Shown here piece by piece: positions 1 through 64,000 of a DNA stretch of 64,000 nt (its first letter is position 1; every line of letters begins with the position of its first letter). The DNA comes from Bacilli bacterium. Lineage in GTDB: Bacteria; Bacillota_I; Bacilli_A; RFN20; CAG-826. Location of the stretch: contig JAFSOD010000004.1 of assembly GCA_017447165.1 (NCBI GenBank), forward strand, positions 179,267-243,266, read 5' to 3'. A program made the position numbers and the translations under genes. The notes under the pieces were generated by a model. That model was not told where the DNA came from and ran no database searches. It saw only the letters and a program-made list of their open reading frames with translations.

Positions 1-126
1 ATTGAATTCGACATAATGCTGCTTTTTAATCATCTCAAATCGATGAGGGTCATTCTCTTCAATATATTCAAAAGTCTTATACTCATCTAAAAATTTTTGC
101 GTTATTTCTGCGTTATATGTAGCCAT
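1..126 (-). CDS. hypothetical protein, N-terminal part only (gene runs off the window start)
   Basis: ATG at 126-124 (minus strand) opens MATYNAEITQKFLDEYKTFEYIEENDPHRFEMIKKQHYVEFN with no stop before position 1. No recognisable motif. Absent from the ORF track because it is truncated. Confidence 0.3.
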   Translation of the reverse strand, partial: MATYNAEITQKFLDEYKTFEYIEENDPHRFEMIKKQHYVEFN

Positions 127-195
127 AAATCAACATATCCCTTCTTATTTATAAATTAACACTTATATCGAAATAAATATCTATTTAAATTATAT

Positions 196-226
196 CAAAA
201 AGTCGCCACTATGGACGACTTAATTT
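196..226 (-). terminator. putative rho-independent terminator after the fic-like gene; near-copy of the rpsR terminator
   Basis: Minus strand reads aagtcgtccatagtggcgacttttt (imperfect hairpin plus T-run). It shares ggacgacttaatt and the aaaaag flank with 1446-1476. Confidence 0.45.
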
Positions 227-383
227 TCATTGATTTTAGCCCTTGCTTTCTTTAATCTTCTGGTTTTACATTGTTTCTATGATAATCATGAATAAGACTA
301 ATAAAATTGAAACAAAGAAAGATTGATACGGCCAATAACGCTACCCCTGCAATTAGAATAGCAATATCAAAAAACCAAAATAA

Positions 384-1355
384 TTATAAGATCTCCCAAT
401 AGCCAAATCTTTTGCCGTTAATTCTTTTGATTTTATTATTTTTAACCAAGGTAGCAGTGACGTTTTTAATGGTTCGTGGAGATACTCCAATTTTATTTGC
501 TAATTCATCGATGCTTATTTTTGGATTTGCTTTAATTAATTCGACAACACGCAGCTCTCTTGGTAAAGGTGCATCATTCTTCCTATCAATGCTGATACGT
601 AAATCTCTATTTCTTAATGAGTTATGTTCGTTAAGAAGTAAATTTCTTAAAAATAAAATCAAATAGGATTTGTCATCATTGATCCCTTTTCCAATGAATC
701 TAAAGTTCGCTCTCACCAAGGCGTTTCTAAAATACCACGCATTTTTAGCAAAGACATCATTAGTAACATCGAAACCCAATCTTCTTAAATATTTGATAAA
801 GAATACCGCAGTAGTTCTAGTGTTGCCTTCTTGAAATGCATGAATCTGCCAAAGATTTGAAACGAAGGTTGCTAAATGTTCGATAATTTCATCTTTTGAT
901 AAACCAATATAATTAAATTTTCTTTCAGAATCAAAATCGTATTCTAAAGTCGATTGAAGTTCATGATAATCGCCATAAATTACAGATCTTCCATCAAGAA
1001 CCCATTCCTTTTTAATATAATTAAAATCTCTTAATTTTCCAGCGTGATTAAACACACCATCAAACAAACGTTTATGAATACTAACCAGCTGACCTACTGT
1101 AAATGTGAAAGAATCATCTGAAATGATTTGAGCAATTCTATTTGAAACAATGTCGGCTTCTTCAGTTCTTTCATCTTCGCCAGGTTTATTTTCATAATAT
1201 GAATTAATAATTTTGTCTAACTCATCCAAAGATATCTTTCCATTAATATATTTGTCTGCTTGTGACAAAAAATAAGATGAGTTTTTTAATCCATCAACAT
1301 CTTGTAGTCCGATTCCTGTTTCTATAAGGTATTTATTAGAATATTTATTTTCCAT
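384..1355 (-). CDS. Fic/Fido-domain protein with C-terminal winged-HTH; non-canonical active-site motif
   Basis: 323 aa. Fido core motif HAFQEGNTRTTA matches HxFx(D/E)GNGRxxR except for G->T and final R->A. C-terminal LIKANPKISIDELANKIGVSPRTIKNVTATLVKNNKIKR looks like an HTH. Confidence 0.8.
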   Translation of the reverse strand: MENKYSNKYLIETGIGLQDVDGLKNSSYFLSQADKYINGKISLDELDKIINSYYENKPGEDERTEEADIVSNRIAQIISDDSFTFTVGQLVSIHKRLFDGVFNHAGKLRDFNYIKKEWVLDGRSVIYGDYHELQSTLEYDFDSERKFNYIGLSKDEIIEHLATFVSNLWQIHAFQEGNTRTTAVFFIKYLRRLGFDVTNDVFAKNAWYFRNALVRANFRFIGKGINDDKSYLILFLRNLLLNEHNSLRNRDLRISIDRKNDAPLPRELRVVELIKANPKISIDELANKIGVSPRTIKNVTATLVKNNKIKRINGKRFGYWEIL

Positions 1356-1379
1356 AGGAAAATATTATCATAGTTTGTC

Positions 1380-1405
1380 CCAAAGTGCAATTCCAAAGTG
1401 CAATT
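1380..1405. repeat. perfect tandem direct repeat ccaaagtgcaatt x2, 25 nt upstream of the fic-like start codon
   Basis: Read directly: 1380-1392 and 1393-1405 are identical 13-mers. Confidence 0.7.
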
Positions 1406-1445
1406 ATTAGATTTTTGCCCTTTGAAATAAAGTGATGTTGTTATA

Positions 1446-1476
1446 AAAAAGCCGTCCATTTTGGACGACTTAATTC
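1446..1476 (-). terminator. rho-independent terminator of rpsR
   Basis: Minus strand reads gtcgtccaaaatggacggcttttt directly after the rpsR stop: GC-rich hairpin plus T-run. Confidence 0.6.
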
Positions 1477-1492
1477 AATTGTCTGATTTTAA

Positions 1493-1720
1493 TTAATCAG
1501 CAACATATGGGAGAAGAGCCATGAATCTCGCATTTTTAATTGCGACAGCTAATTCTCTTTGATGTTTTGCACACGTACCAGTTGTTCTACGTGGAGAAAT
1601 TTTTCCATTAGAAGCAATAAACATTTTCAATGTTTCAACATCTTTATAATCGATGTGGGTAATGTTATTTTTCTTGAAGTAACAGACCTTCTTGTGTGGT
1701 CTAACTTTTTTAAACGCCAT
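1493..1720 (-). CDS. rpsR: 30S ribosomal protein S18
   Basis: 75 aa with the typical S18 core [32 protein letters not shown]. Sits in rpsF-ssb-rpsR synteny. Confidence 0.95.
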
Positions 1721-1736
1721 TATTTATCTTCCTTTC

Positions 1737-2171
1737 TTAGAATGGGAGATCGTCATCAGTAATTTCAATACTGTCTAAGCTCTTTGATTCGTCGGCTGGA
1801 ACCACATCATCAAATGGTGGAAGTTCGATTTCTTCGTTTGCGACTTCTTCTGCTCTCTTCTCTAAGAATTGAACAGAGTCACATAACACTTCGATGACAC
1901 TGGTTTTAGAACCATCTTGACGGATGAAGCTTCTTTGATTAAGACGACCTTCGACTCCAACTAATAAACCCTTACGGGCAAATTTAGAAACTGTTTCCGC
2001 GGTGGTTGTAAAGGCGGTACAAGGAATAAAGCTTGTGCCTTTGCTTCCATCAGGATTTTTCATTCTGTTGTCTAAGGCAACTGTGAATGTACAGACAGAG
2101 TTTCCAGATGTTGTTTTTCTTAATTCTGGGTCTCTAGTTAAGCGACCCACTAAAACGACACGATTAATCAT
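1737..2171 (-). CDS. ssb: single-stranded DNA-binding protein
   Basis: 144 aa. OB-fold N-terminus MINRVVLVGRLTRDPELR and acidic C-terminal tip DDDLPF. Confidence 0.93.
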   Translation of the reverse strand: MINRVVLVGRLTRDPELRKTTSGNSVCTFTVALDNRMKNPDGSKGTSFIPCTAFTTTAETVSKFARKGLLVGVEGRLNQRSFIRQDGSKTSVIEVLCDSVQFLEKRAEEVANEEIELPPFDDVVPADESKSLDSIEITDDDLPF

Positions 2172-2185
2172 TTAAATGATCCTCC

Positions 2186-2476
2186 TTATTTGTGTTCTAC
2201 AACAATAAGATGACGTAGGACACTTGGGTTGATACGGACTAAACGATTGAATTCACTAATCGCTTTGTTATCCATACTGACCTTAAGTACAACATAGTAG
2301 CCCTTAGTTTGTTCCTTAATTGGATAAGCAAGTTCACGTAAGCCCATGGATTCGCTGGTTTCTTCAACCTTACCACCATTATCAGTGATAATCTTAGCAA
2401 GCTTTTCCATAACTTCTTTACGTTGTGCTTCTTCTAAGTCGGCTCTTAAAATGTACATAATTTCGTATTTGCGCAT
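2186..2476 (-). CDS. rpsF: 30S ribosomal protein S6
   Basis: 96 aa starting MRKYEIMYILRADLEE, which is typical of S6. First gene of the rpsF-ssb-rpsR operon. Confidence 0.95.
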   Translation of the reverse strand: MRKYEIMYILRADLEEAQRKEVMEKLAKIITDNGGKVEETSESMGLRELAYPIKEQTKGYYVVLKVSMDNKAISEFNRLVRINPSVLRHLIVVEHK

Positions 2477-2549
2477 TTTCTTTTCCTCCTTGGTCTAACG
2501 GCTATTAACTTTAATTAATAGCAGAGTATTTGCTAACTTTAGCATATGT

Positions 2550-2578
2550 ATTATACATATCGCGCATAATCTTGTAAA
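2550..2578 (-). promoter_or_regulatory. sigma-A type promoter for rpsF-ssb-rpsR (TTTACA-17 nt-TATAAT on the minus strand)
   Basis: The reverse complement of 2573-2578 is TTTACA and of 2550-2555 is TATAAT, with a 17-nt spacer. The ~70-nt leader contains two small hairpins (gctaaagttagc, ctattaattaaagttaatag). It could be an S6:S18-type autoregulatory leader, but I cannot verify that. Confidence 0.55.
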
Positions 2579-2709
2579 GAAACAAATCCTACGTCAATAA
2601 ATCACCTTATTTATCTATAATGGCGGAATAAATATATCTACTAGGTGATAAGTGTTGACAATTACCCAGTTATGGTTTACTTTATTGCTGTTGAGTGAGC
2701 CTAGCTATG

Positions 2710-2775
2710 CTAGTGCTTTTTTATTATGTATACCAGGTAACATAACAAAGCTAACACTATAATGAAGTCATTCAT
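2710..2775 (-). CDS. candidate 21-aa hydrophobic peptide (type I toxin-like), MNDFIIVLALLCYLVYIIKKH
   Basis: Strong SD AAAGGAGG lies 7 nt before the ATG at 2775 and the stop is TAG at 2710-2712. One transmembrane-like stretch plus a KKH tail. It lies in an otherwise non-coding 540-bp gap. Too short for the ORF track. Confidence 0.3.
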   Translation of the reverse strand: MNDFIIVLALLCYLVYIIKKH

Positions 2776-2993
2776 TAATAGCACCTCCTTTAACAACCCC
2801 TTAGCCTTATCCTCCAAAAGGACCAGATAAGCCCAAAAGAAACCATTAAAAGAAACAACTTATTGACGCCCATGGGCATCAGTTAAGAGTAAGAAGTAGC
2901 CTCTAGTTGCGTCCAACTATAATAACTACCACTCATATATATAAAGACGGAAAAAATCGGCTTCCTTGTGAAAAAAAGTTTAAAAAGTTTTAT

Positions 2994-3022
2994 TAAAAAA
3001 AGAAAACTGGCTGAAGCCAGTT
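2994..3022 (-). terminator. rho-independent terminator of the mscS-family gene
   Basis: Minus strand reads aactggcttcagccagtt followed by ttcttttttt. Confidence 0.65.
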
Positions 3023-3890
3023 AGTTTTTGATATTTCTATCAGTGGAACAAGGGATATAAATTCCTTTTTCCTTAAATGCAAGATACACTCTTTCAGTTA
3101 ATTGGTTATATAATGTCCAATAATCTTCAAACTTGGTCCAACATCTAAGCCTCATATTAATCGAATATTCTTTGAAGCTTTCCGCGTACACCATTGTCTT
3201 TTCTGGATTAATCACTAATGGCTCATCTTTAATGACTGAGGCCAATGCTTCTTTTACTACTTCAAGGTCGCTATCATAGCTCACTCCAACATCAAAGTCG
3301 ATTCTTCTTTCTCCTGTGGCGGTGAAGTTAGTGATAACCGCACTGGCCATATTCTTATTAGGAATGATAATCTTTTGACCTTGGAAGCTAGTTAAGATAG
3401 TTGAAAAGAAATGGACTCTTTTAACAATACCTTCACATTCTCCAAATGCGTTTTTAACTAAAATGTGGTCGCCTGTTCGGATAGTCTTTTGATTTATAAT
3501 CAATAAGCCTGAGAAGAATGATCCCACTAAATCTTGTAAAGCTAAACCAAGGGCGACACCAACAGAGGCGATGATTCCGCCCATTCCTGATAAATTGATT
3601 TTTAAAACACTACAAACAATAAAGCCAACAGCAATCCAAATTAAGAATTTAATTAATCCTAAGATAATTAGTTTAGCAGAAACATCAATATCAGGTCCTC
3701 TTTTGACCTTAAATAGTTTTTTAAGTAGTGGGTTAAATAATTTAAGAACCAGCCAAGTAAAAATGATAATAGCAATCGCTACACCAATACGAGAAAGATA
3801 GTTAATACCAGAGTCATCAGGTTTCCAGAAAAAATCTGCAAACTTTTGCCAGAAATCTACCCATCCTTGCCAAGCATCTAATGTTTTCAT
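3021..3890 (-). CDS. MscS-family small-conductance mechanosensitive channel
   Basis: 289 aa with N-terminal TM helices and the conserved beta-domain pattern TGDHILV...GIVKRVHFFSTIL...GQKIIIPNKNMASAVITNF. Confidence 0.85.
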   Translation of the reverse strand: MKTLDAWQGWVDFWQKFADFFWKPDDSGINYLSRIGVAIAIIIFTWLVLKLFNPLLKKLFKVKRGPDIDVSAKLIILGLIKFLIWIAVGFIVCSVLKINLSGMGGIIASVGVALGLALQDLVGSFFSGLLIINQKTIRTGDHILVKNAFGECEGIVKRVHFFSTILTSFQGQKIIIPNKNMASAVITNFTATGERRIDFDVGVSYDSDLEVVKEALASVIKDEPLVINPEKTMVYAESFKEYSINMRLRCWTKFEDYWTLYNQLTERVYLAFKEKGIYIPCSTDRNIKN

Positions 3891-3972
3891 AGTGTTATTA
3901 TTTTATTAATAAATAGTGTTTTTCGCAACAAAAAATACGACCATTGGAGGCCGTATCTTTTTTGAAAAAGAA

Positions 3973-4512
3973 TTAATAATTTTTAGCTTGTCTTTCGAAA
4001 TAGCTCTTTGGATGTTTACAAGTTGGACAGAGCTCAGGAGCTTCTTTACCAACGTGGATATGTCCACAATTTCTACATTTCCAAATGACAACATCATCAG
4101 CCACAAAGACTTTTCCTGATTTCACTTTTTCAAGTAAAGCAAGATATCTTTCTTCGTGTTCTTTTTCAATCTTACCAACTAATTCGAACTTGCAGGCAAT
4201 TTCAATAAAACCTTCTTCACGAGCGACTGCTGCCATTTCTTTATACATTTCAGTCCACTCATAGTTTTCACCTTCAGCAGCGGCTTTTAAGTTCTCTTCT
4301 GTAGTAGGAACAGCACCACCATGGAGGTATTTAAACCATAATTCAGCGTGTTCTTTTTCATTATCTGCTGTCTCTTGGAAGATTGCAGCGATTTGCTCAT
4401 ATCCTTCTTTTTTAGCTTTAGAAGCAAAGTAAGTATATTTGTTTCTAGCTTGAGATTCGCCAGCAAAAGCGATTTCTAAATTCTTCTCAGTACGACTACC
4501 TTTTAATTCCAT
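3973..4512 (-). CDS. rbr: rubrerythrin
   Basis: 179 aa. Ferritin-like di-iron domain (E..E..H pattern; EKEHAELWFKYL, EKEHEERY) plus a C-terminal rubredoxin pair CRNCG...CPTCKHP. Confidence 0.9.
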   Translation of the reverse strand: MELKGSRTEKNLEIAFAGESQARNKYTYFASKAKKEGYEQIAAIFQETADNEKEHAELWFKYLHGGAVPTTEENLKAAAEGENYEWTEMYKEMAAVAREEGFIEIACKFELVGKIEKEHEERYLALLEKVKSGKVFVADDVVIWKCRNCGHIHVGKEAPELCPTCKHPKSYFERQAKNY

Positions 4513-4527
4513 ATGTTAATTTCTCCT

Positions 4528-5697
4528 TCACTTATTATAAATAACTTTTGGTCCACTGTCCTTAACAAATATTTCTTGAACATTATTTTCTCCGTAGTGT
4601 TCTTTCATTTTTACTAAAACTTTTTCTAGTTTAGAAGTAGGAACTAAAGCAATAACACTTCCTGCAAAGCCACCACCATTAATTTTGACAGCCCCTTGAT
4701 TATCGCTATATTTCATTAATAAATCACACGCTTCTAAAGGTGAACCTTCGTAGTTAGATCCCACCATCATATTTTTTAAATATTTAGTGGAAGATTCTCT
4801 TGATTCATTAATCATTTTTAAAAATGTTTCTTGTTCATTATCCTGTAGTGCTTTAAAAGCATTTCTCACTCTAGAATTTTCTCCATAAAAATGTTTAGCT
4901 CTTAAATAAGCCATCTCACTCATCTCACTTTTATGAGCTTCTACTTCCTCAAAAGTACCTTCGACTAAATAATTATGTCCACACGCTTTAGCGGCTTCAT
5001 ACATATCACTAGGTATAGAAGAATATAAATCACTGAGAGATGAATGATCTCCACCAGTATTTACTAAAACAAAGTGTAAATCTTTAAATGGGAATTCAAT
5101 TTGTTCAACTAGAGGATCATCAATATTTTTAAAGTCAATTTTTACAACTCCACCAAAACCAACTCCAATTTGATCCAAAAGACCACTTTTCTTTCCAAAA
5201 TATTCATTTTCTGCGTATTTTCCAGCTTTACAAAGTTCTAATTTAGAGATCTTGCCATTATTAAATAAAACATTAAAAATGTGTCCCACTAAAAGTTCGA
5301 AAGCAGCAGAGCTAGATACGCCCGCTCCTTTAAAGATTGTGGATTCGCTATAAGCGTTAAATCCTCCAACTTTGTAGCCATGTTCTTTTAAATAAGCAGC
5401 AACTCCTCTTATTAATCCTTTTGAAGTTGCGTATTCTTTTTCATTCGCGTTTAAATCAGATAAATCTACTTCATCTAACTCAAAACCTAGAGATTGAAAT
5501 AAGACTTTATTAGAGTCGTTTTTACTAACTGAAGCAACAATTTCTAAATTACAAGCACTGGCTAAACATAGACCGTGGTTATGATCTGTATGATTGCCTA
5601 AGATTTCAAAGCGTCCACCACAGGAAAAAACATGTTCAGTGTCACTAACAAATATCTTTTTATATTCAGATAATAATTTAGAAACGTTATCTTCCAC
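4528..5697 (-). CDS. galK: galactokinase-family GHMP kinase
   Basis: 389 aa. Galactokinase signature GRFEILGNHTDHNHG and GHMP ATP motif GAGVSSSAAFE. No galT or galE neighbour, so the substrate is uncertain. Confidence 0.65.
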   Translation of the reverse strand: MEDNVSKLLSEYKKIFVSDTEHVFSCGGRFEILGNHTDHNHGLCLASACNLEIVASVSKNDSNKVLFQSLGFELDEVDLSDLNANEKEYATSKGLIRGVAAYLKEHGYKVGGFNAYSESTIFKGAGVSSSAAFELLVGHIFNVLFNNGKISKLELCKAGKYAENEYFGKKSGLLDQIGVGFGGVVKIDFKNIDDPLVEQIEFPFKDLHFVLVNTGGDHSSLSDLYSSIPSDMYEAAKACGHNYLVEGTFEEVEAHKSEMSEMAYLRAKHFYGENSRVRNAFKALQDNEQETFLKMINESRESSTKYLKNMMVGSNYEGSPLEACDLLMKYSDNQGAVKINGGGFAGSVIALVPTSKLEKVLVKMKEHYGENNVQEIFVKDSGPKVIYNK

Positions 5698-6254
5698 TAT
5701 TTGATTTTTCTTCCTTCTGAAAATGCTTGTCCAACTTTTTTACCCACAACATAATAGCCATGGTTAAAAGGATCATATGAAATGATTTGCATTTTTTCTA
5801 AATCAACTTTACCGTTTTCATCTAGATATTTATCATCCACTAAGAGTTGAACAATATTACCAATAATTCCATAGTCCTCTTTAAAACATTCAAGTGTACA
5901 CTCTAAAGAATAAGGTAAGTCATCTAAAATTGGCGCGTCCACTAATTCACTCTTATGAGCTTTCCAACCAGTTTTTTCAAACTTCTTTGGATCATTTTTA
6001 CTAGATACAACACCAACAAAATCCGCTGGAACCATATTGCTAACATTAGCCAAAGAAACAGTAAAGGCTTTTCTTTTTCTAATATTCTCAGTTGTGCGAT
6101 GAGAATCAGAAATATTAAGTTCGATTTGTTTTGTGTCAAATGCGCATCCCCAAGCCGCGTTCATTACATCGATAGAACCATCATCATTGTAGGTTGCTAT
6201 TAAAATTACAGGCATTGGGAATATTGCTGGGCAAATATTCATTTTCTTTTTCAT
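5697..6254 (-). CDS. flavin reductase-like FMN-binding (split-barrel) protein
   Basis: 185 aa. Family-typical pattern PMPVILIATYNDDGSIDVMNAAWG...AFTVSLAN. Its stop overlaps the start of the downstream kinase gene by 1 nt. Confidence 0.7.
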   Translation of the reverse strand: MKKKMNICPAIFPMPVILIATYNDDGSIDVMNAAWGCAFDTKQIELNISDSHRTTENIRKRKAFTVSLANVSNMVPADFVGVVSSKNDPKKFEKTGWKAHKSELVDAPILDDLPYSLECTLECFKEDYGIIGNIVQLLVDDKYLDENGKVDLEKMQIISYDPFNHGYYVVGKKVGQAFSEGRKIK

Positions 6255-6257
6255 AGA

Positions 6258-7418
6258 TTATTCCTCCTCATTTTCACATATATAATTCATTAATCTATTA
6301 CAAGCATCTATTAAATTGCTTCTTGGAGTAGCGATATTTAATCTAATATATCCTTCTGCTGATTTTCCATAGTTAATTCCAGGCGCAACAACTAAGCCTG
6401 TAGATTCTTTTAGTCTTTTTACAAATAACCTTGAATCTTTACTATAATAAGAAATATCAATCCATACTAAATAGGTATAAGTTCCGCTGACAATTTTAAA
6501 ATTCGGATGGTTTTTGCGCAAAAATTCAATCAAAAATGTTCTATTTTCATTTAAATATGAGTTTAATTGATCTACATACTCATCTCCACAAGTAAAAGCA
6601 GTAATAACCGGATCAACTGCAAAATAATTTGGTTCACCAATATCGTCTTGCCAAAACCCGTTTTGCACCATTTCTTTTAACTCGTTATTAGGGATAATAG
6701 CTACTGAAGAATGTAATCCAGCAACATTAAATACCTTACTAGGAGATAACAATGTAATTACTTTGTCGTATTGAGTGACTCCACTATTTAAAATAGAGAT
6801 ATATCTTCCTTTATTTAGATCAATATCGCCATGAATTTCATCAGATATTACATAGACATTATTTTGTTTACATAGGTTAATTATCTTATTTAATTCATCT
6901 ATTGTAAATTTTCTTCCTAGTGGATTATGAGGATTACATAATAAGAAAAATTCCGCTCCATGTAGTTGAGTTTCTAGTTTTTTCCAATCAATACTAAGAT
7001 CTTTATCTAGAATAAATTCACACTCCTTTAGAACTAAATTATTGTTTTTGATACAGTTAAAAAACACATTATAAACAGGGGTGAACATTACAACTTCATC
7101 TTTTGGTTCACCTAAATGTTTAAATATAGAATCAATTGAGGCCACAACTGATTTAGAAAATATAAACCAATCTTTTTCTAATGTTGTGCTATGTCGATCT
7201 CTCCACCAACGAATATATGCTTGGTAATATGAATCAGGGACAAATGTATAGCCATAGCAAGCTTGCTCTGCCCTAGCTTTAATTGCTTTTTTTATTTCTG
7301 GCATAGCCATAAAATCCATGTCGGCAATATCTAAAGGAAGTTCACCTTCATTTACATTCCAACGAATACTACATGATTCTTTTCTATTTATAGAAGCATC
7401 AAAATTATATTTGCTCAT
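6258..7418 (-). CDS. PLP-dependent C-S lyase/aminotransferase of the MalY/PatB class
   Basis: 386 aa. PLP-lysine context LLSPSKVFNVAGL and class I/II aminotransferase layout. Confidence 0.8.
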   Translation of the reverse strand: MSKYNFDASINRKESCSIRWNVNEGELPLDIADMDFMAMPEIKKAIKARAEQACYGYTFVPDSYYQAYIRWWRDRHSTTLEKDWFIFSKSVVASIDSIFKHLGEPKDEVVMFTPVYNVFFNCIKNNNLVLKECEFILDKDLSIDWKKLETQLHGAEFFLLCNPHNPLGRKFTIDELNKIINLCKQNNVYVISDEIHGDIDLNKGRYISILNSGVTQYDKVITLLSPSKVFNVAGLHSSVAIIPNNELKEMVQNGFWQDDIGEPNYFAVDPVITAFTCGDEYVDQLNSYLNENRTFLIEFLRKNHPNFKIVSGTYTYLVWIDISYYSKDSRLFVKRLKESTGLVVAPGINYGKSAEGYIRLNIATPRSNLIDACNRLMNYICENEEE

Positions 7419-8253
7419 TGATGATTATCTCCGTTTTAGAAACATCAATTTTATCTTTTTCTAATATTAACTTTTTTATGCCTTTGCATTCAATTCTTCC
7501 AGAGATTGGATTTTTAACTGAATCAATAACACTTTTGACTTTTATATCTAAACGAGAACAATATTCAAAACATAAATCAGAATCAATTAGTTCACAATTA
7601 ATCATTTTAACGTTATCCATATAGCATAATCCCTGGTGTGAAATGATTTTGCAGTTTATAAACGTCACATTTTTACTATTCCAAGCTAGATACTCTCCAA
7701 TAATCGTAGAATCTGTAACAACGACATTTTCGACATTCCAAAAAGCATCTTTGGTTTTCAAAACTGAATTATGGATCTTGATGTTTTTTGCCCCATCAAA
7801 GCCATAATTTCCATCTAAAGATAAATTTTCAATTTCTAACTCTTCAGAATTAAAACCAAAATAATCGCCTTTAACTTCAATATTAATTAATTTAACACCC
7901 TTACATTTCCAAAGTGTTTCATCTGCATGCGGTAATTTAACATTTATTAAGGATATAGATTCACTTCTTCTAAATGTTTTAGGAGCTTCGATTATTGTAT
8001 CTATTATTTCAATGTTTTTTGTGTACCATATTCCGCTTCTTGCGGTATATAACAATTTTGAATTTCTTACTTTAACATTCTGGCAATACCATAATGGGTA
8101 TTTCCATTGAAAAGTTGATTCAATTATTTGGATATCTTTGCTTTCCTTTAATGGAGACTCTCCATCATGAAAATAACATTTATGAAAAGTGGCCTCACTA
8201 GTCATAAACATCGCTCGCTCACCACTAAAAGACTGTTCGTTATAATATTTCAT
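7405..8253 (-). CDS. DUF3737-like beta-helix repeat protein
   Basis: 282 aa starting MKYYNEQSFSGERAMF...GESPLKE, with repeated short N/I-rich turns typical of a right-handed beta-helix. The family name is from memory only. Confidence 0.5.
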   Translation of the reverse strand: MKYYNEQSFSGERAMFMTSEATFHKCYFHDGESPLKESKDIQIIESTFQWKYPLWYCQNVKVRNSKLLYTARSGIWYTKNIEIIDTIIEAPKTFRRSESISLINVKLPHADETLWKCKGVKLINIEVKGDYFGFNSEELEIENLSLDGNYGFDGAKNIKIHNSVLKTKDAFWNVENVVVTDSTIIGEYLAWNSKNVTFINCKIISHQGLCYMDNVKMINCELIDSDLCFEYCSRLDIKVKSVIDSVKNPISGRIECKGIKKLILEKDKIDVSKTEIIINEQI

Positions 8254-8254
8254 A

Positions 8255-8932
8255 TTATTTACTTTGTTGAATTAAACTATCAAGATAGTTAATTAGGCTA
8301 TCAACACCTTCATTTTTTATAGAAGAAAGAGCAAATATTTTTGCTTCAGGATTTCTAAATAATATATTCTCTTTAGCCTTAGAAAGATCAAAATCAAAAA
8401 TATCAGCGACATCCATTTTAGAAATGACCGCGATTTTACTGACTTGGAACATAAGAGGATATTTTAATGGTTTATCGTGTCCTTCAGAAGTTGATAATAA
8501 CATCATGTTTATATTACTGCCTGTATCAAATTCAGCAGGACAAACAAGATTACCGACGTTTTCTAGTATTAATAAGTCTAAATCATCTACCCCAAAAGCT
8601 TTTAAGGCATCTTCCACCATTTGAGCGGTCAAATGACACGCTCCAGAAGTATGAACTTGAATGACTTTTACGCCGGTATTCTGACTAATTCTTTCCGCAT
8701 CAACATCCCCATCAATATCCGCCTCAAGAACACCAATACGGTATTTAGATTTTAAAGAATTAATTACTCTAGTTAATAAAGTAGTCTTTCCACTACCAGG
8801 GGAGGCCATGACATTAATAAAATAAATGCCTTTTTCTTTTAAAAATGCTCTTAAAGAGTCTGCTTTCTTATTATTTTCAATTAATATATCTTCTTTGACT
8901 TTAACAATTTGAATATCCATGTGTAATATCAT
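8255..8932 (-). CDS. hypB: HypB-type nickel-incorporation GTPase (copy 1)
   Basis: 225 aa. Walker A SPGSGKTTLL, metal-site residues GACHL and ENVGNLVCPAEFD, and NKxD-like SKMD. No N-terminal His/Cys-rich Ni tail. The start could be the internal ATG at 8920. Confidence 0.85.
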   Translation of the reverse strand: MILHMDIQIVKVKEDILIENNKKADSLRAFLKEKGIYFINVMASPGSGKTTLLTRVINSLKSKYRIGVLEADIDGDVDAERISQNTGVKVIQVHTSGACHLTAQMVEDALKAFGVDDLDLLILENVGNLVCPAEFDTGSNINMMLLSTSEGHDKPLKYPLMFQVSKIAVISKMDVADIFDFDLSKAKENILFRNPEAKIFALSSIKNEGVDSLINYLDSLIQQSK

Positions 8933-8937
8933 ACCAC

Positions 8938-8957
8938 AAAATAAAATATTTTATTTT
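8938..8957. promoter_or_regulatory. perfect 20-bp palindrome aaaataaaatattttatttt between the divergent hypB genes
   Basis: Read directly; self-complementary over all 20 nt. It sits in the ~60-70-bp divergent promoter region. Confidence 0.4.
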
Positions 8958-8990
8958 AATATTTTTAATTTTCTAGATATAATGATGAGG

Positions 8991-9665
8991 ATGGAAAAAG
9001 TAAGAACTATTCTATTGAATCGTTCTGCCTATGCAGATAATGATCAAGAAGCTGATGAGCTAAGAAGCTATTTAAAAGACCACCAAACATTTGTGGTTAA
9101 TTTAATGTCTTCTCCAGGAGCGGGTAAAACCACTACTCTAATTAAATTAATCAACATTCTTAAGAAAGATTTTAAAATTGGGGTAATGGAAGCGGATATC
9201 GATAGTGATGTTGATGCAGTTAATGTCGCTAAAGAAACTGGAGTGACATCTATTCAATTACACACTAACGGAATGTGTCACTTAGATGCTGGCATGACTA
9301 AAACTGGACTAGACGGCATTAACTTCAATGATTTTGATCTTATTTTCTTAGAAAATGTTGGTAATCTTGTTTGCCCTGCCGAATTTGATACCGGGGCCTC
9401 TATGGATATGATGATTCTTTCTGTCCCTGAGGGCGATGATAAGCCAATTAAATATCCACTGGTGTTTGAAAAATCAAAACTAGTGCTCATAAATAAGATC
9501 GATGCTCTTCCATATTTCGACTTTAATATAGAGAAATGTATTTCTAATATTAAATACCGTAATAAAAATGCTACAATAATACCGATAAGTGCAAAAACAG
9601 GTAAAAATATCGATTTAGTCGCTAAATATTTCAAAGATATAGTTTCAAATTGGAGGAATAGCTAA
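8991..9665 (+). CDS. hypB: HypB-type nickel-incorporation GTPase (copy 2)
   Basis: Walker A SPGAGKTTTL, NGMCHL, ENVGNLVCPAEFD and NKID. I prefer the ATG at 8991 (preceded by gatgagg) over the track start at 8919. Its stop overlaps the next start (TAATG). Confidence 0.85.
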   Translation: MEKVRTILLNRSAYADNDQEADELRSYLKDHQTFVVNLMSSPGAGKTTTLIKLINILKKDFKIGVMEADIDSDVDAVNVAKETGVTSIQLHTNGMCHLDAGMTKTGLDGINFNDFDLIFLENVGNLVCPAEFDTGASMDMMILSVPEGDDKPIKYPLVFEKSKLVLINKIDALPYFDFNIEKCISNIKYRNKNATIIPISAKTGKNIDLVAKYFKDIVSNWRNS

Positions 9666-12562
9666 TGCCAGAGAAATGTAAAAAACCAGAAGTCACATCA
9701 AAATATGATGGTGAAAAAGACTTTCATAAGAATTATGCGAAATTAGGTAAGAAAATTACTGATATTGTCCCACACAAATTATTTGGGGTGAAAAACACTG
9801 ACCCTGAATATTGGGGACTTAGAGAAGTATTAAATGAAGATCAAGTTAATTTCTTGCTTAAATTCAAACAAAGAAAATGGTATTTGATTGAAGACTTAAT
9901 TAAAAAGTTTAAAGGTCAATTTGAACCTGCTAGAGTGCAACAACTTTTAGATGAACTTTCTTATATTGGTTTTATTGAATATGACTATGGAGATAATTAT
10001 GCGGAAGATCATCCAATTAAAGACGCTCCAAAAATCAAAAGATATAGAATGTCTTATTTCGTCCCTGGTTCAGCTGAATTAATGAATTCCTCTATTGATA
10101 GAATTGAAAAAAATCCTGCAGTTACTAACTTCTTTGAAAGAATGACATTTGTTCCACTCGCGGGTATTACTGAAATGATTGGTCCAGGTGGTAACGGTAT
10201 TGGTATGCACACCATCCCAGTAGAAAAAGCTATTCAAGGAGAACAAAAATCTCTTCCAGTAGAACATATTTCCCACTGGTTAAATAAATATGAAGGTCAT
10301 ATCTCCGCTGGTATTTGTTCTTGTAGAGCAAGTAGAGCAAAATTAGGAGATGGATGTATCGACGATGTCGATGACTGGTGTATCCAAGTTGGTGATATGG
10401 CGGACTATACTGTTGAAACAAAACGTGCCCACTATATCACAAAAGAAAGAGCCTTAGAGATTCTTGAACTCGCTGAGAAAAACGGATTCGTTCACCAAAT
10501 TACTAATATCGACGGCAAAGACCATATCTTTGATATTTGTAACTGTGATGTTAAAATCTGTAACGCTTTAAGAACATCAATGTTATTTAACACTCCTAAC
10601 TTATCTAGAAGTGCTTATACCGCTAAAGTCACTACTACTAACTGTGTGGCGTGCGGACAATGTGTTGCTAACTGTCCTGCTGGAGCGGTTAAACTCGGAC
10701 AAAAATTATGTAAAGGCGACGGCAAAGAACAAAAATATCCAAGTCAACCATTACCAGATAAAATCCACTGGGGTAAATATGCTTGGGATGAAAATTATAG
10801 AGACACTGCTAGAGCCAGTGATACCTATCCAACAGGTACCGCTCCTTGTAAAGTGGCTTGTCCAGCTCATGTCCCAGTTCAAGGCTATTTAAAGATGGCT
10901 CATGAAGGAAGATATAGAGAATCCTTAGCATTAATTAAAACTCAAAACCCATTCCCAGCAGTCTGTGGTAGAGTCTGTAATAAACGCTGTGAAGATGAAT
11001 GTACTAGAGGAAAAATCGATCAAGCCGTCTCTATTGATGCGGTCAAAAAATTTGTCGCTGATTTAGAAATCAACTCTAAAGATAGATATATTCCTGAAAA
11101 GATTATCCCATCAGTTCACGGGGAATTTGACGAAAAAATCGCCATTATTGGAGCAGGTCCAGCAGGATTATCTGCTGCCTACTATTTAGCAATCGCAGGC
11201 TTTAGACCAACTGTCTTTGAAAAAAATGAGAAGCCAGGTGGAATGTTAAGATATGGTATTCCTTCTTATAAATTAGAAAAAGATGTAATCGATGCCGAAA
11301 TCGATGTCATCAAAGCGCTTGGTGTTGAAATCAAATGTGGAGTCGAAGTGGGTAAAGACGTCACTATCGAATCCTTAAAGAAGGAAGGCTATAAAGCATT
11401 CTATATCGCGATTGGCTGTCAAGGCGGAAGAAGACCTGGTGTTAATAATGACACCGCTAAAGGTACAGAGATTGCTGTCTCTTATTTAAGAGAAGCGCTT
11501 GATAAGCAAAAAGAATTTAAAGGCAAAGTGGTCGTCGTTGGTGGCGGTAACGTCGCTGTTGACTGTGCTAGAACTGCTCATAGATTAAAAGCAGAATCTG
11601 TTTCTATGTACTGCTTAGAAGATAGAGACCACATGCCTGCTAGTAATGATGAAATTAGAGAAACTCTTGAAGAAGATATTTCTATCAATAACTCTTGGGG
11701 ACCAAAAGAAGTTCTCGTTAACGAGAAAGGTGAAGTTAAAGGTATTGTCTTTAAGAAATGTACATCCGTTACTGATAAAGATGGTAAATTCAATCCTCAA
11801 TATGATGAAAACGACACTATTACCGTGGAAGCTGATAAGATTATCTTTGCTATCGGTCAAGCCATTGAATGGGGCGACTTATTAAAAGGCACTAAAGTTG
11901 AGTTCTGGCATGGCAATTATCCATTCGCTGATAAAGTCACATATCAAACTAACGATGATGATATCTTTGTAGGTGGCGATGTCTTCACCGGACCAAAATT
12001 TGTTATTGATGCAATCGCCGCTGGTCACGCTGTTGCTGACGCTTTAGCAAGACACGTAAGACCAAATGCTCACCCAACCATCGCCTTTAATAAGAGAGGA
12101 TTCACTCCACTTAATAAAGATGATATTACTCTTCCAGGATATGACGATGCTGGTAGACAAGAAGAAGGTATGGATGAGTCCATCGACTATAAGAATAGCT
12201 TCAAAGATGCTCATAAGACTTTAACTGAAGAGCAAGTGAAGATCGAAACTGGTAGATGCTTATCTTGTGGTGCCGCATTTGTTGATCCACATAAATGTAT
12301 CGGTTGTGGTATTTGTACCACAAAATGTGAATTTGATGCGATTCACTTAGTAAGAGACCATCCAAAAGCTTCTACTATGAGATTCGCCGAAGATAAAGTT
12401 ACTGGCTTACTTAAATATGCTGTACCAAGATGGTTCAAGATTATGTTTAACGCTGGTAGCAAAGAAGCCAGAATGATGAGAAAGAAACGTAAAGCATGGA
12501 AGAAACACTACAAAGTAGCAAAGAAGACCATGCCAGATACAGGTAACGCCGTCGATGCATGA
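9665..12562 (+). CDS. multidomain Fe-S flavoprotein: unknown Cys-rich N-domain, ferredoxin motif, GltD-like NAD(P)H/FAD oxidoreductase and C-terminal 2x[4Fe-4S] ferredoxin
   Basis: 965 aa. Motifs: CSCRASRAKLGDGC...CNCDVKICNALR, CVACGQCVANCP, GltD-type CKVACPAHVPVQ...CGRVCNKRCEDECTRG, dinucleotide folds IAIIGAGPAGLSAAYYLA and VVVVGGGNVAVDCA, and CLSCG...CIGCGICTTKCEFDAI. Confidence 0.75.
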   Translation: MPEKCKKPEVTSKYDGEKDFHKNYAKLGKKITDIVPHKLFGVKNTDPEYWGLREVLNEDQVNFLLKFKQRKWYLIEDLIKKFKGQFEPARVQQLLDELSYIGFIEYDYGDNYAEDHPIKDAPKIKRYRMSYFVPGSAELMNSSIDRIEKNPAVTNFFERMTFVPLAGITEMIGPGGNGIGMHTIPVEKAIQGEQKSLPVEHISHWLNKYEGHISAGICSCRASRAKLGDGCIDDVDDWCIQVGDMADYTVETKRAHYITKERALEILELAEKNGFVHQITNIDGKDHIFDICNCDVKICNALRTSMLFNTPNLSRSAYTAKVTTTNCVACGQCVANCPAGAVKLGQKLCKGDGKEQKYPSQPLPDKIHWGKYAWDENYRDTARASDTYPTGTAPCKVACPAHVPVQGYLKMAHEGRYRESLALIKTQNPFPAVCGRVCNKRCEDECTRGKIDQAVSIDAVKKFVADLEINSKDRYIPEKIIPSVHGEFDEKIAIIGAGPAGLSAAYYLAIAGFRPTVFEKNEKPGGMLRYGIPSYKLEKDVIDAEIDVIKALGVEIKCGVEVGKDVTIESLKKEGYKAFYIAIGCQGGRRPGVNNDTAKGTEIAVSYLREALDKQKEFKGKVVVVGGGNVAVDCARTAHRLKAESVSMYCLEDRDHMPASNDEIRETLEEDISINNSWGPKEVLVNEKGEVKGIVFKKCTSVTDKDGKFNPQYDENDTITVEADKIIFAIGQAIEWGDLLKGTKVEFWHGNYPFADKVTYQTNDDDIFVGGDVFTGPKFVIDAIAAGHAVADALARHVRPNAHPTIAFNKRGFTPLNKDDITLPGYDDAGRQEEGMDESIDYKNSFKDAHKTLTEEQVKIETGRCLSCGAAFVDPHKCIGCGICTTKCEFDAIHLVRDHPKASTMRFAEDKVTGLLKYAVPRWFKIMFNAGSKEARMMRKKRKAWKKHYKVAKKTMPDTGNAVDA

Positions 12563-12899
12563 GTTAGGTATCGTCGTTCACGTTATTAATCAAATCGAAA
12601 AAATTGCCGAAGAAAATAAAGTTAATAAAGTCGTTGAACTCACTTTAGAAGTGGGCGAAGTTTCTGGGGTAGTTAAAGAATATTTTGTTGATGCATTCAA
12701 CTGGTCAATTAAAAAGACCAAGTATATGAAGGAATGTAAACTAAATTTTGTCACTATCAAAGGAATTACTTACTGCGAAAGTTGCGGTAAGACCTACTCC
12801 ACGACTGAGTATGGCAAAGAATGTCCATATTGTCACTCTGGTAAGACCTATCTAGTTACTGGAAAAGAAGTTTCAATTAAGGATATTAAAGTTATCTAA
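12555..12899 (+). CDS. hypA: HypA nickel metallochaperone
   Basis: 114 aa. N-terminal MHE Ni-binding motif and zinc site CESCG...CPYCHS. The start overlaps the upstream stop (ATGCATGA). Confidence 0.85.
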   Translation: MHELGIVVHVINQIEKIAEENKVNKVVELTLEVGEVSGVVKEYFVDAFNWSIKKTKYMKECKLNFVTIKGITYCESCGKTYSTTEYGKECPYCHSGKTYLVTGKEVSIKDIKVI

Positions 12900-12905
12900 A
12901 TAAAC

Positions 12906-12935
12906 AAAAAGACGCAGGCTCCCGCGTCTTTTTCA
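12906..12935. terminator. bidirectional hairpin terminator between hypA and the convergent membrane-protein gene
   Basis: aaaaagacgcaggctcccgcgtcttttt: GC-rich stem flanked by an A-run and a T-run. Confidence 0.65.
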
Positions 12936-12951
12936 TATATTTCAGCGCTTA

Positions 12952-13512
12952 TTATTCTGCTTTTTTATTGGTTGCTTTTATGCCATAAACAATAGCAGCA
13001 ACCCCAACCGTAATCGCTAATGCCCCCATCGTGATATAGACGATTTGTTTGAGAGTTGCGTGTCCTTCATAAACAAATGCTAAGATGCTTAAAGTAATAC
13101 CAACTGTTGCTAATAAGAAGTATAAGAAAATCCAACTCCTTTTATACTTAAATCTAATTCCAATAAAGGCCTTAGCTAAGAAGACAACACTAATAGCAAT
13201 CACGAATGCAGCAGAGAAGTAAATAAAGAAATCTCCAAGCATAAGTGGATATACAACAAAGACAACTCCTAGAGCGATAGCGATACATCCTAAAACTAGA
13301 GCTCCTCTAAAGAAGGACTTTGTATCTTTGATTAAATTAGCAATGATATGTAATAAGCCAATGATAAATAATCCACCAGCAATACAGTAACTCACAACCT
13401 TAATTGCAGAGCCCAAATCTACAATGCTTAAAATTAAATCAACTAAGCCAATCGCAAAAAGGATTATGCCATAGACTAGAATCATCCATTTTTGTTCTTT
13501 AAATGTTTTCAT
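12952..13512 (-). CDS. multi-pass membrane protein (possibly DUF308/HdeD-like)
   Basis: 186 aa with about six hydrophobic helices of similar length. The family assignment is tentative. Confidence 0.5.
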   Translation of the reverse strand: MKTFKEQKWMILVYGIILFAIGLVDLILSIVDLGSAIKVVSYCIAGGLFIIGLLHIIANLIKDTKSFFRGALVLGCIAIALGVVFVVYPLMLGDFFIYFSAAFVIAISVVFLAKAFIGIRFKYKRSWIFLYFLLATVGITLSILAFVYEGHATLKQIVYITMGALAITVGVAAIVYGIKATNKKAE

Positions 13513-13602
13513 AATTTTTTCTCTCTTTTTCTTACCTTATTATTTTTTCTTTTTTTAAAAAGATTTACAATAAGAAAGATAACAACGAGGTAATTAAATA
13601 TC

Positions 13603-14826
13603 ATGGAATTAGAAAGATTAAAAGAATATGCTTCATTATTAGCCTTAAGAGGTCTTAATGTTCAAAAAGGAGAAGAAGTTTGGGTTAACTGTCAAACTCA
13701 CCAAATGGAATTTGTCCGTTTAGTGGTTGAAGAATTATATAAAGCAGGTGCAAAAAAAGTTAGAGTCAGATTATCTGATGATGAGATAACAAAAATCGGA
13801 TATAGGTACGCAAGTGCTGCTGTTTTAAGTAAAGTACCTAATTACACTATCGCTGAATATAAATATATGGTGAAACATAACCCAAGTATGTTACACATCA
13901 TTTCTAAAGATCCAGATGCATTTAAAGAAATCTCTCAGGCCAAGTTAAGCAAAGTAATGTTTTCTTTTAGAAAAAAGGTCAAACCATATAGAGATTTAAT
14001 GGACGGCAAATACAAATGGTGTATCGCTGCGGTTCCTTCAAAAGCTTGGGCAGAAAAAGTCTTCCCTAAATTAAAAGGTGAAGAAGCAATTGAAGCATTA
14101 TGGGAATCTATTCTTTCTTGTTCTAGAGTTGATGGACATGCAGTTAAAAACTGGGATGACCATAATGCTGAACTCATGAAACATAGAAAACAACTTGCGG
14201 CATTAGACCTTCAATATTTAGAATATAAAGCCTCTAACGGCACTAACTTCAAAGTCGAGCTTATGAAAGATGTCCTTTGGGGTGGCGGAGTTGAGTTTAC
14301 AGATAAAGGTTTATCTTATAATCCTAATATCCCAAGTGAAGAGGTTTTCACTTCTCCTAAAGCCGGCTCTATCGAAGGTATCGTCTATGCATCTAAACCA
14401 TTAAGCTATAATGGTCAAATAATTGATGAATTCTGGCTCAAGTTTGAAAATGGAAGAGTCAGTCAAGTAGGCGCAAAAAAGAATCAAAAATTATTAGAGC
14501 ATATGGTCGCAACTGACGAAGGTGCGCGTATGTTAGGCGAAGTAGCTTTAGTCCCTTATGACTCACCGATTCAAAATTCAAAAATCTTGTTCTACGAGAC
14601 TTTATTTGATGAGAATGCCGCCTGCCACTTAGCGTTAGGGCATGGCTTTAAAGAACTCTTCCCAGAAGGAGCGTCTATCTCAAACGAAGAAGCCAGAAGA
14701 AGAGGATTAAATGACTCAATGATTCACGTTGATTTTATGATTGGTACCTCTGATTTAGAGATTATTGGTACCTCCTTTAACGGTAAGAAAACAACTATCT
14801 TTAAAAATGGAAACTGGGCAATTTAG
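13603..14826 (+). CDS. M29-family aminopeptidase (AmpS/PepS-like)
   Basis: 407 aa. LERLKEYASLLALRGLNVQKGEEV at the N-terminus and a C-terminal ENAACHLALGHGF...HVDFMIG pattern typical of thermophilic-metalloprotease M29. Confidence 0.85.
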   Translation: MELERLKEYASLLALRGLNVQKGEEVWVNCQTHQMEFVRLVVEELYKAGAKKVRVRLSDDEITKIGYRYASAAVLSKVPNYTIAEYKYMVKHNPSMLHIISKDPDAFKEISQAKLSKVMFSFRKKVKPYRDLMDGKYKWCIAAVPSKAWAEKVFPKLKGEEAIEALWESILSCSRVDGHAVKNWDDHNAELMKHRKQLAALDLQYLEYKASNGTNFKVELMKDVLWGGGVEFTDKGLSYNPNIPSEEVFTSPKAGSIEGIVYASKPLSYNGQIIDEFWLKFENGRVSQVGAKKNQKLLEHMVATDEGARMLGEVALVPYDSPIQNSKILFYETLFDENAACHLALGHGFKELFPEGASISNEEARRRGLNDSMIHVDFMIGTSDLEIIGTSFNGKKTTIFKNGNWAI

Positions 14827-14838
14827 GGGGTTTTTGAC

Positions 14839-16038
14839 ATGGAATATGCTTTATTAGCGGTATTAATTGTAGTTTTTATCGGTTTGGTTATCTTAACCAT
14901 TTTCGTGATTAAACTTTCAAAAAAACCAAACAAAGTTGATGGGACAATTTCTGAAAAAGAATTAGGAATGTTGTCACAGCAAATTAAGTCTCTTGAAGAA
15001 GTTTTGAAGAAAGATATTGAAATCTCATTAGCGAAAGAAATGCTTCAAGTCAACGAGGCTAATAACCAAAAGTTAGAAAGATTCCAATCTAACATCATTG
15101 AACAAATGACTAATAGATTCGAAGCCATCAATCTTCAACTTGGTGAGAAAATGAAAGAGATTAATCAAAAGGTTGAAGACAAACTTAAAGAAGGGTTCCA
15201 GGGAACAAGCGAGACTATGGCTCAAGTTAGAGAAAGGCTTAAGGTCATTGATGAAGCTCAAAAGAATATGGAATCTCTATCGAAAGATGTTGTTTCATTA
15301 AGAAGCATTATGGAAGGCAACCAAACTAGAGGAGCATATGGAGAATATCAACTTAATATGGTTCTTCATAACGTTTTTGGAGACACAGTAGGATGCTACC
15401 AAGAACAATACACTATTAAAAAGGTAAAAGATGGTGATGATGTCCGTGCGGATGCAGTCGTTTTTATGCCTGAGCCAAACAAAATGATTTGTATTGATTC
15501 AAAATTCCCATTCCAAGATTATGAAAGACTAATGAAAGAGGATAATGAATCAGCAAAAGAAGAATATAAGAAACAATTTGCTGCAGCAGTTAAAAAACAT
15601 ATCACTGTTATTAAAGACAAATATATTATTGATGGTAAAACTGCTCCAGAAGCATTGATGTTTATTCCAAACGATGGAGTATTTGCCTATATTCATCAAG
15701 AATTATTAGATGTAGTTGATTATGCTAGAGAAAAGCGAGTAATTCTTACTTCTCCAAGTACTCTTCCAGCAATACTAGTAACCATTAATATGGTTAGAAT
15801 AGAAGCAGAAAGAGCGAAGAACGTTAAAGAAATATCTAAACAATTAGATTTCTTAGGTAGACAATTTGCGATGTTCTCTAAAGAATGGGATACATTCTCG
15901 AAACAACTTGAAACCGCTTCTAGATCAAGAGAAAAACTTGATACTAGAGTAAATCGTATTACAACAAAGTTTGATGCGATATCAACTAATAGCGACGTTG
16001 AAATTGAAGCTATAGAAGAAAACAAGGCTGATGATTAA
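14839..16038 (+). CDS. rmuC: DNA recombination protein RmuC
   Basis: 399 aa. N-terminal TM segment, long coiled coil, then the RmuC nuclease-like core RGAYGEYQLNMVL...DAVVFMPE...IDSKFP. Confidence 0.85.
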   Translation: MEYALLAVLIVVFIGLVILTIFVIKLSKKPNKVDGTISEKELGMLSQQIKSLEEVLKKDIEISLAKEMLQVNEANNQKLERFQSNIIEQMTNRFEAINLQLGEKMKEINQKVEDKLKEGFQGTSETMAQVRERLKVIDEAQKNMESLSKDVVSLRSIMEGNQTRGAYGEYQLNMVLHNVFGDTVGCYQEQYTIKKVKDGDDVRADAVVFMPEPNKMICIDSKFPFQDYERLMKEDNESAKEEYKKQFAAAVKKHITVIKDKYIIDGKTAPEALMFIPNDGVFAYIHQELLDVVDYAREKRVILTSPSTLPAILVTINMVRIEAERAKNVKEISKQLDFLGRQFAMFSKEWDTFSKQLETASRSREKLDTRVNRITTKFDAISTNSDVEIEAIEENKADD

Positions 16039-16223
16039 TCAACCTTTTTCTTATCTTCTTTTTTATCTTTGGCCTTAAATATCAGCCATCTTCTTTTCAT
16101 TTCTTTTTCGTTTTTTTCAGCAACTACTTTGCCAGTCACTAATACAGTAATAATAATCCCGATTATAATCAGAAGCACAATACCTGCAGTTGCGCTTAAA
16201 AAGACAATTAATCTAGTTTGCAT
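16035..16223 (-). CDS. small membrane protein, hypothetical
   Basis: 62 aa with one TM helix followed by a Lys-rich tail. Immediately downstream of the hydrogenase-like gene. Confidence 0.4.
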   Translation of the reverse strand: MQTRLIVFLSATAGIVLLIIIGIIITVLVTGKVVAEKNEKEMKRRWLIFKAKDKKEDKKKVD

Positions 16224-16226
16224 ATT

Positions 16227-17657
16227 TTATCTTTTGAGTTTTTCCAATGAGTCAACAATAGTCTGACTCTTAGCTTCCATGCCGTACTTATCAACATCAG
16301 CCTTATTTCTCACTTCGTGAGTTAGTGAACATGGTCCGCCAATGCAGCCGCCAGGACAAGCCATTCCTTCAATAAAGTTATAGTCTTTATTGCCTGCTTT
16401 TACCTTTAATAACGCTAAACGAATATTTTCTAAGCCATCAACTGGTAATGGCCTATAATCGAATTCTAATTCTCTTTCTTTGATAGCTTCTCTAACCGCA
16501 TCAGTAATACCTCTACTTCTTGCGAAGATTCTACCGAAATAAGAGGCATTATCAAATGGTGATTCCTCTAATTTAGAGGCATCTATTTCTCTAGCGTCAA
16601 TAAGAGCCTGCAACTCTTCAAAAGTTAAAGTAACATCAACGTAAGGTTTAACAGACTCTAATTTGATTTCATGTTTTTTAGAAATACATGGTCCTATAAA
16701 CATTATTTTCGCAGTTGGATAATGTTCTTTAATCCATTTGGCGATGCTCGCCATCGGAGACAAATTAGAAGATATGTGTTCTACTAATGTAGGAAAATTC
16801 TTTTTGATATAGGTAACAAATGTTGGGCAGCAACTAGAAGTCAAAAATCTTTTTTCAACTAATTCTTTAGCCTCGTTATATGCGACCATATCCGCACCTA
16901 AAGCCGCTTCCACTATTTCTGAGAATCCTAATTCGTGCATTGCTGAGGCGATTTGGCCTAAGGTTGCATATTTAAACTGAGTAGATATTGTTGGAGCAAC
17001 AATAGCGACAGTTGGATATTTTTTACCAAAATCACTATCCTTTAGGATATCGATAGCTTCTTTAATATAAGATTTATCCATGATAGCGCCAAATGGACAT
17101 TGATAAACACAAGCTCCACATTGGACACACTTCTCATCATCGATTTGGGCAGCATTATCTTCGCCCATGCTTATAGCATGAACTTTACATGCTTGTTCAC
17201 ATGGTCTTTGATAGTTTTGAATTGCCCCATATTGGCATGCTTTAGCGCACATTCCACAGTTGATACATTTCTCTTTATTAATACGCGCCGCGTGGGTAAT
17301 ATCATCAAAACTAATCGCATCTTTATGACATGCCATCTGGCATCTATGAGCGATACAACCTCTACACCTATTAGTGACTTCATATCCACCTAAAGGACAT
17401 TCATCACATGCCACTTTAATAACTTCAACAATGTTATTTATATCTTTAGATCCACCTAAGGCTAATTTCATTCTTTCTAAAACGATTGCTCTCTCTTTAT
17501 AGATACAGCAACGCATTGTTGGCTTTGGACCAGGAACAATCTTATTAGGAATAGAATTATAATCTTCTAAAAGGGTGCCATTAAAATAAGATTTCGCAAT
17601 CTCTTTAAGCACCTTATATTTAAGTTCTTGTACTTTGGTATCAAATACAGCGGACAT
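16227..17657 (-). CDS. [FeFe]-hydrogenase family protein with N-terminal ferredoxin-type clusters
   Basis: 476 aa. H-cluster motifs TSSCCPTFV, GPCISKKHE and EGMACPGGCIGGP, plus two CxxCxxCxxxCP motifs (CINCGMCAKACQ, CVQCGACVYQCP). Confidence 0.8.
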   Translation of the reverse strand: MSAVFDTKVQELKYKVLKEIAKSYFNGTLLEDYNSIPNKIVPGPKPTMRCCIYKERAIVLERMKLALGGSKDINNIVEVIKVACDECPLGGYEVTNRCRGCIAHRCQMACHKDAISFDDITHAARINKEKCINCGMCAKACQYGAIQNYQRPCEQACKVHAISMGEDNAAQIDDEKCVQCGACVYQCPFGAIMDKSYIKEAIDILKDSDFGKKYPTVAIVAPTISTQFKYATLGQIASAMHELGFSEIVEAALGADMVAYNEAKELVEKRFLTSSCCPTFVTYIKKNFPTLVEHISSNLSPMASIAKWIKEHYPTAKIMFIGPCISKKHEIKLESVKPYVDVTLTFEELQALIDAREIDASKLEESPFDNASYFGRIFARSRGITDAVREAIKERELEFDYRPLPVDGLENIRLALLKVKAGNKDYNFIEGMACPGGCIGGPCSLTHEVRNKADVDKYGMEAKSQTIVDSLEKLKR

Positions 17658-17736
17658 AACTTCAATAGTATTCTATCTATATTTATAGATAATAGCAATA
17701 AAAGAAAAGACCTTTCGGTCTAATCAATATTTTTAA

Positions 17737-17976
17737 TTAGTCTTCTTTAAACCAGAAGATGCGGCTATAGAGGATAATCCAGATAAGATCAAGGACCCAA
17801 CCAACTGTACCAGCGGCGATCACCCAGATGATGCCAAGAACCATATGGAGCCAGTTTTGTTTACTAGCGGCTCTTCCGATTCTATAGACTGCCCAAGTGA
17901 TATCAAGGATCCAGATACATAAAATAATTTTGACTAATCTAGAATGACCATCCATCCATTTAATGTAATTTGCCAT
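17737..17976 (-). CDS. small Trp-rich membrane protein, hypothetical
   Basis: 79 aa with two predicted TM helices. No motif recognised. Confidence 0.4.
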   Translation of the reverse strand: MANYIKWMDGHSRLVKIILCIWILDITWAVYRIGRAASKQNWLHMVLGIIWVIAAGTVGWVLDLIWIILYSRIFWFKED

Positions 17977-18033
17977 ATTTGTCTCCTTTTATATTTGACG
18001 ATTTTAATATAGTCCACTTTTAGGGAAAATCAA

Positions 18034-18062
18034 TAAAAAAATCGGCCGATCCGATTTTTTTA
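18034..18062. terminator. bidirectional hairpin terminator at the secG 3' end
   Basis: aaaaaaatcggccgatccgattttttt: stem atcgg/ccgat with A and T runs on either side. Confidence 0.55.
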
Positions 18063-18296
18063 TGCAGCGTAGATAATTTTAATTATCACCGCAATAAGGA
18101 AGAAGATGGAGGCGATGATAAGGGTAAGAATTGAGATAACTTTTTCAGCTCCTCTTTCTTTGGTCTTAACAAAGACGTTAAGTCCACCACCGGTAATCGC
18201 TCCAGAAGCACCTTCAGATTTACCACCTTGAAGCAAGCATAAAACAATGATGATTACACTAGTAGCCATTAATACCCAGTCATACCAAGCAAGCAT
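18060..18296 (-). CDS. secG: preprotein translocase subunit SecG
   Basis: 78 aa. Two TM helices separated by the Gly-rich loop LLQGGKSEGASGAITGGG. Confidence 0.8.
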   Translation of the reverse strand: MLAWYDWVLMATSVIIIVLCLLQGGKSEGASGAITGGGLNVFVKTKERGAEKVISILTLIIASIFFLIAVIIKIIYAA

Positions 18297-18389
18297 ATTG
18301 TTTTTCTCCTTCTGCGTTTTTTTGCGCTGTTATATTTTAAGTAAAATAAATAAATTTATCAATTATTATTTTAGACTATATCAAATGGT

Positions 18390-20381
18390 TTACAAAATTT
18401 GCGCCTTTATTTCTAAAATAATGTCTCTAAGTTCTGCAGCTTTTTCAAAGTCATATTCCTTGGCAGCTTGTCGCATTTGCTTTTCAAGTTCTTTAACTCT
18501 AATTTCCATCTCTTTGCGACTTCCTTTTTTGGTGAGTTTAATCATATCAGAGATTTCATCATCACTATTATGGATTGGAGGTCTAATTTCTTTAACAATA
18601 GTTCTAGGGATAATACCATTTTCTTCGTTATAGGCTTCTTGAATCGCTCTTCTACGATTAGTTTCATCAATTGCAGCCTTCATAGAATCAGTCATATTAT
18701 CTGCATACATAATAACTAAACCGTTTTGGTTACGAGACGCTCTACCAATAACTTGGATTAAACTTCTTGTGCTTCTTAAGAAGCCTTCTTTATCTGCATC
18801 TAAAATAGAAATTAAAGATACTTCAGGAATATCTAGACCTTCTCTTAAAAGATTAATACCCACTAAAACATCATATTTGCCTTTACGAAGTTGATAAATA
18901 ATCTCACTTCTTTCAAGAGTTTTGGTCTCGTGATGTAGATAAACAACCTTAATTCCTCTTTCTTTTAAATATTGTGTGAGGTCTTCCGCCATTTTGACGG
19001 TTAAAGTCACTAGCATTACTCTTTCGTTACGTTCAGTTCTCTTTTTAATTTCAAAAAGAATGTCATCAATCTGGCCTCTAGTTGGACTAATTTTGATATG
19101 TGGATCAAGTAAACCGGTTGGTCTAATGATTTGTTCAGCGATTGGAGCGTCAGTTTTATTTAACTCGTAGTCTCCAGGAGTGGCGCTAGTGCAAATCACT
19201 TGAGGAATGAGTTTTTCAAATTCTTCAAAATTAAGTGGTCTATTATCTAACGCACTAGGTAATCTAAATCCATATTCCACAAGAGTCTCTTTACGGCTTC
19301 TATCTCCGTTATACATCCCTCTAATTTGAGGAAGAGAAACGTGAGATTCATCCACGAACAAGACAAAGTCTTCTGGAAAATAATCTAGCAAACAGAATGG
19401 TCTTTGACCTGGTTTTCTTTTATCGATATGTCTAGAGTAATTTTCTATACCAGGACACATCCCAAATTCTTCCATATTTTCCACATCTTGATTAGTTCTC
19501 ATCTCTAATCTTTCCGCTTCTAAAAGTTTTCCATTTTCGCGGAAATAATCTAAACGTTCTTTGAGCTCTTCTTTTATGGTTTTACAAGCTTCTTTGATTC
19601 TTTCTCTAGTTGAAGCATGGTCATAAGCAGGGAAAATTGGATAAGTATGATATGAGTGTTTAATCTCTCCGCTTAATAAATCCACTTCATAAATCTTTTC
19701 AATCTCATCACCAAAAGTATCGATACGGATTACAGTATGATCTTCAGCATTAGCAGGAACAATTTCAATGACGTCACCTCTCACTCTAAATGATCCTGGA
19801 GGGGTGTCTAAGTTATTTCTCTTGTACTGAGCATCCACAAGAGATTTATAGAACTCTTGACGATTGATTTCTTCACCAACTCTTATCTCAAATACTAACC
19901 TACGATATTCATCTGGATCAGTTAAACCGTAGATAGAGGCTACAGAGGCCACAACAATGGTGTCTCTTCTTTCTAAAATTGAGTTAATCGCGCTAGTTCT
20001 GAGCATTTCAATCTCATCATTCATCACTGCATTTTTATCAATGTAGGTATCGCTTTTAGGAATGTAGGCTTCAGGTTGATAAAAATCAAAGTTAGAGACA
20101 AAATACTCCACTCTATTATGAGGGAAAAGTTCTTTGAATTCAGAGTATAGTTGACCCGCTAAAGTTTTGTTATGAACCAACACCAAAGCAGGGCGTTGAA
20201 CGGACTGGATAATATTGGCCATAGTAAAGGTCTTACCAGTGCCAGTAGCACCTAATAATACTTGAAGCTTCTTTCCTTCGTTTAGACCTTTAACTAACTG
20301 AGTAATTGCAGTAGGCTGATCGCCTGTCGGTTTAAAGTTAGAAACGATTTCAAATTTATGTGAATTATCAATATTTTTCAC
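18390..20381 (-). CDS. uvrB: excinuclease ABC subunit B
   Basis: 663 aa. GATGTGKTF Walker A, helicase motifs, and the C-terminal UVR domain [15 protein letters not shown]. Confidence 0.97.
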
Positions 20382-20390
20382 TCAAAACTC

Positions 20391-21305
20391 CTATTTTTTT
20401 ACTTTTTTATTCTTTTTAGTATGCTTTTTAAATCCTTCTCCAAAGACAGCGTTTGTTTGGGTATAAGTCACAAAAGCTTTAGGATCTACAGAAGCAATAT
20501 AGCGTTTAATTTTTTCATATTGCATCTTATCAAACACCACTCTTAAAATGACTCTTTCTTCTCCCTTGTAGCCACCTTCAGCGCGTATGATTGTAGCGCC
20601 TCTTTCAAGCTCATCTTGAGCGTATCTAGAAATGTCTTCCCACTTATCGGAAATAATATCAACTTGATAAGCAGTTTGATTCTTAATATAAACAATTTCA
20701 ATTAAAACAGCAGTGACAAAGCTAGATAAAATACCACATAATGCCGCAACCCAAAGCTGCATTGTAGCCATACCAACAACAATAACGAGTCCATCAATCA
20801 TAAATGAAGAAATTGATTCTTTAATACCTGCATATTTTGAAAGCAAAACTTGCACTACATCGACACCGCCTGTTGATCCTCCTCCAAGGAAAGTAATAGC
20901 GACACCACCACCAATGAAAACACCACCAAAAATACCACATAATATGAGGTTTCCTGCTGCTTGTTCACCGGCGAATGTAATTGCAAGTTCGTCGAAGAAA
21001 GCCACTCTTTTAAATAAGAATGTAAAGCCAATATATAAAGCAGAAGACAAAGCAGTTTTTAATGCAAAGTCTTTTCCAACAAATATTAAACCTAGTAACC
21101 AGAAGAATACTGTTAATCCTGCTACAAGATAATCGTAGATTTGTACATCGACAAAGTGCTGAATAATAATCGCAATACCACTAATTCCACCAGCAACAAG
21201 TTCGGCTTTGGTTAAGAAAATTACAGAGCCAAATGATAATAAGAATGTGCCAAGGATAACTGCAATATAATTTGATGTTTGTTTTAAGACTAATTTTTTA
21301 TCCAT
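20391..21305 (-). CDS. YitT-family membrane protein with C-terminal DUF2179 domain
   Basis: Gly-rich TM helices, then [22 protein letters not shown] prefer the start at MDKKLVLK (21305) because the track start would overlap prfB by 38 nt. Confidence 0.8.
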
Positions 21306-22402
21306 TTTTCTTTGCCTCCATTTGTAGATATGCATATAAGAAGTTATCGATGTTTCCGTTCATTACTCCTTCAACATCAACTTCTTCATAATTTGTTCTA
21401 TTATCTTTCACTAATGTATATGGACAGAAAACGTACGAGCGAATTTGACTACCCCATTCAATGTTTTTCTTTTCACCGACAATTGAGTTAAGTTCATTAT
21501 TTCTTTTTTCGACTTCTAATAAATACAATTTGCTTTTCAACATCGCCATCGCAGTTTCTTTATTAGATAATTGGCTTCTTTCAACTTGGCAAGACACTAC
21601 TATTCCTGTAGGTAAGTGGGTGATTCTCACTGCGGTTTCCACTTTGTTGACATTTTGTCCACCAGCGCCACCACTACGGTAAGTATCAATTTTTAAATCC
21701 GATTCACTAATTTCAATATTAATTGAGTCATTTTGAAATTCAGGAATAACATTCACACTAGCAAAGCTAGTATGTCTTCTTTTATTCGCATCAAAAGGAG
21801 AGATTCTTACTAATCTATGAACACCTTTTTCTCCTTTTAATAAACCATAAGCGTGTTTACCGGCAATCTTAATAGTGACACTTTTTAATCCTGCTTCTTC
21901 ACCAGGTTCATAAGAGATAAGTTGCATCTTAAATCGATGCGCTTCCGCATATAAAACGTACATGCGATATAACATGTCCGCCCAGTCTTGTGCTTCTGTA
22001 CCACCTGCGCCTGGATGAATTTCAATAATCGCGTTAAGATTATCAAACTCACCACTAAATAAACGGTCTACTTCGAATTCATTAACTTCTTTTTTTAAAT
22101 CTTCAAAGGACTCGGAAATGGATTCAAGCAAAGATTCATCTCCTAAATCTAAAAGTTCCACTAAGTCAGTATAAGTGGAGGAAATAGATTTATAGGAATC
22201 ATAAGTTGATCGACTGGAATTGAGTCGATTAATAATCTCTAAAGCTTCGCTTCTTTTATTCCAGAAATCTGGAGATTCACTTTTTTCAGTTAATTCTTTA
22301 ATTTCAGTTTCTAATTTTGCGAGGTCAAAGAGAAGACCCGAGTTGACGGATTTTCTCGCCAACAGCACCAAGTTCCTGTCTTAAAGCAACAAGGTCTTTC
22401 AT
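21298..22402 (-). CDS. prfB: peptide chain release factor 2, requires programmed +1 frameshift
   Basis: Short frame-0 [28 protein letters not shown] ends at CTT TGA C (22330-22324). The +1 frame continues DLAKLE... through the SPF and GGQ motifs ([17 protein letters not shown]). Confidence 0.93.
22324..22330 (-). promoter_or_regulatory. RF2 autoregulatory +1 frameshift site CUU UGA C
   Basis: Canonical slippery CTT followed by an in-frame TGA then C, read on the minus strand. A G-rich stretch (ctcggg) lies a few nt upstream. Confidence 0.9.
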
Positions 22403-24858
22403 TATTCTTTCTTCTCCTCGACTTCAGCGTCGATGACGTCACCTTTATTTTCTTGAGGTGCTTCTTCTACTGGTTTCTTTTCAACTTTAACATTAACAAG
22501 ATTTAAAACAGCATCAACAGAGGCAATGTTTAAACATTCTCTAAACATTTTATAGCCTTCGTTAACATAGTCTTGAAGTGGGTTGACATTCGCGTAGCTT
22601 CTTAAGTGAATACCTTCTCTTAATCTCGCCATCGCATCAATATGTTTGGTCCAGTTTTGGTCAATGCATCTTAAGATAAAGTTTCTCTCAATGTTTTGAG
22701 CGAGGTCTTCTGGCCATTCTTTTCTTCTTTCAAGATAATAATCTTGAATTGCCTCACCTAAATCTGGTCCACATTCTTCGGGATAAGATTCATCAAAGGC
22801 GACAGCGTTTAAAGATCCTGCTGGTAAGAAACGAGGCTCAACTTCTTTTAAGAGGAGTTCACCACTAACCAAGTTAGAGTTAGACCCCACTGGAACGGCT
22901 TTTTGAGATAAGAATTCGCCTGTAGTCTTAAAGACTTCATCAATAATGTCTTGAATATTCTTGCCTTCAATAATACGGTCACGTTTGTCATAGACAATTT
23001 GTCTTTGTTTGGCTAAAACGTCATCATATTCAAGTAAAGATTTACGAGTGTCAAAGTTTTGTCCTTCGATTCTCTTTTGAGCGGAGGTAATAACTCCAGA
23101 TACCAGTCTTGCTTCAAGAGCTTCTTCTCCGAAGTTCTTTTCAATATAGTTACGCATATTATCCGCAGCGAAACGAATTAATAATTCGTCATCAAAGGAA
23201 ACATAGAATCTGGAGAATCCTGGATCACCTTGACGTCCACTACGACCACGTAATTGGTTATCAATACGTCTAGATTCATGTCTTTCAGTACCCAAAACAC
23301 ATAAACCTGAAAAGTTGTAATAGCCTTTCTTCTCAAGCTCCTTTTTCTTATCTTCTGGGACTGTGGATTCTAAGTTTCTGACTTCGTCAACAATTTTAAT
23401 ATCAGTACCACGACCTGCCATGTTAGTAGCAAGGGTGATAGAACCTTTTCTACCAGCATCTTTAATAATTTCCGCTTCACGAGCGTGGTTTTTAGCATTC
23501 AACATTTCGTGTTGTAAGCCAGCCGCAGTTAATAAAGCAGAGATTTCTTCGGAAGATTCAACTGAGACAGTACCAATTAAAATTGGTTGACCGATTTCAT
23601 GTCTCACTTTAACTTCTTCCACCAAGGCTCTTAATTTTGGTCCTTTATGTGCATAGATATAATCAAGTGCGTCCACACGAGCGATAGGTCTATTTGGTGG
23701 AACACAAACAACACGCATGTTGTAGATTTTTCTAAATTCTTCTTCTTCAGTTTTAGCGGTACCAGTCATACCTGCCATCTTCTTATATAGACGGAAGAAG
23801 TTTTGATATGTAATAGTGGCTAAAGTTGTGGTTTCTTGTTTGATTTCCACATTTTCTTTAGCTTGAACAGCTTGATGTAAACCATCACTCCATTCTCTTC
23901 CCGGAAGGACACGGCCAGTAAATTGGTCAATGATTTGCACTTGTCCTTCGGCATCGACTAAATAGTCGACATCTCTAAACATAATATAGTTCGCTCTTAA
24001 AGCGTTATGGATTCTATGGACTAAATCAGCGAATTCTGGATCATATAAATTTTTGATGCCAAACATTCTATCTGCTTTAGCGTTACCTTCATCAGTTAAG
24101 TTAACAGTCTTATCTTTAACGTCAACAACAAAGTCGACATCTTTCTTTAAGGCCTTAACAAATCTATCGGCAACTGTATATTGAGAGGCGCTGGCTCTAG
24201 CACCACCAGAAATAATAAGAGGGGTTCTAGATTCATCGATCAAGATGGAGTCAGCTTCGTCAACAATACAGAAATTGAGCCCTCTTAAAACTCTATTTTG
24301 CATAGAAGTCGCCATGTTATCTCTTAAGTAGTCGAAACCTAATTCAGAGTTTGTGGTATATGTGATATCACATAAATAAGCTTCTTTCTTTTCAGAAGTA
24401 GTCTTTGTTCTTAAGTTAACTCCAACAGTTAAACCTAAGAATCTATAAATTTGGCCCATCCAGTTCGCGTCACGTTCTGATAAGTATTCGTTAACAGTAA
24501 CAACGTGAACGCCATTACCAGCTAAGGCGTTTAAATAAACTGCCATAGTGGCTGTTAAGGTTTTACCTTCACCAGTTTTCATTTCCGCGACATCGCCAGA
24601 ATGTAAAACTAATGAACCAATAATTTGAACTTTGTATGGGAATTCCGCAAGTGTACGTCTAGCTGCTTCTCTAGCGACGGCAAATGCTTCGATTTTGATA
24701 TCGTCTAAAGTCTTTCCGTTAGCGAGTAACTCTTTAAAGTATGGAGTCTTCGCTCTTAATTCATCATCGCTTAGGGCTTTCATCGATTCTTCTAAGGCGA
24801 TAACCTTATCCGCAATCTTTGAATATTTTTTAAGCGCCATTTTGTCAAATAAGCCCAT
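22402..24858 (-). CDS. secA: preprotein translocase ATPase SecA
   Basis: 818 aa with DEAD-like motor motifs MKTGEGKTL and VDEADSILIDE. Confidence 0.97.
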   Translation of the reverse strand: MGLFDKMALKKYSKIADKVIALEESMKALSDDELRAKTPYFKELLANGKTLDDIKIEAFAVAREAARRTLAEFPYKVQIIGSLVLHSGDVAEMKTGEGKTLTATMAVYLNALAGNGVHVVTVNEYLSERDANWMGQIYRFLGLTVGVNLRTKTTSEKKEAYLCDITYTTNSELGFDYLRDNMATSMQNRVLRGLNFCIVDEADSILIDESRTPLIISGGARASASQYTVADRFVKALKKDVDFVVDVKDKTVNLTDEGNAKADRMFGIKNLYDPEFADLVHRIHNALRANYIMFRDVDYLVDAEGQVQIIDQFTGRVLPGREWSDGLHQAVQAKENVEIKQETTTLATITYQNFFRLYKKMAGMTGTAKTEEEEFRKIYNMRVVCVPPNRPIARVDALDYIYAHKGPKLRALVEEVKVRHEIGQPILIGTVSVESSEEISALLTAAGLQHEMLNAKNHAREAEIIKDAGRKGSITLATNMAGRGTDIKIVDEVRNLESTVPEDKKKELEKKGYYNFSGLCVLGTERHESRRIDNQLRGRSGRQGDPGFSRFYVSFDDELLIRFAADNMRNYIEKNFGEEALEARLVSGVITSAQKRIEGQNFDTRKSLLEYDDVLAKQRQIVYDKRDRIIEGKNIQDIIDEVFKTTGEFLSQKAVPVGSNSNLVSGELLLKEVEPRFLPAGSLNAVAFDESYPEECGPDLGEAIQDYYLERRKEWPEDLAQNIERNFILRCIDQNWTKHIDAMARLREGIHLRSYANVNPLQDYVNEGYKMFRECLNIASVDAVLNLVNVKVEKKPVEEAPQENKGDVIDAEVEEKKE

Positions 24859-24956
24859 AATAATACCTCCTAGTTTTCTTTAATTAATAAAGAATGGATT
24901 AAACATTCGCTAATTAATATATCATTTATGTATTAGTCTTGGCTAATACAAATTGT

Positions 24957-25583
24957 TTAATATTCTTCTTTCTTTTTCTTTTTGGTTTTCGCTATTACTA
25001 ATATTTCGATAGTTTTTGCTCCTTTGCTTCTTAATAAATCGATTGAAGTTAAAAGTGTGCTTCCTGTAGTCATAATGTCATCTACTAACAATATCTTTTT
25101 ACCCTTCATTGATATATTTTCATCTATTTCTAAAACATCATTTATCTTATGTCTTCCAAGTGAAGATTGATCAGACTGTTTATGCGCTGTTTTCTTCTTC
25201 AAAATGGGTAATTCTTTAAGCTTTAAACTCTCAAAAATCGCTTTTACGTGATTAAAACCACGCCGCTCATCATCAATGTGATAAGAAGGTATATAGACGA
25301 TATGATAACCATGATATTTTAACTTCAAAAAAGTTAGATATCGATCTAAGAAAACATCCTTTAATTCATAGTCATAACAACCTTTAAATTTATAGATTAA
25401 TTCCTTTATAAAATCTGTATATTCATAGACGGCTGTCCCTTTTATATTTCCTATTTCGAAAGACACAAATTTAGCCTGTAATTTACTAAAACAATCTCCA
25501 CATAAAATGTTCTTCCTTTTCAATAAGTTATATATGGAATTATCCGTTATTCTTTTAAAGCAAATTTTACAGAAATTATCCAT
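24957..25583 (-). CDS. comFC: ComFC/ComF-family protein (phosphoribosyltransferase-like)
   Basis: 208 aa. N-terminal Cys pairs CKIC...CGDC and PRTase motif ILLVDDIMTTGSTL. Overlaps the comFA stop by 8 nt. Confidence 0.85.
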   Translation of the reverse strand: MDNFCKICFKRITDNSIYNLLKRKNILCGDCFSKLQAKFVSFEIGNIKGTAVYEYTDFIKELIYKFKGCYDYELKDVFLDRYLTFLKLKYHGYHIVYIPSYHIDDERRGFNHVKAIFESLKLKELPILKKKTAHKQSDQSSLGRHKINDVLEIDENISMKGKKILLVDDIMTTGSTLLTSIDLLRSKGAKTIEILVIAKTKKKKKEEY

Positions 25584-26775
25584 TATCTAATGCCTCATTA
25601 TTCTTCTTTATTTCTTCTATAGATTCTTTAATATCGGAAGTCACTTTTTCGCATAGATAAATTACTTCTCCTTCTGGCGCATCAGCCTTTCTTCCCACTC
25701 GTCCTGCGATTTGAATTAAAGTGCCTTTTTCATATATTTTATGGTCAGTTTGACTGATAATTACCTGCAAATTCTTTACAGTTACCCCTCTTTCTAGTAC
25801 TGATGTAGTTACTAAATATGAAAATAAGTGATTACGAAATTCTTCGATTATTTCAGATCTATAATTCCTTTTAGAATGAACATAATTTCCACCTTTAACA
25901 AATAAGGAAATTACTCTATAGATTTTCTCACATAAATTAATGGTGGGAGCAAAAACAAATACAGGTTTGTTATTTTTCTTATATTCCTTTATTTTTCTAA
26001 TTAAATATAAGTATTGAAATAGCGTATTTCGTTTAACTATTTTGGGTATTGGAAGAGGATGACGATGAAAACGAACTTCTAATCTTAATATATCTTTGTT
26101 ATCTCCATGGAAATGATCTATTACTTCTTTAGATGGAGTGGCGGACATCATAACATAATGACCACACAAAGATTGATAGAACATGCTATGTAATGTTGGA
26201 TCATCTTTAAACGGAAAAGCGTCTATCTCATCTAGGATAATTAAAGAGAAATAATTCTTGTATCTATATAGTTGATGTGTGGTTAGGACAACTATATCGC
26301 CTTCTTTATCTTTTGTGTGCCCTCCATATAAGCAAACCACTTTGTTATATTTAAATATTTCTCTTAACCTATTATGTAATTCTATTGCAACATCTCTTCT
26401 AGGGAGCGCAAACGCGACCTTATCGCCACAATTAATTGCATATTTAATAATGTTGAGGCAAATTTCAGTCTTTCCTGATCCACATACAGCAAAAACAAGA
26501 CTATCTATTCCTTTCTTATAGTTCTCCACTAACTTATCGGATAATTCTTTCTGTTCTGGAGATAGCTCGTACTCTAAATGAATAGGTGCTTTCTTGGGAT
26601 AAGATGGCTTATGTTCTACTTCTTCACCACGAAAAGAGATACACCTACGACAATAGGGTTTGCCATTAAGATATCCAATTGAATGTATATCGGTGTTACC
26701 ACAAATAGGGCATTTATAAGTTTCTATGTTGCAACATCTCCTTTCTTTTGATTTAATATTTATACAACCTGTCAC
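25576..26775 (-). CDS. comFA: ComFA competence DNA-uptake helicase/translocase (only full-length copy)
   Basis: 399 aa. N-terminal 4-Cys motif CPICG...CRRC, Walker A AVCGSGKTE, DEID box, and the VTTSVLERGVT and QIAGRVGR helicase motifs. The start is uncertain: the track uses GTG 26775 inside a hairpin, and the position homologous to the ATG of fragment F2 is ATA (26727-26725). Confidence 0.85.
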   Translation of the reverse strand: MTGCINIKSKERRCCNIETYKCPICGNTDIHSIGYLNGKPYCRRCISFRGEEVEHKPSYPKKAPIHLEYELSPEQKELSDKLVENYKKGIDSLVFAVCGSGKTEICLNIIKYAINCGDKVAFALPRRDVAIELHNRLREIFKYNKVVCLYGGHTKDKEGDIVVLTTHQLYRYKNYFSLIILDEIDAFPFKDDPTLHSMFYQSLCGHYVMMSATPSKEVIDHFHGDNKDILRLEVRFHRHPLPIPKIVKRNTLFQYLYLIRKIKEYKKNNKPVFVFAPTINLCEKIYRVISLFVKGGNYVHSKRNYRSEIIEEFRNHLFSYLVTTSVLERGVTVKNLQVIISQTDHKIYEKGTLIQIAGRVGRKADAPEGEVIYLCEKVTSDIKESIEEIKKNNEALDNG

Positions 26776-26802
26776 GCAGAGCTAAATAGGCTCAGACAGG
26801 TT
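26766..26802 (-). other. 8-bp-stem hairpin between cassette ORF A1 and the comFA 5' UTR
   Basis: aacctgtc (26766-26773) pairs with gacaggtt (26795-26802). The loop holds a nested gagc/gctc pair. No U-run follows, so it is not a canonical terminator. Confidence 0.5.
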
Positions 26803-26803
26803 T

Positions 26804-27127
26804 TTATTTTAACTTAACAGGTTTTCTTCTTTTTATAATTCTTATTGTCAATCTATCATCAGGGTGTATTTTCATACCAATCAATTCTCTTGATCCAAAA
26901 TGCTTACGTTTACCCTGAACAGGTCTATTGTTCACAAACTAAGCCTTAACTTTATTTTCGGTAGGATGTTTTAGTTTTGTCTGATGTCTATGTTGAGATG
27001 TTCCTGTGATAACAGCAATATAAATGTTCTTTTTATCATTCTTTAAAACAATTAAACCAGGGTGTTTGTTTACTATATAAAATTTTCCTTTTTCTAAATG
27101 TTTGTTATAAATCTTTTTCTTACTCAT
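26804..27127 (-). pseudogene. cassette ORF A1 (small basic protein superfamily), interrupted by an in-frame TAG at 26939-26941
   Basis: The 62-aa ORF is MSKKKIYNKHLEKGKFYIVNKHPGLIVLKNDKKNIYIAVITGTS.... After the TAG, the same frame continues FVNNRPVQGKRKHFGSRELIGMKIHPDDRLTIRIIKRRKPVKLK, which aligns with the C-terminal half of A2. Confidence 0.7.
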
Positions 27128-27142
27128 ATTTCCTCCTTTCTG

Positions 27143-27424
27143 TTATGTATTTCGTGTTTTTGGGGATCCACATACGGCAAAAACTAAACTATCAATTCCT
27201 TTTTTATAATTCTCTACCAGCCTATCTGATAATTCTTTTTGCTCTGGAGACAACTCATATTCAAGATGAATAGGTGCTTTCTTTGGGTAAGATGGTTTAT
27301 GTTCTACTTCTTCGCCTCGAAAAGAGATGCATCTACGACAATAAGGTTTGCCGTTTAGATAGCCAATAGAATGAATATCAGTGTTGCCACAAACTGGACA
27401 AGTAAATGAAAGCTGGTTATCCAT
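27143..27424 (-). CDS. F1: open 93-aa comFA N-terminal fragment (Zn-ribbon region up to a disrupted Walker A, GSPKT)
   Basis: 77 of 79 aligned residues are identical to ComFA, yet 32 of those codons differ synonymously. It ends GSPKTRNT* inside the conserved linker, 15 nt before the ATG of A1. Confidence 0.8.
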   Translation of the reverse strand: MDNQLSFTCPVCGNTDIHSIGYLNGKPYCRRCISFRGEEVEHKPSYPKKAPIHLEYELSPEQKELSDRLVENYKKGIDSLVFAVCGSPKTRNT

Positions 27425-27821
27425 TTTTCTTGCCTTTCTTTTTATGTTTTGATTTAATACTGGTAGATGGTGTGCGCCCTTTCTGGGTTAAAGCTTCATT
27501 CGTTAGCTTTCCACCATTTTTTCTTTGCTCTTTAATTAGTGAAACATATACATCTATTTTTATTTCATCGGAAACTACTAAACGATACTTTTTAAGTTCT
27601 TGTCCTCTATGTCGGAGTTTATCTTTTCTTATATACTTTCTGAAATAAGATTTCTTGTCTGAATTGGGATTTGGATTTACATCAAATTCTTCATAATTTC
27701 CAGTTACAGTTGGACTATCAGTTATTTCGATATTTTCCCATGTTCCATCTTCTAGAACACTGATTTCTATTGATGGGTGGTATTTAGTTCTTTTGTTTTT
27801 AAATATTTTATATTTATTCAT
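27417..27821 (-). CDS. cassette ORF B1, 134-aa basic protein of unknown function
   Basis: MNKYKIFKNKRTKYHPSIEISV...ITDSP...VNPNPNSDKKSYFRKYIRKD...RGQ. Homologous to B2. Its Lys-rich tail is encoded by what is comFA 5' UTR in other copies, and its stop overlaps the F1 start (ATGGATAA). Confidence 0.7.
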   Translation of the reverse strand: MNKYKIFKNKRTKYHPSIEISVLEDGTWENIEITDSPTVTGNYEEFDVNPNPNSDKKSYFRKYIRKDKLRHRGQELKKYRLVVSDEIKIDVYVSLIKEQRKNGGKLTNEALTQKGRTPSTSIKSKHKKKGKKNG

Positions 27822-27840
27822 GTATCAATTCCTTTCTATG

Positions 27841-28113
27841 TTATGGATTTGTTGTTTTTGGTGATCCACATACGGCAAAAACAAGACTATCTAAGCCTTT
27901 TTTGTAATTCTCAACTAACTTATCCGATAGTACTTTTTGCTCTGGAAACAGTTCGTACTCTAAATGAATAGGCGCCTTTTTAGGGTATGATGTTTTGTGT
28001 TCCACTTCTTCACCTTTAAAAGAGATACACCTACGGCAATAAAGTTTGCCGTTCAACATACCAATTGAATGAATATCAGTGTTACCACATACAGGACATT
28101 TATAAGGTTCCAT
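27841..28113 (-). CDS. F2: open 90-aa comFA N-terminal fragment (GSPKT end), the only copy with ATG at the conserved start position
   Basis: MEPYKCPVCGNTDIHSIGMLNGKLYCRRC...AVCGSPKTTNP*. Eight amino-acid differences from ComFA over the shared region. Confidence 0.75.
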   Translation of the reverse strand: MEPYKCPVCGNTDIHSIGMLNGKLYCRRCISFKGEEVEHKTSYPKKAPIHLEYELFPEQKVLSDKLVENYKKGLDSLVFAVCGSPKTTNP

Positions 28114-28148
28114 ATTGAATTATCACCTTTCTTTTGATTTAAAATAGC

Positions 28149-28219
28149 CATAGTCGTGGTCATCACTAGTTTGATGCCGGCCCACAGGAAGCTGTGTAGC
28201 TCCATTAACGGGGCTTTTT
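28149..28219 (-). repeat. E1: ~70-nt structured element, copy 1
   Basis: Aligns base for base with 28981-29050. It contains two 5-bp hairpins: catca/tgatg, and cacag/ctgtg at 28183-28196. Confidence 0.7.
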
Positions 28220-28305
28220 ATTTTTACGGTTTTATAATATTTGCCATATATTGGGCATTTATAAGTTTCTATATTGCGTTACCTCCTTAATTTTGTTTTA
28301 ATATT
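28202..28305 (-). pseudogene. deletion remnant: comFA 5' UTR plus 7 codons fused to the last ~14 codons of an A-type cassette ORF
   Basis: Minus strand reads aaggaggtaacgcaat ATA GAA ACT TAT AAA TGC CCA ATA TAT GGC AAA TAT TAT AAA. The comFA start (IETYKCPI) runs into the A2-like tail (PIYG.YYK...), with the junction at about 28246-28256. Confidence 0.65.
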
Positions 28306-28360
28306 TGTAGTTAGTGCTATCGGTTAATCCGACCAAAGCCCAAGTTTAGTAGGTTTTACA

Positions 28361-28657
28361 CTAACTTTTTTTGTTGTTTAAATAGTTTTCAATTTCAATT
28401 AAATCATCTTCTGATAGGTTGAATTTTTCCAAAAGTTGACCTCTTGTTTTAATTGGATCCTTTCTTAAATACTTTCTAACATATGCTTTATCATTTCTTT
28501 TTGGATTCGGATTTACTTTAAGCTCAATATATCTGTTCTTCTTAGTGGGGCTTGAAGTTACTTCTAAATTAATCCAAATAGTTCCGTTTGAATCTACTTC
28601 TATGCTTGGATGATTTTTTGTTTTTCTGTTTTTATAGAATTTGAATTTTTTGCTCAT
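28361..28657 (-). CDS. cassette ORF B2, ~98-aa basic protein of unknown function
   Basis: MSKKFKFYKNRKTKNHPSIEVDS...VTSSP...VNPNPKRNDKAYVRKYLRKD...RGQ. I prefer the ATG at 28657 (SD aaaggagg) over the track start at 28687. Confidence 0.7.
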   Translation of the reverse strand: MSKKFKFYKNRKTKNHPSIEVDSNGTIWINLEVTSSPTKKNRYIELKVNPNPKRNDKAYVRKYLRKDPIKTRGQLLEKFNLSEDDLIEIENYLNNKKS

Positions 28658-28696
28658 TTGACACCTCCTTTTTGTTATGGTTTTCAAGTCTTTGGT

Positions 28697-28945
28697 GATC
28701 CTTATATCGCATAAACTAAATTATCTATCCCTTTCTTATAGTTCTCCACTAACTTATCCGATAGTTCTTTCTGCTCAGGGGGACAACTCATACGATAAGT
28801 GAATTGGGGCCTTACGATATGAAGGCTTATGTTCCACTGCTTAACCCTTAAAATAGATACATCTTCGGGAGTAATGTTTGCCGTTTAGGTATCCTATTGA
28901 ATGAATACCAATGTTTCCACAAACTGGGCATTTATATGTTTCGAT
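28697..28945 (-). pseudogene. F3: decayed comFA 5' fragment
   Basis: Reads IETYKCPVCGNIGIHSIGYLNGKHYSRRCIYFKG* with GAA->TAA, loss of one Zn-ligand Cys (C->S), and a later 1-nt insertion (tccccctga). Confidence 0.8.
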
Positions 28946-28980
28946 ATTGCATCATCTCCTTAAATTTGATTTAATAATGT

Positions 28981-29050
28981 CATGGTCGTGGTCATCACAA
29001 GTTTGATGCCGACTCGTAGGTAACTACGCAGCTCCATTAACGGGGCTTTT
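28981..29050 (-). repeat. E2: ~70-nt structured element, copy 2 (overlaps the stop of A2)
   Basis: Same architecture as E1. The hairpin cgtag/ctacg at 29015-29028 carries two compensatory base-pair changes relative to E1. Confidence 0.7.
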
Positions 29051-29441
29051 TTATTTTTTTGCGTTTTTTATAATAAGAACCGTAAATAGGATTACCTTTT
29101 TGTACTTTAATAATTAAATACATATCTTGGATGCTAAACGACATATCTGGATATTCTTTTTCTCCGTAATCATTTCTATCTCCTATAAAAGGTCTTTTCT
29201 TTATTAGCGATATTTCAACGTTACTATCGGTTGCATGTTTTAATTTGTAATATCCTTTTCTTAAACCTAGACGATCAAATTCTTCTTTGGTCATTGATCC
29301 AGTGATAATTGCATAGAAAGCTTTATCTTCATTATCAATTTTAAAAATTTGTCCAGGATGTCCACCTGGGCTACCATCTAAAACACGATAAAACTTGCCG
29401 ATTTCAAGTGTTATCTTGTGTTTTCTTTTCTTTTTACTCAT
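29037..29441 (-). CDS. cassette ORF A2, 134-aa basic protein of unknown function
   Basis: MSKKKRKHKITLEIGKFYRVLDGSPGGHPGQIFKIDNEDKAFYAIITGS...KKRPFIGDRNDYG...IQDMYLIIKV...KKRKKIKKPR. SD aaaggagg before the ATG. Confidence 0.7.
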   Translation of the reverse strand: MSKKKRKHKITLEIGKFYRVLDGSPGGHPGQIFKIDNEDKAFYAIITGSMTKEEFDRLGLRKGYYKLKHATDSNVEISLIKKRPFIGDRNDYGEKEYPDMSFSIQDMYLIIKVQKGNPIYGSYYKKRKKIKKPR

Positions 29442-29480
29442 ATTTTCCTCCTTTCTTGTTATGTTTTTAGTATCTTTAGC

Positions 29481-29603
29481 GATTCACATACCGCAAAAAT
29501 AATCTATCAATTCCCTTCTTATAGTTCTCCACTAACTTATCTGATAGTTCTTTCTGCTCTGGAGACAGTTCATATGAAAGATGAATAGGTGCTTTCTTAG
29601 AAT
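29481..29603 (-). pseudogene. F4: 5'-truncated, frameshifted comFA fragment (codons ~45-88)
   Basis: Reads KKAPIHLSYELSPEQKELSDKLVENYKKGID, then is frameshifted. At about 29603 its 5' end is fused to the truncated U5 ORF. Confidence 0.75.
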
Positions 29604-29727
29604 ATGAATGTTACTCTATGAAAAACGAAAACATTTCCTTCTTCATCAACGATATTTGCTGGGTGGTTGTTTTTTAAATAAATTCTGAAGTGCCTCCTGA
29701 AAGAACTATTTTTTGTTTTTGTTTCAT
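29604..29727 (-). pseudogene. U5: frameshifted and truncated remnant of a fifth cassette ORF
   Basis: ATG at 29727 after the conserved linker (aaatacataacataaaggag). Reads MKQKQKIVLSGGTSEFI*, then in another frame KNNHPANIVDEEGNVFVFHRVT, which matches the family HP-x-I core. Confidence 0.55.
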
Positions 29728-29892
29728 TTTTTCTCCTTTATGTTATGTATTTATTTCTTGTAGATCAGGGCGGCCTTTATTTTTTTATAGGTTTTCTCCT
29801 TTTATAATTGATAAAAAACTCCCTACATTATATATAGAGTGGCTTTCTTCATTTTTTTGTGAAAAAAAGTTTAATAAATCTTTATAGGTATT

Positions 29893-29914
29893 AAAAAAAG
29901 GCCTATAGGCCTTT
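29893..29914 (-). terminator. rho-independent terminator of rpiB (upstream boundary of the cassette array)
   Basis: Minus strand reads aaaggcctataggcc followed by ttttttt. Confidence 0.7.
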
Positions 29915-29935
29915 ATGTATTAAATATTTTTTAGA

Positions 29936-30373
29936 TTATTTTTCTAAGTCGTTAATCATCTCAACACGAGTTAAGTGTCTACCACCTTCAAATTCAGTGT
30001 TAAGGAAGATATCCACTCTTCTAAGAACATCTTCTAAAGCCATAAATTTTTGACCAAAGGAGATAACGTTTGCGTCATTATGTTGTCTCATTAATCTAGC
30101 AACTTCATCGTTATAGGCAATACCGCATCTAACGCCTTTGATTTTATTAGCCGCAATAGAGATACCCTCTCCACTAGTGCAGACAACAACACCAAATTGA
30201 CATTTTTTAGAAGCTACTTTTCTAGCTACTTCAGCGCCATATAAAGGATAATGGCAACTATCTAAAGAATAAGTACCAACATCAATTACTTCATGTCCTA
30301 ATTCTTTTAAATGTTCTGCGATCGCGTTTTTATATTCTAATCCGCCATGATCACTACCAACTGCAATTTTCAT
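29936..30373 (-). CDS. rpiB: ribose-5-phosphate isomerase B
   Basis: 145 aa starting MKIAVGSDHGG, with CTSGEGISIAANK. Typical RpiB/LacAB. Confidence 0.9.
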   Translation of the reverse strand: MKIAVGSDHGGLEYKNAIAEHLKELGHEVIDVGTYSLDSCHYPLYGAEVARKVASKKCQFGVVVCTSGEGISIAANKIKGVRCGIAYNDEVARLMRQHNDANVISFGQKFMALEDVLRRVDIFLNTEFEGGRHLTRVEMINDLEK

Positions 30374-30384
30374 ATTGATACCTC

Positions 30385-30978
30385 CTATAAGACTTTCTCA
30401 ATATTTTTTAAAGATATAGGTCCCTCTCTAACAATTTTAACTTGTTCTCCAGTAAGGTCAACTATTGTTGAAGGAACTCCACCTAAAGCAAATCCTTCAA
30501 GTATATAACCTAGTTCATCATTAAATATCTCTTTTACTTCATACGAAGTAAGCGCAGGTTTACATCCACTTTTATTTGCGGAAGGAACTAATAAAGGAGA
30601 ACCCACAAATTGAATTAAGTCTTGAACTAGTTTAATATCAGGAACTCTAATTCCAATTACACCTGTATCATGAGTGACATAAGTAGGAACGTTACCTCTA
30701 CTTTTAAGTAAAACAGTAATTGCTCCAGGCATAAAAGCTTTAATAACTTTTAACTCTCTTTCAGACACATATGCATACTCTTGGATATCATCAACTGAAC
30801 CTAACATTAAAGTATAAGGTTTATCTTCTGGACGTCCTTTAATTTCGTTTAAAAGTTTGTAGGCAGTAAAGTCGTTATAATAAACTCCTAAGCCCATAAC
30901 TGTTTCAGTAGGAAAAGCGATGACTTTAGATTCATCAAGAGCCTTTTTAGCGAGTTCAAATTCCTTAGTTGAGTGCAT
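30385..30978 (-). CDS. tsaC: L-threonylcarbamoyladenylate synthase (TsaC/YwlC type)
   Basis: 197 aa with FPTETVMGLG and SANKSG motifs of the Sua5/YciO/YrdC family. Confidence 0.85.
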   Translation of the reverse strand: MHSTKEFELAKKALDESKVIAFPTETVMGLGVYYNDFTAYKLLNEIKGRPEDKPYTLMLGSVDDIQEYAYVSERELKVIKAFMPGAITVLLKSRGNVPTYVTHDTGVIGIRVPDIKLVQDLIQFVGSPLLVPSANKSGCKPALTSYEVKEIFNDELGYILEGFALGGVPSTIVDLTGEQVKIVREGPISLKNIEKVL

Positions 30979-31831
30979 CAGTTAATTCCTTGTTATTAAT
31001 AATATATAAGAATCTAGTCTTTCCATACATATCTTTATCAAAACTATATAGCAGACCACTATAATTCTTCTCTAATAAATCAGTTAATTCTTCTTCCATA
31101 TCTTCCCCGATTTCAAAGGCAATTAAAAACTTGTTATCGTTTAATAACTGCCTATCAATAGAGGTTAATATCTCTTTATAGAATTTAATAGCAGGATCTG
31201 CAAATAAAGCAAGATGTGGTTCATACTTTAAAGTCTGTTCTGCCACAGTATCTTTACTTCTAATATATGGAGGGTTTGAGACAATTACAGATATATCAGA
31301 TTCATTAGATATTGGTTTTAACATATCACCTTCTCTAAAATCGATTTCAATATGATGTTCTTTCGCGTTAATTTTAGCAATATCTAGCGCTTTTGACGAA
31401 ATATCAGCGCAAATTACGGTGCTTTCTAGAAAATATTCTTTTAAATAGATTCCTAAAATTCCAGAGCCAGTACCAATATCCACGATCTTAATTTTAGGAT
31501 CTTTTCCAAATAGCTTTACAATCTTTGTCATCGTGGTAACTGCGAGTTGTTCTGTCTCTTGACGAGGGATTAAAACATCAGGGCTAACTATATAATTACT
31601 ATTAACAAAATAAGCATATCCTAAGATATATTGAAGTGGCTCTCCTGAGGTTAATCTATCGAGTTGATAATTAAGCTTATTCTCATCTTTAAGTTGTTCA
31701 TCAAAATGTTTAAGTAAATCAAAAAAATCTACAAATCCACCATTATCAATTAATAGGGATTTAATAGATGTTTGGTTGAGATATTGATTATCTAATTTTT
31801 TAAGTTCAAAAAACTTCTCGCGGTAAGTCAT
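30965..31831 (-). CDS. prmC: release-factor glutamine N5-methyltransferase PrmC/HemK
   Basis: 288 aa. SAM motif VDIGTGSGILG and catalytic SNPPY. Directly downstream of prfA. Confidence 0.9.
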   Translation of the reverse strand: MTYREKFFELKKLDNQYLNQTSIKSLLIDNGGFVDFFDLLKHFDEQLKDENKLNYQLDRLTSGEPLQYILGYAYFVNSNYIVSPDVLIPRQETEQLAVTTMTKIVKLFGKDPKIKIVDIGTGSGILGIYLKEYFLESTVICADISSKALDIAKINAKEHHIEIDFREGDMLKPISNESDISVIVSNPPYIRSKDTVAEQTLKYEPHLALFADPAIKFYKEILTSIDRQLLNDNKFLIAFEIGEDMEEELTDLLEKNYSGLLYSFDKDMYGKTRFLYIINNKELTDALN

Positions 31832-32907
31832 TAATTCTCACCAGCCAATTTTAAAGATTGATCGTAATGTATCAATGCTTCAACGATCGAATCAAGTTCA
31901 CCCTCCATTACTCTATCGAGTTGTTGGATAGTAAATCCTATTCTATGATCAGTAACACGGTTTTGCGGATAATTATAAGTTCTAATCTTTTCACTTCTTT
32001 CACCAGTACCGATTTTTAATCTTCTTTCGTTACCAATTTCTTCTTGTTGCTTTTCAAGCATAGTGGAATACATCTTCGCTCTTAACATTTGCATAGCGAT
32101 TTCTCTATTTTGAATTTGAGATTTTTCGGTTTGGCAAGCAACTACAATTCCAGTAGGAATATGGGTAATACGGACAGCAGATTCAGTTTTGTTAACGTTT
32201 TGTCCTCCAGCCCCTTGAGAGTGATAAGTATCAACTTGTAAATCATTTGGATTGATTTCGACATCGATTTCTTCAGCTTCAGGCATTACTAAAACAGTTG
32301 CGGTCGAGGTATGGATACGTCCACTAGCCTCAGTTCTAGGAACTCTTTGTACACGATGCGCTCCACTTTCAAATTTAAGTTTGGAGTACACCATTTTACC
32401 TTTAATCATAAAAGATACTTGAGAAAATCCACCAGCCTCAGAAGGATATTCATCTAACATTTGAATCTTCCAGCCTTGAGATTCAGCATATCTTGTATAC
32501 ATTCTAAATAAGTCACCAGCAAAGATATTGGCCTCATCTCCTCCAGCAGCCCCTCTAATTTCCACAATGATGTTTTTATCATCGTTAGGATCTTTAGGGA
32601 TGAGCATGATTTTTAATTCTTCTTCGATTTGTTCGTTTTCTTTGGTGAGTCTTTTAACTTCTTCTTTACCCATTTCTGATAATTCTGGGTCAGAATCATT
32701 TGACATCTCATAAGCACCTTCAAGCTCTTCTAAGTTTTTCTTATATCTATTAAAAGCTTCAACTTGAGGTTCTAAGTTCGCTCTTTCTTTAGAAATATCA
32801 CGAAAATGACGAATGTCTTTCATCGTGTTTTCATCTAATAATTCTTGATCAATTTCTTCTAAACGTTTACTAGCAACGTTTAGTCTTTGAAACATGCTTT
32901 CTTCCAT
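31831..32907 (-). CDS. prfA: peptide chain release factor 1
   Basis: 358 aa with PxT-type tripeptide region RVPRTE and GGQ motif [10 protein letters not shown]. Confidence 0.96.
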   Translation of the reverse strand: MEESMFQRLNVASKRLEEIDQELLDENTMKDIRHFRDISKERANLEPQVEAFNRYKKNLEELEGAYEMSNDSDPELSEMGKEEVKRLTKENEQIEEELKIMLIPKDPNDDKNIIVEIRGAAGGDEANIFAGDLFRMYTRYAESQGWKIQMLDEYPSEAGGFSQVSFMIKGKMVYSKLKFESGAHRVQRVPRTEASGRIHTSTATVLVMPEAEEIDVEINPNDLQVDTYHSQGAGGQNVNKTESAVRITHIPTGIVVACQTEKSQIQNREIAMQMLRAKMYSTMLEKQQEEIGNERRLKIGTGERSEKIRTYNYPQNRVTDHRIGFTIQQLDRVMEGELDSIVEALIHYDQSLKLAGEN

Positions 32908-33029
32908 AATTTTCTTTACCGCGAGTTATTGTAGCACACTATTTGAAAAACACAAAGATACTTAATATTTATATTAATTCTTCAAACTCAAACATTATTA
33001 AGTTATACTAGAAAAAGGTAATTTATCTT

Positions 33030-34742
33030 ATGGCATATAAAGCATTATATAGAACATATCGTCCTCAAACATTTGACGAAGTTGCTGGACAAGAACATAT
33101 TGTTAAAACTTTAAAAAATGCATTAGCAACTGGAAAGATCGCTCATGCATATTTATTTGCTGGTCCTAGAGGAACTGGTAAAACCACAATGGCGAAGCTC
33201 TTCGCTAAAGCTCTTAATTGTGAAGAAGGCATTGGTCATCAATGTAACGAATGTAAAAACTGTGTCTCTATTATTGAAGGCAATCATCCTGATGTATTAG
33301 AACTTGACGCAGCTAGTAATAACGGCGTTGACGAAATTAGAGAGTTAATTGATAAAGTCAAATATGGCACTATCCTTGGTAGATACAAAGTATATATCAT
33401 CGATGAAGTTCATATGTTATCCGCAGGAGCTTTTAACGCTTTACTTAAAACATTAGAAGAACCACCAGAACACGTAATCTTCATTTTAGCGACCACTGAA
33501 CCTCATAAGATTCTTCCAACTATTCTATCTAGATGTCAAAGATATGACTTTACAAAAGTAAGTGAAGTCGATATTAAAGAAAGGCTTAAGGCTATCTTGC
33601 TTAATGAAAACGTTGAGTACGTAGAAGACGCAGTCGAACTTATCGTCTCTTTAGCGGATGGTGGAATGAGAGATGCTTTGAGCATTTTAGAAAAAGTTCT
33701 CGCATATTCTAACAATAGGTTAATCGTAGAAGATGTTTTAAATATCTTTGCTCTTGAATCAAAAGAAGAAAAGATCAAACTTTTAAAATCTATCGTTAGT
33801 CACGATATGAGCGATGTCCTTTCTAGACTTAATAACTACGTTACTAAAGGAACAGATATCAAACGATTAACCGAGGACTTATTATCTATCTTAAAAGATA
33901 TAGTGATTTATAACTCTTCAAATATCGGCAACTATCTTGAATCCTTAAAAGAGGAAGAAGCCTCTGATTTAGCGAAGTATATCTCTAATGAACAAGCTTT
34001 AAAGATGATCGATATCCTTTTAGGTGCGATTAAAGACTATAAGAATGTCACCTCCATCAATCCTTTATTTGAGATTACTTTAATTAAACTCACTTCCTTA
34101 GATGACTCCGCTCCTAAAAAGGTAGTCGTTGAGACTCCAAAACCAGTAGAAAAGGTAGTCGTTAAAGAAGAGCCTAAACCAGTCATTGAGAAACCTGTCG
34201 AAGTTAAGGTTGAAGAACCAAAAATTGAAGAAAAAGTCATTGAAGAAATTATCGAAAACCCTACAGCAGCACGTGTTTTTTCCGATAATATCACCCCAGT
34301 TGATAGTGTTATTTATTTAAAAGATGCAGAGCAAGAAGATAACTTCGCCATTAGTGATGAGCTCATGGTTCAAGTCATGGCAATCTCCAAAAAAGAAATT
34401 AAATCCGAACTTGTTGATGGCTGGAAGAATATTAAGAGAATCTCCACCCATGAAATATATGGTAAAGCAGCGACTTTATTAATTGATGGACGTCCTTTAG
34501 TGGCCTCACCAAAAGTTTTAATCTTAGAATACCCGTTAGCTGAACTTGCCGAGAAGGTGAACGCAAAAGATATCCAATCTGAATTACAAACAGTTATTAA
34601 TCATATTTTCGGTAAACATATGTTTATCTACGCTGTTAGTAGAAATCAATCAATCGACTTACAAGCTTTATATATGAATCTTTTACAAATTGGCAAATTG
34701 CCAAAGGCAAAAGATGTGAATTTAGAATTTATAGGAGAATAA
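33030..34742 (+). CDS. dnaX: DNA polymerase III subunit gamma/tau
   Basis: 570 aa with GPRGTGKTT, IIDEVHML and SRCQRYDF. Confidence 0.95.
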   Translation: MAYKALYRTYRPQTFDEVAGQEHIVKTLKNALATGKIAHAYLFAGPRGTGKTTMAKLFAKALNCEEGIGHQCNECKNCVSIIEGNHPDVLELDAASNNGVDEIRELIDKVKYGTILGRYKVYIIDEVHMLSAGAFNALLKTLEEPPEHVIFILATTEPHKILPTILSRCQRYDFTKVSEVDIKERLKAILLNENVEYVEDAVELIVSLADGGMRDALSILEKVLAYSNNRLIVEDVLNIFALESKEEKIKLLKSIVSHDMSDVLSRLNNYVTKGTDIKRLTEDLLSILKDIVIYNSSNIGNYLESLKEEEASDLAKYISNEQALKMIDILLGAIKDYKNVTSINPLFEITLIKLTSLDDSAPKKVVVETPKPVEKVVVKEEPKPVIEKPVEVKVEEPKIEEKVIEEIIENPTAARVFSDNITPVDSVIYLKDAEQEDNFAISDELMVQVMAISKKEIKSELVDGWKNIKRISTHEIYGKAATLLIDGRPLVASPKVLILEYPLAELAEKVNAKDIQSELQTVINHIFGKHMFIYAVSRNQSIDLQALYMNLLQIGKLPKAKDVNLEFIGE

Positions 34743-34743
34743 T

Positions 34744-35049
34744 ATGAATCCAATGCAACAAATGGTCATGCAAATGCAAAAAGCCCAAAGAGAACTTCAA
34801 AAAGCTCATGCTGAATTAGAGGCCAAAGAATTTAAAGTTAATAAAGCAGGCCTAGTAAATATCACTGTTCTAGGCTCCAAAGAAATCGTTTCTATTGAAA
34901 TTGAAGAAGATGGCTATGAACTTGATAATAAAGAGATGGTTGAAGAATTAATTAGAGACGGCTTAAACGAATTATTCTCTCAAATTGATGAATTAGCCGC
35001 CGAGATAGATGAAAAGATTGCTGGAAAATCTGGAGGATTAGGTTTCTAA
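34744..35049 (+). CDS. ybaB: nucleoid-associated protein YbaB/EbfC
   Basis: 101 aa in the conserved position between dnaX and recR. Coiled N-terminus QMQKAQRELQKAHAELE. Confidence 0.9.
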   Translation: MNPMQQMVMQMQKAQRELQKAHAELEAKEFKVNKAGLVNITVLGSKEIVSIEIEEDGYELDNKEMVEELIRDGLNELFSQIDELAAEIDEKIAGKSGGLGF

Positions 35050-35645
35050 TGGAGAATTTAAAATCATTAGAAGCACTTCAAGAACAACTTTCTAAACTTC
35101 CAGGAGTTGGAAAGAAAAGCGCTGAACGTATGGCGTACGCTCTTTTAGATTTCCCAGACGAAGAACTAAAAGATATTGCTAAAGCTATTAGTTCTCTAAA
35201 AGAGAAAATCCACTTCTGTCCAATATGCGGAATGATATCTGATATTGATGGCTGCTATATTTGTGATGATTCAACTAGGGATCAAACTTCCTTAATGATT
35301 GTCTCTTACCCAAAAGACGTGATGTCACTTGAAAAGTCTCGTGCCTATAACGGTTTATATCACGTTCTTAACGGGGAAATCTCTTTATCTAAAGGATTAG
35401 ATGTTTCTAACTTAAACCTTGAATCTTTATTTAGAAGATTAGATGAAGGTAATATCAAAGAAATTATTCTAGCCACTAATCCTACAATAGATGGAGAAAC
35501 CACATCCGGTTATCTAAATAAACTATTAGAAAAATACGAAATAAAAGTTACTCGTCTAGCCTATGGTTTACAAATGGGAGGTAATCTCGACTATGTCGAC
35601 CCTCTCACTTTATCTAAAGCCCTAGAAGGAAGACACAAAATCTAG
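35049..35645 (+). CDS. recR: recombination mediator RecR
   Basis: 198 aa. HhH LPGVGKKSAERMA, Cys4 zinc finger CPICG...CYIC, and Toprim domain. Confidence 0.95.
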   Translation: MENLKSLEALQEQLSKLPGVGKKSAERMAYALLDFPDEELKDIAKAISSLKEKIHFCPICGMISDIDGCYICDDSTRDQTSLMIVSYPKDVMSLEKSRAYNGLYHVLNGEISLSKGLDVSNLNLESLFRRLDEGNIKEIILATNPTIDGETTSGYLNKLLEKYEIKVTRLAYGLQMGGNLDYVDPLTLSKALEGRHKI

Positions 35646-35656
35646 GAGGACATTGT

Positions 35657-36277
35657 ATGTTTATCACATTAGAAGGACCTGAAGGTAGCGGAAAAACCAC
35701 CGCTGTTGAAGCTGCTGTTAAAGAACTTGAAGCCAGAGGCTATCAAATCGTTAGAACTAGAGAGCCAGGTGGCACTCCTATTGCCGAACAAATTCGAAAT
35801 GTTATCTTAGATAAAGAAAACACTAAGATGGATCCTAGAACTGAGGCTTTACTTTACGCTGCTAGTAGAAGACAACATTTAGTAGAAAAAGTGTGGCCAG
35901 CTTTAAAAGAAGGAAAAATCGTCATTTGTGATCGTTATTTAGATTCCTCTTTAGCCTATCAAGGTGGAGCTAGAGGTTTAGGCATTGATAACATTTTAAA
36001 TGTTAATATGTTCGCTACTGAAAATACCTTCCCAGATTTAACTTTGTTATTTGATATCACTCCAGAAGAAGGCTTAAAAAGAATTGCCGCTAATGCATCT
36101 AGAGAAGTTAACCGTTTAGATTTAGAAAAACTAGAATTCCACCACAAAGTTAGAAACACTTTCTTGGATTTAGCAAAGCGTTATCCAGAAAGATATGTCA
36201 TTATAGATGCTTCTAAGAGCAGAGAAGAAGTAGCTTTAGCTACTTTAGAAGCAATCTTATCGAGATTATGCAAATAG
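35657..36277 (+). CDS. tmk: thymidylate kinase
   Basis: 206 aa with FITLEGPEGSGKTT and the DRY motif CDRYLDSSLAYQG. Confidence 0.95.
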   Translation: MFITLEGPEGSGKTTAVEAAVKELEARGYQIVRTREPGGTPIAEQIRNVILDKENTKMDPRTEALLYAASRRQHLVEKVWPALKEGKIVICDRYLDSSLAYQGGARGLGIDNILNVNMFATENTFPDLTLLFDITPEEGLKRIAANASREVNRLDLEKLEFHHKVRNTFLDLAKRYPERYVIIDASKSREEVALATLEAILSRLCK

Positions 36278-37260
36278 ATAATTATCTAAAGAATAGACAA
36301 CCAATCATTTATCAAACATTTACAAATTCACTTAAGAATAAAAGTCTTTCTCATGCCTATTTATTAGTGGGTAATCCTGGCACTCCTTTATTAGAGACCG
36401 CCACATTCTTAGCAAAATCAATTTTATGCGATGATCCGAGTCCACTTGCGTGCTCTAACTGCATCACCTGTTTAAGAATTGAAAGCGATAACTATCCAGA
36501 TGTGATGATTTTAGATGGTAGTAAGGGCACTATCAAAAAAGAAGATGTCTTAAATATTGAATCTAGATTTGAAAAGACTGCTTTTGAAACAAAGGGCATT
36601 ATGATTTATGTTGTCCATTTAGTGGAGAATATGACTTTAGAGGCCGTTAACTCTATCCTTAAGTTTTTAGAAGAGCCAGAAGGAGAAGTATATGCCTTCT
36701 TAACCACTAACAATTTAAACAATGTGTTACCAACTATCATTTCTAGATGTCAAACTCTAAATCTAAAAAGTATTGATAGACAAACCATTATAGATGAGGC
36801 TATTGACTTATCAATAGAGCAAGAAGACGCTGAGCTATTATCTTATTTTTACAATGACAGTGAACTAATTTTTGATTTCTTGAAGGATAAAGAAGAAAGC
36901 GAAAATTATTTCATTTCTAAAAAAGCGATTAAAGGATTACTTGAAACTTTAGAAAATGGAAGTGATAAAGACGCTACATTCTATGTTCAAAAAGAAATCA
37001 TCCCTTTAATCAAAACAAAAGAAGAAATGAGATTCTTTGTAGACTTGCTAAGTGAAATCTTTGAGGATTTACTTAATCTTAAATGTAATAGAGATATCTA
37101 TTTAAAGAGTTATGCTACAATATTGTCTAGCTTAGTTAATAAGCTTCCACATATTGAACAATCTCTAGCGGAGATTTTAAAACAAAGAAATCTGGTGAAT
37201 ATGAATCTTAATATATCACTACAAATTGATCACATTATCTTATATATCGTAAAGGAATAA
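36268..37260 (+). CDS. holB: DNA polymerase III delta' subunit
   Basis: 330 aa. Degenerate Walker A LLVGNPGTPLLE and SRCQTLNLK. Synteny tmk-holB-ricT. Confidence 0.85.
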   Translation: MQIDNYLKNRQPIIYQTFTNSLKNKSLSHAYLLVGNPGTPLLETATFLAKSILCDDPSPLACSNCITCLRIESDNYPDVMILDGSKGTIKKEDVLNIESRFEKTAFETKGIMIYVVHLVENMTLEAVNSILKFLEEPEGEVYAFLTTNNLNNVLPTIISRCQTLNLKSIDRQTIIDEAIDLSIEQEDAELLSYFYNDSELIFDFLKDKEESENYFISKKAIKGLLETLENGSDKDATFYVQKEIIPLIKTKEEMRFFVDLLSEIFEDLLNLKCNRDIYLKSYATILSSLVNKLPHIEQSLAEILKQRNLVNMNLNISLQIDHIILYIVKE

Positions 37261-37265
37261 ACATT

Positions 37266-38117
37266 ATGGAAAATACATTCGATTGCTATGTTGGAATTAA
37301 GTTCGTTTATGCGAATCATTGTTACTTTTTTGGAGTTAAAAATTTAGACCTTAAAATTGGTGATAAAGTGGTTGTAGAGACTACCCACGGACCAGAGCTT
37401 GGAGAAGTCCAAGTTAAGCCTATTTCTATTGAAGAATATCACTCTCAATTAGAGCTTAAACCAGTATTACGAAAAGCTACTGATACAGACTTAAAATTAC
37501 ACGAAATTAATCTAAAAGATGCGGAAATTGCACTAGAAATTTGTAGAAATGAGGTAAAAAAGGCTAATTTGGACATGAATCCATTATCGTGTCAATACAC
37601 CCTAGATAAGAGCAAAGTTATCTTCACTTATGTCGCTGATGAAAGAGTGGATTTCCGTGAACTTTTAAAGGCTCTAGCAAGTCGACTTCATACCCGTATT
37701 GAACTACGTCAAATTGGTTCTAGAGACAAGGCAAAAATGATCGGTGGAATAGGCTTATGTGGGCTTCCACTTTGCTGTGCTAGCTTTACTACTGAATTTG
37801 ATAATATTTCCATCAACAGAGCAAAGAATCAAATGCTTGCAATAAACATTCCAAAACTCTCTGGTCAATGTGGTAAATTAATGTGCTGCTTAAAATATGA
37901 AGATGATGCCTACACTGACTTAAAGAAAGAATTCCCAGAACTAGGCGCCAAAGTCTTTATCGATAAAGTACAATATGAAGTTACAAGCATCAATGTTATC
38001 TCTAAAACTGTAAGAATTGATAACGAAGAAGACACTAAAGTGTTATCCTTAAAAGAATTCTTTGAACAAACCCATTATCGCTTAAGAAGAAACGACAATA
38101 AAAATGAAGAGAATTAA
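37266..38117 (+). CDS. ricT: PSP1-domain protein (YaaT/RicT-like)
   Basis: 283 aa. PSP1 core ...ELRQIGSRDKAKMIGGIGLCGLPLCC...GQCGKLMCCLKYE. Confidence 0.85.
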   Translation: MENTFDCYVGIKFVYANHCYFFGVKNLDLKIGDKVVVETTHGPELGEVQVKPISIEEYHSQLELKPVLRKATDTDLKLHEINLKDAEIALEICRNEVKKANLDMNPLSCQYTLDKSKVIFTYVADERVDFRELLKALASRLHTRIELRQIGSRDKAKMIGGIGLCGLPLCCASFTTEFDNISINRAKNQMLAINIPKLSGQCGKLMCCLKYEDDAYTDLKKEFPELGAKVFIDKVQYEVTSINVISKTVRIDNEEDTKVLSLKEFFEQTHYRLRRNDNKNEEN

Positions 38118-38946
38118 ATCTTTTGATAACTCTCATAATCTTTTATATTTAATCGCCACTCCTATAGGGAACTTGGGAGAGTTTTCTCCTCGTGCTCTTG
38201 AAGTGATAAATGAAATGGATTTAATTGCCGCGGAAGATACTAGAAATACTGGTGACCTCCTTCATAAGTTTAATATTAAAAAGCCACTAGTCTCTTTGAG
38301 AGAACATAACGAAGTTGAGGCTAGTTTAAATCTCATTAATCAAATAAAAGCTGGTAAAAAAATTGCCTATATGTCAGACGCCGGATATCCAGGAATCTCC
38401 GATCCAGGATATATCTTAACTAAACTTTGTTTAGAAAATGATATCGCAGTGTCCACTATTTCTGGTAGTTCTGCTTTTATTAACGCTTTAGTGAGATCAG
38501 GATTAGACACTACTCACTTCTATTTCCACGGCTTCTTATCTGCTAAAGAAAATGAAGCCAAAAAAGAATTGGAATCATTAAAAGTAAAATCTGAAACACT
38601 TATCTTCTATGAATCACCTCATAGAATAATGAAGACCTTAAAACTTCTTTTAGAAGTATTAGGGGATAGAAAAGTGTCTCTACAAAGAGAACTCACCAAA
38701 ATTAATGAAGAAAACATCATTGGCAATCTATCCGAATTAACAAGTTTAGAAGAATCCACCTTAAAAGGTGAAATGGTCATTATTGTTGAAGGAAATAAAG
38801 AAGAATCTGATTCTTTAAATGATGAGAAAGTTATTGAATTAGTTAATTCTTTAGTCACTAAAGGGTTAAGTAAAAAAGATGCGATTGATTTTGTTTCTGA
38901 TACCTTCAAAGTAAGAAAAAATCACATGAAAGATATTATTAAATAA
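38104..38946 (+). CDS. rsmI: 16S rRNA (cytidine1402-2'-O)-methyltransferase RsmI
   Basis: 280 aa with LYLIATPIGNLGEFSPRALEV...AAEDTRNTGDLL. Confidence 0.9.
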   Translation: MKRIKSFDNSHNLLYLIATPIGNLGEFSPRALEVINEMDLIAAEDTRNTGDLLHKFNIKKPLVSLREHNEVEASLNLINQIKAGKKIAYMSDAGYPGISDPGYILTKLCLENDIAVSTISGSSAFINALVRSGLDTTHFYFHGFLSAKENEAKKELESLKVKSETLIFYESPHRIMKTLKLLLEVLGDRKVSLQRELTKINEENIIGNLSELTSLEESTLKGEMVIIVEGNKEESDSLNDEKVIELVNSLVTKGLSKKDAIDFVSDTFKVRKNHMKDIIK

Positions 38947-39017
38947 TAATTATTCTTGAAATTAGCGAAAGTCTTTTCTATTATTGAAAAGATTTTTTGT
39001 AATTAGGAGGAATAATT

Positions 39018-40850
39018 ATGGAATTAAGGAACATCGCAATCATCGCTCACGTTGACCACGGGAAAACTACCTTAGTCGACCAACTTTTAAAATCCTCCGA
39101 AACATTTAGAAGTAATGAAGAATTATCTGATAGAGCGATGGACTCTAACGATATTGAAAGAGAAAGAGGTATTACCATTTTAGCAAAGACCACCTCTATT
39201 GTTTATAAAGGCACTAAGATTAATATTTTAGACACTCCAGGTCACGCTGATTTTGGCGGTGAAGTTGAACGTATTATGAATATGGTCGATGGCTGTTTAC
39301 TTTTAGTCGATGCTTTTGAAGGTACCATGCCTCAAACCAGATTCGTTTTAAAGAAAGCATTAGAAGCCCATGTAAAACCTATCGTTGTTATTAACAAAAT
39401 CGATAGAGCAAACATCAATATCGAACAAACCTTAGATGAAGTTTTAACTTTATTTATTGAATTAGGCGCTCCCGATGAATTCTTAGAATTCAAAACTGTC
39501 TATGCTTCTGCTTTAAAAGGTACAAGTTCTTTAGATAGTGATCCTGCTAGCCAAGTCGAAGGTATGGATGCAGTACTTCAAACTATTATTGATGAAATCC
39601 CTGCTCCTAAAACTGATGCTAATGGGCCACTTCAAATGCAAGTTGCTTTACTCGACTATAACGACTTTGTTGGCAGAATTGGTATTGGCACTATTAAAAG
39701 GGGCACTATCCACGTTAATGATAACTGCACAGTATCTAGATTAGATGGCAGCACTACTAACTTTAGAGTATTAAAACTCTTTGGCTTTCAAGGATTAAAA
39801 AGATTAGAAGTTAATGAAGCAAGCGCTGGAGATATTGTCGCTGTAGCGGGACTTGCGGATATTAACGTTGGAGAAACTATTTGTGCATTCAACAATGTTG
39901 ATCCACTTCCACTTATTAGACTTGATGAGCCAACCTTACAAATGACATTCGGTACAAACTCATCTCCTTTTTCCGGAAAAGATGGAAAACTATTAACCGC
40001 GAGAAAAATTGAAGAAAGATTATATAGAGAAACACAAAGAGACGTCGCTTTAAGAGTGGAAAGAATTCCAAATACCGAATCTTGGATTGTTTCTGGTAGA
40101 GGCGAACTCCATCTTTCTATTTTAATAGAAAATATGAGAAGAGAGGGTTTTGAACTCGAAGTCAGTAAGCCTCAAGTCATTATCAAAGAAATAAACGGGG
40201 TGAAATGTGAACCATATGAAGACTTATTAATTGATGTCCCTAATGAATATGTTGGAGATATCATGACCACGATCGGAGAAAGAAGTGGTGAATTAGTGAA
40301 TATGGACGCGAAAGAAACAGTCACTATCTTAAGATATGTTATCCCTTCAAGAGGTTTATTAGGTTATATGACTAACTTTATGACCTTAACTAAAGGGTAC
40401 GGCATTCTCTCTCACACTTATAAAGAATATAGACCAGTACAAACCTCCTCTATTGGAGAAAGAAATATCGGTGTATTAGTTTCTGTAGAAGCTGGACAAG
40501 CCACTCCATACGCCATTGAGCATACCGAAGAAAGAGGAACAATGTTCATTCTTCCTGGAACTGAAGTTTATGAAGGTATGATTGTGGGTGAACATCGTTA
40601 TGACTTTGATTTAGCGGTCAACGTCACTCAAAAGAAAAATCTCACTAATGTTAGAAGCTCTAATAAAGACAATACAGTGGTCTTAAAGTCCCCAAGAAAG
40701 ATGTCTTTAGAAGCTTGTCTAGACTACATCAATAGTGATGAGCTCGTTGAGATTACTCCTACTACATTTCGTATGCGTAAAAAGATCTTAAATACTGCAG
40801 AAAGAAAGAAGTATGAAGCTCACGTAAAAAGAGCACAAGAAAACGAATAG
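39018..40850 (+). CDS. typA: translational GTPase TypA/BipA
   Basis: 610 aa with AHVDHGKTT, DTPGHADFGGEVER and NKIDR. Confidence 0.95.
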   Translation: MELRNIAIIAHVDHGKTTLVDQLLKSSETFRSNEELSDRAMDSNDIERERGITILAKTTSIVYKGTKINILDTPGHADFGGEVERIMNMVDGCLLLVDAFEGTMPQTRFVLKKALEAHVKPIVVINKIDRANINIEQTLDEVLTLFIELGAPDEFLEFKTVYASALKGTSSLDSDPASQVEGMDAVLQTIIDEIPAPKTDANGPLQMQVALLDYNDFVGRIGIGTIKRGTIHVNDNCTVSRLDGSTTNFRVLKLFGFQGLKRLEVNEASAGDIVAVAGLADINVGETICAFNNVDPLPLIRLDEPTLQMTFGTNSSPFSGKDGKLLTARKIEERLYRETQRDVALRVERIPNTESWIVSGRGELHLSILIENMRREGFELEVSKPQVIIKEINGVKCEPYEDLLIDVPNEYVGDIMTTIGERSGELVNMDAKETVTILRYVIPSRGLLGYMTNFMTLTKGYGILSHTYKEYRPVQTSSIGERNIGVLVSVEAGQATPYAIEHTEERGTMFILPGTEVYEGMIVGEHRYDFDLAVNVTQKKNLTNVRSSNKDNTVVLKSPRKMSLEACLDYINSDELVEITPTTFRMRKKILNTAERKKYEAHVKRAQENE

Positions 40851-40854
40851 AAAT

Positions 40855-40885
40855 GAAAAAGAGACGCAGCACTGCGTCTCTTTTA
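40855..40885. terminator. bidirectional terminator between typA and the convergent DUF2188-like gene
   Basis: aaaaagagacgcagcactgcgtctctttt: 9-bp GC-rich stem. Confidence 0.7.
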
Positions 40886-40900
40886 ATATTTTAGGCTTAT

Positions 40901-41293
40901 TTATTTCTTGCTTTTAATACGGCCTTTATTTGCCCCTTTGGAGTTATGAACTAACATACTGCCACCTTGGTTTTTAGCCATGACTTTGGAGTATTCAAGG
41001 GCTTCTTTTTGGGTGTCAAATAATTTAATAGCCTTTTGTCCGCCAGCAAACTTCACTTCCCATTTGCCATCACTTCTTTTAACGACGTGATAGGTTCTAG
41101 TTGCTTCTTTCTTTGCTGGTTCAGCTTTCTTAGCAGGTGCCTTTTTAACCGGCTCTTTTTTGGCTGGTGCTTTTTTAGCAGGAGCTTTCTTTGGAGCTTC
41201 TTTCTTTTTAGCAGCTTCTTTTTTCTTATCAGGTACTGCTTGTTTCACCGCTGGTTTCTTTTCTGGTTTAGCTTTTTTACTAAATAATCCCAT
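40901..41293 (-). CDS. DUF2188-like small protein with histone-H1-like AKKP repeat N-terminus
   Basis: 130 aa. N-terminal half is KKxAPAKK repeats. C-terminal YHVVKRSDGKWEVKFAGGQKAIKLFDTQKEALEYS resembles DUF2188. Confidence 0.65.
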   Translation of the reverse strand: MGLFSKKAKPEKKPAVKQAVPDKKKEAAKKKEAPKKAPAKKAPAKKEPVKKAPAKKAEPAKKEATRTYHVVKRSDGKWEVKFAGGQKAIKLFDTQKEALEYSKVMAKNQGGSMLVHNSKGANKGRIKSKK

Positions 41294-41316
41294 AATAGTT
41301 TTTCTCCTTAATGAAT

Positions 41317-43011
41317 TTATTTACTAAACTTTCGTTTAATTAATAATAATCCAATTCCGAGCACACTTAAAGTACTTAAAATAATACTGGTAGCTTCTAC
41401 ACTACCTCCACAGCCTCCTCCAGCAGGTTGAGGAGCGACAACTTTTACTTTACAAGTTGCGGTAAGTCCACCATCTACTGTTTTTACAGTAATTGTAGCT
41501 TCACCTACACTTTTCGCACTTACTAAACCTAGGAATGAAACAGTAGCAACACTTTCATTACTTGATGACCACACTACTTCTTTATTATCTGCGTTTTCAG
41601 GTAATATAGTGGCTGTTAGTCGAACTTGTTCATTGAGCTTTAGTTCTAAGGTTTCTTTATCTAAAGAAATAGAAACAACATGAATCACTGGATCACTAAC
41701 TACAATATTATATGAAGCAGTTTTAGTAATCTCGTCTTCTGTATATGAAATATTAACTTTTTTAGTACCGGTAGAAGTCATGTCTGGCTCAGTTAAAGTA
41801 TATACTGTGTTAGATAATATTTTACTATCCCCAATAGTATAATTAGCAGTAACCACTAATCCTTCACTAGTGAAGGTATCGCCTAATTCAAAATTAGTTT
41901 TATAGCTTCCAGATAAGGTAATAGAAGATAATTCTTTAACTGGTTTAGCGTTAACAGTTACTTCACAAGTTGCGGAATAAATTTCATCATCAATAACTGC
42001 GGTTGCAGTAAGAGACGCATTCCCTTCTTGTAAAGCAGTAATAATAATCGGAGAATCTGACCTAGATGTTGTGGCGCTTAAACTTATCACATCCGGATTA
42101 TTATTCTCCCATGTAATAGAAGAACCATCAGAACTTGTCGCGGAAATAGTAGCTTCTGAGTCGACTTCTAAAGAAAGGGATTCATCCGAAATGGTAATGC
42201 CTTTAACAACTTCTCCACAAATTTGTTTTGTGGTTGCACTTTCATTACCCCAGATACGACACGCATATTCTGGATGGTCTACGAATGGATTTCTATTATG
42301 CTGATTACTATAAACAACATCATTTCTTCTCATATCATTAGAGTCTGGTTGATATTCTAAATGCCATCTAAGCATTGTTTCGATACTCTCAAAATTATCT
42401 TCTGGATCATAACCATACATTGCAGCCGCATACATTGTGGTTCTAGCAACAATTCCTCTTGCGACATTATGAGGGTCAAATAAATCTGATGTCTTTCTAC
42501 ATGTTGTTGGTTTTCCGTTATAGTCATTTACAACACTACCACCGGTAACAACACCCATTTTTATATTACTTCTTGCACCATTAACTTTGTTATCACTAGC
42601 GAAAATAATATGATTATCTTTTTCGGCTTTTGGATTAGATAACTTACTAGCAGGGAATGTATGTTCTCTATTCCAGCCAATACTTCCATGAACATGTTCG
42701 GTCTTTTTCACAGAATTTCTGGCATATATCAAAATCACGTTTGAAGAATTATTAGGATCCTCATCGGCAGCTTCGTATCTGGACCAATCATAATCGACAG
42801 ATACTCCACTTGAGTTGATAATAGACTTTAACTTGTTTAAAAGAGTATTACCAGTCATTGAATCATCAATTGAAGCATAATAATTCTCTGGAGCGTCCGC
42901 TAGAACAGGTGTAGATGTCTTTGCTTGTTTAAAAGAAAACGAACTAACAACCCCACCAATAGCAAAAGCACATAACAGCGATAAAGAAATAAATTTCTTA
43001 GATTTCATCAC
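41317..43011 (-). CDS. cell-surface endonuclease I-family DNase with Ig-like domains and a C-terminal membrane anchor
   Basis: 564 aa with a signal peptide. Endonuclease I motifs NREHTFPAS, DNKVNGARSN, ARGIVARTTMY and HNRNPFVDHPEYA. Three Ig-like modules. Ends GGGCGGS plus a hydrophobic helix plus KRKFSK. Confidence 0.8.
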   Translation of the reverse strand: MMKSKKFISLSLLCAFAIGGVVSSFSFKQAKTSTPVLADAPENYYASIDDSMTGNTLLNKLKSIINSSGVSVDYDWSRYEAADEDPNNSSNVILIYARNSVKKTEHVHGSIGWNREHTFPASKLSNPKAEKDNHIIFASDNKVNGARSNIKMGVVTGGSVVNDYNGKPTTCRKTSDLFDPHNVARGIVARTTMYAAAMYGYDPEDNFESIETMLRWHLEYQPDSNDMRRNDVVYSNQHNRNPFVDHPEYACRIWGNESATTKQICGEVVKGITISDESLSLEVDSEATISATSSDGSSITWENNNPDVISLSATTSRSDSPIIITALQEGNASLTATAVIDDEIYSATCEVTVNAKPVKELSSITLSGSYKTNFELGDTFTSEGLVVTANYTIGDSKILSNTVYTLTEPDMTSTGTKKVNISYTEDEITKTASYNIVVSDPVIHVVSISLDKETLELKLNEQVRLTATILPENADNKEVVWSSSNESVATVSFLGLVSAKSVGEATITVKTVDGGLTATCKVKVVAPQPAGGGCGGSVEATSIILSTLSVLGIGLLLIKRKFSK

Positions 43012-43082
43012 TAATATTATAGACCTTTAAAAATATATGAAAAGGAGTGATTTTCTTCACTCCTTGTAAGTTATGTTAATAA

Positions 43083-45638
43083 TTATGCTGTTGCTAAATT
43101 AAAGACTGTTGGTGTAGTTGCCTTTTTAACAACTTGAGCGCCTGCTTCATAGGTTACAGTTAATAAGTTAGCAGCAACAGAGCCTTGGTAAAGACTGATA
43201 TTAATTGATTGATAATCTAAATAGCCATCAGCGAAGATTCTATAACCGTTTGCGAATTTAGACATATTAACGTCTGTGTCATAACTAGAGAACGTTGCTT
43301 TTAAAATGTTTTCAACAATTGTGTAAGTGAAGTGAACAACATATGGTCCAACTGCTTGAGTATAGTACACTCTTTCATAATATCCAGTTCCATCATCACC
43401 AAATACAAATCTATACTTTTGGACAACATTTCCACTTGTTCCATAAATATTACATTCATATGGGGTATTAGTTACTACTGATGTAGCAGGAACGCTACCA
43501 CTAACGGTAATGTTGTATGATGTGGTTTTAGTCACTCCGCTCTTGGTATAAGAAATAGTAACTGTATATTCACCTTCAATAGCCATATTATAGCCACTAA
43601 AAGTTAATTTACTAGCAGGAACTTCTTCATATTCGCTTGGGGTGCCTCCGCCAATAGAATAGAAGGCATAAACAGTTGGAGGTTCAAGAGTTTCATTAAG
43701 TTTATATTCAGTTTTTGGAGTTCCTTGGACGCTAATATGATCTAATACTTTAGGAGCGCCAGAAGTAGTCACTGTAATAGTGATATTCATCTCAGGCATT
43801 GTGAAGAAATAAACACCAAAACTATCCTTACTAATTTTAATTGAACTATCTTCAACAACATATGGTGTGCCAGCGGTCACTCCATCCACAGTAGCGATTG
43901 TGAACATAAATGGATCTTCGGCAGTGCATGGGTTTTCACTAGCAGCGTGTTTAGTAAATGTCACATATTGGACTTCCGCGAATGTCACAGTGTATTTCCC
44001 TAAGGCTGTAATTGAAGCGGAGAAAGTGACGTCTTTAGCAGGCATTGTAAATCTATAACCATTAGAAACGTCTGGGTTAATAGAGACGACAATAGAACTA
44101 TCTTCCACGATAAATGGAAGACCATTTAATTTATATCCACTATTAGGGGAAACAATAATTGTGACTAAAGAACCAGTTTGAACATTATTTAAATCAAGTG
44201 ATCCTGTTGCTTCAGCAATATAGGCATTAGAAACATCATCAATTGTTAATTTATAGGTTTCAGAAGCTACTTCAGTAACATTAGCACTGATAGCAACATC
44301 CTTTTCAGGCATAACAAATGAATAAACTGTTCCAGAAACTTGACTCACTGGAGTGGAATCGTTCACTAAGAATGGGGTACCCACTAATTGATAGCCTTCA
44401 TCAACTCTAATATAGAATTTAACAGAACTTCCTGGAGCGTATTGAGATTCACTAGTTCCTGAAAAATTCATAGTGGCATGAGCGACATTAGCAAAGCTAA
44501 CTGTGTATTTAGTAGTTGAAGATGATTTCACATTAACAGAGAAAGTGATGTCTTTAGCAGGCATCACAAATACCCAACCATTTTGAGCGGTATCACTCTT
44601 AGTAACTATAATAGAGGCATCACCAACGATAAATGGTTTACCATCAAGTTCATACCCAGCTTCAGGAGTAACAACGATAACTACAACTTGGTTTTCCACT
44701 AAATGGTCTAAATCTTCAACGGAATAATGTTTACTTAATGTGACGTGAGCGACATTATCTAAAGTACATTTATAAGTATCGGCTTGTCTTTCTACTATAG
44801 TTGCACTAATAGAGACATTTTTAGATGGCATAGTGAAACTATAAACATCATTTTTATTCTTAGAGATTGTAATAGAGCTATCGCCAACAATAAATGGAAG
44901 TCCACTTAATTCATAACCGTCATCTATAACAACTATAAACTCCACTGTTGTGCCTGGATAATTAGATTCTTTACTAGTTCCAGAGTATTCAAATCTAGCG
45001 TGTTCTACACTAGCAAATGTTGCGTTATATTTTTCTCCGTGTTCTCTAGCGCCTAAATAAACTGTTAAGTTACTCTTTGGCATTACAAAGGAGAATTCAC
45101 TTTCAGTGAGATCATATTCTTCAAATTGGTCGTAGAAAGAATCATCCACATTAGGTCCGGTAACAAAGAAACCTGTGTAATCGTATTCTTCTTTAACAGA
45201 GACTTTAATAGACACAGTAGCGCCATTTTTCGCACTACTAGGTAAAGTAGAATTAACTAAATCTAAAGCACTTAAATCTTGAGAGTTATTCACTAAATAT
45301 TGAATGGAATAATCTCTAACATCATCTTTGATTTTAACTGTAAAAGAAGTTGTCTTTTCTTTATAAGTGACTGTGATAGGTAAGGATTCTCTAACTACTG
45401 ATGAATCAAACCCGCTTAAAGAGTAGTCACTAACCACTTTATAAGTGCTATCATCATAGAAGGCGGTAACTTCTAAACCAGAGGCATCAAATTCTTCTCC
45501 GATAACATATTCCGTTTTGCTCGGTAAATGAGTAACGGCAATATAATCTAAATTAGGATCTTGAGGAGCATCTCCTCCGCAGCTGGTGATCGCTAAAACT
45601 GATAGTAGTGATGTAAATACTAGTGTTCTTAGTTTCAT
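43083..45638 (-). CDS. lipoprotein with Ig-like end modules and six tandem ~85-90-aa internal repeats
   Basis: Lipobox LAITSCGG. I prefer the start MKLRTLVF at 45638 (SD gggggg). Repeats follow the pattern Y(K/S)xT...V...GY(E/Q/K)L.G.PF(I/L)V.D.S......Y.F.MP.K(D/N)V. Confidence 0.7.
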   Translation of the reverse strand: MKLRTLVFTSLLSVLAITSCGGDAPQDPNLDYIAVTHLPSKTEYVIGEEFDASGLEVTAFYDDSTYKVVSDYSLSGFDSSVVRESLPITVTYKEKTTSFTVKIKDDVRDYSIQYLVNNSQDLSALDLVNSTLPSSAKNGATVSIKVSVKEEYDYTGFFVTGPNVDDSFYDQFEEYDLTESEFSFVMPKSNLTVYLGAREHGEKYNATFASVEHARFEYSGTSKESNYPGTTVEFIVVIDDGYELSGLPFIVGDSSITISKNKNDVYSFTMPSKNVSISATIVERQADTYKCTLDNVAHVTLSKHYSVEDLDHLVENQVVVIVVTPEAGYELDGKPFIVGDASIIVTKSDTAQNGWVFVMPAKDITFSVNVKSSSTTKYTVSFANVAHATMNFSGTSESQYAPGSSVKFYIRVDEGYQLVGTPFLVNDSTPVSQVSGTVYSFVMPEKDVAISANVTEVASETYKLTIDDVSNAYIAEATGSLDLNNVQTGSLVTIIVSPNSGYKLNGLPFIVEDSSIVVSINPDVSNGYRFTMPAKDVTFSASITALGKYTVTFAEVQYVTFTKHAASENPCTAEDPFMFTIATVDGVTAGTPYVVEDSSIKISKDSFGVYFFTMPEMNITITVTTSGAPKVLDHISVQGTPKTEYKLNETLEPPTVYAFYSIGGGTPSEYEEVPASKLTFSGYNMAIEGEYTVTISYTKSGVTKTTSYNITVSGSVPATSVVTNTPYECNIYGTSGNVVQKYRFVFGDDGTGYYERVYYTQAVGPYVVHFTYTIVENILKATFSSYDTDVNMSKFANGYRIFADGYLDYQSINISLYQGSVAANLLTVTYEAGAQVVKKATTPTVFNLATA

Positions 45639-45652
45639 ATAGGTCCCCCCCT

Positions 45653-47674
45653 CTAGAAATCTTGAGCGTATAATTGACATCTGATTTGCACTATACCTGT
45701 ATAGTTATTGATATCAATCTTGTCTAACGCGGTGATTGAGACATAAGAATTTTTATCTTCTAAAAAGAAATTGTAGACATTCATAATGGTGTTATAAACG
45801 CGGTTAGTGAAGCCGTATTCTTCAAGTTGAGAAGCAAATACCGATAAATCTTCTAAAGCGACATTATAGTCATCAATATAGAAGTTTGTAGGTGTTCCTT
45901 GATAGAACTTATATAAAGGATTAGAAGAATTATAAGCAAAGTTAGTAACTCTAGTTACTTCGCCACCAAATAATAGTTCTGGTAAGACTCCTTCTCCAAC
46001 ATAATCTTGAATAAATCTGTTATATCTAGAAACAGTGTTCACCGAAGTAGTTTCGGATACCATATATTCAACATAGAATTCACCTTGAGGATAATAATAA
46101 CCATAGGTTCTTCCATTATATGATTCAGTTGGTAAGTGATAAGTCATATAGACATCGTAGTTAATGATTCTTAATCCTTTTTCAATGACATAGCGATAAT
46201 GACAATCATCATTACCTACTTGAATATAGTTAGCAGCAATTAATTTATTACGGTAAGACTCTCTTAAATCACCACAAGAATAATCTGTGACATATAAATA
46301 TGTCCCTTTATAATTTGTATCCGCATCAAAATACATTGAATAGGACACTCCATCAATGAACGGAGGGACAACTCCACCATAATAAGTTGTGAAATATTCA
46401 ATATCAGTCTCACTCCACTCAGTTGGGGCGACAAAGATAAAAGATGGATCTTCAATATAAGACTCTAATGTTTCATCAATGACTCCACCGACGGTGACAT
46501 TTAAAGTACATTTACCTGGCTCATTAACCATTTCCCCTTTTTCACTATCCCAATAGATAACTCCAAAGTTAACAATAAGATTAAACTTATTATTGGCTTT
46601 ATATTCTGCGATAATACTCTCTGGAGCTTCTAAGTTAGCGGTTTGAGAGTAACCAGTAAAGTTACATCCAGTAGCGATAGAATAATAATTAGTGGTTATA
46701 AATTTTGTATGATCTTTTTCATCTTGAACCCATTTTGCGTTTAAAACATTTTCTATTACGACATCATAGATGTCACTGGCCATATGTTCTAAGGAAGTGG
46801 TATAGAAACTACCAATAGATAAGGCTTCAGTTTCTGCTGATTTTCTAAAGACTACAAAGCCTTGGTCTTTTTGATAAATAAAGCCACCATAAAGACCTAA
46901 ATCTTCATCGTAGTTATAATATGCTTTGTTATTGAGGTTGAAGTATTTAGCCTTTAATCTCTCATCAGTGTGATAGAAGATATAGGATTCTAAATCAATC
47001 GTGTAATTATGGTTTTCTAAAACATCATAAACAAGATTAGAGAAGGCTATTCCTTCATCATTATCGCCAAATACAGAATCATCTAAACCTTCAGGTTCTC
47101 TAACATAGATTTCAAATGTATCGAATTTTCCATCGTACTTAACTTTAACGGTTCTCACTCCTACAGTAGAAAGATCTTCCGCTCCTTCAATCGTAGCGAG
47201 TTCACTGACATCGAGAATAGAACCATCAGAAAATCTAGCGGTTACCACCATTCCCGTTGGATCGAATTCGTCCCCTGGAAAATAGTTAGTTTTAGTAGGT
47301 AGAACATCAACATCCACGGATTTTAATGATTTCACTGAGCTTCTTTCTTGAACATAAATCATAAAAGAATCAGAACATCCTTCATAAGTAATAGTGACTT
47401 TTCTATCACCTTTAGATATGGTGGTCGCCCCTTCAATCGTGCAATCAAAGATATCGACTGGATTATGGTCGTTATTTTTATAATAGGCTTCTATTTCAAT
47501 TCCATCAAAATTCACAGAATCGTTAACGTAATAATTAACTTTATCTGGTTCTTTTAAAATGGAAATATGGTCTAACGCGGTTGGATCAACTGGTTCGGGA
47601 TTCTCTCCACAGGAGGTCATAATAAAAGGCATAGAGAGAAGGACAGATAAGATAAATGAAATCTTTTTTCTCAT
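45653..47674 (-). CDS. lipoprotein with two N-terminal Ig-like modules
   Basis: Lipobox IMTSCGE. I prefer the ATG at 47674 (SD aaggagg 7 nt upstream). Contains LDHISILKEPDKVNYYVND..FDGIEIEAYY and LKSVDVDVLPTKTNYFPGDEFDPTGMVVTARF modules. Confidence 0.65.
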   Translation of the reverse strand: MRKKISFILSVLLSMPFIMTSCGENPEPVDPTALDHISILKEPDKVNYYVNDSVNFDGIEIEAYYKNNDHNPVDIFDCTIEGATTISKGDRKVTITYEGCSDSFMIYVQERSSVKSLKSVDVDVLPTKTNYFPGDEFDPTGMVVTARFSDGSILDVSELATIEGAEDLSTVGVRTVKVKYDGKFDTFEIYVREPEGLDDSVFGDNDEGIAFSNLVYDVLENHNYTIDLESYIFYHTDERLKAKYFNLNNKAYYNYDEDLGLYGGFIYQKDQGFVVFRKSAETEALSIGSFYTTSLEHMASDIYDVVIENVLNAKWVQDEKDHTKFITTNYYSIATGCNFTGYSQTANLEAPESIIAEYKANNKFNLIVNFGVIYWDSEKGEMVNEPGKCTLNVTVGGVIDETLESYIEDPSFIFVAPTEWSETDIEYFTTYYGGVVPPFIDGVSYSMYFDADTNYKGTYLYVTDYSCGDLRESYRNKLIAANYIQVGNDDCHYRYVIEKGLRIINYDVYMTYHLPTESYNGRTYGYYYPQGEFYVEYMVSETTSVNTVSRYNRFIQDYVGEGVLPELLFGGEVTRVTNFAYNSSNPLYKFYQGTPTNFYIDDYNVALEDLSVFASQLEEYGFTNRVYNTIMNVYNFFLEDKNSYVSITALDKIDINNYTGIVQIRCQLYAQDF

Positions 47675-47854
47675 ATACACACCTCCTTGTTAATAAATAA
47701 GCAACTTTTAACCTTATATAATAAGTTAAGTTCTCTTTATTTTACACGAATTTTTAGAAAATGACACTAAAGTAAAATAAAAGAGAAACAATTAGTTCGT
47801 CTGAATCGCTTTTTTTGCTTCTCTTTAATTAAGTTATATTTATTAAAAAATTAA

Positions 47855-49129
47855 TTATCTAGAAAAATTCGTGGCATCAGTGTTTTGGGAGCTGTAATTA
47901 TAGAGTGTTACAGAGAAAACACCATTTGCATAGTTCCCAGTTATCTTTGTTGTATTTGCGACTGGAGTAGATGATGAAATCCTTAAATTACTATAGTCAC
48001 TGTTGGTTGTTGTACCCGTACCACTAGTTGTCTGCTTCGTTCCAAAATTTACAAACGTTAAGGTTATAACATTGCTTTCATTTATTGTAAATTTTAAATT
48101 CATTGAAGCTGTAATAGCACCATTAGGGAATGTCCCGTTAGTAGTTTTTCTAGTATAGGTAGCGGTTCCGTCCTGGTTAAATGTAAAAGAATATAAATAG
48201 TGATAAACACCACCAGTACCAATTTCTACTCTATAAGAGTAAATTGTATATTGGAACGTGTCTTCTCCCTCTTCAGATACATTAATTACATATTCATCTG
48301 ATCTAGTTATCCCGCCTTCAGTGTATGAAACAGTAATTGTTTTTTCTCCAGCTGAAGACATATCAGGTTTAGTGACTGATGTTGGGGAAACAGTCGCAAC
48401 ACTTTCATCACTATAAGTTGCAGTAACTGTTCCATCAAAATCAAATTCATCTCCAACTGTGTATTCTGTTGTTGCACCAGTTACTGAAATAGAATTTAAT
48501 GTTTTCACCACAACAGGCGATGGACTATTTGAACAAGAGTAATTAATAGTCAATGTGTTAATATATGCAGGCCACATTCCAGAATATGTGATTTTAACGT
48601 ATTTAGCGCCATCAACAGATGTGTTTGTTCCACCTGCACTAGCAATTGTGCCTGCTGATGTCCATGAACTGCCATCAGATGAAGTATATACGTCTAGATT
48701 CCTAGATGTTTTATCTGATGTCATTGAAATGCTTGAAATGTGTTGAAATTCAAATAAAGATTCATTGGTTGCGGAGGCGTTTCCTGTAGTAAACGTTATC
48801 TCAGGATCTTTAGATGGAGAGTCAGTAGTTCCTGGCATAATAGCAACATAAGAAGATTCAAGACTAATAGTTGTACCATTAACATTTCTTAAATAAAAAG
48901 TAGTCCCACCTGATGTAACGGTGCTTGTGTAATTATAATCTGATAAGCGTGTAACAAGAGTGCCTGTCTCACGGCTTATTGTAGCAGAATAATTTCTTGG
49001 ATCATTAGAATTAAGCCTATGGATAATAGATGAAATTGATATGCCGCCAGTTGCGTTAAATCCAGCTACTGCTACGGCAACAATAGATAATAATCCACCT
49101 ATACCAAATAAATACCCCTTGTGTTTCAT
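47855..49129 (-). CDS. secreted or anchored surface protein with one Ig-like module
   Basis: 424 aa. N-terminal hydrophobic signal/anchor and LNSISVTGATTEYTVGDEFDFDGTVTATYSD module. Confidence 0.6.
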   Translation of the reverse strand: MKHKGYLFGIGGLLSIVAVAVAGFNATGGISISSIIHRLNSNDPRNYSATISRETGTLVTRLSDYNYTSTVTSGGTTFYLRNVNGTTISLESSYVAIMPGTTDSPSKDPEITFTTGNASATNESLFEFQHISSISMTSDKTSRNLDVYTSSDGSSWTSAGTIASAGGTNTSVDGAKYVKITYSGMWPAYINTLTINYSCSNSPSPVVVKTLNSISVTGATTEYTVGDEFDFDGTVTATYSDESVATVSPTSVTKPDMSSAGEKTITVSYTEGGITRSDEYVINVSEEGEDTFQYTIYSYRVEIGTGGVYHYLYSFTFNQDGTATYTRKTTNGTFPNGAITASMNLKFTINESNVITLTFVNFGTKQTTSGTGTTTNSDYSNLRISSSTPVANTTKITGNYANGVFSVTLYNYSSQNTDATNFSR

Positions 49130-49145
49130 AAAAGTATCCCCCTAA

Positions 49146-49748
49146 TTATGCACTCAAGGAGCAATCATAAAATAATTCCACTGATGTAACGTATTTATGG
49201 AACCCGTTGTTACTAACAATTCTAAAGTAAGTAACAGGGGATGCAAACTCCACTTTAGATGGGCTTGAACTTACAGCTACAGCGTAATAATTAGAATCGC
49301 TATAGTTAATTCCATCATTTGAATATAAAACATACATTGTAGAAGATGCTGAAGTTTTAATCTTGATTCCTGTAACACCTTGGAAGCAAGCTAAAGATTC
49401 TCCTTCTTTATCATTAGAGAAATAAATATATTCAATAGCAATAGAAAATGTTCCATCGTTAATGTCAGAAACATAGTTAGTTCCTGAAATACTTGTGTCG
49501 TTTTCAGAAATTAAATAGTAAGTGTTTCCACGACTTGTAGTTCCGGATACACATGTTTTCTTGCCATCACCACTGATGTCATAGAATTCGCCAGTTGCTC
49601 TAGAAAATATAATTGAGTCACTAATTTCGTTTGATGCAACGCCTTTAAATAGAGTTTTGCTATTTGAAAGAGTGAAGACCATTCCCATGGCACCTAAAGC
49701 CATAGCAGATGTTGTAGTAATAATTAATGTTTTCTTTTTTGCGTTCAT
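49146..49748 (-). CDS. secreted protein, paralogous to the N-terminal domain of the 47855-49129 product
   Basis: I prefer the start MNAKKKTLIITTT at 49748 (SD taggagg). The two share the ...YF/YVKI...Y(V/I)(T/N)(S/T)(V/L)...Y(D/S)CS ending. Confidence 0.55.
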   Translation of the reverse strand: MNAKKKTLIITTTSAMALGAMGMVFTLSNSKTLFKGVASNEISDSIIFSRATGEFYDISGDGKKTCVSGTTSRGNTYYLISENDTSISGTNYVSDINDGTFSIAIEYIYFSNDKEGESLACFQGVTGIKIKTSASSTMYVLYSNDGINYSDSNYYAVAVSSSPSKVEFASPVTYFRIVSNNGFHKYVTSVELFYDCSLSA

Positions 49749-49906
49749 AGTTTCCAACCTCCTATTATACGCGCGTATACACGAAGTCCGGGTAAATCCC
49801 GGAATTTGTATATTTGAGCAAGAGTGTAGCATTTATAAGAAAAAAAAGTCAACAAAAATAACCTATTTATACATATAAAATATTAGATTAAATATATATT
49901 TAAAAA

Positions 49907-50593
49907 TTAACTAAAAAATGGACAAAGAATATTAAATATTCCAATAAATTGAATAACCGCTGCGACTAAAATAAAGATGTGGAAATAGACATGAAACCAT
50001 TTGTTTTTCTTGCCTATTGCATATGAGATTGCTCCCACCGTATAGACAAGTCCACCACAAAAGATGAAGATAAAAACAGTAAAGTCTAAAACTTGCTTAA
50101 AAGGGTAGAAAAATATCACTGCCCAACCTTGAATGATATAGATGATATAGCCAATTAAGTCACATTTCTTGTTTCCTAAACCAAAAATAGTGATAAAGAA
50201 ACCAGCTATAGCAAGTGACCACTGAATCACAATTAAAGCGATTGAGATTGATTGATCAGAAATCGCTCTTAAACATATTGGAGTGTAGGTTCCAGCAACA
50301 AATAAATAGATACCACAATGGTCAAAAACTCGACAGATCACCCGTATTTTGCTATTTTGAGGGCATGAATGATATAAAGTTGAATTCATAAAAACCATAA
50401 ACATAAATAAAAAGTAAATATAAAAAGGATACATATATCTAAAACTGAGATTATGTTTAACTTGGATGGTGATTAGTATCCCTAAAACCGCAAAGGAAAA
50501 CACTACCCCTAGTAAGTGTGTAATTGAGTTCCATAGTTCTTGTTTATTTGTATATTGAGGTAGTGCTCTATTCATAAGACCACTACTATACAC
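49907..50593 (-). CDS. hemolysin III / PAQR-family membrane protein
   Basis: 228 aa with 7 TM helices and motifs NSITHLLG, YHSC, DHCGIYLFVAGTYTP and HVYFHIFILVA. Confidence 0.85.
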   Translation of the reverse strand: MYSSGLMNRALPQYTNKQELWNSITHLLGVVFSFAVLGILITIQVKHNLSFRYMYPFYIYFLFMFMVFMNSTLYHSCPQNSKIRVICRVFDHCGIYLFVAGTYTPICLRAISDQSISIALIVIQWSLAIAGFFITIFGLGNKKCDLIGYIIYIIQGWAVIFFYPFKQVLDFTVFIFIFCGGLVYTVGAISYAIGKKNKWFHVYFHIFILVAAVIQFIGIFNILCPFFS

Positions 50594-50654
50594 CTTTATT
50601 TTGTAAAATCAAAAAAAATATGTGGCTAGTTCATTACTTTTCCACATATTATTT

Positions 50655-51095
50655 TTATTCAATCACAGCAGGATGCTGTTTAGACATTAGTTCATTTGCT
50701 TGTTTCACTGAAAATACATGCATTCCACAATTCTTAAACCCTTTTTTATCATTTGTTACAATTGCATCAGCGAGTATTTCCTTTGCTGCAGTTATTTGAA
50801 GTTCATCCTCATAATCATTATTCTCGGAGTAAAGAGCTTCAATTGCTGCGTCTGCGCTTGTATCACAGATTTTACTTACAATATCATAAGTTTTAATTTG
50901 AATATCTCTAGAAAGATTACTGTCATGTAGCTTTTGTTGGGCAACATATCCGATATCTCTCATCGACATCGATGTAACATATATTTCGTTTCTTAATCGA
51001 TAACAATATTGGAAGAATAATCTAGCATCAATTCTACTTTCATCATTCCTAACAAAAAAATCTAAAAACACATTTGTATCAACTAAAAACCGCAT
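50655..51095 (-). CDS. PIN-domain toxin (VapC-like)
   Basis: 146 aa with MRFLVDTNVFLDF at the N-terminus and acidic residues spaced as in PIN domains (D...E...D..TND). Overlaps the upstream antitoxin gene by 13 nt. Confidence 0.75.
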   Translation of the reverse strand: MRFLVDTNVFLDFFVRNDESRIDARLFFQYCYRLRNEIYVTSMSMRDIGYVAQQKLHDSNLSRDIQIKTYDIVSKICDTSADAAIEALYSENNDYEDELQITAAKEILADAIVTNDKKGFKNCGMHVFSVKQANELMSKQHPAVIE

Positions 51096-51319
51096 TTTTT
51101 CTTAATTTCCCTTCCAATAATTTCATCATATTCTTCATCGCTGTAATTATCAGAAAGACATCCTTCTAATTCCATAAATTTAGCAAAGCTTTTATCTCTT
51201 GTATTGGTAATAATGGCAATACTCTTTCCATTTTTTGTTACACAAATATCCTCTTTACTAGATAATTCAAGATAATAACTTAAATTATTTTTTAATTCAG
51301 TTGAAGTTATTCTGCGCAT
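51083..51319 (-). CDS. Phd/YefM-like antitoxin
   Basis: 78 aa; ITSTELKNNLSYYLELSSKEDICVTKNGKSIAIITN is a typical Phd/YefM N-domain. Confidence 0.7.
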   Translation of the reverse strand: MRRITSTELKNNLSYYLELSSKEDICVTKNGKSIAIITNTRDKSFAKFMELEGCLSDNYSDEEYDEIIGREIKKKCGF

Positions 51320-51410
51320 TATTAATTACCTCAAATATATTGTACAATATCAAAATAAAAATATGTACATTTTTTCAATAATATTTTGTACATATTCTTA
51401 ACTATTTAAA

Positions 51411-51737
51411 TCATTCGAATTTTAATCCGGCGACATGACTGACAGGAAGGGCAAACACAATGCCTTGTCCTTTTGTTTCAATTCCTGCAACTTTATTAAC
51501 CGCCGACATAACTGCGTCTCTAATTGATTCATTAACTAGGATATAAAGCATTTCTTTAGAAGGAGTTATAACAACACCATATTTCTTTTCCATTTCTTTA
51601 TTAGCGGTGCCTCTAGCGTGAAGAATGGTACCACCTCTAGCTCCTACTTCTCTAGCAGCGTCCATGATGATATCACTATATCCTTCGTTAACAATGACCA
51701 CGATAACTTCGTGTTTATTAGTTTTCTTTTCTGCCAT
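51411..51737 (-). CDS. PII-like signal-transduction protein (short form)
   Basis: 108 aa with ferredoxin-like beta-alpha-beta layout and a GARGGTILHARGT loop resembling a PII T-loop region. Confidence 0.6.
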   Translation of the reverse strand: MAEKKTNKHEVIVVIVNEGYSDIIMDAAREVGARGGTILHARGTANKEMEKKYGVVITPSKEMLYILVNESIRDAVMSAVNKVAGIETKGQGIVFALPVSHVAGLKFE

Positions 51738-51738
51738 A

Positions 51739-52131
51739 TTATCCCCTCACAGTCTGAGTGAAAAATTTATATAATTTCACTCCCATAAATGAATCTAAAT
51801 CAATTGCAAAGCCAACCCCAGCATTTCTTTTGCTGGCAACAAAATAAGCTTCTAATTCTTTTTGTAAATCTGAAATATAATCTTCTCTAATCAAGGTATA
51901 TATCACTTCTTTACGATTGTCATCGATATTTAAAATATCTCTAATTTTATTAGTCGCTGTCCCTTCTCCAGCTTGAATAAATTGAGCGGTTGAATGATTA
52001 GCTTTTAAAATCCTGACTATGTTATCACCTTGACCAAAATTCACAATCACCACATAAAAGACGAGTTTCTTTAACTCATTTCTTTCTTCAAATGGAGTGT
52101 ACTTTGTTTCTACTTTCTTTACTTTTTTCAT
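51739..52131 (-). CDS. PII-like protein, divergent paralog
   Basis: 130 aa; VVIVNFGQGDNIVRILK...AGEGTATNKIRDIL parallels the neighbouring PII-like protein. Confidence 0.5.
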   Translation of the reverse strand: MKKVKKVETKYTPFEERNELKKLVFYVVIVNFGQGDNIVRILKANHSTAQFIQAGEGTATNKIRDILNIDDNRKEVIYTLIREDYISDLQKELEAYFVASKRNAGVGFAIDLDSFMGVKLYKFFTQTVRG

Positions 52132-52139
52132 AGCTATAT

Positions 52140-53732
52140 TTAATTAAAATGAATAATTTCATTATTCCTTGAATCTGTTAATTGTTCACGCATAACTTTA
52201 AGAGCGTACATTGTCTTAAACTTACTCATTAAACCTAATAATTGTATCGCGATAATTGGTGTTAAGGCAATTAAGGCCACAACACCAAAAGAAGTCTCAT
52301 AGAAACTAATATCAGACGTATATCCAGATCTCACGGAATATATACCGATAATTAAAGGTAAAACAAAGGATACCGCCATCGGACCAGAAGCTGTTCCACC
52401 AGAGTCAAATGCAATCGCGGAATATAAATCTGGGACAGCAAACATTAATAATAAAGATATTAAATATCCTGGAACCACTATATACATAATAGAGAACGAA
52501 TATAATGTTCTAATAACAGATAAGAAAATAGCTAAACCAACACCGATAGAAAGCGTTAATAAAACTGTTCTTTTCTTTAATTGACCATCACTTATATTCT
52601 CAATTTGTGTTGTTAATACATGAACTGCAGGTTCACACAAGATAGTGACCATACCAATAATAAAGGCAATAATAATGATCACATAATTTTCTTGTCCTGC
52701 TAATTGTTTCCCTACTAGTAATCCAATAGGAGACATAGCAGCGCTAACAGCCGTCAAGAATAAAGATAAACCAATAAAAGCAAAGCCAAAACCAATAAAT
52801 AATTGACCAATTTTCTTTGCCGGCAATTTAATAAATATAGCTTCATAAATAAAGAAGATTATTAAAATAGGCGCTAAAGCCATAAGCACTTCTATTAATG
52901 CTCCTAAATGTGAAGCGCCACTAGGAATTAATGCATGTAAGAAATTACCAAAAATATCTAATTCACTTGCTGGAACAGTTGCACTAACTGTATATGGTTC
53001 AAAAGCTGCTGGTTTAACTAAAATTAAGATAACCATAGTAAGAATTGGACCAATTGAAGCAAGTCCAACTAAACCAAAGGAACTATCACGAGATTTTCCA
53101 CCACCTCTAACCATAGCAACTCCAGCTCCTAAAGCTAGAATAAATGGAACAGTTGCACTACCGGTTGTCACTCCACCTGCATCAAAAATGAAAGGAAGAT
53201 AAACAGCGTTCCTTGGATCTATTTGTAACAAGCAAATAAATAAGAAGACAATCAAATAAAATAATACGTACCAAAGTTTTAAAGATTTATTAAAAACTAT
53301 TCTTAATAAACCAAAAACAACAAAGATACCAACTCCAATTGCGATAGAGCCAATAAGTAGCCAATTAGGAATACCTACTTGACCAGCAACAATTAAAATA
53401 CTAGGTTCAGCGCAAGTAATTAAAGCTCCTAATAAAAAAGCAAAGATAATCACTATCCAAAGATTTTTTTGTTTTGATAATGAAGTACCCATATATTCGC
53501 CAACTTTAATTAAACTTTTAGATGCTCCAATTGAAAATAGAGTTAAACCAAAAATCATCACAAAAGCGCCAACTAAAAGAAGTATATAATATTGCCATCC
53601 TAATCCAGACTTGGTAAATGTATCGCCTATAGGAGCTAAATTAGACAAAGATAAAATAATAACGATAATAACAATAGGTAATATCGATAGAGACGATGTT
53701 AATAAGGAATTTAAAAATCTATTTTTGCTCAT
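52140..53732 (-). CDS. DUF1538-family multi-pass membrane permease
   Basis: 530 aa with an internally duplicated Gly-rich polytopic membrane layout (FDAGGVTTGSATVPF and FDSGGTASGPMAVSF). The family name is from memory. Confidence 0.6.
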   Translation of the reverse strand: MSKNRFLNSLLTSSLSILPIVIIVIILSLSNLAPIGDTFTKSGLGWQYYILLLVGAFVMIFGLTLFSIGASKSLIKVGEYMGTSLSKQKNLWIVIIFAFLLGALITCAEPSILIVAGQVGIPNWLLIGSIAIGVGIFVVFGLLRIVFNKSLKLWYVLFYLIVFLFICLLQIDPRNAVYLPFIFDAGGVTTGSATVPFILALGAGVAMVRGGGKSRDSSFGLVGLASIGPILTMVILILVKPAAFEPYTVSATVPASELDIFGNFLHALIPSGASHLGALIEVLMALAPILIIFFIYEAIFIKLPAKKIGQLFIGFGFAFIGLSLFLTAVSAAMSPIGLLVGKQLAGQENYVIIIIAFIIGMVTILCEPAVHVLTTQIENISDGQLKKRTVLLTLSIGVGLAIFLSVIRTLYSFSIMYIVVPGYLISLLLMFAVPDLYSAIAFDSGGTASGPMAVSFVLPLIIGIYSVRSGYTSDISFYETSFGVVALIALTPIIAIQLLGLMSKFKTMYALKVMREQLTDSRNNEIIHFN

Positions 53733-53747
53733 GGTCGATAAATTATA

Positions 53748-54674
53748 CTATTTTATTTTTAGATTGGGGAACAAAGTTTGGAATTCTTTCGGAATAGGAG
53801 CTTTAAACTTCATCTCTTTGCCAGTAAAAGGATGCTTTAAAATTAGCTCATAAGCATGTAATCCAAGACGTTTAATTGGATTAGTAGGATTACCATACTT
53901 ATCGTCACCAATGACATTATGACTAATGTCTCCTAAATGGACTCTGATTTGGTTTTTTCTTCCTGAATCGATGTGAACATCTAGAAAAGAATAATTCTCA
54001 GTTTCCGCTAAAACTTTATAGTGGGTAACCGCGTATTGTCCATCTCCAGCTTTTTTGGAAGAATACATCATGTTTTGTGCATTTTTCTTTAAATATGAAG
54101 TCAAAGTGCCACTTTTTTTGTCTAATTTGCCATCCACTATCGCATAATAGCCTCTGGAAGAAACTAGATCGTTCCACTTATCTTGAAGGGCATCTCTAAG
54201 CTTTTCATTTTTCGCCACCATCAAAACTCCTGAGGTATCTTCATCTAATCTATGAACGACGTAAATTCGATTATGTTTATCCTTTTGTTGAACATAGTCA
54301 GTTAACATACGATAAGCAGTTGAACCCTTCTCTTTATCACTAGCGATACTGAGTAATCCACTAGGTTTATTAATGACGATAATTTCATCGTTTTCAAAAA
54401 TGATTGGTAAGTTACTTCTTGTCTTTTTATGAATAGGGGTTTTTGAGATAATAACCACATCTCCCTTGGTGAGTTTAAAGTTATATTGAGAAATAGGTGC
54501 CCCGTCCACTGACACTCGATGATTAGTTAAAATAGACTTTACAGAATTACGAGATTGTCCTTTTAAAGTTTCCAAAAGAAATTCTAAAAGTTCACAGTTT
54601 TTTGTTACTGGGTATTCCCTTATATCTTTATAGTCCTTTGATCTATGTTCAAATCTCTTTTTATTTTTATTCAT
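53748..54674 (-). CDS. RluA/RluD-family pseudouridine synthase with N-terminal S4 domain
   Basis: 308 aa with catalytic motif HRLDEDTSGVLMVAKN and RKNQIRVH. Confidence 0.85.
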   Translation of the reverse strand: MNKNKKRFEHRSKDYKDIREYPVTKNCELLEFLLETLKGQSRNSVKSILTNHRVSVDGAPISQYNFKLTKGDVVIISKTPIHKKTRSNLPIIFENDEIIVINKPSGLLSIASDKEKGSTAYRMLTDYVQQKDKHNRIYVVHRLDEDTSGVLMVAKNEKLRDALQDKWNDLVSSRGYYAIVDGKLDKKSGTLTSYLKKNAQNMMYSSKKAGDGQYAVTHYKVLAETENYSFLDVHIDSGRKNQIRVHLGDISHNVIGDDKYGNPTNPIKRLGLHAYELILKHPFTGKEMKFKAPIPKEFQTLFPNLKIK

Positions 54675-55542
54675 AAATCTTTCTTTTAATCATTAAAGCG
54701 TATTCTTTAGCGACATTAATACCAGTCACTTTTTCAAATTCTTCAAAGAAGGCATTAGAGTTAATCTCACATAAGATTGGCTCTCCACTTTCTAGGAACA
54801 TGAAATCTATTCCAGCGTATTCAATATCTAGCTCTTTAGCGATATACTCCGCGAGTTTAAAACATTGATCTCCTTCTTTAAGAGGTCTAGAAGAGGCGTT
54901 ATCTCCAAAGTTACTTCTAAAATCAGTTTTGTTATATCGGATAAAGCCGCCTACTACTTGTTTATCTATGATAATGACTCTCGCGGACACTCCATAGGAG
55001 CTACCAACATATTTTTGAAATAAGATTGGGGCCCTACAATGTTCTTTATAAGCTTCGATTAGTTCTTCTTTAGTTTTAATGAGATACACTCCTAAGCCTA
55101 ATGAACCATACACTCTTTTAAGAATTAAAGGTAATCCAAGTTTATCGATTACGTCATCTAAAAACTCTAGATTCTCCTCTTTTAATTCAGGAGAATAAAA
55201 TAATGGTCCAGTAATCGTGTCTGGCATTTTAATGCCTTTAGAGGCACAAGCAATATTAGTTAAAGCCTTATCATCACATAGTTTGATAAAGTCCGCTTTA
55301 TTAAATAAACGGTATCCCACTTTTTCTAATATTCTAGCAAGATAAATATCTTTATCTAAGTAGATAACAAAATCACATTTAGGAAGATTTACCACTAATT
55401 CATTATCCTTAATCATCGCTAAAGTGCCATCATTAACAAAAACATCTAAGGAGATATCTAACTTAGAAAATTCTTCCTTGTATCTTTTGATTTTATAGGC
55501 GTTATGGCCTAGTTCTTGATTAATAATAATGATTCCGTTCAT
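54667..55542 (-). CDS. RimK/LysX-like ATP-grasp ligase
   Basis: 291 aa with ATP-grasp pattern PLILKRVYGSLGLGVYLIKT...QKYV...AGIDFMF...CEINSN. Confidence 0.7.
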   Translation of the reverse strand: MNGIIIINQELGHNAYKIKRYKEEFSKLDISLDVFVNDGTLAMIKDNELVVNLPKCDFVIYLDKDIYLARILEKVGYRLFNKADFIKLCDDKALTNIACASKGIKMPDTITGPLFYSPELKEENLEFLDDVIDKLGLPLILKRVYGSLGLGVYLIKTKEELIEAYKEHCRAPILFQKYVGSSYGVSARVIIIDKQVVGGFIRYNKTDFRSNFGDNASSRPLKEGDQCFKLAEYIAKELDIEYAGIDFMFLESGEPILCEINSNAFFEEFEKVTGINVAKEYALMIKRKIYE

Positions 55543-55840
55543 ACCAAATTAATTATATTGGAGTTGTATTATATAATACAATCTCAAATTTGGCCATTCT
55601 ATTTATTAGAGTCACCAAAAAGGTCTTAAACCATAAGGCATAGTACCGAACCCTTATTTAAAATGTAAATCAAGTATTACGGTAAATATATAGGAAACAC
55701 CCCTATCAAAATCAAATCTTAAAAATACTGGTAAATATATATTTATAATAAAGGGTGTTTGGTATAGAATTAATACATCGAAACGTTTGTTTGTTTTATA
55801 AAGTCGATGTTTTCATCGATTTTGTTAATGGAGGATTTTT

Positions 55841-56098
55841 ATGAGAAACACAAATGAATTTAGAACACTCGCCAAAGACGAAATCGCAAAGTTAGAGAAA
55901 GACGTCTATGGTCGTGATGTTAGTCACGAAGAGATTGAAATCGTCTTCATGTCCTATGTTATGGGATATATCAAAGGATTATTCGTCGTTGCTAGAAATA
56001 CCGAAGGTAGAATTTACGAGGTCTCCTCTAACCCAAGTAACGGAAAATTATATATTGATGTCTATAAAAAAGAAGGCAACAAAGTCGTTAGTCTTTAA
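55841..56098 (+). CDS. hypothetical 85-aa protein
   Basis: ORF with SD ggagga 8 nt upstream. No motif recognised. Directly precedes the EF-G-like gene. Confidence 0.5.
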   Translation: MRNTNEFRTLAKDEIAKLEKDVYGRDVSHEEIEIVFMSYVMGYIKGLFVVARNTEGRIYEVSSNPSNGKLYIDVYKKEGNKVVSL

Positions 56099-56119
56099 TT
56101 TCTAGGAGATGATCAATTT

Positions 56120-58171
56120 ATGAAAACTGAAAATATCCGCAATGTTGTAATCCTTGGCCACCAAGGAAGTGGCAAAACCTCTTTAGTAGAATCTTTAGCC
56201 TATGTCGCTAAACTTATTCCTGCTAAAGGCGAAGTTGAAAAGAAAAACACATTATCTGATTACACCCCTGATGAACAAAAAAGAGGTGGATCAATCCAAA
56301 CCGCTGTTATTCCTTTAGAATACGAAGGTTATAAAATCAATTTAATTGATATTCCAGGTAACGATGACTTCATTTCTGAAACCATCGGAGTTACTGGTGT
56401 CGTTAAAGGGGCAGTCTTAGTCATCGACGCTTCAGTCGGTGTACAAGTTGGCACTATTAAACACTTCAATCACTTAAAGAAAAAAGGCGTTCCAACATTT
56501 ATCTTTGTTAATAAAATGGACAAGGAAGATGTCGAATTTGAATTAGTCCTAGAAGAAATTAGAGAAAAATTAGGTAAAGAAGTTATCTCCTTCTGTTACC
56601 CACTTGGTCACGATAAAGCATTTGATGGCTTTGCTAACGCTGTTGACCTAAAAGCTCATATCTATAATGGAAAAGAATGCGTTGATGCAGAAATCTATCC
56701 AGATAAGAGAGCAAAAATTTTAGAACTCCACAACACAATCGTTGAAGAAGTCGCAAAAACAAACGACGAATTATTAGAAAAATTCTTTAATGGAGAAGAA
56801 TTCTCCATGGAAGAAATTAGAGAAGCATTAAGAGTTGGCGTCTTAAAAGGCGAACTCACTCCTCTTATTGTTGGTAGCGCCACTAAAAATATTGGAGTTC
56901 AAACATTATTAAGTATGTTTATTAACTACTTGCCAAATCCTAATGACCTCAAACCACTTGAGGCTCATGATGAGGCTGGTAATGACAAAGTCGTTCCTAC
57001 TGATGTTAATCAACCATTCTCAGCTTATGTCTTTAAGACAGTAGTCGATCCATACGCTGGAACCATTAACTTATTAAAAGTTTGTTCTGGTGTCCTTAAA
57101 GTTGGAGACGAAGTCTACGTTAATGGCAGCTCTCAAAGAGTAAGTATGCTTTATAAAATGACTGGTAAAAAACTTGACGCTGTTAATGAAATTATCGCAG
57201 GCGATATCGGCGCAGTTACTAGACTAGAAAAAGTCTCTTCTGGAGATTCTTTATCTTCTCCAAAATCAGTGACTATCTATAAACCAGTTAAATATCCAAC
57301 TGCAGTTATCTTTAAGGCTATTGTATTAGCTAATAAAAACGATGAATCCAAATTAGGACCAGCACTTGCCAAAATGCAACTTGAAGATCCTGCTTTAGAA
57401 GTTAAACGTAATAATGAAACTAAACAATTATTATTAGGTGGATTAAGTGATTCTCATATCGCTTATGCCTTAGAAAAACTTAAAGGTGTTTATAAGATTG
57501 ATCTCACAACCGAAAAGATGAAGATTATTTATAGAGAATCTATAAAAGGTACTGCTGAAGGCGATGGAAGATACGTCAAACAATCTGGTGGTAGCGGATT
57601 CTATGGTGTCGTTAAAATGAGATTTGAACCAGCCGAAGAAAATGTCTTTGCTGAAGAAATCTTTGGTGGATCAGTTCCAAAGAACTACTTCCCTGCAGTT
57701 GAAAAAGGATTCTTTGAAGCCTTACAAAGCGGCTTATTAGCAGGATTCCCAGTAATCGGCGTTAAAGGTGTCTTAGTGGACGGCAAATACCATCCAGTTG
57801 ATTCTAACGAACAAGCCTTTAAGATGGCAGGTATTTTAGCCTTTAAAGATGCTTACTTAAAGTGTCGCCCAATTATTTTGGAGCCAATCATTAGAATTAA
57901 AGTTAACATTGAATCCAAATATACCGGTAACATCCTCTCTGATTTAAATACCAGAAGAGCGAGAATCCAAAATATTGAAGAAAAAGAACATGGCTATCAA
58001 GAAATTGAAGCTCTTGTCCCAGAAGCAGAGATTATTGACTATGTCACTCAACTTAAGTCCTTAACTCAAGCTAGCGGCTTCTTCAATAGAGAATTTGTTG
58101 CTTACGAAGAATTACCAGAATACTTAAAAGATAAAGTAATTCAAGAAAACGCGATTAAACAACAACAATAA
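56120..58171 (+). CDS. EF-G-like translational GTPase paralog lacking the catalytic histidine
   Basis: 683 aa. G1 GHQGSGKTS, G3 DIPGNDDF (canonical DTPGHVDF), G4 NKMD. EF-G domains II-V are recognisable. Confidence 0.8.
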   Translation: MKTENIRNVVILGHQGSGKTSLVESLAYVAKLIPAKGEVEKKNTLSDYTPDEQKRGGSIQTAVIPLEYEGYKINLIDIPGNDDFISETIGVTGVVKGAVLVIDASVGVQVGTIKHFNHLKKKGVPTFIFVNKMDKEDVEFELVLEEIREKLGKEVISFCYPLGHDKAFDGFANAVDLKAHIYNGKECVDAEIYPDKRAKILELHNTIVEEVAKTNDELLEKFFNGEEFSMEEIREALRVGVLKGELTPLIVGSATKNIGVQTLLSMFINYLPNPNDLKPLEAHDEAGNDKVVPTDVNQPFSAYVFKTVVDPYAGTINLLKVCSGVLKVGDEVYVNGSSQRVSMLYKMTGKKLDAVNEIIAGDIGAVTRLEKVSSGDSLSSPKSVTIYKPVKYPTAVIFKAIVLANKNDESKLGPALAKMQLEDPALEVKRNNETKQLLLGGLSDSHIAYALEKLKGVYKIDLTTEKMKIIYRESIKGTAEGDGRYVKQSGGSGFYGVVKMRFEPAEENVFAEEIFGGSVPKNYFPAVEKGFFEALQSGLLAGFPVIGVKGVLVDGKYHPVDSNEQAFKMAGILAFKDAYLKCRPIILEPIIRIKVNIESKYTGNILSDLNTRRARIQNIEEKEHGYQEIEALVPEAEIIDYVTQLKSLTQASGFFNREFVAYEELPEYLKDKVIQENAIKQQQ

Positions 58172-58260
58172 ATATCAAGCCAAACAAAATACCGCTTCAG
58201 ATTTGGGGTACCTTTCAACCTTTCATTCACTCGAGCGGTATTTTTTATTATTAATAATAA

Positions 58261-58761
58261 CTATTCAAATTTGAAGTGTTCTTCAAGAAGCAAATTAATA
58301 TAGTCGATTTTTAGTTCTCTATATGATTTCCAATCACTACCACATTTACGAGTTAATTCGTCTCGAAATTCATTGTATTGTCTAACTAAATGTTCGTGTT
58401 CTTTAAGTAAAGTGATAAATGCATTGTATTTATTAAAGATTTCAGAAGCATATACCATCACTTTAATGGTGACTCCATAGCCTAATACTTTTTTAGGGAC
58501 CACTAAAGTGGAACAATCATGTCCGTCTTCATAATTAATGAGTTTATATCCTTTTGATTGTAAACGAACCACAACAGCGGTTAGATCCGCTAAAGATTCT
58601 ACTGTAACTAAGATATCAACATTACGGTTACTACGTCCGTTTTTATAAGCAGTCGCACCGTAATGATTAATCGCAATCTTAAAGTTCTTCAAATAGTATT
58701 GAAGATTGTTTTTCTCTTCTTGAAAGGTTTTGCCCCAACCAGTTGGATCAAATCTTAGCAT
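58261..58761 (-). CDS. GrpB-like nucleotidyltransferase-fold protein
   Basis: 166 aa; HYGATAY...NVDILVTVESL resembles the GrpB H.GST...DI.V pattern. Tentative. Confidence 0.45.
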   Translation of the reverse strand: MLRFDPTGWGKTFQEEKNNLQYYLKNFKIAINHYGATAYKNGRSNRNVDILVTVESLADLTAVVVRLQSKGYKLINYEDGHDCSTLVVPKKVLGYGVTIKVMVYASEIFNKYNAFITLLKEHEHLVRQYNEFRDELTRKCGSDWKSYRELKIDYINLLLEEHFKFE

Positions 58762-58763
58762 GA

Positions 58764-60047
58764 TTACGCTCCATCAATATGATTATCGCAAATATTTCCA
58801 TCATCTGCGACTTTATTAAATTTATTATTGCCACCATTTGAGCCGGAACTATAACCAACTCTTCTATTTACGTATTGGTGGAAGGTTTCCACTTCTTCTA
58901 CTGTATTAAATTTTGCCATAAAGAATCTATCACCCATAACACCCGATAATACTTTAGGGTATCTACCATGGTTGCAAATGTTGCTTTTATAGGTCCTCAT
59001 AACATCTTCATCAGAGTAGAAGTATTCAACATTATCTCTTCTAGCACCTGTTGGTAAATAGAACTTAGGTTCCATCTTTACTTCAGGGTGATTGTCCGCA
59101 ATAACTTGTCCATAGAGTTCATAACAATCAATGGAATTAGCGAAGTTATGCATATCAGGAGAATAACCTCCAGGAGAACGAACGTTAATCTCTAATCCGA
59201 CGATATCTCCAACCTTAAATAAGCCCTTTCTAGCCTTAGTAACTCTAAAGTATTCAATATGGAAAAATCTCTTCTTTAATTTAAAAGCTTTAATGGTGGT
59301 CTTACCTAATTCTGCAAACTTTTTATCTAAGAATGGATTACAGTAATAGAACATATCTCCACCCTCAATAAGGATGTCACTAATAGATGGTGGACACTCT
59401 AAAGAGGTGAAGTAAACCGCATTACTATTATTATCAGTTAACCCGTCAAAAGTCACGATGTCTCCGGTAACAAAAGTTTCGCAAATAAACTGGCAATTTT
59501 GGTCTTTTTTCTGGTAAAAAGCCTCTAATTCTTCATAATTATTAATTTTATAGCTTTCTTCAGCGCCCACTCCAATATCTGGTTTAACAAATAATGGATA
59601 TCCATATTTTTCTGCAAATTCTTTTAAAGATTCAAAATCATTTACAAGCATATAAGGAGCGACTTTCACTCCCGCTTCTTGAAAATGTTTTTTCATAAAA
59701 GACTTTCTTTGATAATCATCAAGTTCACATGAATGGAAACCAGTATCGATGGAAAATAGATCTCTTAAAATAGAGTCTTTTCTAAGCCAGTATTCATTAT
59801 TGCTTTCTAAAAAGTCGATGTGACCATATTTTCTTTCAAAATAACCTACTGCTTGCTTTTCTTCATCAAAATTATCTAAGTTAGAAACTTTGTAATATTC
59901 AGTTAAAGCATCTTTCAAAGCTGGGTTAAGTTCATCGTAAGGTTGATCTCCAACTCCAAGCACTCTAAAGCCTGCTTTTTTTAATCCAACACAAAATCTA
60001 TAGTATGTCTCTGGGAAGTTTGGAGAAATGAATACAAAATTTTTCAT
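58764..60047 (-). CDS. ATP-grasp domain protein
   Basis: 427 aa with YPLFVKPDIGVGAEESYKI and ...GLEINVRSPGG, typical ATP-grasp elements. Confidence 0.65.
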   Translation of the reverse strand: MKNFVFISPNFPETYYRFCVGLKKAGFRVLGVGDQPYDELNPALKDALTEYYKVSNLDNFDEEKQAVGYFERKYGHIDFLESNNEYWLRKDSILRDLFSIDTGFHSCELDDYQRKSFMKKHFQEAGVKVAPYMLVNDFESLKEFAEKYGYPLFVKPDIGVGAEESYKINNYEELEAFYQKKDQNCQFICETFVTGDIVTFDGLTDNNSNAVYFTSLECPPSISDILIEGGDMFYYCNPFLDKKFAELGKTTIKAFKLKKRFFHIEYFRVTKARKGLFKVGDIVGLEINVRSPGGYSPDMHNFANSIDCYELYGQVIADNHPEVKMEPKFYLPTGARRDNVEYFYSDEDVMRTYKSNICNHGRYPKVLSGVMGDRFFMAKFNTVEEVETFHQYVNRRVGYSSGSNGGNNKFNKVADDGNICDNHIDGA

Positions 60048-60180
60048 GTGAATATTATATTCTTATTCGTTTATTTTGTTTAGTTTTAATAATTTTATAA
60101 ATCATTAAAGAAAATACTTACATTAAAAAATAATTAGTAATATAATACTTCCACTGACAAAGTAGTCAATTAAAAATATT

Positions 60181-60789
60181 ATGCCAAGAACAGTTGAACA
60201 AAACGAAATTATTAGAAATGAGAGAATCAGTAAAATTCTCATTGCGTCTTTATATTTATTCGCCAATAAAGGTTATGACGCTACTACTTTAGATGAGATT
60301 GCTAAGACTGCTGGATGCTCCCATGGTCTTTTATATCATTACTATAAAGATAAATATCATCTATACAATCATTTAGTAAACGAAGTAGCATTCCCAATCA
60401 TGAGAGATAGAATCATTAACGTTGACATTAATCAAAAAGCAAAATTTGTCTTAAGAGACGTAATGACTACATACATTAAAAATCTAAAGTCAAAAGATGA
60501 TAAATACTGCTGGGCTGTTAATTTATTAATTAGTGTTGAATTATCTGTTGTAGACGGTACTAAAACTATTAGAGTTTCTAAAGAAAAGAACGATAAAATC
60601 TTTCAGTGGTTCTTTAAAATCATTGAAAGAGCAAAACAAGAAGGAGATATCCCTCCTCACAAAGATTGTCGTGAATTAACTGCAATGATCATTTACATCA
60701 TGAAAGGAATGGCATATATCCGAATGAAATTAGGATATAAAAAGTTCATTAGTCCAGATGTAAGTATTATAATGGACATGGTCTTATAA
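60181..60789 (+). CDS. TetR/AcrR-family transcriptional regulator
   Basis: 202 aa with N-terminal HTH LFANKGYDATTLDEIAKTAGCSHGLLYHYY. Confidence 0.85.
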   Translation: MPRTVEQNEIIRNERISKILIASLYLFANKGYDATTLDEIAKTAGCSHGLLYHYYKDKYHLYNHLVNEVAFPIMRDRIINVDINQKAKFVLRDVMTTYIKNLKSKDDKYCWAVNLLISVELSVVDGTKTIRVSKEKNDKIFQWFFKIIERAKQEGDIPPHKDCRELTAMIIYIMKGMAYIRMKLGYKKFISPDVSIIMDMVL

Positions 60790-60790
60790 A

Positions 60791-62608
60791 ATGATTAAGA
60801 AATTTAAAAGAATTCTTCAAAGCGTCAGACAATATAAAAAATACGCAATTCTTACACCTTTATTCATGATCGGAGAAGCAGGATTAGAATGCGCAATGCC
60901 TTTCATTATGGGTATTTTTGTTGATGAAATTAAATTATTAACTTCTCCAGAAGGATTCTTCCACACTACTGATAAAGTTACATTCCCTATCTTTTATATA
61001 GCGTTAATTTTATTAGTTATGGCAATCGTTTCGCTTCTATGCGGATGGATTGGAGGTAAAACTGCCTCTATTGCTTCAGTTGGATTAGCCTGTAATTTAC
61101 GTGAAGACTTATATAAAAAGTTAAATAGTTTCTCTTTTGAGAATATCGATAAATTCTCTACTTCAAGTTTAGTTACTAGAATGACTACGGACATTAATAA
61201 TGTCCAAATGGCATTCCAAATGATGATAAGAATTGTTGTTAGAGCCCCACTTATGCTTATTTTCTCTGCAGTTATGACATTTGTTGGCGGAGGAGTAATG
61301 GGCTTCATCTTCGTTGGATTAATCCCAATCGTGGCTTTTGGATTGTTCTTAATCATCAGACACGCGATGAGAATCTTTATGCAAATCTTCAAAAGATATG
61401 ACTTCCTTAATCAATCGGTTCAAGAAAATGTTTCTGGCATTAGAGTCGTTAAATCATACGTTAGAGAAGAGTATGAGAAAGAAAAATTCACTAAAGCAAG
61501 CGACGCCATCACCACTGACTTTGTCAAAGCTGAAAAGATTGTCGCCTTAAATAACCCATTGATGAATACATCAATTCACTTGAGCAACATTTTAATTATT
61601 GGACTAGGTTCATATTTAATTTACACAACTGGTCACTTTGAATGGACCGAAAAAGGTGGAGATTATATTGGTGGAACCCTAACCTTAGGACAATTATCAG
61701 CCTTAATCACATATGGCATTCAAATCTTAATGTCATTAATGATGATTTCTATGATCATGGTAATGCTCGCTATGTCTATTGAATCTATTAAACGTATTTA
61801 TGAAGTATTAGAAGAAGAACCAACTATTGAAAATGGTGATGCTCCAATTATGGACGTTGATAATGGTGATATTATCTTTGATAAAGTTAACTTTAAATAT
61901 CGTAAAGATAGTGATAGAGAAGCTCTCACAGATATTAATTTAAATATCAAATCTGGACAATTCATTGGTATTTTAGGATCTACTGGTAGTGGTAAAACCT
62001 CAGTTATCAATTTAATCTCAAGATTATATGACGTCACTGATGGAGAAGTGAAAGTCGCAGGTCATAATGTTAAAGATTATGACTTAGAAGTACTTAGAAA
62101 TAACGTTGCTGTTGTTTTACAAAAGAATGTCTTATTTAGTGGCACGATTGAAAGTAACCTTAAATGGGGTAATTTAAACGCTAGTGAAGAAGAAATGCGT
62201 AATGCTTGTAAGATTGCCCAAGCCTTAGAAATTGTTGATGCTAAACCAGAAGGATTAAAATCCAGAGTTGAACAAGGCGGAGCCAACTTCTCTGGCGGAC
62301 AAAAACAAAGACTTTGTATCGCTAGAGCGATTTTAAAACAACCAAAGATTATGATTTTAGATGACTCTACCTCCGCAGTAGATACTAAAACCGATAGATT
62401 AATTAGAAAAGGCTTAAAAGAAGATTTACCAGAGATGACTAAAATCGTCATTGCTCAAAGAATATCTTCTATTGAAGATGCTGATCAAATCGTCATCATG
62501 GATAATGGTAGAGTTAACGCTGTTGGAACCCATGAAGAATTATTAAAGAATAACCACATCTATCAAGAAGTCTATTACACCCAAAATAGAGTAGGGGGTG
62601 ATAAATAA
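60791..62608 (+). CDS. ABC exporter, fused permease/ATPase (heterodimer half 1)
   Basis: 605 aa with a six-TM domain, Walker A GSTGSGKTS, signature FSGGQKQR and Walker B IMILDDSTS. Confidence 0.9.
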   Translation: MIKKFKRILQSVRQYKKYAILTPLFMIGEAGLECAMPFIMGIFVDEIKLLTSPEGFFHTTDKVTFPIFYIALILLVMAIVSLLCGWIGGKTASIASVGLACNLREDLYKKLNSFSFENIDKFSTSSLVTRMTTDINNVQMAFQMMIRIVVRAPLMLIFSAVMTFVGGGVMGFIFVGLIPIVAFGLFLIIRHAMRIFMQIFKRYDFLNQSVQENVSGIRVVKSYVREEYEKEKFTKASDAITTDFVKAEKIVALNNPLMNTSIHLSNILIIGLGSYLIYTTGHFEWTEKGGDYIGGTLTLGQLSALITYGIQILMSLMMISMIMVMLAMSIESIKRIYEVLEEEPTIENGDAPIMDVDNGDIIFDKVNFKYRKDSDREALTDINLNIKSGQFIGILGSTGSGKTSVINLISRLYDVTDGEVKVAGHNVKDYDLEVLRNNVAVVLQKNVLFSGTIESNLKWGNLNASEEEMRNACKIAQALEIVDAKPEGLKSRVEQGGANFSGGQKQRLCIARAILKQPKIMILDDSTSAVDTKTDRLIRKGLKEDLPEMTKIVIAQRISSIEDADQIVIMDNGRVNAVGTHEELLKNNHIYQEVYYTQNRVGGDK

Positions 62609-64000
62609 TGCCACCTGTTCATATGAGAGAAAGAGGAAAAGCAAAAAAAGGTACTATGAAGAATCTTTTAAAGATGCTTTTTAAGCTCTACCCTGCTCAA
62701 TTAATCATTTCTTTAATATGCTTAGTCTTTAACGTTATCGGTAATTTATGTAGTTCAATATTTGTCGCTTTAGCTACAACCGCATTAACTGCAGCGGGTA
62801 TGTACGGCTTAAATCCTTTCGTAGATACTTATCCTGTACGTACTATCTTTGGATTTAATGTCACCACTAACGTTTCCTATTTATTAATTATTTTAGGATC
62901 TATTTATATTGTTGGTATCTTCGCTGCTTGGACATGGAATAGAACGATGGCCATTGTCACTCAAAGATTCATGAACTATTACCGTAAGGCGATGTTCTCC
63001 CATATGGAAGACTTACCAATCAAATATTTTGATACCCACGCTCACGGGGCAATAATGTCTTTATATACCAATGATATTGATACTATTAGACAATTTATCT
63101 CTCAAGCCTTACCAAGTTTAATTCAAACCGGATTAACAACAATATTTGTATTTGTCACCATGTTAACAGCATCAGTCTGGATGACTTTAGTCATCATTGG
63201 TGGCTTTATCATCATGTTATTCGTGGTAAAAATTATTGGCGGTAACGCCTCTAAATACTTCATTAAACAACAAGCCTCTTTAGCGAAAGTTGAAGGTATG
63301 ATTGAAGAATCAATCAACGGCTTAAAAGTTATTAAAGTATTCTGTCATGAAGAAAAGAGTAATGAAGAATTCATCGAATTAAATGAAGAATATAGACATA
63401 ACTCCACCCAAGCTAATATTCACGGTAATATCATGATGCCAATTATGGCTAATATTGGTAACTTCTTATATATCTTATGCGGATTAATGGGCGCCTTTAT
63501 CTTTGCCTTTGGATGGAGCAATTTATCTCTTTCTGGTTGGGCAAAATTTGAAGGAACAGAAGGAACCGCTCTATTTGCGGGTATGATTGCCTTATTCTTA
63601 ATGCAAAGTAGAATGTTCGCTAATAACGTTAACCAATTTTCTCAACAAATTACTTTTATCGTTATGGGCATGGCGGGAGCCTCTAGATGTCTCGAACTCA
63701 TGGAAGAAGAAAAGGAAAAAGACGAGGGCTACGTCTATTTATGTAACATTATTCGCCATGAAGATGGAACCTTTGAAGAGACAAGTGAACACACTCATGA
63801 CTATGCTTGGAAGTATCGTCATAAAGATGGTCAACTTGAATATAGAGAACTTAAGGGCGATATTCTTTTAGATGGTGTTGATTTCTCCTATAACGGAAAG
63901 AAATTAGTTCTTGAAGATATTCATATTTACGCGCATCCAGGTCAAAAGATTGCTTTAGTTGGCGCTACTGGTGCGGGCAAAACCACAATCACTAACTTAA
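62608..64000 (+). CDS. ABC exporter, fused permease/ATPase (heterodimer half 2), 3' end outside window
   Basis: ATG at 62608 overlaps the upstream stop (TAATG). The open frame runs to the window end; the TM domain is followed by Walker A GATGAGKTT at the very end. Absent from the ORF track because no stop is reached. Confidence 0.85.
   Translation, partial: MPPVHMRERGKAKKGTMKNLLKMLFKLYPAQLIISLICLVFNVIGNLCSSIFVALATTALTAAGMYGLNPFVDTYPVRTIFGFNVTTNVSYLLIILGSIYIVGIFAAWTWNRTMAIVTQRFMNYYRKAMFSHMEDLPIKYFDTHAHGAIMSLYTNDIDTIRQFISQALPSLIQTGLTTIFVFVTMLTASVWMTLVIIGGFIIMLFVVKIIGGNASKYFIKQQASLAKVEGMIEESINGLKVIKVFCHEEKSNEEFIELNEEYRHNSTQANIHGNIMMPIMANIGNFLYILCGLMGAFIFAFGWSNLSLSGWAKFEGTEGTALFAGMIALFLMQSRMFANNVNQFSQQITFIVMGMAGASRCLELMEEEKEKDEGYVYLCNIIRHEDGTFEETSEHTHDYAWKYRHKDGQLEYRELKGDILLDGVDFSYNGKKLVLEDIHIYAHPGQKIALVGATGAGKTTITNL

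What the first reader, a model, noticed from the sequence alone, without database searches (positions are those of the whole stretch)
8255..12899. Two HypB paralogs and HypA wrapped around a 965-aa Fe-S flavoprotein instead of a [NiFe] hydrogenase
hypB copy 2, the 965-aa protein and hypA are translationally coupled (TAATG at 9665, ATGCATGA at 12555-12562). A second hypB diverges from the same ~60-bp promoter region. HypA and HypB are established Ni-insertion chaperones for [NiFe] hydrogenases, with relatives serving urease and CODH. Yet no [NiFe] large or small subunit, hypCDEF, urease or cooS gene is visible in this 64 kb. The only hydrogenase-like gene here is of the [FeFe] type (16227-17657), which does not use Ni. 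The sandwiched protein joins an uncharacterised Cys-rich ~330-aa N-domain (CSCRASRAKLGDGC...CNCDVKICNALR) to a GltD-like NAD(P)H flavoprotein and ferredoxin modules. The arrangement suggests it is itself the metallochaperone client, which would make it an unrecognised Ni- or other metal-dependent oxidoreductase.
Basis: partly seen in the sequence, partly recalled or inferred. Interest (0 to 1): 0.55.

Follow-up and report, generated by a model that had tools for sequence, protein, structure and literature searches.

The report
IsrA-type reductase with dedicated nickel chaperones
This is a real operon in which nickel-insertion chaperones (HypB, HypA) flank a large iron-sulfur flavoprotein; it belongs to a published but still biochemically untested family (the putative isoprene reductase IsrA), and related gut and rumen loci hint that its substrate is a conjugated fatty acid.

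Summary
hypB2 (8991-9665), a 965-aa Fe-S flavoprotein (9665-12562) and hypA (12555-12899) form one overlapping-codon operon. It lies between a promoter-like site and a terminator. hypB1 (8255-8920) diverges from it. No other Ni enzyme gene is in the 64 kb.

The chaperone-client idea is supported by synteny. Of 62 evaluable related loci from several phyla, 58 carry hypA and 46 carry hypB next to the gene. No other neighbour is conserved. Four of five distant subfamilies sampled also have hypA directly downstream.

The idea is not new. Kronen et al. 2023 (PMC10134865) described this family as clade 9 homologs of IsrA, the putative isoprene reductase of Acetobacterium wieringae. They reported the same HypA/HypB linkage and proposed a Ni site at a six-Cys centre with two CxC motifs. 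The window protein has those motifs at identical spacing. No biochemistry exists yet.

New here:
- The six Cys, R221 and H277 are invariant down to about 32% identity.
- The Cys-rich subdomain has no fold relative in the PDB.
- Two HypB lineages recur at these loci.
- In the window protein's own subclade, a close homolog of the P. acnes linoleate isomerase is often co-operonic. This suggests a conjugated fatty-acid reductase.

The parts
8255..8920 (-). hypB1, a HypB paralog of the B1 lineage. The ORF extends to 8932; the likely start is the ATG at 8920. It is the first gene of a tightly packed minus-strand gene string.
   Evidence: TIGR00073 scores 240.8 bits against a cut-off of 121.2. The P-loop SPGSGKTT and the Ni-site motifs GACH and NVGNLVCP are present. 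Orthologs of this lineage are also linked to the big gene in L001, L002, L015, L028 and L046.
8921..8990 (.). Divergent intergenic region between hypB1 and hypB2. It holds a promoter-like site (8956-8983, plus strand) and a perfect 20-nt palindrome (8938-8957).
   Evidence: The palindrome is not conserved in the closest relative L001, where a 184-aa gene lies between the two hypB genes.
8991..9665 (+). hypB2, a HypB paralog of the B2 lineage. This is the copy that sits directly upstream of the big gene. Its stop codon overlaps the start of the big gene (TAATG).
   Evidence: TIGR00073 scores 213.3 bits against 121.2. It is 47% identical to hypB1. The overlap is seen. The lineage assignment comes from the tree.
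9665..12562 (+). IsrA-family (clade 9) Fe-S flavoprotein oxidoreductase of 965 aa, the proposed client of HypA/HypB.
   Evidence: Domains. Homologs. Motif spacing identical to published IsrA.
9722..10054 (+). Winged-helix-like subdomain of the N-domain (about aa 20-130).
10052..10594 (+). Cys-rich subdomain (about aa 130-310). It carries the invariant residues C218, C220, R221, C239, H277, C292, N293, C294 and C299. This is the proposed Ni-containing metal centre, called 'cluster V' in IsrA.
10616..10705 (+). First ferredoxin-type [4Fe-4S] motif (C327-x2-C330-x2-C333-x3-C337).
   Evidence: It lies 109 residues after the first CxC motif, as in IsrA.
10835..11074 (+). DPD domain II-type module with two [4Fe-4S] clusters (PF14691, aa 391-470).
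   Evidence: 75.5 bits against a cut-off of 25.8.
11135..12025 (+). [quoted passage not shown]
12266..12379 (+). C-terminal ferredoxin-type [4Fe-4S] motif (about aa 868-905).
   Evidence: PF00037 at aa 872-893.
12555..12899 (+). hypA, the Ni metallochaperone. Its start overlaps the stop of the big gene (ATGCATGA).
   Evidence: PF01155 scores 100.6 bits against 28.9. The N-terminal MHE Ni motif and two CxxC Zn motifs are present. TIGR00100 scores 74.5, below its cut-off of 88.1.
12906..12933 (.). Bidirectional intrinsic-terminator-like hairpin that ends the operon. It is shared with the convergent DUF308-like gene.

Best explanation
hypB2, the 965-aa gene and hypA form one operon for an IsrA-family ('clade 9') oxidoreductase and its dedicated nickel-insertion machinery. 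hypB1 encodes a second, anciently diverged HypB that recurs at such loci.

Proposed mechanism:
1. The HypB GTPases bind Ni at the Cys-His...Cys site. They may act as a B1/B2 heterodimer.
2. HypB passes Ni to HypA, which binds it at the MHE motif.
3. HypA loads Ni into the six-Cys centre of the N-terminal domain (C218, C220, C239, C292, C294, C299), probably next to or within an Fe-S cluster.
4. In catalysis, NAD(P)H reduces FAD in the GltD/NfnB-like module.
5. Electrons pass along the chain of [4Fe-4S] clusters to the Ni-containing centre.
6. That centre hydrogenates a C=C bond of a conjugated diene.

By analogy with IsrA (isoprene, 1,3-butadiene), and because a linoleate-isomerase homolog is co-operonic in the window protein's own subclade, the likeliest substrate class is a conjugated-diene fatty acid such as trans-10,cis-12 CLA.

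Status of each step:
- Shown here: the gene order, the domain content, membership of the family by architecture and motif spacing, the conserved linkage, and the invariant residues.
- Inferred: Ni as the metal, the Cys6 site as its destination, the direction of electron flow, and the substrate.
For: Operon anatomy.

Chaperone identity and Ni motifs.

Conserved linkage:
- 58 of 62 evaluable loci have hypA and 46 of 62 have hypB.
- hypA and hypB are the only conserved neighbours.
- Four of five distant subfamilies sampled also have hypA directly downstream; one of them adds two tandem hypB genes and a TetR gene.

Family identity:
- IsrA is described as 901 aa, with CxC at 180/182 and 254/256, a Fer4 at 289, a DPD_II domain, an FAD/NAD(P) domain and a C-terminal Fer4.
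- The window protein has these at 218/220, 292/294 and 327. That is a constant offset of 38, with spacings of 74 and 109.
- Most of the distant full-length representatives examined share both spacings.

Published support:
- The IsrA operon is induced by isoprene in an organism that lacks [NiFe] hydrogenase and hypCDEF.
- hypA and hypB rise 373-fold and 585-fold in isoprene-reducing Pelotomaculum.

Invariant residues C218, C220, R221, C239, H277, C292, N293, C294 and C299.

Substrate lead:
- 14 of 80 loci carry a PAI-like gene, often ending 14-20 nt before the big gene or its hypB.
- That gene matches P. acnes PAI (PDB 2B9W) at E = 2e-112 over almost its full length.
- The window protein nests inside that subclade.
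- In the reciprocal scan, 29 of 45 evaluable PAI-like metagenome loci have an IsrA-like gene in the flank.
Against: - No member of the family has been purified. Ni content, the nature of the Cys6 centre and the substrate are all unmeasured.
- CxC motifs can also ligate ordinary Fe-S clusters, as Kronen et al. note.
- The window and its closest relative L001 have no PAI-like gene within the sequence available.
- Many PAI-like genes in metagenomes are not next to an IsrA-like gene, and many linked ones are redundant copies of a few gut species.
- About a quarter of evaluable loci lack hypB nearby, and 4 of 62 lack both chaperones.
- The rest of this genome could not be searched for a canonical Ni enzyme.
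- The trees are neighbour-joining without support values.
Confidence: 0.6

Rival explanations
1. The Cys6 centre holds only an iron-sulfur cluster, either an unusual [4Fe-4S] or a larger non-cubane or double-cubane-type cluster. The linked HypA/HypB paralogs would then deliver another metal (Zn or Fe) or act as assembly or scaffolding factors, so the enzyme is not a nickel enzyme.
For: Kronen et al. themselves first describe the site as a putative Fe-S cluster V. They note that CxC motifs occur in ferredoxin:thioredoxin reductase and ISCA2. G3E GTPases include Zn and Co chaperones (established knowledge). HypA falls below the TIGR00100 equivalog cut-off, 74.5 against 88.1. A few linked HypB proteins have Cys-Tyr in place of Cys-His.
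Against: Both HypB proteins score well above the HypB equivalog cut-off and far below that of UreG. The Ni-binding MHE motif of HypA is kept in 60 of 61 linked copies, and the CH...C site of HypB in 60 of 67. Generic Fe-S assembly does not need a dedicated, translationally coupled HypA/HypB pair.
Confidence: 0.2
2. The enzyme is a Ni-dependent client of HypA/HypB, but its reaction is not alkene hydrogenation. The Ni-Fe-S centre could instead act on a small molecule (H2, CO/CO2, acetylene-like or nitrogen/sulfur oxyanions), or the protein could be an Nfn-like bifurcating module.
For: The GltD/NfnB-like core is shared with enzymes of many functions. Some relatives sit next to double-cubane-type reductase genes with their activator ATPase and a CdhC-like gene. 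The window has no lipid or terpene gene next to the operon. A. woodii and other homolog-bearing Acetobacterium strains do not reduce isoprene.
Against: The only experimental link for any member is to reduction of conjugated dienes. The PAI-like isomerase is co-operonic in the window protein's subclade. GDSL lipases flank a distant paralog pair.
Confidence: 0.13
3. The hyp genes serve a canonical nickel enzyme encoded elsewhere in the genome ([NiFe] hydrogenase, urease, CODH, or the LarA system). Their position around the flavoprotein is incidental.
For: Only 64 kb of the genome is visible. Some family-bearing genomes have hypA alone next to the gene, for example the Pseudobutyrivibrio loci L058, L061 and L065. 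That would fit a hyp operon elsewhere supplying HypB.
Against: Overlapping start and stop codons tie the three genes together. Linkage holds in 58 of 62 loci across phyla and in distant subfamilies, while every other neighbour varies. A. wieringae ISORED-2 has the linkage but no [NiFe] hydrogenase or hypCDEF, and its CODH/ACS and lactate racemase have their own maturases.
Confidence: 0.07

Closest known systems
IsrA, the putative isoprene reductase of Acetobacterium wieringae ISORED-2 (VUZ27132.1), and its 'clade 9' homologs (Kronen et al. 2023, PMC10134865)
   Same: The domain order is the same: an unannotated N-domain, then Fer4, DPD_II, FAD/NAD(P) and a final Fer4. The two CxC motifs are 74 residues apart, with a Fer4 motif 109 residues after the first. 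hypA and hypB are adjacent. Both occur in strict anaerobes of many phyla.
   Different: The window protein is 965 aa against 901, with a 38-residue longer N-terminus. The window has two hypB genes and one hypA; the isr operon has two hypA, one hypB and an extra N-domain-plus-Fer4 'ferredoxin'. Identity to IsrA itself could not be measured. The host is a rumen or gut Erysipelotrichaceae-like bacterium, not an acetogen. Its substrate is probably not isoprene, since other clade 9 carriers do not reduce isoprene.
NfnB / GltD / dihydropyrimidine dehydrogenase domain II-type Fe-S flavoproteins
   Same: Residues ~390-800 match PF14691 plus PF07992, and the GltD, NfnB and PRK12771 models match with strong E-values. 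That core holds two [4Fe-4S] clusters, FAD and an NAD(P)H site.
   Different: All curated NCBIfam cut-offs are missed: PRK12771 scores 442.8 against 516, and TIGR01318 scores 246 against 483. Those enzymes lack the 330-aa N-domain, the extra Fer4 modules and any link to Hyp chaperones.
HypA/HypB acting on a non-hydrogenase client (Helicobacter pylori urease maturation)
   Same: It is a precedent that HypA/HypB can deliver Ni to an enzyme other than a [NiFe] hydrogenase (abstracts listed). HypB here is the short type with only the G-domain CH...C site, like H. pylori HypB.
   Different: In H. pylori the client has its own UreEFGH system and the hyp genes are not wrapped around it. Here the chaperone genes are translationally coupled to the client.
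Acetyl-CoA synthase A-cluster, the CODH C-cluster, and double-cubane [8Fe-9S] reductases
   Same: All are Cys-rich Ni-Fe-S or large Fe-S centres that reduce small unsaturated molecules. A Cys-X-Cys motif binds Ni in ACS (established knowledge; the resemblance is suggested).
[quoted passage not shown] This applies to the neighbour gene in related loci, not to a gene in the window.
   Same: The ~460-aa neighbour aligns to residues 5-423 of the 424 residues of PAI at E = 2e-112. PAI makes trans-10,cis-12 CLA from linoleate.
   Different: The activity of the gut and rumen homologs is untested. P. acnes PAI is not known to be linked to an IsrA-like gene. No such gene is present in this window.

Membership tests
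IsrA-like 'clade 9' oxidoreductases (Kronen et al. 2023) | A protein of about 900 aa. It has an N-terminal region of ~270-330 aa with no known domain, followed by Fer4, DPD domain II (PF14691), FAD/NAD(P) (PF07992) and a C-terminal Fer4. | tested here: met
   Pfam layout; published description.
IsrA-like 'clade 9' oxidoreductases (Kronen et al. 2023) | A six-Cys site containing two CxC motifs (IsrA C180/C182 and C254/C256), with a Fer4 motif at 289. | tested here: met
   In the window protein: C218/C220, C292/C294 and Fer4 at C327. The spacings (74 and 109) are the same, with a constant offset of 38. The six Cys are invariant in 35 sequences.
IsrA-like 'clade 9' oxidoreductases (Kronen et al. 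2023) | Genomic proximity to hypA and hypB. | tested here: met
   The window genes overlap. hypA is present in 58 of 62 related loci and hypB in 46 of 62. The published values are 0.73 and 0.56 of 988 homologs.
IsrA-like 'clade 9' oxidoreductases (Kronen et al. 2023) | Direct sequence alignment or tree placement with VUZ27132.1. | not testable with these tools
   The IsrA sequence could not be obtained. The paper's held supplements contain no sequences. Cluster look-ups of distant representatives returned no Acetobacterium names.
IsrA-like 'clade 9' oxidoreductases (Kronen et al. 2023) | Isoprene or conjugated-diene reductase activity, or induction by isoprene. | not testable with these tools
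   This needs experiments. Other clade 9 carriers do not reduce isoprene.
HypB (TIGR00073) | A whole-protein score above the curated cut-off, a GTPase P-loop, and the G-domain Cys-His...Cys Ni site. | tested here: met
   Scores are 240.8 and 213.3 bits against 121.2. The motifs SPGSGKTT/SPGAGKTT, ACH/MCH and NVGNLVCP are present.
HypA (PF01155 / TIGR00100) | A Pfam gathering-score match, the N-terminal Met-His-Glu Ni site, and two CxxC Zn motifs. | tested here: met
   PF01155 scores 100.6 bits against 28.9. The sequence begins MHELG and contains CESC...CPYC.
HypA (PF01155 / TIGR00100) | The NCBIfam equivalog cut-off for the hydrogenase-maturation HypA. | tested here: not met
   TIGR00100 scores 74.5 bits against a cut-off of 88.1. 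This points to a divergent HypA subfamily.
[NiFe] hydrogenase maturation system | Large and small hydrogenase subunits and hypCDEF accompanying hypA and hypB. | tested here: not met
   No such gene is found among all ORFs of at least 150 aa in the 64 kb, nor in the conserved neighbourhoods. The rest of the genome was not visible.
GltD / NfnB / PRK12771 NAD(P)-binding Fe-S flavoproteins | The curated whole-protein cut-off of the family models. | tested here: not met
   PRK12771 scores 442.8 against 516. TIGR01318 scores 246.1 against 483. TIGR01316 scores 262.6 against 471.8. The protein shares the core domain but is not a member of these families.
Known Ni-Fe-S or large Fe-S cluster folds (ACS, CODH, double-cubane proteins) | Fold or sequence similarity of the cluster-binding domain. 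| tested here: not met

The most novel reading that the evidence does not exclude
The subclade containing the window protein may be the missing conjugated-linoleic-acid reductase of gut and rumen biohydrogenation. In this reading a PAI-type isomerase converts linoleate to a conjugated diene (trans-10,cis-12 CLA). An IsrA-type enzyme, matured by its own HypA/HypB, then hydrogenates one double bond at a new kind of Ni-containing Cys6 centre. If so, this would be both a new class of nickel enzyme and the enzyme behind the 'trans-10' pathway. In some lineages two HypB paralogs would act as a heterodimeric Ni GTPase.
Probability: 0.3. Interest if true: 0.8.

Novelty: new member of a known kind. Interest (0 to 1): 0.55.

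Why it matters
Known nickel enzymes are few. A widespread Ni-dependent reductase in anaerobes, present in at least 593 species-level genomes in one capped scan, would add a new class with a metal-binding fold that has no solved relative.

The family was proposed in 2023 on proteogenomic grounds only. This window shows that it is common in rumen and gut Firmicutes.

The co-operonic linoleate-isomerase homolog in the same subclade gives a concrete substrate to test. The enzymes that hydrogenate conjugated fatty acids in the rumen and gut are poorly defined, and they matter for milk-fat depression and for the trans-fat and CLA content of ruminant foods. This gene set would make that question directly testable.

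Tried and rejected
- A homolog search with the N-domain alone listed only proteins shorter than 670 aa. The likely cause is a length filter, plus many truncated or frameshifted Logan proteins of 564 aa. It therefore gave no full-length architectures. A second search with the full protein was needed.
- PDB sequence search with the N-domain found nothing.
- I tried to obtain the IsrA sequence for a direct alignment. The paper's held supplements have no sequences, and cluster look-ups of distant representatives gave no useful names. Membership therefore rests on published residue numbers.
- I looked for a Ni transporter in the five-gene block at 35-39 kb. It turned out to be recR, tmk, holB, a PSP1-domain gene and a TP_methylase-domain methyltransferase.
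- Rfam found no riboswitch or other RNA in the window.
- The 20-nt palindrome between the two hypB genes was considered as an operator. It is not conserved in the closest relative, so it is left unassigned.
- The idea that the N-terminal winged helix makes the protein a DNA-binding regulator was rejected. The winged helix is fused to a full redox enzyme in all relatives.
- Literature searches for any link between CLA reductase or biohydrogenation and hypA/hypB found only the isoprene papers.

Full report
**Observation**

- hypB1 runs on the minus strand from 8920 (the ORF extends to 8932) down to 8255.
- hypB2 runs on the plus strand from about 8991 (the ORF opens at 8919) to 9665.
- A 965-aa ORF occupies 9665-12562.
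- hypA occupies 12555-12899.

Both HypB proteins exceed the curated cut-off of the HypB equivalog TIGR00073 (240.8 and 213.3 bits against 121.2). They score far below the cut-off for UreG. They are 47% identical to each other. Both keep the P-loop and the Cys-His...Cys nickel site of the G domain.

HypA matches PF01155 at 100.6 bits against 28.9. It begins with the Met-His-Glu nickel motif and has two CxxC zinc motifs. It falls below the TIGR00100 equivalog cut-off (74.5 against 88.1), so it is a divergent HypA.

The overlaps TAATG (hypB2 to the big gene, with GGAGGAA upstream) and ATGCATGA (big gene to hypA) are real. A promoter-like site lies at 8956-8983, in the 60-70-bp divergent region. 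A bidirectional terminator-like hairpin at 12906-12933 closes the operon.

**The 965-aa protein**

Pfam finds nothing in residues 1 to about 325. After that come:
- a ferredoxin motif at C327-C337;
- the two-cluster DPD domain II (391-470);
- an FAD/NAD(P)H domain (491-787);
- a C-terminal Fer4 (872-893).

NCBIfam models of the GltD, NfnB and PRK12771 type match strongly, but all fall below their curated cut-offs. The protein therefore shares that redox core without belonging to those families.

**Rest of the window**

All ORFs of at least 150 aa were scanned. The genes include:
- housekeeping genes: uvrB, secA, prfA, prfB, dnaX, recR, tmk, holB, typA, fusA and galK;
- surface proteins;
- an ABC exporter;
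- a group B [FeFe] hydrogenase at 16227-17657.

There is no [NiFe] hydrogenase, hypCDEF, urease, CODH/ACS, LarA or recognisable Ni transporter. Rfam finds no RNA family.

**Is the linkage more than chance?**

For the best 80 loci I searched the flanks with the window's proteins.
- Of 62 loci with a complete gene and at least 1.5 kb on both sides, 58 have hypA (57 within 500 nt).
- 46 have hypB, 10 have two or more hypB genes, and only 4 have neither chaperone.
- The record titles name Erysipelotrichaceae, Clostridia, Oscillospiraceae, Lachnospiraceae (including Pseudobutyrivibrio, Roseburia and Dorea), Christensenella, Eggerthellaceae, Anaeroplasmataceae and a Hallerella bin.
- Clustering all flank ORFs shows that hypA and hypB are the only conserved neighbours. 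The next most frequent family occurs in 13 loci.

A full-library HMMER search with the N-domain found 869 representatives at 50% clustering. Contexts for five distant representatives (31-38% identity in the N-domain) show hypA directly downstream in four. One of these also has two tandem hypB genes and a TetR gene. The fifth has two tandem paralogs followed by HGD-D-type genes.

The linked chaperones keep their nickel determinants. MHE plus the Cys4 Zn site is present in 60 of 61 HypA. CH...C is present in 60 of 67 HypB.

**It is a known kind**

Kronen et al. 2023 (PMC10134865) described IsrA, the putative isoprene reductase of Acetobacterium wieringae. Their account, read, is as follows.
- IsrA is 901 aa, with an unannotated N-terminal region.
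- It has two CxC motifs (C180/C182 and C254/C256) in a six-Cys 'cluster V'.
- It has a Fer4 motif at 289-300, a DPD_II domain, an FAD/NAD(P) domain and a Fer4 at 848-877.
- It is encoded with two hypA, one hypB and a ferredoxin.
- Among 988 'clade 9' homologs, HypA co-occurs at 0.73 and HypB at 0.56.
- Their organism lacks [NiFe] hydrogenase and hypCDEF.
- They proposed that Ni is inserted at cluster V.

The window protein has CxC at 218/220, CNC at 292/294 and the Fer4 at 327. That is a constant offset of 38, with identical spacings of 74 and 109. Most of the distant full-length representatives I examined share both spacings.

A 2026 preprint reports 373-fold and 585-fold induction of hypA and hypB in isoprene-reducing Pelotomaculum. 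It still offers no biochemistry.

**What this analysis adds**

1. *Invariant residues.* In an alignment of 35 sequences down to about 32% identity, the invariant N-domain residues are G135, E138, P185, C218, C220, R221, C239, E271, G274, H277, C292, N293, C294 and C299, plus the four Fer4 cysteines.

3. *Two HypB lineages.* In a neighbour-joining tree, the copy directly upstream of the big gene (B2) and the second copy (B1) fall in different clades. B1 orthologs are also linked to the gene in L001, L002, L015, L028 and L046. Tandem pairs in other lineages also split between two clades. This suggests, but does not show, a heterodimeric HypB.

**Substrate lead**

A gene of about 460-480 aa sits inside or beside the cluster in 14 of the 80 loci. 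Examples:
- L002: hypB, an ECF-S/methyltransferase gene, X, hypB, Big, hypA.
- L015: hypB, X, hypB, Big, hypA.
- L009, L010 and L021: X ends 14-20 nt before Big.

X matches PDB 2B9W at E = 2e-112 over residues 5-423 of 424. [quoted passage not shown] That enzyme converts linoleate to trans-10,cis-12 CLA.

In a neighbour-joining tree of the big proteins, the window protein groups with L001 and L046. That group nests in the subclade where most members carry X.

I also ran the reciprocal test, a metagenome scan for X-like genes. Of 45 evaluable loci, 29 have an N-domain-bearing gene in the flank, usually 17-20 nt downstream, with hypA about 2.9 kb further on. Many of these are redundant human-gut contigs. 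Several X-like lineages are unlinked.

IsrA-type strains reduce conjugated dienes (isoprene, 1,3-butadiene). An isomerase that creates a conjugated diene, followed by a reductase for conjugated dienes, is a coherent two-step biohydrogenation module.

Other lipid hints are GDSL lipases next to a distant paralog pair and the oleate hydratase noted beside the A. woodii homolog. The window itself has no X-like gene. For this locus the substrate inference is therefore indirect. No paper in the searchable library links CLA reduction to hypA/hypB or to IsrA.

**Mechanism proposed**

- HypB (GTP, Ni) passes Ni to HypA, which loads it into the Cys6 centre.
- In catalysis, electrons flow from NAD(P)H to FAD, through the [4Fe-4S] chain, to the Ni-containing centre, and onto a C=C bond of a conjugated diene.
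- Shown: anatomy, family membership by architecture and motif spacing, linkage and invariant residues.
- Inferred: the metal, the site, the electron path and the substrate.

**Rivals**

- An Fe-S-only Cys6 centre, with the Hyp paralogs doing something other than Ni delivery.
- A Ni enzyme with a non-alkene substrate. Some relatives sit beside double-cubane-type reductase genes, their activator and a CdhC-like gene.
- Incidental linkage to chaperones that serve a canonical Ni enzyme elsewhere. This is the least likely, given the conservation and the codon overlaps.

**Verdict**

The feature is real and well conserved. It is a new member of a published but uncharacterised family. Interest is moderate to high because the family may be a new class of nickel enzyme, and because the isomerase linkage gives a specific, testable substrate hypothesis.

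Noticed in passing
L002:5945-7327, L015:5866-7317, L010:6536-7984, L021:6608-7987, L026:5728-7122, L003:186-1625 and others; metagenome loci L090-L147: A close homolog of the P. acnes linoleate isomerase PAI (PDB 2B9W, E = 2e-112) is co-operonic with the IsrA-like gene and hypA/hypB in 14 of 80 related genomes. The same is true in many human-gut and rumen metagenome contigs, where it often ends 17-20 nt before the big gene. It is absent from the window itself.
   Followed up: yes
L051:678-5975 (and five similar loci); L087:10684-12742: Some relatives have, next to the IsrA-like gene, a block of five genes: a CbiA/MinD-type ATPase, two HGD-D proteins, a BcrAD/BadFG activator ATPase and a weak CdhC-like protein. 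One of the HGD-D proteins has the double-cubane reductase model NF040772 as its best match, though below its cut-off.
   Followed up: partly
L005:8001-14825, L019:5164-10922, L012:47-4585, L087:5001-10644: Two IsrA-like paralogs occur in tandem, about 50% identical to each other, with a single hypA. In L005 and L019 they are preceded by PAI, a second amine-oxidase/CrtI-like FAD protein and an FNR-like 2Fe-2S reductase.
   Followed up: partly
window 4528-8920 (minus strand): hypB1 is the first gene of a tightly packed minus-strand string: hypB1, DUF3737, a class I/II aminotransferase, a flavin-reductase-like protein and galactokinase. Stops and starts overlap or abut. This order is shared only with L001, so hypB1 may also serve, or be co-regulated with, something else.
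   Followed up: partly
window 8938-8957: A perfect 20-nt palindrome, AAAATAAAAT/ATTTTATTTT, lies in the hypB1/hypB2 intergenic region. It is not conserved in L001, where a 184-aa zinc-ribbon membrane protein gene is inserted between the two hypB genes.
   Followed up: partly
window 16227-17657 (minus strand): A monomeric group B [FeFe] hydrogenase (TIGR04105, 551.5 bits) lies 3.3 kb from the operon. No hydE, hydF or hydG is in the window.
   Followed up: no
window 26939-29441 (minus strand): Two truncated copies of the N-terminus of the DEAD-box helicase gene at 25576-26775 (ORFs at 27143-27424 and 27841-28113, sharing CP(V/I)CGNTDIHSIG...) are interleaved with small lysine-rich ORFs of 62-134 aa that resemble each other. 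The region looks like a repeated cassette. It has strongly negative AT skew and no Rfam or Pfam assignment.
   Followed up: no
L032:866-1534, L038:7325-7999, L041:5728-6402, L042:7328-7999: A sub-lineage of linked HypB has Cys-Tyr in place of the Cys-His of the Ni site, and NxGNMVCPS in place of NVGNLVCPA.
   Followed up: no
proteins P0027, P0036, P0040 and many others: Dozens of Logan-assembly homologs are exactly 564 aa and end in the same out-of-frame-looking tail (SPATS.KRMLSPQR...). This suggests a recurrent frameshift at one site in one abundant species.
   Followed up: no
L002:4720-5871: Between hypB and the PAI-like gene lies a 383-aa ORF. It combines an ECF-transporter S-component domain with a methyltransferase domain. 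It may be a metal or vitamin uptake component, or a fused or mis-called pair of genes.
   Followed up: no

Follow-up and report, generated by a model that had tools for sequence, protein, structure and literature searches.

Integrons (IntI, attI, attC) hold arrays of small, mostly single-gene and promoterless cassettes, which are inserted in one orientation at a fixed site; their cassettes often carry toxin or defence cargo and are shared horizontally, and older ones lie further off. To our knowledge integrons are essentially unknown in the Bacilli, the group of the hosts regarded here. Islands in tRNA and tmRNA genes, SCC and pseudo-SCC arrays at rlmH and streptococcal CIMEs accrete in tandem and restore the gene end at which they insert; the incoming element carries a copy of that end, so the target gene stays intact. 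Xer-dependent modules (pdif modules of Acinetobacter plasmids, IMEX) are small and recombinase-less, with short conserved sites used by a host enzyme. In cdiA/rhs and similar polymorphic-toxin loci orphan toxin/immunity cassettes lie downstream, and the end of the resident gene is replaced.

We analyzed a 64-kb stretch of DNA from a Bacilli bacterium of the rumen (the window), in which the interval between rpiB and comFA contains, on the minus strand, the comFA 5' UTR and the first ~84 codons in six copies, plus one eroded remnant. This interval is probably an array of small mobile gene cassettes, stacked serially at one point inside comFA. Such a stack resembles an integron in its working, yet matches no described system; as the initial annotation had supposed, no description of a comparable cassette system was found.

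With integrons the comFA array shares the small, mostly single-gene and promoterless cassettes, the single orientation at a fixed site adjoining a resident gene, the position of older cassettes farther away, the putative toxin/defence-type cargo and the horizontal sharing. Unlike in integrons, there is no IntI-type integrase adjoining the array or in the 64 kb and no attC-like hairpin at the cassette ends, and insertion takes place inside a coding sequence, each cassette bringing 84 replacement codons of its target. A ladder of displaced ends, with recombinase-less members that could be moved in trans, is common to the comFA array and the gene-rebuilding integrative elements. The latter, however, run to kilobases or tens of kilobases, in most cases rebuild a short 3' end and encode an integrase in at least some members, whereas the comFA cassettes are single-gene units of 0.45-1.4 kb, restore a ~280-nt 5' end including the translation start, and never carry a recombinase. 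Xer-dependent modules, which often bear single genes or toxin-antitoxin pairs, are likewise small and without recombinase, but no 28-bp dif-like site with its XerC and XerD arms is recognisable at the comFA junction, which falls within Walker A codons of a helicase gene and not at the terminus or a plasmid dif. In the cdiA/rhs arrays, too, displaced fragments of a gene end form a ladder, a small cargo gene accompanying each, and homologous recombination in the conserved fragment reshuffles the modules. The comFA array is their mirror image, with 5' ends piled upstream; unlike in cdiA/rhs, the resident gene is a housekeeping competence helicase, the replaced part is near-invariant in protein, and the cargo alone varies.

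Organization of the array in the window

The window was compared to about 70 related loci from uncultured rumen Bacilli (L numbers), all sequences analyzed being metagenome assemblies. The host lineages carry comFA and comFC. A cassette consists of a leader of 36-41 nt, one cargo gene, a short spacer specific to the cargo type, and a replacement comFA 5' end of about 32 nt 5' UTR and 84 codons that terminates in ...GGATC. The six copies were located by an nhmmer profile of the comFA 5' segment, with concordant results from a repeat search and MAFFT, and are mutually ~77-85% identical (nt), well above chance. This agrees with the six stacked segments of the initial annotation; its figure of ~88 repeated codons is corrected to 84 if counted from the conserved ATA at 26725-26727, which a start-codon comparison across loci identifies as the comFA start, 7 nt past AAAGGAG. 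The features are as follows, with / denoting the insertion point.

24957-25583, minus strand: comFC, partner of comFA, downstream (Pfam Pribosyltran)
25576-26727, minus strand: live comFA coding sequence, DEAD/ResIII and Helicase_C helicase (Pfam)
26477-26759, minus strand: live copy, 5' UTR and 84 codons, GGATC/ end in the Walker A Ser codon (nhmmer, 291 bits)
26760-26803, minus strand: spacer from A1 to the live copy, stem-loop ACCTGTC...GACAGGT read from the sequence
26804-27127, minus strand: cargo A1, A superfamily
27128-27164, minus strand: A1 leader, CCCAAAAACACGAAATACATAACAGAAAGGAGG...
27165-27447, minus strand: F1, displaced copy (nhmmer, 264 bits)
27417-27821, minus strand: cargo B1, 134 aa, MazF-like fold
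27822-27862, minus strand: B1 leader
27863-28145, minus strand: F2, displaced copy (nhmmer, 268 bits)
28146-28240, minus strand: tail remnant of an A2-type gene and 62-nt hairpin element, left by deletion
28241-28304, minus strand: stub, a comFA 5' copy cut short by the same deletion, model positions 3-66 (nhmmer, 32 bits)
28361-28657, minus strand: cargo B2, 98 aa
28658-28696, minus strand: B2 leader
28697-28976, minus strand: F3, displaced copy (nhmmer, 236 bits)
28977-29036, minus strand: 62-nt hairpin element after A2
29037-29441, minus strand: cargo A2, 134 aa, MazF/CptN-like fold
29442-29480, minus strand: A2 leader
29481-29612, minus strand: F4, displaced copy, model positions 153-285 (nhmmer, 113 bits)
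about 29609-29726, minus strand: C-type cargo remnant U5 (tblastn, 82% over residues 2-34 of the C type)
29727-29762, minus strand: oldest leader copy (repeat matches)
29763-29799, minus strand: eroded 3' end of a comFA 5' copy, ~37 nt with TGATC end (weak match)
29813-29843, minus strand: edge hairpin, bounding the array toward rpiB, conserved GC stem / TATATAAT-like loop / T-run
29936-30373, minus strand: rpiB, flanking core gene, upstream

Displaced copies terminate in ...TGTGGATC and are followed by the conserved leader (CCCAAAGACACGAAATCCATAACAGAAAGGAG) and a small gene; F1 to F4 each end in ...GGATC (GAATC in F4), after which the CCCAAAGACACGAAATCCATAACAGAAAGGAG-like sequence leads to an ATG. 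The leader shuts the reading frame of the upstream comFA 5' end and provides the Shine-Dalgarno sequence of the cargo. F1 and F2 are still open (ORFs 27143-27424 with 93 aa and the C-terminus ...AVCGSPKTRNT, and 27841-28113 with 90 aa), while F3 is decayed by stops and frameshifts and F4 by the loss of its 5' half; the initial annotation had likewise called the former two open and the latter two decayed. The live copy belongs to the A1 cassette, and its identity with the closest relative, L008, switches at the 3' end of the copy. The reported fusion of the stub to the tail of an A-type ORF is confirmed as an A2-type tail joined via the microhomology CCTATTT(GT/AC)GG; the same fusion occurs in L014 and L050. 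U5, described as a remnant ORF with no comFA segment upstream, is indeed a remnant, and can be assigned to a C-type cargo family further to A and B; the eroded piece at 29763-29799, a weak match, does precede its leader. Comparable remnants lie at the same place in L009, L012, L044 and L045. The edge hairpin is found in most loci, with compensatory changes in the stem.

The positions given for the small ORFs A2, B2, B1 and A1 stand, except that A1 is a pseudogene with an in-frame TAG at 26939-26941; its homologue in L015 has Ser at this codon, but a frameshift near the start. The C-terminal ~25 residues of B1 are encoded by the 5' UTR of F1, and B2 is 96-97% identical (nt) to the copies in L019 and L034. 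The 62-nt hairpin element trails A2-type genes, and the one after A2 is terminator-like on the opposite strand (29030-29047). The small cargo families have one common architecture and an invariant His. Similarity in fold (MazF/Kid/ToxN) suggests a toxin- or defence-type role for the small basic proteins of the window, whereas no sequence match was found in Pfam, PADLOC, PHROG or PDB. Compared to the MazF/PemK/Kid and ToxN/CptN/AbiQ endoribonucleases, there is no profile match to PF02452 or any solved MazF, the catalytic Arg would be His, and neither an antitoxin gene, which was looked for, nor tandem RNA repeats were found. In relatives the cargo further includes a YhcG PD-(D/E)XK nuclease, a candidate phage-defence gene. 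Every close homologue of A and B that was looked up sits between rpiB and comFA, which bears out their expected linkage to this locus.

A fixed junction and the movement of cassettes

Insertion falls between the second and third bases of the Ser codon in Walker A (...GTx TGT GGA TC/N GGN AAA ACN GAA AT...). On the left, 34 non-redundant displaced copies from many genomes have the same last comFA base and the same leader, conserved at 80-99% per position, while 52 live copies continue past the junction as GSGKTE codons; homology had been said to end within the GSGKT codons, before a linker and a small ORF, and it does so at one and the same base. On the right, strains with 95-100% identical comFA cores differ in their 5' allele (~81-86% over the last 150 nt), and the identity switches within 3-12 nt of GGATC/, the point where displaced copies meet the leader. 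This was seen in at least five comparisons (window and L008; L010 and L041; L014, L050, L051 and L066). The latter four share one core with four 5' alleles; L051 and L066 mismatch for the last time at -6 and then agree in 150/150 bases. The precision of both cassette ends favors a conservative site-specific insertion. Over its first 16 nt the leader is similar to the post-Walker A codons (AAAGACACGAAAT compared to AAAACAGAAAT), a likeness that may go back to an original unequal crossover and not represent a recombinase arm. An inverted repeat at the junction (GTTTTTG-N15-CAAA(A/G)AC) is short and gave a significant fold in one out of six tests.

The 5' end of an incoming cassette would be fused to the resident comFA body, so that the competence helicase remains intact, and the former 5' end would be stranded upstream and decay there. 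Insertion may proceed by conservative site-specific recombination of a circular cassette, with the circle junction ...GGATC/CCCAAAG... recombining with the live site ...GGATC/NGGNAAAAC.... As stated in the initial annotation, no recombinase is present in the arrays or within the 64-kb window; the enzyme would therefore have to act in trans, presumably from a gene at another place in the genome, as with integron cassettes or Xer-dependent modules. The whole array could be co-transcribed with comFA, a displaced 5' end driving expression of the next gene.

The number of cassettes between rpiB and comFA varies among the relatives from none (L062, L071) to at least 4; they are ordered and combined in many ways and draw on at least 10 cargo families, and array content varies between strains with the same core genes. 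The anticipated variable number and order and empty sites are thus present, and the related loci support serial insertion at a fixed comFA site that restores the gene. Neither an excised circle nor an empty/occupied pair from a single population was seen. Where no cassette is present, the comFA N-terminus is native and divergent.

Cargo genes are 92-98% identical (nt) between genomes with only 62-78% identical rpiB and comFA core, a contrast that reflects horizontal movement of cassettes. Transfer of a whole cassette is seen in A3 of L023 and L032, which is 92-100% identical in 30- to 40-nt windows from the leader up to the last ~35 nt of its comFA 5' copy; there identity drops to 75%, and then to ~45% on both sides. 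The 5' copy concerned is displaced in L023 and live in L032. ComFA residues 1-88 are 88-99% identical to the window, and the rest of the protein drops to 46%, whereas the native ComFA of the cassette-free L062, and also that of L007, is ~50% identical in both parts; for L008 the values are 97% in the core and 88% in the N-terminus. The comFA N-terminus hence travels with the cassettes, independently of the core. L072 has at the native position a divergent 5' end of resident type (59% aa; ~69% nt), already with a stop, which is joined at GGATC/ to the leader and an A3 gene; this represents cassette invasion of a naive comFA gene. The distant lineages L007 and L077 have a single A-type gene directly upstream of a native-type comFA, with neither fragment nor leader, and an ancestral X-comFA operon is therefore plausible.

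Decay rises toward rpiB. Displaced copies are open in 9 out of 28 cases adjoining the live gene, in 2 out of 8 at the second position and in 0 out of 5 further out, and eroded remnants are concentrated at the rpiB end. Array deletions use microhomologies such as TGTGGA, TTGGAT and CCTATTTNNGG. Linkage between cargo type and the downstream comFA 5' copy is weak past the first ~70 nt (identity excess +0.058, then about +0.01), and in several same-cargo pairs the near-identical tract stops inside the 5' copy, which indicates that homologous recombination or gene conversion also shapes the arrays.

Alternative explanations

The same cassettes could have spread without a dedicated recombinase, by natural transformation and RecA recombination in the conserved 5' copies and the leader. 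First entries would then be microhomology-mediated, as homology-facilitated illegitimate joining at the Walker A/leader similarity, and the array would have originated in a single unequal crossover of the post-Walker codons with the 5' UTR of an ancestral gene upstream. We consider this unlikely, though not far-fetched: the presence of comFA and comFC in the hosts, the likeness of the leader start to the post-Walker codons, the tract ends and decaying cargo linkage, the deletions at microhomologies and the lone A-type genes of L007 and L077 are all in agreement with it. It fits poorly with a left boundary identical to the base in 34/34 junctions, a right boundary that stays within 3-12 nt of the same base in the strain-level comparisons, and the exact same junction in L072 despite its divergent resident gene. 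The upstream copy, moreover, is never co-transferred (its identity stays at the baseline of 77-84%), nor is it associated with the cargo that follows it. Most third codon positions vary among the copies (~20% nt), so that RecA would have few long stretches of identity to act on, and comparison within and between arrays indeed revealed no concerted evolution of the 5' copies. Constant repeat-unit boundaries and the common architecture with its invariant His could also be explained by an ancient local tandem duplication of small gene and comFA 5' end, an immobile birth-and-death family diverging and decaying in place. This is already contradicted and hardly credible, given the differing array content of strains with the same core genes, the near-identical cargo in divergent backbones and the empty sites with native N-termini. 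As the initial annotation had expected of its own reading, the 5' segments are no closer within one array (0.787) than between genomes (0.784), which argues against local duplication.

The fragments might instead be kept for a function. Either the ~90-aa zinc-ribbon peptides, or the ComFA N-terminal domain itself, would neutralise or partner the MazF-like proteins in a toxin-antitoxin-like manner, or the stack would act as a switch of the comFA 5' end or of competence. The succession of a small ORF and a MazF-fold gene does recall type II toxin-antitoxin operons, about 13 out of 23 full-length displaced copies are open, F1 and F2 included, the 5' module is better conserved in protein (90-99%) than the helicase core, and A1, which adjoins the live gene, was independently inactivated in the window and in L015. 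Such a function is nevertheless improbable, as about 10 out of 23 full-length copies are broken and many more truncated, in most arrays no usable fragment precedes the first cassette, and no co-variation links the 5' module to the cargo type. The switch, which the initial annotation had offered as an alternative, finds no support: fragments lie on one strand only, with no inverted arrangements among the mapped arrays. While the sequences are metagenomic and many contigs of the collections break at this locus, it is most improbable that an assembler concatenated strain variants of one locus. Copies that are only ~80% identical are not collapsible repeats, and arrays of several cassettes that follow one grammar have come out of independent assemblies from several studies and hosts (L025, L029, L034, L043, L044, L057). 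The decay gradient toward rpiB is ordered, which is not expected of stitched strain variants.

Copies of the comFA 5' end between rpiB and comFA

To locate copies of the comFA 5' end in the interval between rpiB and comFA, we made a nucleotide profile from the comFA 5' UTR and the first codons. The initial annotation had described stacked comFA 5' copies and small genes in this interval, and this is confirmed by six copies found with the profile, on which a repeat finder and a MAFFT alignment concur.

Genes and comFA 5' copies in minus-strand order (copies located with the nucleotide profile)
29936-30373, minus strand: rpiB, start of the gene order
29481-29612, minus strand: F4, displaced copy, 5' half gone
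28697-28976, minus strand: F3, displaced copy, broken reading frame
28241-28304, minus strand: stub, truncated copy of 64 nt
27863-28145, minus strand: F2, displaced copy, open, 90 codons
27165-27447, minus strand: F1, displaced copy, open, 93 codons
26477-26759, minus strand: live copy, 5' end of the intact comFA
25576-26727, minus strand: comFA, separated from rpiB by a 3.2-kb interval
24957-25583, minus strand: comFC, adjoining comFA; secA is next in order

The comFA product has a DEAD/ResIII and Helicase_C core (Pfam), an N-terminal Cys4 motif CPxCG...CRRC in the translation, and comFC as neighbour. [quoted passage not shown]

In F1-F4 the likeness to comFA ends at ...TGTGGATC (GAATC in F4), and a leader of 36-41 nt is followed by one of the small cargo genes A1, B1, B2 or A2. 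The small reading frames proposed at these positions are present behind their leaders, but A1 is not intact and carries an in-frame TAG. Likewise the proposed repeat is real, but it comprises 84 comFA codons rather than 88 if counted from the conserved ATA/ATG start. U5, a reading frame at the rpiB end, is a remnant as described and belongs to cargo family C, but its leader is preceded by a weak comFA 5' relic of ~37 nt where no comFA segment had been seen.

The apparent start codon of comFA is an ATA (26725-26727, minus strand) located 7 nt past AAAGGAG, and other copies of the 5' module have ATG in its place. The live comFA of many relatives has an in-frame stop two codons upstream, and no ATG, GTG or TTG is usable. 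Directly after the rpiB terminator comes a small structure (29813-29843, minus strand) made up of a short GC stem, a TATATAAT-like loop and a T-run. Nearly every related locus has it, with stem changes that compensate each other (CCCTCT/AGAGGG, CCCCTA/TAGGGG, CTCCC/GGGAG); at the array edge it might serve as an additional terminator, as an attenuator or as a hairpin overlapping a promoter. A further hairpin element occurs with A2-type cassettes only: the 62 nt after A2-type genes contain a terminator-like hairpin and T-run antisense to the array (28198-28215 and 29030-29047, plus strand). B1 reads on into the comFA 5' copy that follows it (27417-27495, minus strand): as no stop comes earlier, its last ~25 residues derive from the 5' UTR and start region of that copy, and the B1 stop overlaps the F1 start. 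As a promoter scan gave fewer sigma-70-like sites than shuffled sequence, no promoter was assigned.

Cassette exchange among related genomes

About 70 related loci were gathered by searches with A2, B1 and ComFA, all of them from uncultured rumen or gut Bacilli (recorded as Erysipelotrichaceae, Bacillales or Bacilli), and the comFA 5' module, rpiB and ten cargo types were mapped onto all of these. Nine types (A1-A5, B1, B2, C, D) are small basic proteins and E is a protein of 330 aa. The intervals between rpiB and comFA, checked for empty sites and variable cassettes, offer both: they are hypervariable, with empty sites in L062 and L071, and among the complete arrays 14 hold one cassette, 11 hold two and 5 hold at least three. 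Numerous contigs terminate within the locus, as expected of a repeat-rich polymorphic site. Every close A or B homologue with a retrieved contig sits between rpiB and comFA, which agrees with the linkage to comFA anticipated for the small genes.

The distance from a cargo gene to the downstream comFA 5' copy is type-specific (A2 62 nt, A3 46, A4 87, B2 60); E overlaps its downstream copy, which begins at model position 14. From this constancy it follows that the unit consists of leader, cargo, spacer and comFA 5' end. The arrays have the integron-like feature of single-gene cassettes in one orientation, with a precise common boundary and variable among strains.

Copies of one cargo gene have 92-98% nucleotide identity across genomes in which rpiB and the comFA core are only 62-78% identical. 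The near-identical tract always starts at the leader, 25-40 nt ahead of the cargo ATG, and never includes the upstream comFA copy. The clearest case is A3 of L023 and L032, where an identity of 92-100% runs through cargo, spacer and almost the entire comFA 5' copy, dropping to 75% in its last ~35 nt and to ~45% past it; in L023 this is a displaced copy, in L032 the live one. The tract of other same-cargo pairs stops within the 5' copy or has a short divergent patch, and overall the linkage of the copy to the cargo upstream lies mainly in its first ~70 nt. Both observations indicate that recombination or gene conversion among the copies takes place too.

The mobile unit also includes the comFA N-terminus. 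In array-bearing genomes, residues 1-88 of ComFA (query numbering) are 88-99% identical to the window, and residues 96-386 go down to 46%. Identity of the N-terminal and the core part amounts to 54% and 57% in L062, an empty site with a native comFA, and to 50% and 51% in L007, which has one A2-like gene. The closest relative, L008, has a 97% identical core and only 88% identity in the N-terminus. The live comFA is intact, the old 5' ends lie upstream, and the 5' allele varies among same-core strains, as a gene-restoring insertion implies. L072 shows the entry of a cassette into a naive comFA: a divergent resident-type 5' end (59% aa, with a stop already present) at native distance from rpiB is followed, from the junction GGATC onward, by a leader and an A3 gene.

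The pairwise difference between 5' copies is ~20% in nucleotides and only ~5-10% in protein, and their identity is 0.787 within arrays versus 0.784 between genomes. As two copies resemble each other no more within an array than across genomes, recent local duplication and concerted evolution are excluded, and the fragment comparison named in the initial annotation as a test of local duplication speaks against such duplication. These values fit a long-lived cassette pool, in which the 5' module would stay functional because it is regularly used as the live N-terminus. About 13 of 23 displaced full-length copies are still open, and many further copies are truncated. By position, open displaced copies make up 9/28 beside the live gene, 2/8 one step further out and 0/5 beyond, and the rpiB edge of most arrays consists of eroded 5'-copy relics and leader. 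This polarity indicates that new cassettes enter at the comFA-proximal end. Array deletions occurred at the microhomologies TGTGGA, TTGGAT and CCTATTTNNGG, or with no evident homology.

In L035 a mobile-type comFA 5' module without a cassette directly follows rpiB (7542-7812), with an apparent frameshift in the first ~30 codons; it may be a cassette loss product or a sequencing error at the contig end. We further report that the orphan motif cow-rumen-1 (Rfam RF02946) occurs on the strand opposite comFA in some related arrays and is absent from the window array.

Matches to cow-rumen-1 (Rfam)
L017, 9677-9739, minus strand: 56 bits
L029, 9001-9063, minus strand: 50 bits
L014, 9676-9737, minus strand: 40 bits

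The motif lies inside a conserved non-coding insert of ~330-470 nt that, in several related arrays, separates a cassette gene from the comFA 5' copy following it; the motif thereby has a genomic home.

The junction and the mode of insertion

In 34 non-redundant displaced copies the junction reads GTTTTTGCGGTGTGTGGATC^CCCAAAGACACGAAATCCATAACAGAAAGGAGG (^ marks the junction), with most leader positions conserved at 80-99%. The 52 live copies read ...GGATC^TGGCAAAACAGAAAT, corresponding to the codons GSGKTEI. The right boundary was tested on strains with a 95-100% identical comFA core. Differing 5' alleles on a shared core are found in the window versus L008, in L010 versus L041, and in L014, L050, L051 and L066 (four alleles, one core), and these alleles are 81-86% identical across the last 150 nt. 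The change in identity falls within 3-12 nt of the junction: L051 and L066 mismatch for the last time at -6 and then agree over 150 bases, and L050 versus L051 as well as L010 versus L041 have a mismatch at -3. The right end of the cassette is therefore the same point as the left end.

Many independent comparisons support the cassette model, and the interpretation put forward in the initial annotation is likewise supported by the junctions, the array variability, the cargo transfer and the 5'-allele switches. Three observations argue for conservative site-specific recombination: the ends are precise and match on the two sides, a resident gene was entered although divergent, and the upstream copy is never co-transferred. 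A circular cassette with the junction ...GGATC^CCCAAAG... would recombine with the live site ...GGATC^NGGNAAAAC..., and the circle of a single cassette would be expected to read ...GTxTGTGGATC^CCCAAAGACACG... at its junction.

No recombinase gene was found in the arrays of the ~70 loci, including the long arrays L023 and L027. Tyrosine- or serine-recombinase motifs are absent from the six-frame translation of the 64-kb window and a Pfam search of its 10 unassigned ORFs gave none, which upholds the earlier statement that neither array nor window encodes such an enzyme. From this we infer a recombinase acting in trans. Cassette proteins and junction motif had no match in viral contigs, B1 none in plasmid records and A2 none in phage records, so that nothing points to transport by a phage or plasmid.

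In both contexts the junction is flanked by an imperfect inverted repeat of 7 bp, GTTTTTG-N15-CAAA(A/G)AC, which is a weak structural signal. A dif-like site would be expected to have 28 bp, with two 11-bp arms and a 6-bp centre; at the junction only the 7-bp arms with their 15-nt spacer were seen. Single-strand folds of the junction (four sense-strand, two opposite-strand) gave z values of -2.8 to +0.7 with one significant and no conserved cassette-end hairpin; an attC-like site was ruled out on the inconsistency of these folds.

Taken together, we consider it a serious possibility, a little short of an even chance, that the locus represents a new Gram-positive site-specific cassette system and functional analogue of the integron. 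Minicircles with one gene each would be integrated and released by a host recombinase at the TGTGGATC core within the comFA Walker A codons. The competence machine would stay unbroken because every cassette brings along a universal ComFA N-terminal domain, and the array would be a common store of toxin and defence genes, co-expressed with the DNA-uptake operon. The main rival manages with no recombinase, invoking transformation with homologous and microhomology-mediated recombination. It accounts for the mosaic 5' copies and for the similarity of the first 16 nt of the leader to the codons after Walker A, but leaves the fixed boundaries unexplained, and we regard it as unlikely.

Fixed-site cassette arrays are known mainly from integrons, which are essentially Gram-negative. 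The comFA arrays resemble them in single-gene, co-oriented cassettes at one site, older ones further out, horizontal sharing and a toxin or defence cargo. They differ in that no IntI-type tyrosine recombinase is adjacent, the cassettes have no attC (the imperfect hairpin-forming repeat at each cassette 3' end), and the site lies inside a coding sequence repaired by the cassette's own 84 codons. Like tRNA-island and SCC-type elements they carry and rebuild the end of the target gene, displace the old end and accrete in tandem, but no integrase or recombinase is encoded in the ~70 loci. By these criteria the locus falls outside both integrons and gene-rebuilding integrative elements. Concerning Xer-dependent modules (IMEX/pdif), no dif-like site was recognised at the junction. 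Compared to the orphan-cassette ladders of polymorphic toxins, the stack is a mirror image at the 5' end of a housekeeping gene. No description of the locus was found in the literature on comFA integration sites, hotspots and defense, toxin-antitoxin/MazF, or cow-rumen-1.

The arrays show integron-like logic built from other parts in uncultured rumen Bacilli. With its 8-bp core and its natural before/after examples, about 70 in number, the locus offers a basis for hunting the enzyme by phyletic profiling, followed by testing. With respect to the conflict between mobile elements and natural transformation, a competence gene is occupied without being disabled, and the element probably rides on its expression. 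The zinc-ribbon N-terminus of ComFA is furthermore a protein domain spreading horizontally apart from its remaining protein.

Cargo proteins

Proteins A, B, C and D had no match at E<=0.01 in Pfam, PHROGs, NCBIfam and PADLOC. Aligned jointly, A1-A5, B, C and D share a single architecture: an invariant His lies in an HP motif, and there is a T-x-S stretch, both at the positions where MazF has R-P and T-S. The SH3-like barrel fold of MazF/Kid/CcdB was found for A and B, and this fold is shared with MazF/PemK, but a PF02452 match (no Pfam match at E<=1) and a cognate antitoxin gene are absent. Cargo profiles matched no PDB sequence, and the profile-profile comparison of A and B gave no signal, where one must keep in mind that both alignments are low in diversity. 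E, found in relatives only, is by sequence a YhcG/DUF1016 PD-(D/E)XK nuclease (DUF1016_N, E 6e-38; YhcG_C, E 5.5e-52) and matches the PADLOC candidate defence family PDC-S02 (E 1.5e-113).

The sole neighbour of a cargo gene is a comFA 5' fragment, often broken or absent. That these fragments act as antitoxins is a minor alternative, as about half of them are broken. The tandem RNA repeats upstream of the toxin in type III systems (ToxIN/CptIN/AbiQ) were not found: instead of repeats of ~35-45 nt Tandem Repeats Finder gave trivial ones of <=20 nt only, by which a type III antitoxin array was ruled out. Rfam gave nothing at E<=1 on the window array.

We read the cargo as toxin- or defence-type genes, but the proteins may also be nucleic-acid binders tied to incoming single-stranded DNA. 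A1 was disabled independently, by a TAG nonsense codon in the window (26939-26941, minus strand) and by a frameshift in an A-run in L015 (about 9610-9640). In both the inactivated A1 adjoins the live comFA.

The B family is narrow, with 86 clusters in 1.84 billion representatives. Distant B/C members have mobile-element-like surroundings.

Distant members of the B/C family
L083, 4001-4291
L085, 4001-4321
L081, 4001-4306

Two of them have large unknown ORFs on either side and a Rep_trans gene further downstream (conjugative-element-like), and one lies in a block of small genes beside an HTH_3 repressor (prophage-like). The locus points to a narrow MazF-fold family, and the two contexts of its more distant members are both linked to incoming single-stranded DNA. 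Two ordinary toxin-type genes of the window are unrelated to the array: a PIN-domain protein (50655-51095, minus strand) and a Fic + HTH protein (384-1355, minus strand).

Follow-up and report, generated by a model that had tools for sequence, protein, structure and literature searches.

Organization of the rpiB-comFA region

We examined the comFA locus in a 64,000-nt window (the whole stretch of DNA analysed) of a Bacilli genome. The product of the live comFA gene has a helicase core (Pfam DEAD 4.8e-18, ResIII 6.7e-15, Helicase_C 1e-12) and an N-terminal 4-Cys zinc motif in which the CPxC...CRxC pattern is visible, and comFC lies immediately downstream. The start codon is probably the ATA at 26725-26727; the ORF as listed reaches a GTG at 26775, which is without a Shine-Dalgarno site. 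Between comFA and rpiB lies an array of at least five cassettes (26476-29765, minus strand; Table 1), each composed of a junction sequence (J), one small gene as cargo, a connector and segment N, which repeats comFA codons ~1-90. The cassettes are 0.4-1.3 kb in length and carry one small gene each without an integrase, and the element that separates them is a comFA coding segment. The last N of the array reads in frame into the helicase core, and comFA therefore stays intact. This array of mobile cassettes at the comFA 5' end is previously undescribed. The neighbors within ±13 kb are housekeeping genes (secA, prfB, uvrB, tsaC, prmC, prfA, dnaX and others). A preliminary description had singled out positions 26478-27424, and these coordinates are right: they begin where the live 5' segment ends and reach to the F1 start codon (ORF 27143-27424).

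Table 1. Features of the comFA cassette array and its borders (positions in the window).
Feature	Positions	Strand	Remarks
comFC (Pribosyltran)	24957-25583		Downstream of comFA
Live comFA	25576-26727	minus	N-terminal 4-Cys Zn-ribbon segment, then DEAD/ResIII and Helicase_C core
Live N (repeated 5' segment)	26476-26727	minus	84 codons, IETYKCP...AVCGS; ends at Walker A codons GS|GKT
Connector type iii	26728-26803	minus	Between cargo A2 and live N
Cargo A2 pseudogene	26804-27127	minus	In-frame TAG 26936-26938
Junction J after F1	27128-27163	minus	CCAAAAACACGAAATACATAA, then Shine-Dalgarno site AGAAAGGAGG
F1	27143-27424	minus	Intact 93-codon ORF; N homology 27164-27415
Cargo B	27417-27821	minus	134 aa; predicted MazF/CcdB-superfamily fold
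J after F2	~27822-27861	minus	
F2	27841-28113	minus	Intact 90-codon ORF; N homology 27862-28113
Connector type i, first copy	28114-28240	minus	Plus-strand terminator 28198-28215
Deletion remnant	~28241-28309	minus	First ~10 N codons joined to 3' tail of A-type cargo
Connector type ii	28310-28360	minus	Antisense-facing hairpin and U-run
Cargo B2	28361-28687	minus	98-108 aa; 48% identical to B
J after F3	~28673-28695	minus	
F3	28696-28945	minus	Decayed N copy, stops and frameshift
Connector type i, second copy	28946-29036	minus	Antisense-facing terminator 29030-29047 (plus), overlapping 3' end of cargo A
Cargo A	29037-29441	minus	134 aa; conserved family
J, then F4	29442-29607	minus	F4 is a partial, frameshifted N (codons ~42-84)
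B3-type cargo	29609-29765	minus	Truncated, frameshifted; preceded by J-like remnant GAAATAAATACATAACATAAAGGAG
rpiB intrinsic terminator	29897-29914	minus	Upstream limit of array
rpiB	29936-30373		

Within J, a stop and a Shine-Dalgarno site accompany the mutated Walker-A codons. J is derived from the Walker A codons GGAAAGAC-TGAAAT through a GG>CC change and a 1-nt insertion; it ends the fragment ORF and gives the next cargo its ribosome-binding site. The same J was found ahead of all cargo families in many species. In the B element, near-identity spans J to ...TGCCCAATATGTGG, with boundaries at conserved motifs; TATGTGG is present at both N ends, and element boundaries fall on it. Connectors are of two sorts, with either an antisense-facing terminator or an overlapping stop/start, and the F1 start overlaps the cargo B stop. 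On the plus strand of connector iii, a hairpin at ~26766-26802 followed by a U-run (fold -15.7 kcal/mol) resembles an intrinsic terminator for transcription antisense to comFA, and the plus strand of connector i (28114-28240) is a candidate for an antisense sRNA plus terminator. An Rfam search over 25000-30500 at E<=1 gave no match. A promoter scan was uninformative, consensus matches being fewer than in shuffled sequences.

Codon differences between live comFA and fragments F1 and F2

Gap-free minus-strand segments from CP(I/V)CG to AVCGS were compared for the live gene (26476-26712), F1 (27164-27400) and F2 (27862-28098). For live versus F1, the software re-count reproduced exactly the 32 synonymous and 2 replacement codons that had been counted by hand over 79 codons, and the only replacements are I/V and K/R. 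The NG86 estimates for this pair were S=50.7, N=186.3, pS 0.671, pN 0.021, dS 1.69, dN 0.022 and ω 0.013, far from the value of ~1 named in the preliminary description as evidence against its count. Differences at codon positions 1/2/3 numbered 5/1/32. In a binomial test against ω=1, 4 of the 38 differences were nonsynonymous, compared to the expected 78.6% (p=4.9e-19), and neutrality was rejected; the doubt already voiced that F1 is a dead duplicate decaying in place is upheld. Live/F2 and F1/F2 comparisons gave 28 synonymous and 8 replacement codons (ω 0.055) and 30 synonymous and 8 replacement codons (ω 0.048), respectively, with p ~1e-12 against ω=1 for the F2 pairs. The looser constraint on F2 read earlier from its 8 replacements is consistent with our data, F2 having four residues that are absent from every live copy. 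Since the longest identical runs were only 18-20 nt, there are no gene-conversion tracts among the three copies. Live, F1 and F2 formed no joint cluster, and 15 copies from other genomes were nearer to the live copy than F1 was. Neither sign of recent in-genome duplication, clustering of the fragments or conversion tracts, was thus seen.

Segment N and cargo genes in related loci

The same slot, from rpiB to comFA, was found in all 106 related loci. Among the loci of 58 related rumen Bacilli species, 29 had cargo and 13 had N fragments, and the architecture recurs in dozens of independent assemblies (ENA, JGI, NCBI) on contigs up to 433 kb.

The 5' segment N is phylogenetically decoupled from the rest of comFA and from the host. 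In ~25 species the 79-aa N segment was 90-100% identical in aa sequence to that of the window, and the same species were 68-98% (SecA), 46-87% (ComFA core) and 39-81% (ComFC) identical to it. Identity of N did not follow that of SecA (Spearman rho -0.24, p 0.25), in contrast to the ComFA core (rho 0.975). At SecA identities of 76-87%, the median N identity was 95% for the window type and 58% for other N types. In comparisons of comFA with its relatives, identity falls sharply directly after GSGKTE; the divergence break relative to orthologs for which the preliminary description proposed a check at ~26478 was found precisely at the Walker A motif. Pairs of live N segments from different species differed by a median of 30 synonymous and 6 replacement codons, like F1, with 34/0 between the live N of the window and that of locus L038 and 36/1 between the live N of the window and another one. 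In 10 other arrays, N copies within each array were 76-86% (nt) and 85-92% (aa) identical. One array (L057) contains two different N types, in another (L079) cargo B is flanked by fresh duplicates of the N type native to that locus, and in a third (L102) the N fragment has been cut down to 12 codons. The synonymous sites of N are near saturation (mean pS 0.65 vs. a saturation level of ~0.80 simulated from codon usage), and dS is therefore unusable to date N transfer. Vertical descent combined with very strong constraint is excluded only by the missing correlation with host distance and the patchy distribution. A near-identical donor of F1 or F2 was not found among 41 N copies (best 86% nt) or in 5.8 billion proteins (best 91-93% aa).

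Judged by synonymous divergence, cargo genes have been transferred horizontally between distant species in recent times. Cargo B copies differed at pS 0.07-0.11, compared to 0.58-0.60 for secA, in hosts with SecA 77-79% identical; cargo B2 gave pS 0.10, and its copies were 96-100% identical in distant species. Between close hosts, cargo A (pS 0.72-0.78) was more diverged than secA (0.44). The A2 pseudogene of the window shares 47% identity with the A2 proteins of L009 and L023, which are intact at 107 aa, and over 32 aa the B3-type remnant matches the intact B3 of L024 at 87% identity.

Structure models predicted an SH3-like barrel fold of the MazF/Kid/CcdB kind for cargo B, B2 and B3. Their sequences gave no Pfam, PHROG, NCBIfam or PADLOC match that would place them in MazF/PemK-CcdB, PDB profile searches with the cargo were without a match (for the B family at E<=10), and none of 43 remote homologs is annotated PemK. 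The other small ORFs of the window were likewise without a match in Pfam, PHROGs, NCBIfam and PADLOC. Cargo A gave a poor structure model with weak MazF-like matches, and neither A nor A2 could be placed in a fold; hhalign was negative for homology of cargo A and B, which leaves a motif resemblance alone. Cargo Y, absent from the window and found in related loci (L031, L036, L050, L052 and others), is a YhcG/DUF1016 nuclease with a DUF1016_N domain (6.1e-38) and a YhcG_C PD-(D/E)xK domain (5.5e-52), and it matched PADLOC PDC-S02 (E=1.5e-113), a candidate defence gene. Other cargo genes encode small basic proteins. There were no relatives of cargo A or B in 2.9 million viral contigs that would point to a phage origin. 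A separate antitoxin ORF for the MazF-fold cargo is not present, the comFA 5' segment being the sole constant neighbor, and TRF over 26400-30000 found no repeats of type III toxin-antitoxin systems (ToxIN/CptIN). The cargo genes are presumably effectors with a toxin or defence role, and antisense RNAs may control them.

Origin of F1 and of the cassette array

Of the two explanations in the preliminary description, divergence of F1 and the live 5' end in functional comFA genes of different lineages followed by horizontal cassette exchange is strongly supported, because N is decoupled from the core and the host, comFA breaks at Walker A, live pairs resemble the F1 pair, and cargo is transferred. 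F1 is likely a displaced or imported, once functional allele of comFA codons ~1-90 within a mobile-cassette array. Cassettes and N alleles would circulate horizontally among rumen Bacilli, the alleles forming an old pool that strong purifying selection shaped while they served as functioning gene starts. Because that pool would have evolved as functional starts, any two N alleles would differ by ~30 synonymous and few replacement codons, whether taken from two species or from within one array, and F1 would have had little time for decay since the loss of its helicase core. RecA-type homologous or homeologous recombination between copies of N would account for the gain, replacement and loss of cassettes, with the conserved codons for CPxCGN and AVCGSGKT as its anchor points. 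This recombination would most likely follow natural transformation, by analogy with pneumococcus, in which transformation makes tandem duplications through alternative pairing of repeats (PMC3784515).

That F1 and F2 are instead tandem copies of the resident 5' end made within this genome, diverged in place and maybe patched by conversion, or that the array is an assembly artefact, is scarcely credible. The copies are tandem direct repeats, and in L079 the resident N has indeed been freshly duplicated in situ; however, in-place neutral divergence is rejected (p=5e-19) with no trace of conversion, the window copies do not cluster together, and an artefact would not recur in dozens of independent assemblies. 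The codon counts and the F1-like live-live pairs refute this alternative. The second explanation in the preliminary description, an expressed Zn-ribbon peptide under purifying selection, we consider unlikely; F1 and F2 would then be antitoxins for the adjacent MazF-fold cargo, or modulators of ComFA/ComFC. The Zn-binding N-domain of MqsA binds MqsR and offers a model for an N peptide as antitoxin. Both fragments are intact ORFs with a Shine-Dalgarno site or translational coupling, ω for the window N pairs is 0.013-0.055, 10 of the 12 full-length fragments in other arrays are stop-free, and an N copy follows every cargo with no other antitoxin gene seen. Metagenomes contain >100 clusters of ~90-117-aa fragment ORFs, although these clusters cover called ORFs only and are thus biased to intact fragments. 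However, the fragments decay as a class, and a selected peptide is therefore unsupported at that level: full-length fragments in 12 arrays had 3.1 deviations at conserved columns vs. 0.93 in live copies (p=2e-4), including lost Zn-ligand Cys residues (C9Y, C26S), two stops and one frameshift, pN climbs from 0.056 (live-live) to 0.069 (fragment-live) and 0.080 (fragment-fragment), and many N fragments are truncated. The intact cargo A of the window sits between the dead F4 and F3, and cargo is found without any fragment in L007 and L017 and with the 12-codon stub only in L102. Cargo B also precedes N types that share only 53-59% identity with that of the window, which weakens the idea that N is conserved as a cognate antitoxin. 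F1 has a single deviation at conserved columns and is for that reason read as simply young; selection may still act on F1 alone.

Inteins and homing endonucleases use ultra-conserved targets of the Walker A kind, and this motif would suit a site-specific or homing-type insertion at the TGTGG core/Walker-A sequence of comFA, made by an enzyme encoded elsewhere or by the cargo and needing no homologous recombination. The identity of J for all cargo families and species and the element boundaries falling at the TATGTGG of both N ends agree with such a mechanism, and comFA is among the known targets of prophages that carry an integrase (PMC4774983). We nevertheless hold it to be quite improbable. 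A search of the cassettes and ±13 kb found no recombinase, integrase, transposase or nuclease gene, and the small cargo genes have a predicted RNase-toxin-like fold, not that of a DNA endonuclease. Crossover points vary (the switch from element to host is at ~codon 25 of N in L079 and at the end of the B ORF in the window), N copies are mosaic, deletions use varied microhomologies, and J is explicable as a single ancestral scar copied with each cassette.

A polar order, the newest cassette lying beside the live gene, agrees with the window (F1<F2<F3<F4) and with L033 and L039. Pooled arrays showed no gradient at ranks 1, 2 and >=3, with intact/degraded counts of 26/13, 14/4 and 3/5 for cargo and 7/13, 3/1 and 0/3 for fragments, and polarity is therefore claimed for the window pattern only. 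As a tentative extension, which is possible though rather doubtful, the comFA 5' segment may be the attachment repeat of an integrase-free cassette system loaded by transformation itself, with a second job for N as antitoxin or cargo partner and/or antisense promoter template, and with connectors that encode sRNAs. DNA taken up via ComFA would recombine at the zinc-knuckle and Walker-A codons, stacking MazF-fold toxin or defence genes ahead of comFA and regenerating it each time; the near-invariance of N at SecA 68-98% would come from its second role in the module, and antisense sRNAs of the connectors would regulate cargo or comFA.

Exchange of cassettes and N alleles would explain the dead-yet-selected look of a gene fragment by a concrete, testable process. 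About half of the sampled species in this rumen Bacilli clade carry the undescribed array in a DNA-uptake motor gene, an added case in the conflict between mobile elements and transformation, here with the element keeping the competence gene working. At least two new families of small proteins, of which one has a predicted MazF-like fold, appear to move between species at SecA identity of only 77%. A coding segment with a near-frozen protein and near-saturated synonymous sites is a tool for the study of recombination barriers between repeats, and the array might offer a route to integrase-free, homology-guided cassette stacking.

Relation to known systems

The array resembles the orphan toxin/immunity arrays of the polymorphic toxin loci Rhs, CdiA-CT/CdiI and MafB: each new acquisition enters by recombination at a conserved coding motif in the resident gene, the unit displaced by it is kept next door with a piece of the conserved gene, units decay with age, and a dedicated recombinase is not needed. 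In those systems, the repeated piece lies in the toxin gene itself and growth is at the 3' end, whereas the repeats here are the 5' end of a housekeeping competence helicase and encode a protein with very little variation, and the cargo forms a gene of its own, one per unit. Compared to the MazF/PemK, CcdB and type III (ToxN, CptN, AbiQ) toxins, the small cargo genes differ in having no Pfam, PDB or PADLOC match, no upstream antitoxin gene and no tandem RNA repeats, and in their fixed place directly upstream of a comFA 5' segment.

Mobile elements that target comFA have been described (PMC4774983, PMC12378983). As in comFA prophages and tRNA/tmRNA islands, where tandem islands leave displaced target-gene ends and the incoming element restores the gene, displaced gene ends are found here. 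The reported comFA prophages, however, disrupt the gene and carry an integrase, in contrast to these integrase-free units of 0.4-1.3 kb, and integrase islands duplicate an att core, in contrast to the ~250 bp of coding sequence duplicated here; the cassettes contain neither an element-encoded recombinase nor att core repeats. Integron arrays share mostly single-gene, promoter-poor cassettes in one orientation with a recurring element between them, enrichment of toxin/defence-type cargo, and cassettes common to several species. IntI, attI and attC are absent here, with housekeeping neighbors within ±13 kb, and what recurs between the cassettes is part of a protein-coding gene together with a 20-nt scar. 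In S. pneumoniae merodiploids (PMC3784515), both ends of a donor fragment pair with one recipient sequence or with repeats of it, and a tandem duplication flanks the insert, as in L079; that merodiploidy is experimental with kb-scale repeats, whereas the process proposed here would act on ~250-bp homeologous repeats in uncultured bacteria. The rpiB-comFA slot is also like core-genome defence hotspots in that it holds differing accessory genes, including PDC-S02/YhcG; unlike in those hotspots, its boundary falls within a gene, the 5' end of which is duplicated at every gain.

Codon Divergence of the comFA 5' Segment and the State of the Fragments

The comFA gene lies on the minus strand with comFC, secA, and prfB downstream, and between comFA and rpiB are four additional copies (F1-F4) of its first ~90 codons. 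This repeated segment is termed N, and the copy fused to the helicase core live N. The preliminary description had counted 32 synonymous and 2 replacement codons between live N and F1 in 79 codons, and a gap-free codon alignment from CP(I/V)CG to AVCGS gave identical numbers. Nei-Gojobori estimates were pS 0.671, pN 0.021, dS 1.69, dN 0.022, and ω 0.013 (ω 0.055 for live/F2 and 0.048 for F1/F2), and 32 of the 38 nucleotide differences fell at third codon positions. Neutral divergence was rejected (p=4.9e-19), and a dead duplicate decaying in place does not fit F1, as had been argued. The longest identical runs are only 18-20 nt; gene conversion therefore does not account for the pattern.

Two explanations had been offered: horizontal exchange of alleles that diverged in functional comFA genes, or a fragment that is itself expressed and under purifying selection. 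In pairwise comparisons of live N between species the median difference is 30 synonymous and 6 replacement codons, and the window's live N differs from those of three related loci by 34/0 (L038), 36/1 (L036), and 31/1 (L029). By these counts F1 looks no different from the live alleles of other genomes. Together, the N copies make up a star-like pool, nearly all pairs being 78-86% identical in nucleotides; mean pS is 0.65, near yet under the ~0.80 expected from codon usage at full saturation, and such saturation of synonymous sites makes N impossible to date. The window's three copies are at least as close to outside copies as to one another, against clustering as recent duplicates, and ten other arrays show matching within-array similarity (76-86% nt, 85-92% aa). 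No donor allele of F1 was found among the related sequences examined. We concluded from these comparisons that the divergence of F1, F2, and the live 5' end took place inside functional genes and that they were joined secondarily.

F1 has one deviation (K65R), as a live copy might. Metagenomes contain many ~93-aa fragment ORFs that are intact, but these are what a gene caller keeps, and they do not tip the balance against the evidence of decay. Across the 68 columns that 29 live copies conserve at 90% or more, the mean number of deviations was 3.08 for full-length fragments vs 0.93 for live copies (Mann-Whitney p=2e-4). Fragment lesions include two losses of a zinc-ligand cysteine, two stops, and one frameshift; truncation is common, and pN rises stepwise from live-live (0.056) to fragment-live (0.069) and fragment-fragment (0.080) pairs. 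F2 is consistent with the more relaxed constraint suspected for it, with two deviations and four residues absent from all live copies, and F3 and F4 are wrecks. Cargo occurs without any fragment in L007 and L017, and with a 12-codon stub in L102. Judged by these sequences, the fragments as a class do not appear functional, and the selection proposal was not borne out for them.

Anatomy of the Array

The order of elements is given in the table. The Walker A codons mark the end of every fragment; there the live gene reads ...TGTGGATCA GGAAAGAC-TGAAAT (GS GKTEI) and the fragments read ...TGTGGATC(A/C) CCAAA(A/G)ACACGAAAT(A/C)CATAA, followed by a AAAGGAGG Shine-Dalgarno and then the ATG that opens the next small ORF (cargo). 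Since the fragment ends differ from the live GKT codons by GG>CC plus one inserted base, this junction (J) is a mutated Walker A copy; it is identical ahead of every cargo family and in many species. Decay in the window increases from F1 through F2 and F3 to F4, which suggests that new insertions adjoin the live gene; pooled array data did not confirm this polarity. A2, the cargo closest to live comFA, has one in-frame TAG where homologues have Ser, unlike the older cargo genes B, B2, and A, which are intact. The stub (...NIETYKCPIYGKYYKTVKIK) joins the first ~10 N codons to the C-terminal tail of an A-type cargo, and its sequence marks it as the leftover of at least a sixth cassette, lost by microhomology deletion.

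Positions and order of features in the window (order in the direction of transcription) and in related loci
Order	Feature	Locus	Position	Strand
1	rpiB and terminator, then J-like remnant and truncated B3-type ORF	window
2	F4, partial copy of N, then J	window
3	ORF A (134 aa), then connector i	window
4	F3, with stops and frameshift, then J	window
5	ORF B2, then connector ii	window
6	Stub of further N joined to A-type ORF tail, then connector i	window	28241-28309 (stub)	minus
7	F2, intact, then J	window
8	ORF B (134 aa), stop overlapping F1 start	window
9	F1, intact, then J	window	27164-27400 (aligned codons)
10	ORF A2 with in-frame TAG, then connector iii	window	26936-26938 (TAG)	minus
11	Live N fused to helicase core	window	26476-26712 (aligned codons)	minus
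	Apparent ATA start of live comFA	window	26725-26727	minus
	Connector antisense hairpin features	window	28136-28225, 28960-29057	plus
	Connector antisense hairpin features	window	26766-26812, 28309-28372	plus
	prfB ORF	window	21298-22442	minus
	Family D cargo	L034	4631-4972
	Family D cargo	L039	4538-4909
	Family D cargo	L087	2154-2465
	Family D remnant	L001	about 5858-5965
	YhcG/DUF1016 cargo in place of small ORF	L031	4853-5845
	YhcG/DUF1016 cargo in place of small ORF	L036	5016-6008
	YhcG/DUF1016 cargo in place of small ORF	L050	514-1578
	YhcG/DUF1016 cargo in place of small ORF	L052	5010-6002

Separate History of the 5' Segment

We gathered 106 related rpiB-comFA loci, all from metagenome assemblies or MAGs, some with clearly mis-binned record titles; small ORFs lie between the two genes in all 106. 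Of 58 species-representative loci with both flanks, 29 have one or more cargo genes (six cargo matches in one locus) and 13 one or more extra N; in the remaining 29 the rpiB-comFA gap is only 40-350 nt, with one exception of 2.1 kb. The decisive comparison was of identities to the window: in 25 species the 79-aa N reaches 90-100%, yet SecA is 68-98%, the rest of ComFA 46-87%, and ComFC 39-81% identical. N identity is uncorrelated with SecA identity in these species (rho -0.24, p 0.25), whereas the ComFA core (rho 0.975) and ComFC (rho 0.91) follow it. At SecA identities of 76-87%, median N identity is 95% in species with window-type N vs 58% in those with other N types. The divergence break in live comFA relative to orthologs that the preliminary description had proposed to test for is present, at the Walker A motif: identity drops sharply directly past GSGKTE. 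Together with the correlations, this break argues that the 5' segment has a history separate from the rest of the gene. Contigs (L060, L062, L064, L066-L069, L071, L072, and L081) carry a Bacilli-type comFA-comFC-secA with ComFA N 55-67% identical to the window's under titles such as Gemmiger, Prevotella, Alistipes, Bacteroides, and Faecalibacterium, and are probably mis-binned or mislabelled MAG contigs.

Cassette Mobility and a Proposed Route of Integration

Window B compared with B of L102, L079, and L077 gave pS 0.07-0.11 and pN 0.009-0.019; in the same pairs secA gave pS 0.58-0.60 and pN 0.14, and the comFA core pS 0.70-0.75. B2 showed pS 0.10-0.22 against species with SecA 78-86% identical, and A is more diverged between close hosts (pS 0.72-0.78) than secA (0.43-0.49). 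Alignment of the B element from four hosts showed near-identity from J to ...TTTACTTGCCCAATATGTGG (CPICG codons of the next N) and host-specific sequence outside these limits. The fragment that precedes B in L079 is of the host's own N type, and live N has ~25 element-derived codons followed by host sequence 93-100% identical to that fragment, a fresh duplication of host N around the insert. A window-type fragment precedes a live N of different type in L057. TATGTGG occurs at both N ends (PICG and AVCG), and the L102 arrangement looks like a deletion between two such copies.

No integrase, transposase, or nuclease was found in the cassettes or within ±13 kb, and no tandem RNA repeats in the array. 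Crossover points vary. Recombination between N copies, homologous or homeologous, is the simplest reading. In exchanges between distant species the codons with the best conservation (zinc knuckle and Walker A) would serve as anchors, and J would be the scar of a single ancestral event, copied along since. At each end, a donor N(3' part)-J-cargo-N(5' part) would share homology with the one N that a naive recipient has, and its integration would duplicate N. Array-bearing organisms carry comFA and comFC, and we infer that cassettes may integrate by transformation, by analogy with transformation-generated merodiploids in pneumococcus, where integration likewise yields duplication (PMC3784515).

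The array resembles Rhs/CDI/Maf orphan cassette arrays and tandem islands at tRNA genes in working, and integrons in appearance, but lacks the defining features of each. comFA is a known target of integrase-bearing prophages, which disrupt it on insertion (PMC4774983, PMC12378983); we found no published account of small integrase-less cassettes rebuilding comFA, or of MazF-like genes coupled to it.

Cargo Genes

The small cargo ORFs had no Pfam, PHROG, NCBIfam, or PADLOC match. B and B2 are 48% identical; neither BLAST nor hhalign related A to B. All homologues came from metagenomes and MAGs with a Bacilli or Erysipelotrichaceae label, most of them from rumen, and 2.9 million viral contigs contained no relatives. 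Family B is small, with 93 clusters (50% identity) in a set of 1.84 billion proteins and no annotated relatives; its assignment to a MazF/CcdB-type fold is a prediction. This slot is also occupied, in related genomes, by a 113-aa family D or a 330-aa YhcG/DUF1016 PD-(D/E)xK protein, the PADLOC candidate defence gene PDC-S02. Since the latter follows the same J as the small ORFs, the slot takes defence-type cargo of varied size. Family D members (103-123 aa, 'FRYNKKRKHYSYIF...') had no library match.

Connectors, Start Codon, and prfB

The three connector types between cargo and next N are unrelated, and all end antisense to comFA in a hairpin and U-run at the cargo stop codon; equivalents occur in L001-L056. 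Type i, whose nucleotide sequence is conserved between species, gives a better fold on the antisense strand (alifold -23.5 vs -12.5); helix 2 has three compensatory pairs, and antisense G.U pairs would become C-A mismatches if the sense strand folded. Type i is a candidate antisense sRNA of ~90-110 nt overlapping the comFA Shine-Dalgarno and start; it had no Rfam match. The apparent start codon of live comFA is ATA in place of ATG/GTG/TTG. ATA is present in 17 of 20 live 'YKCP'-type copies from different species (L020-L050 equivalents) where others have ATG, with AAGGAG 8-10 nt upstream and, in most, an in-frame stop just before it; ATG at this position is commoner in fragments (5/11). The prfB (RF2) ORF has an internal TTG start, and a short ORF in a different frame overlaps it from upstream, as would be expected if prfB uses its usual programmed +1 frameshift.
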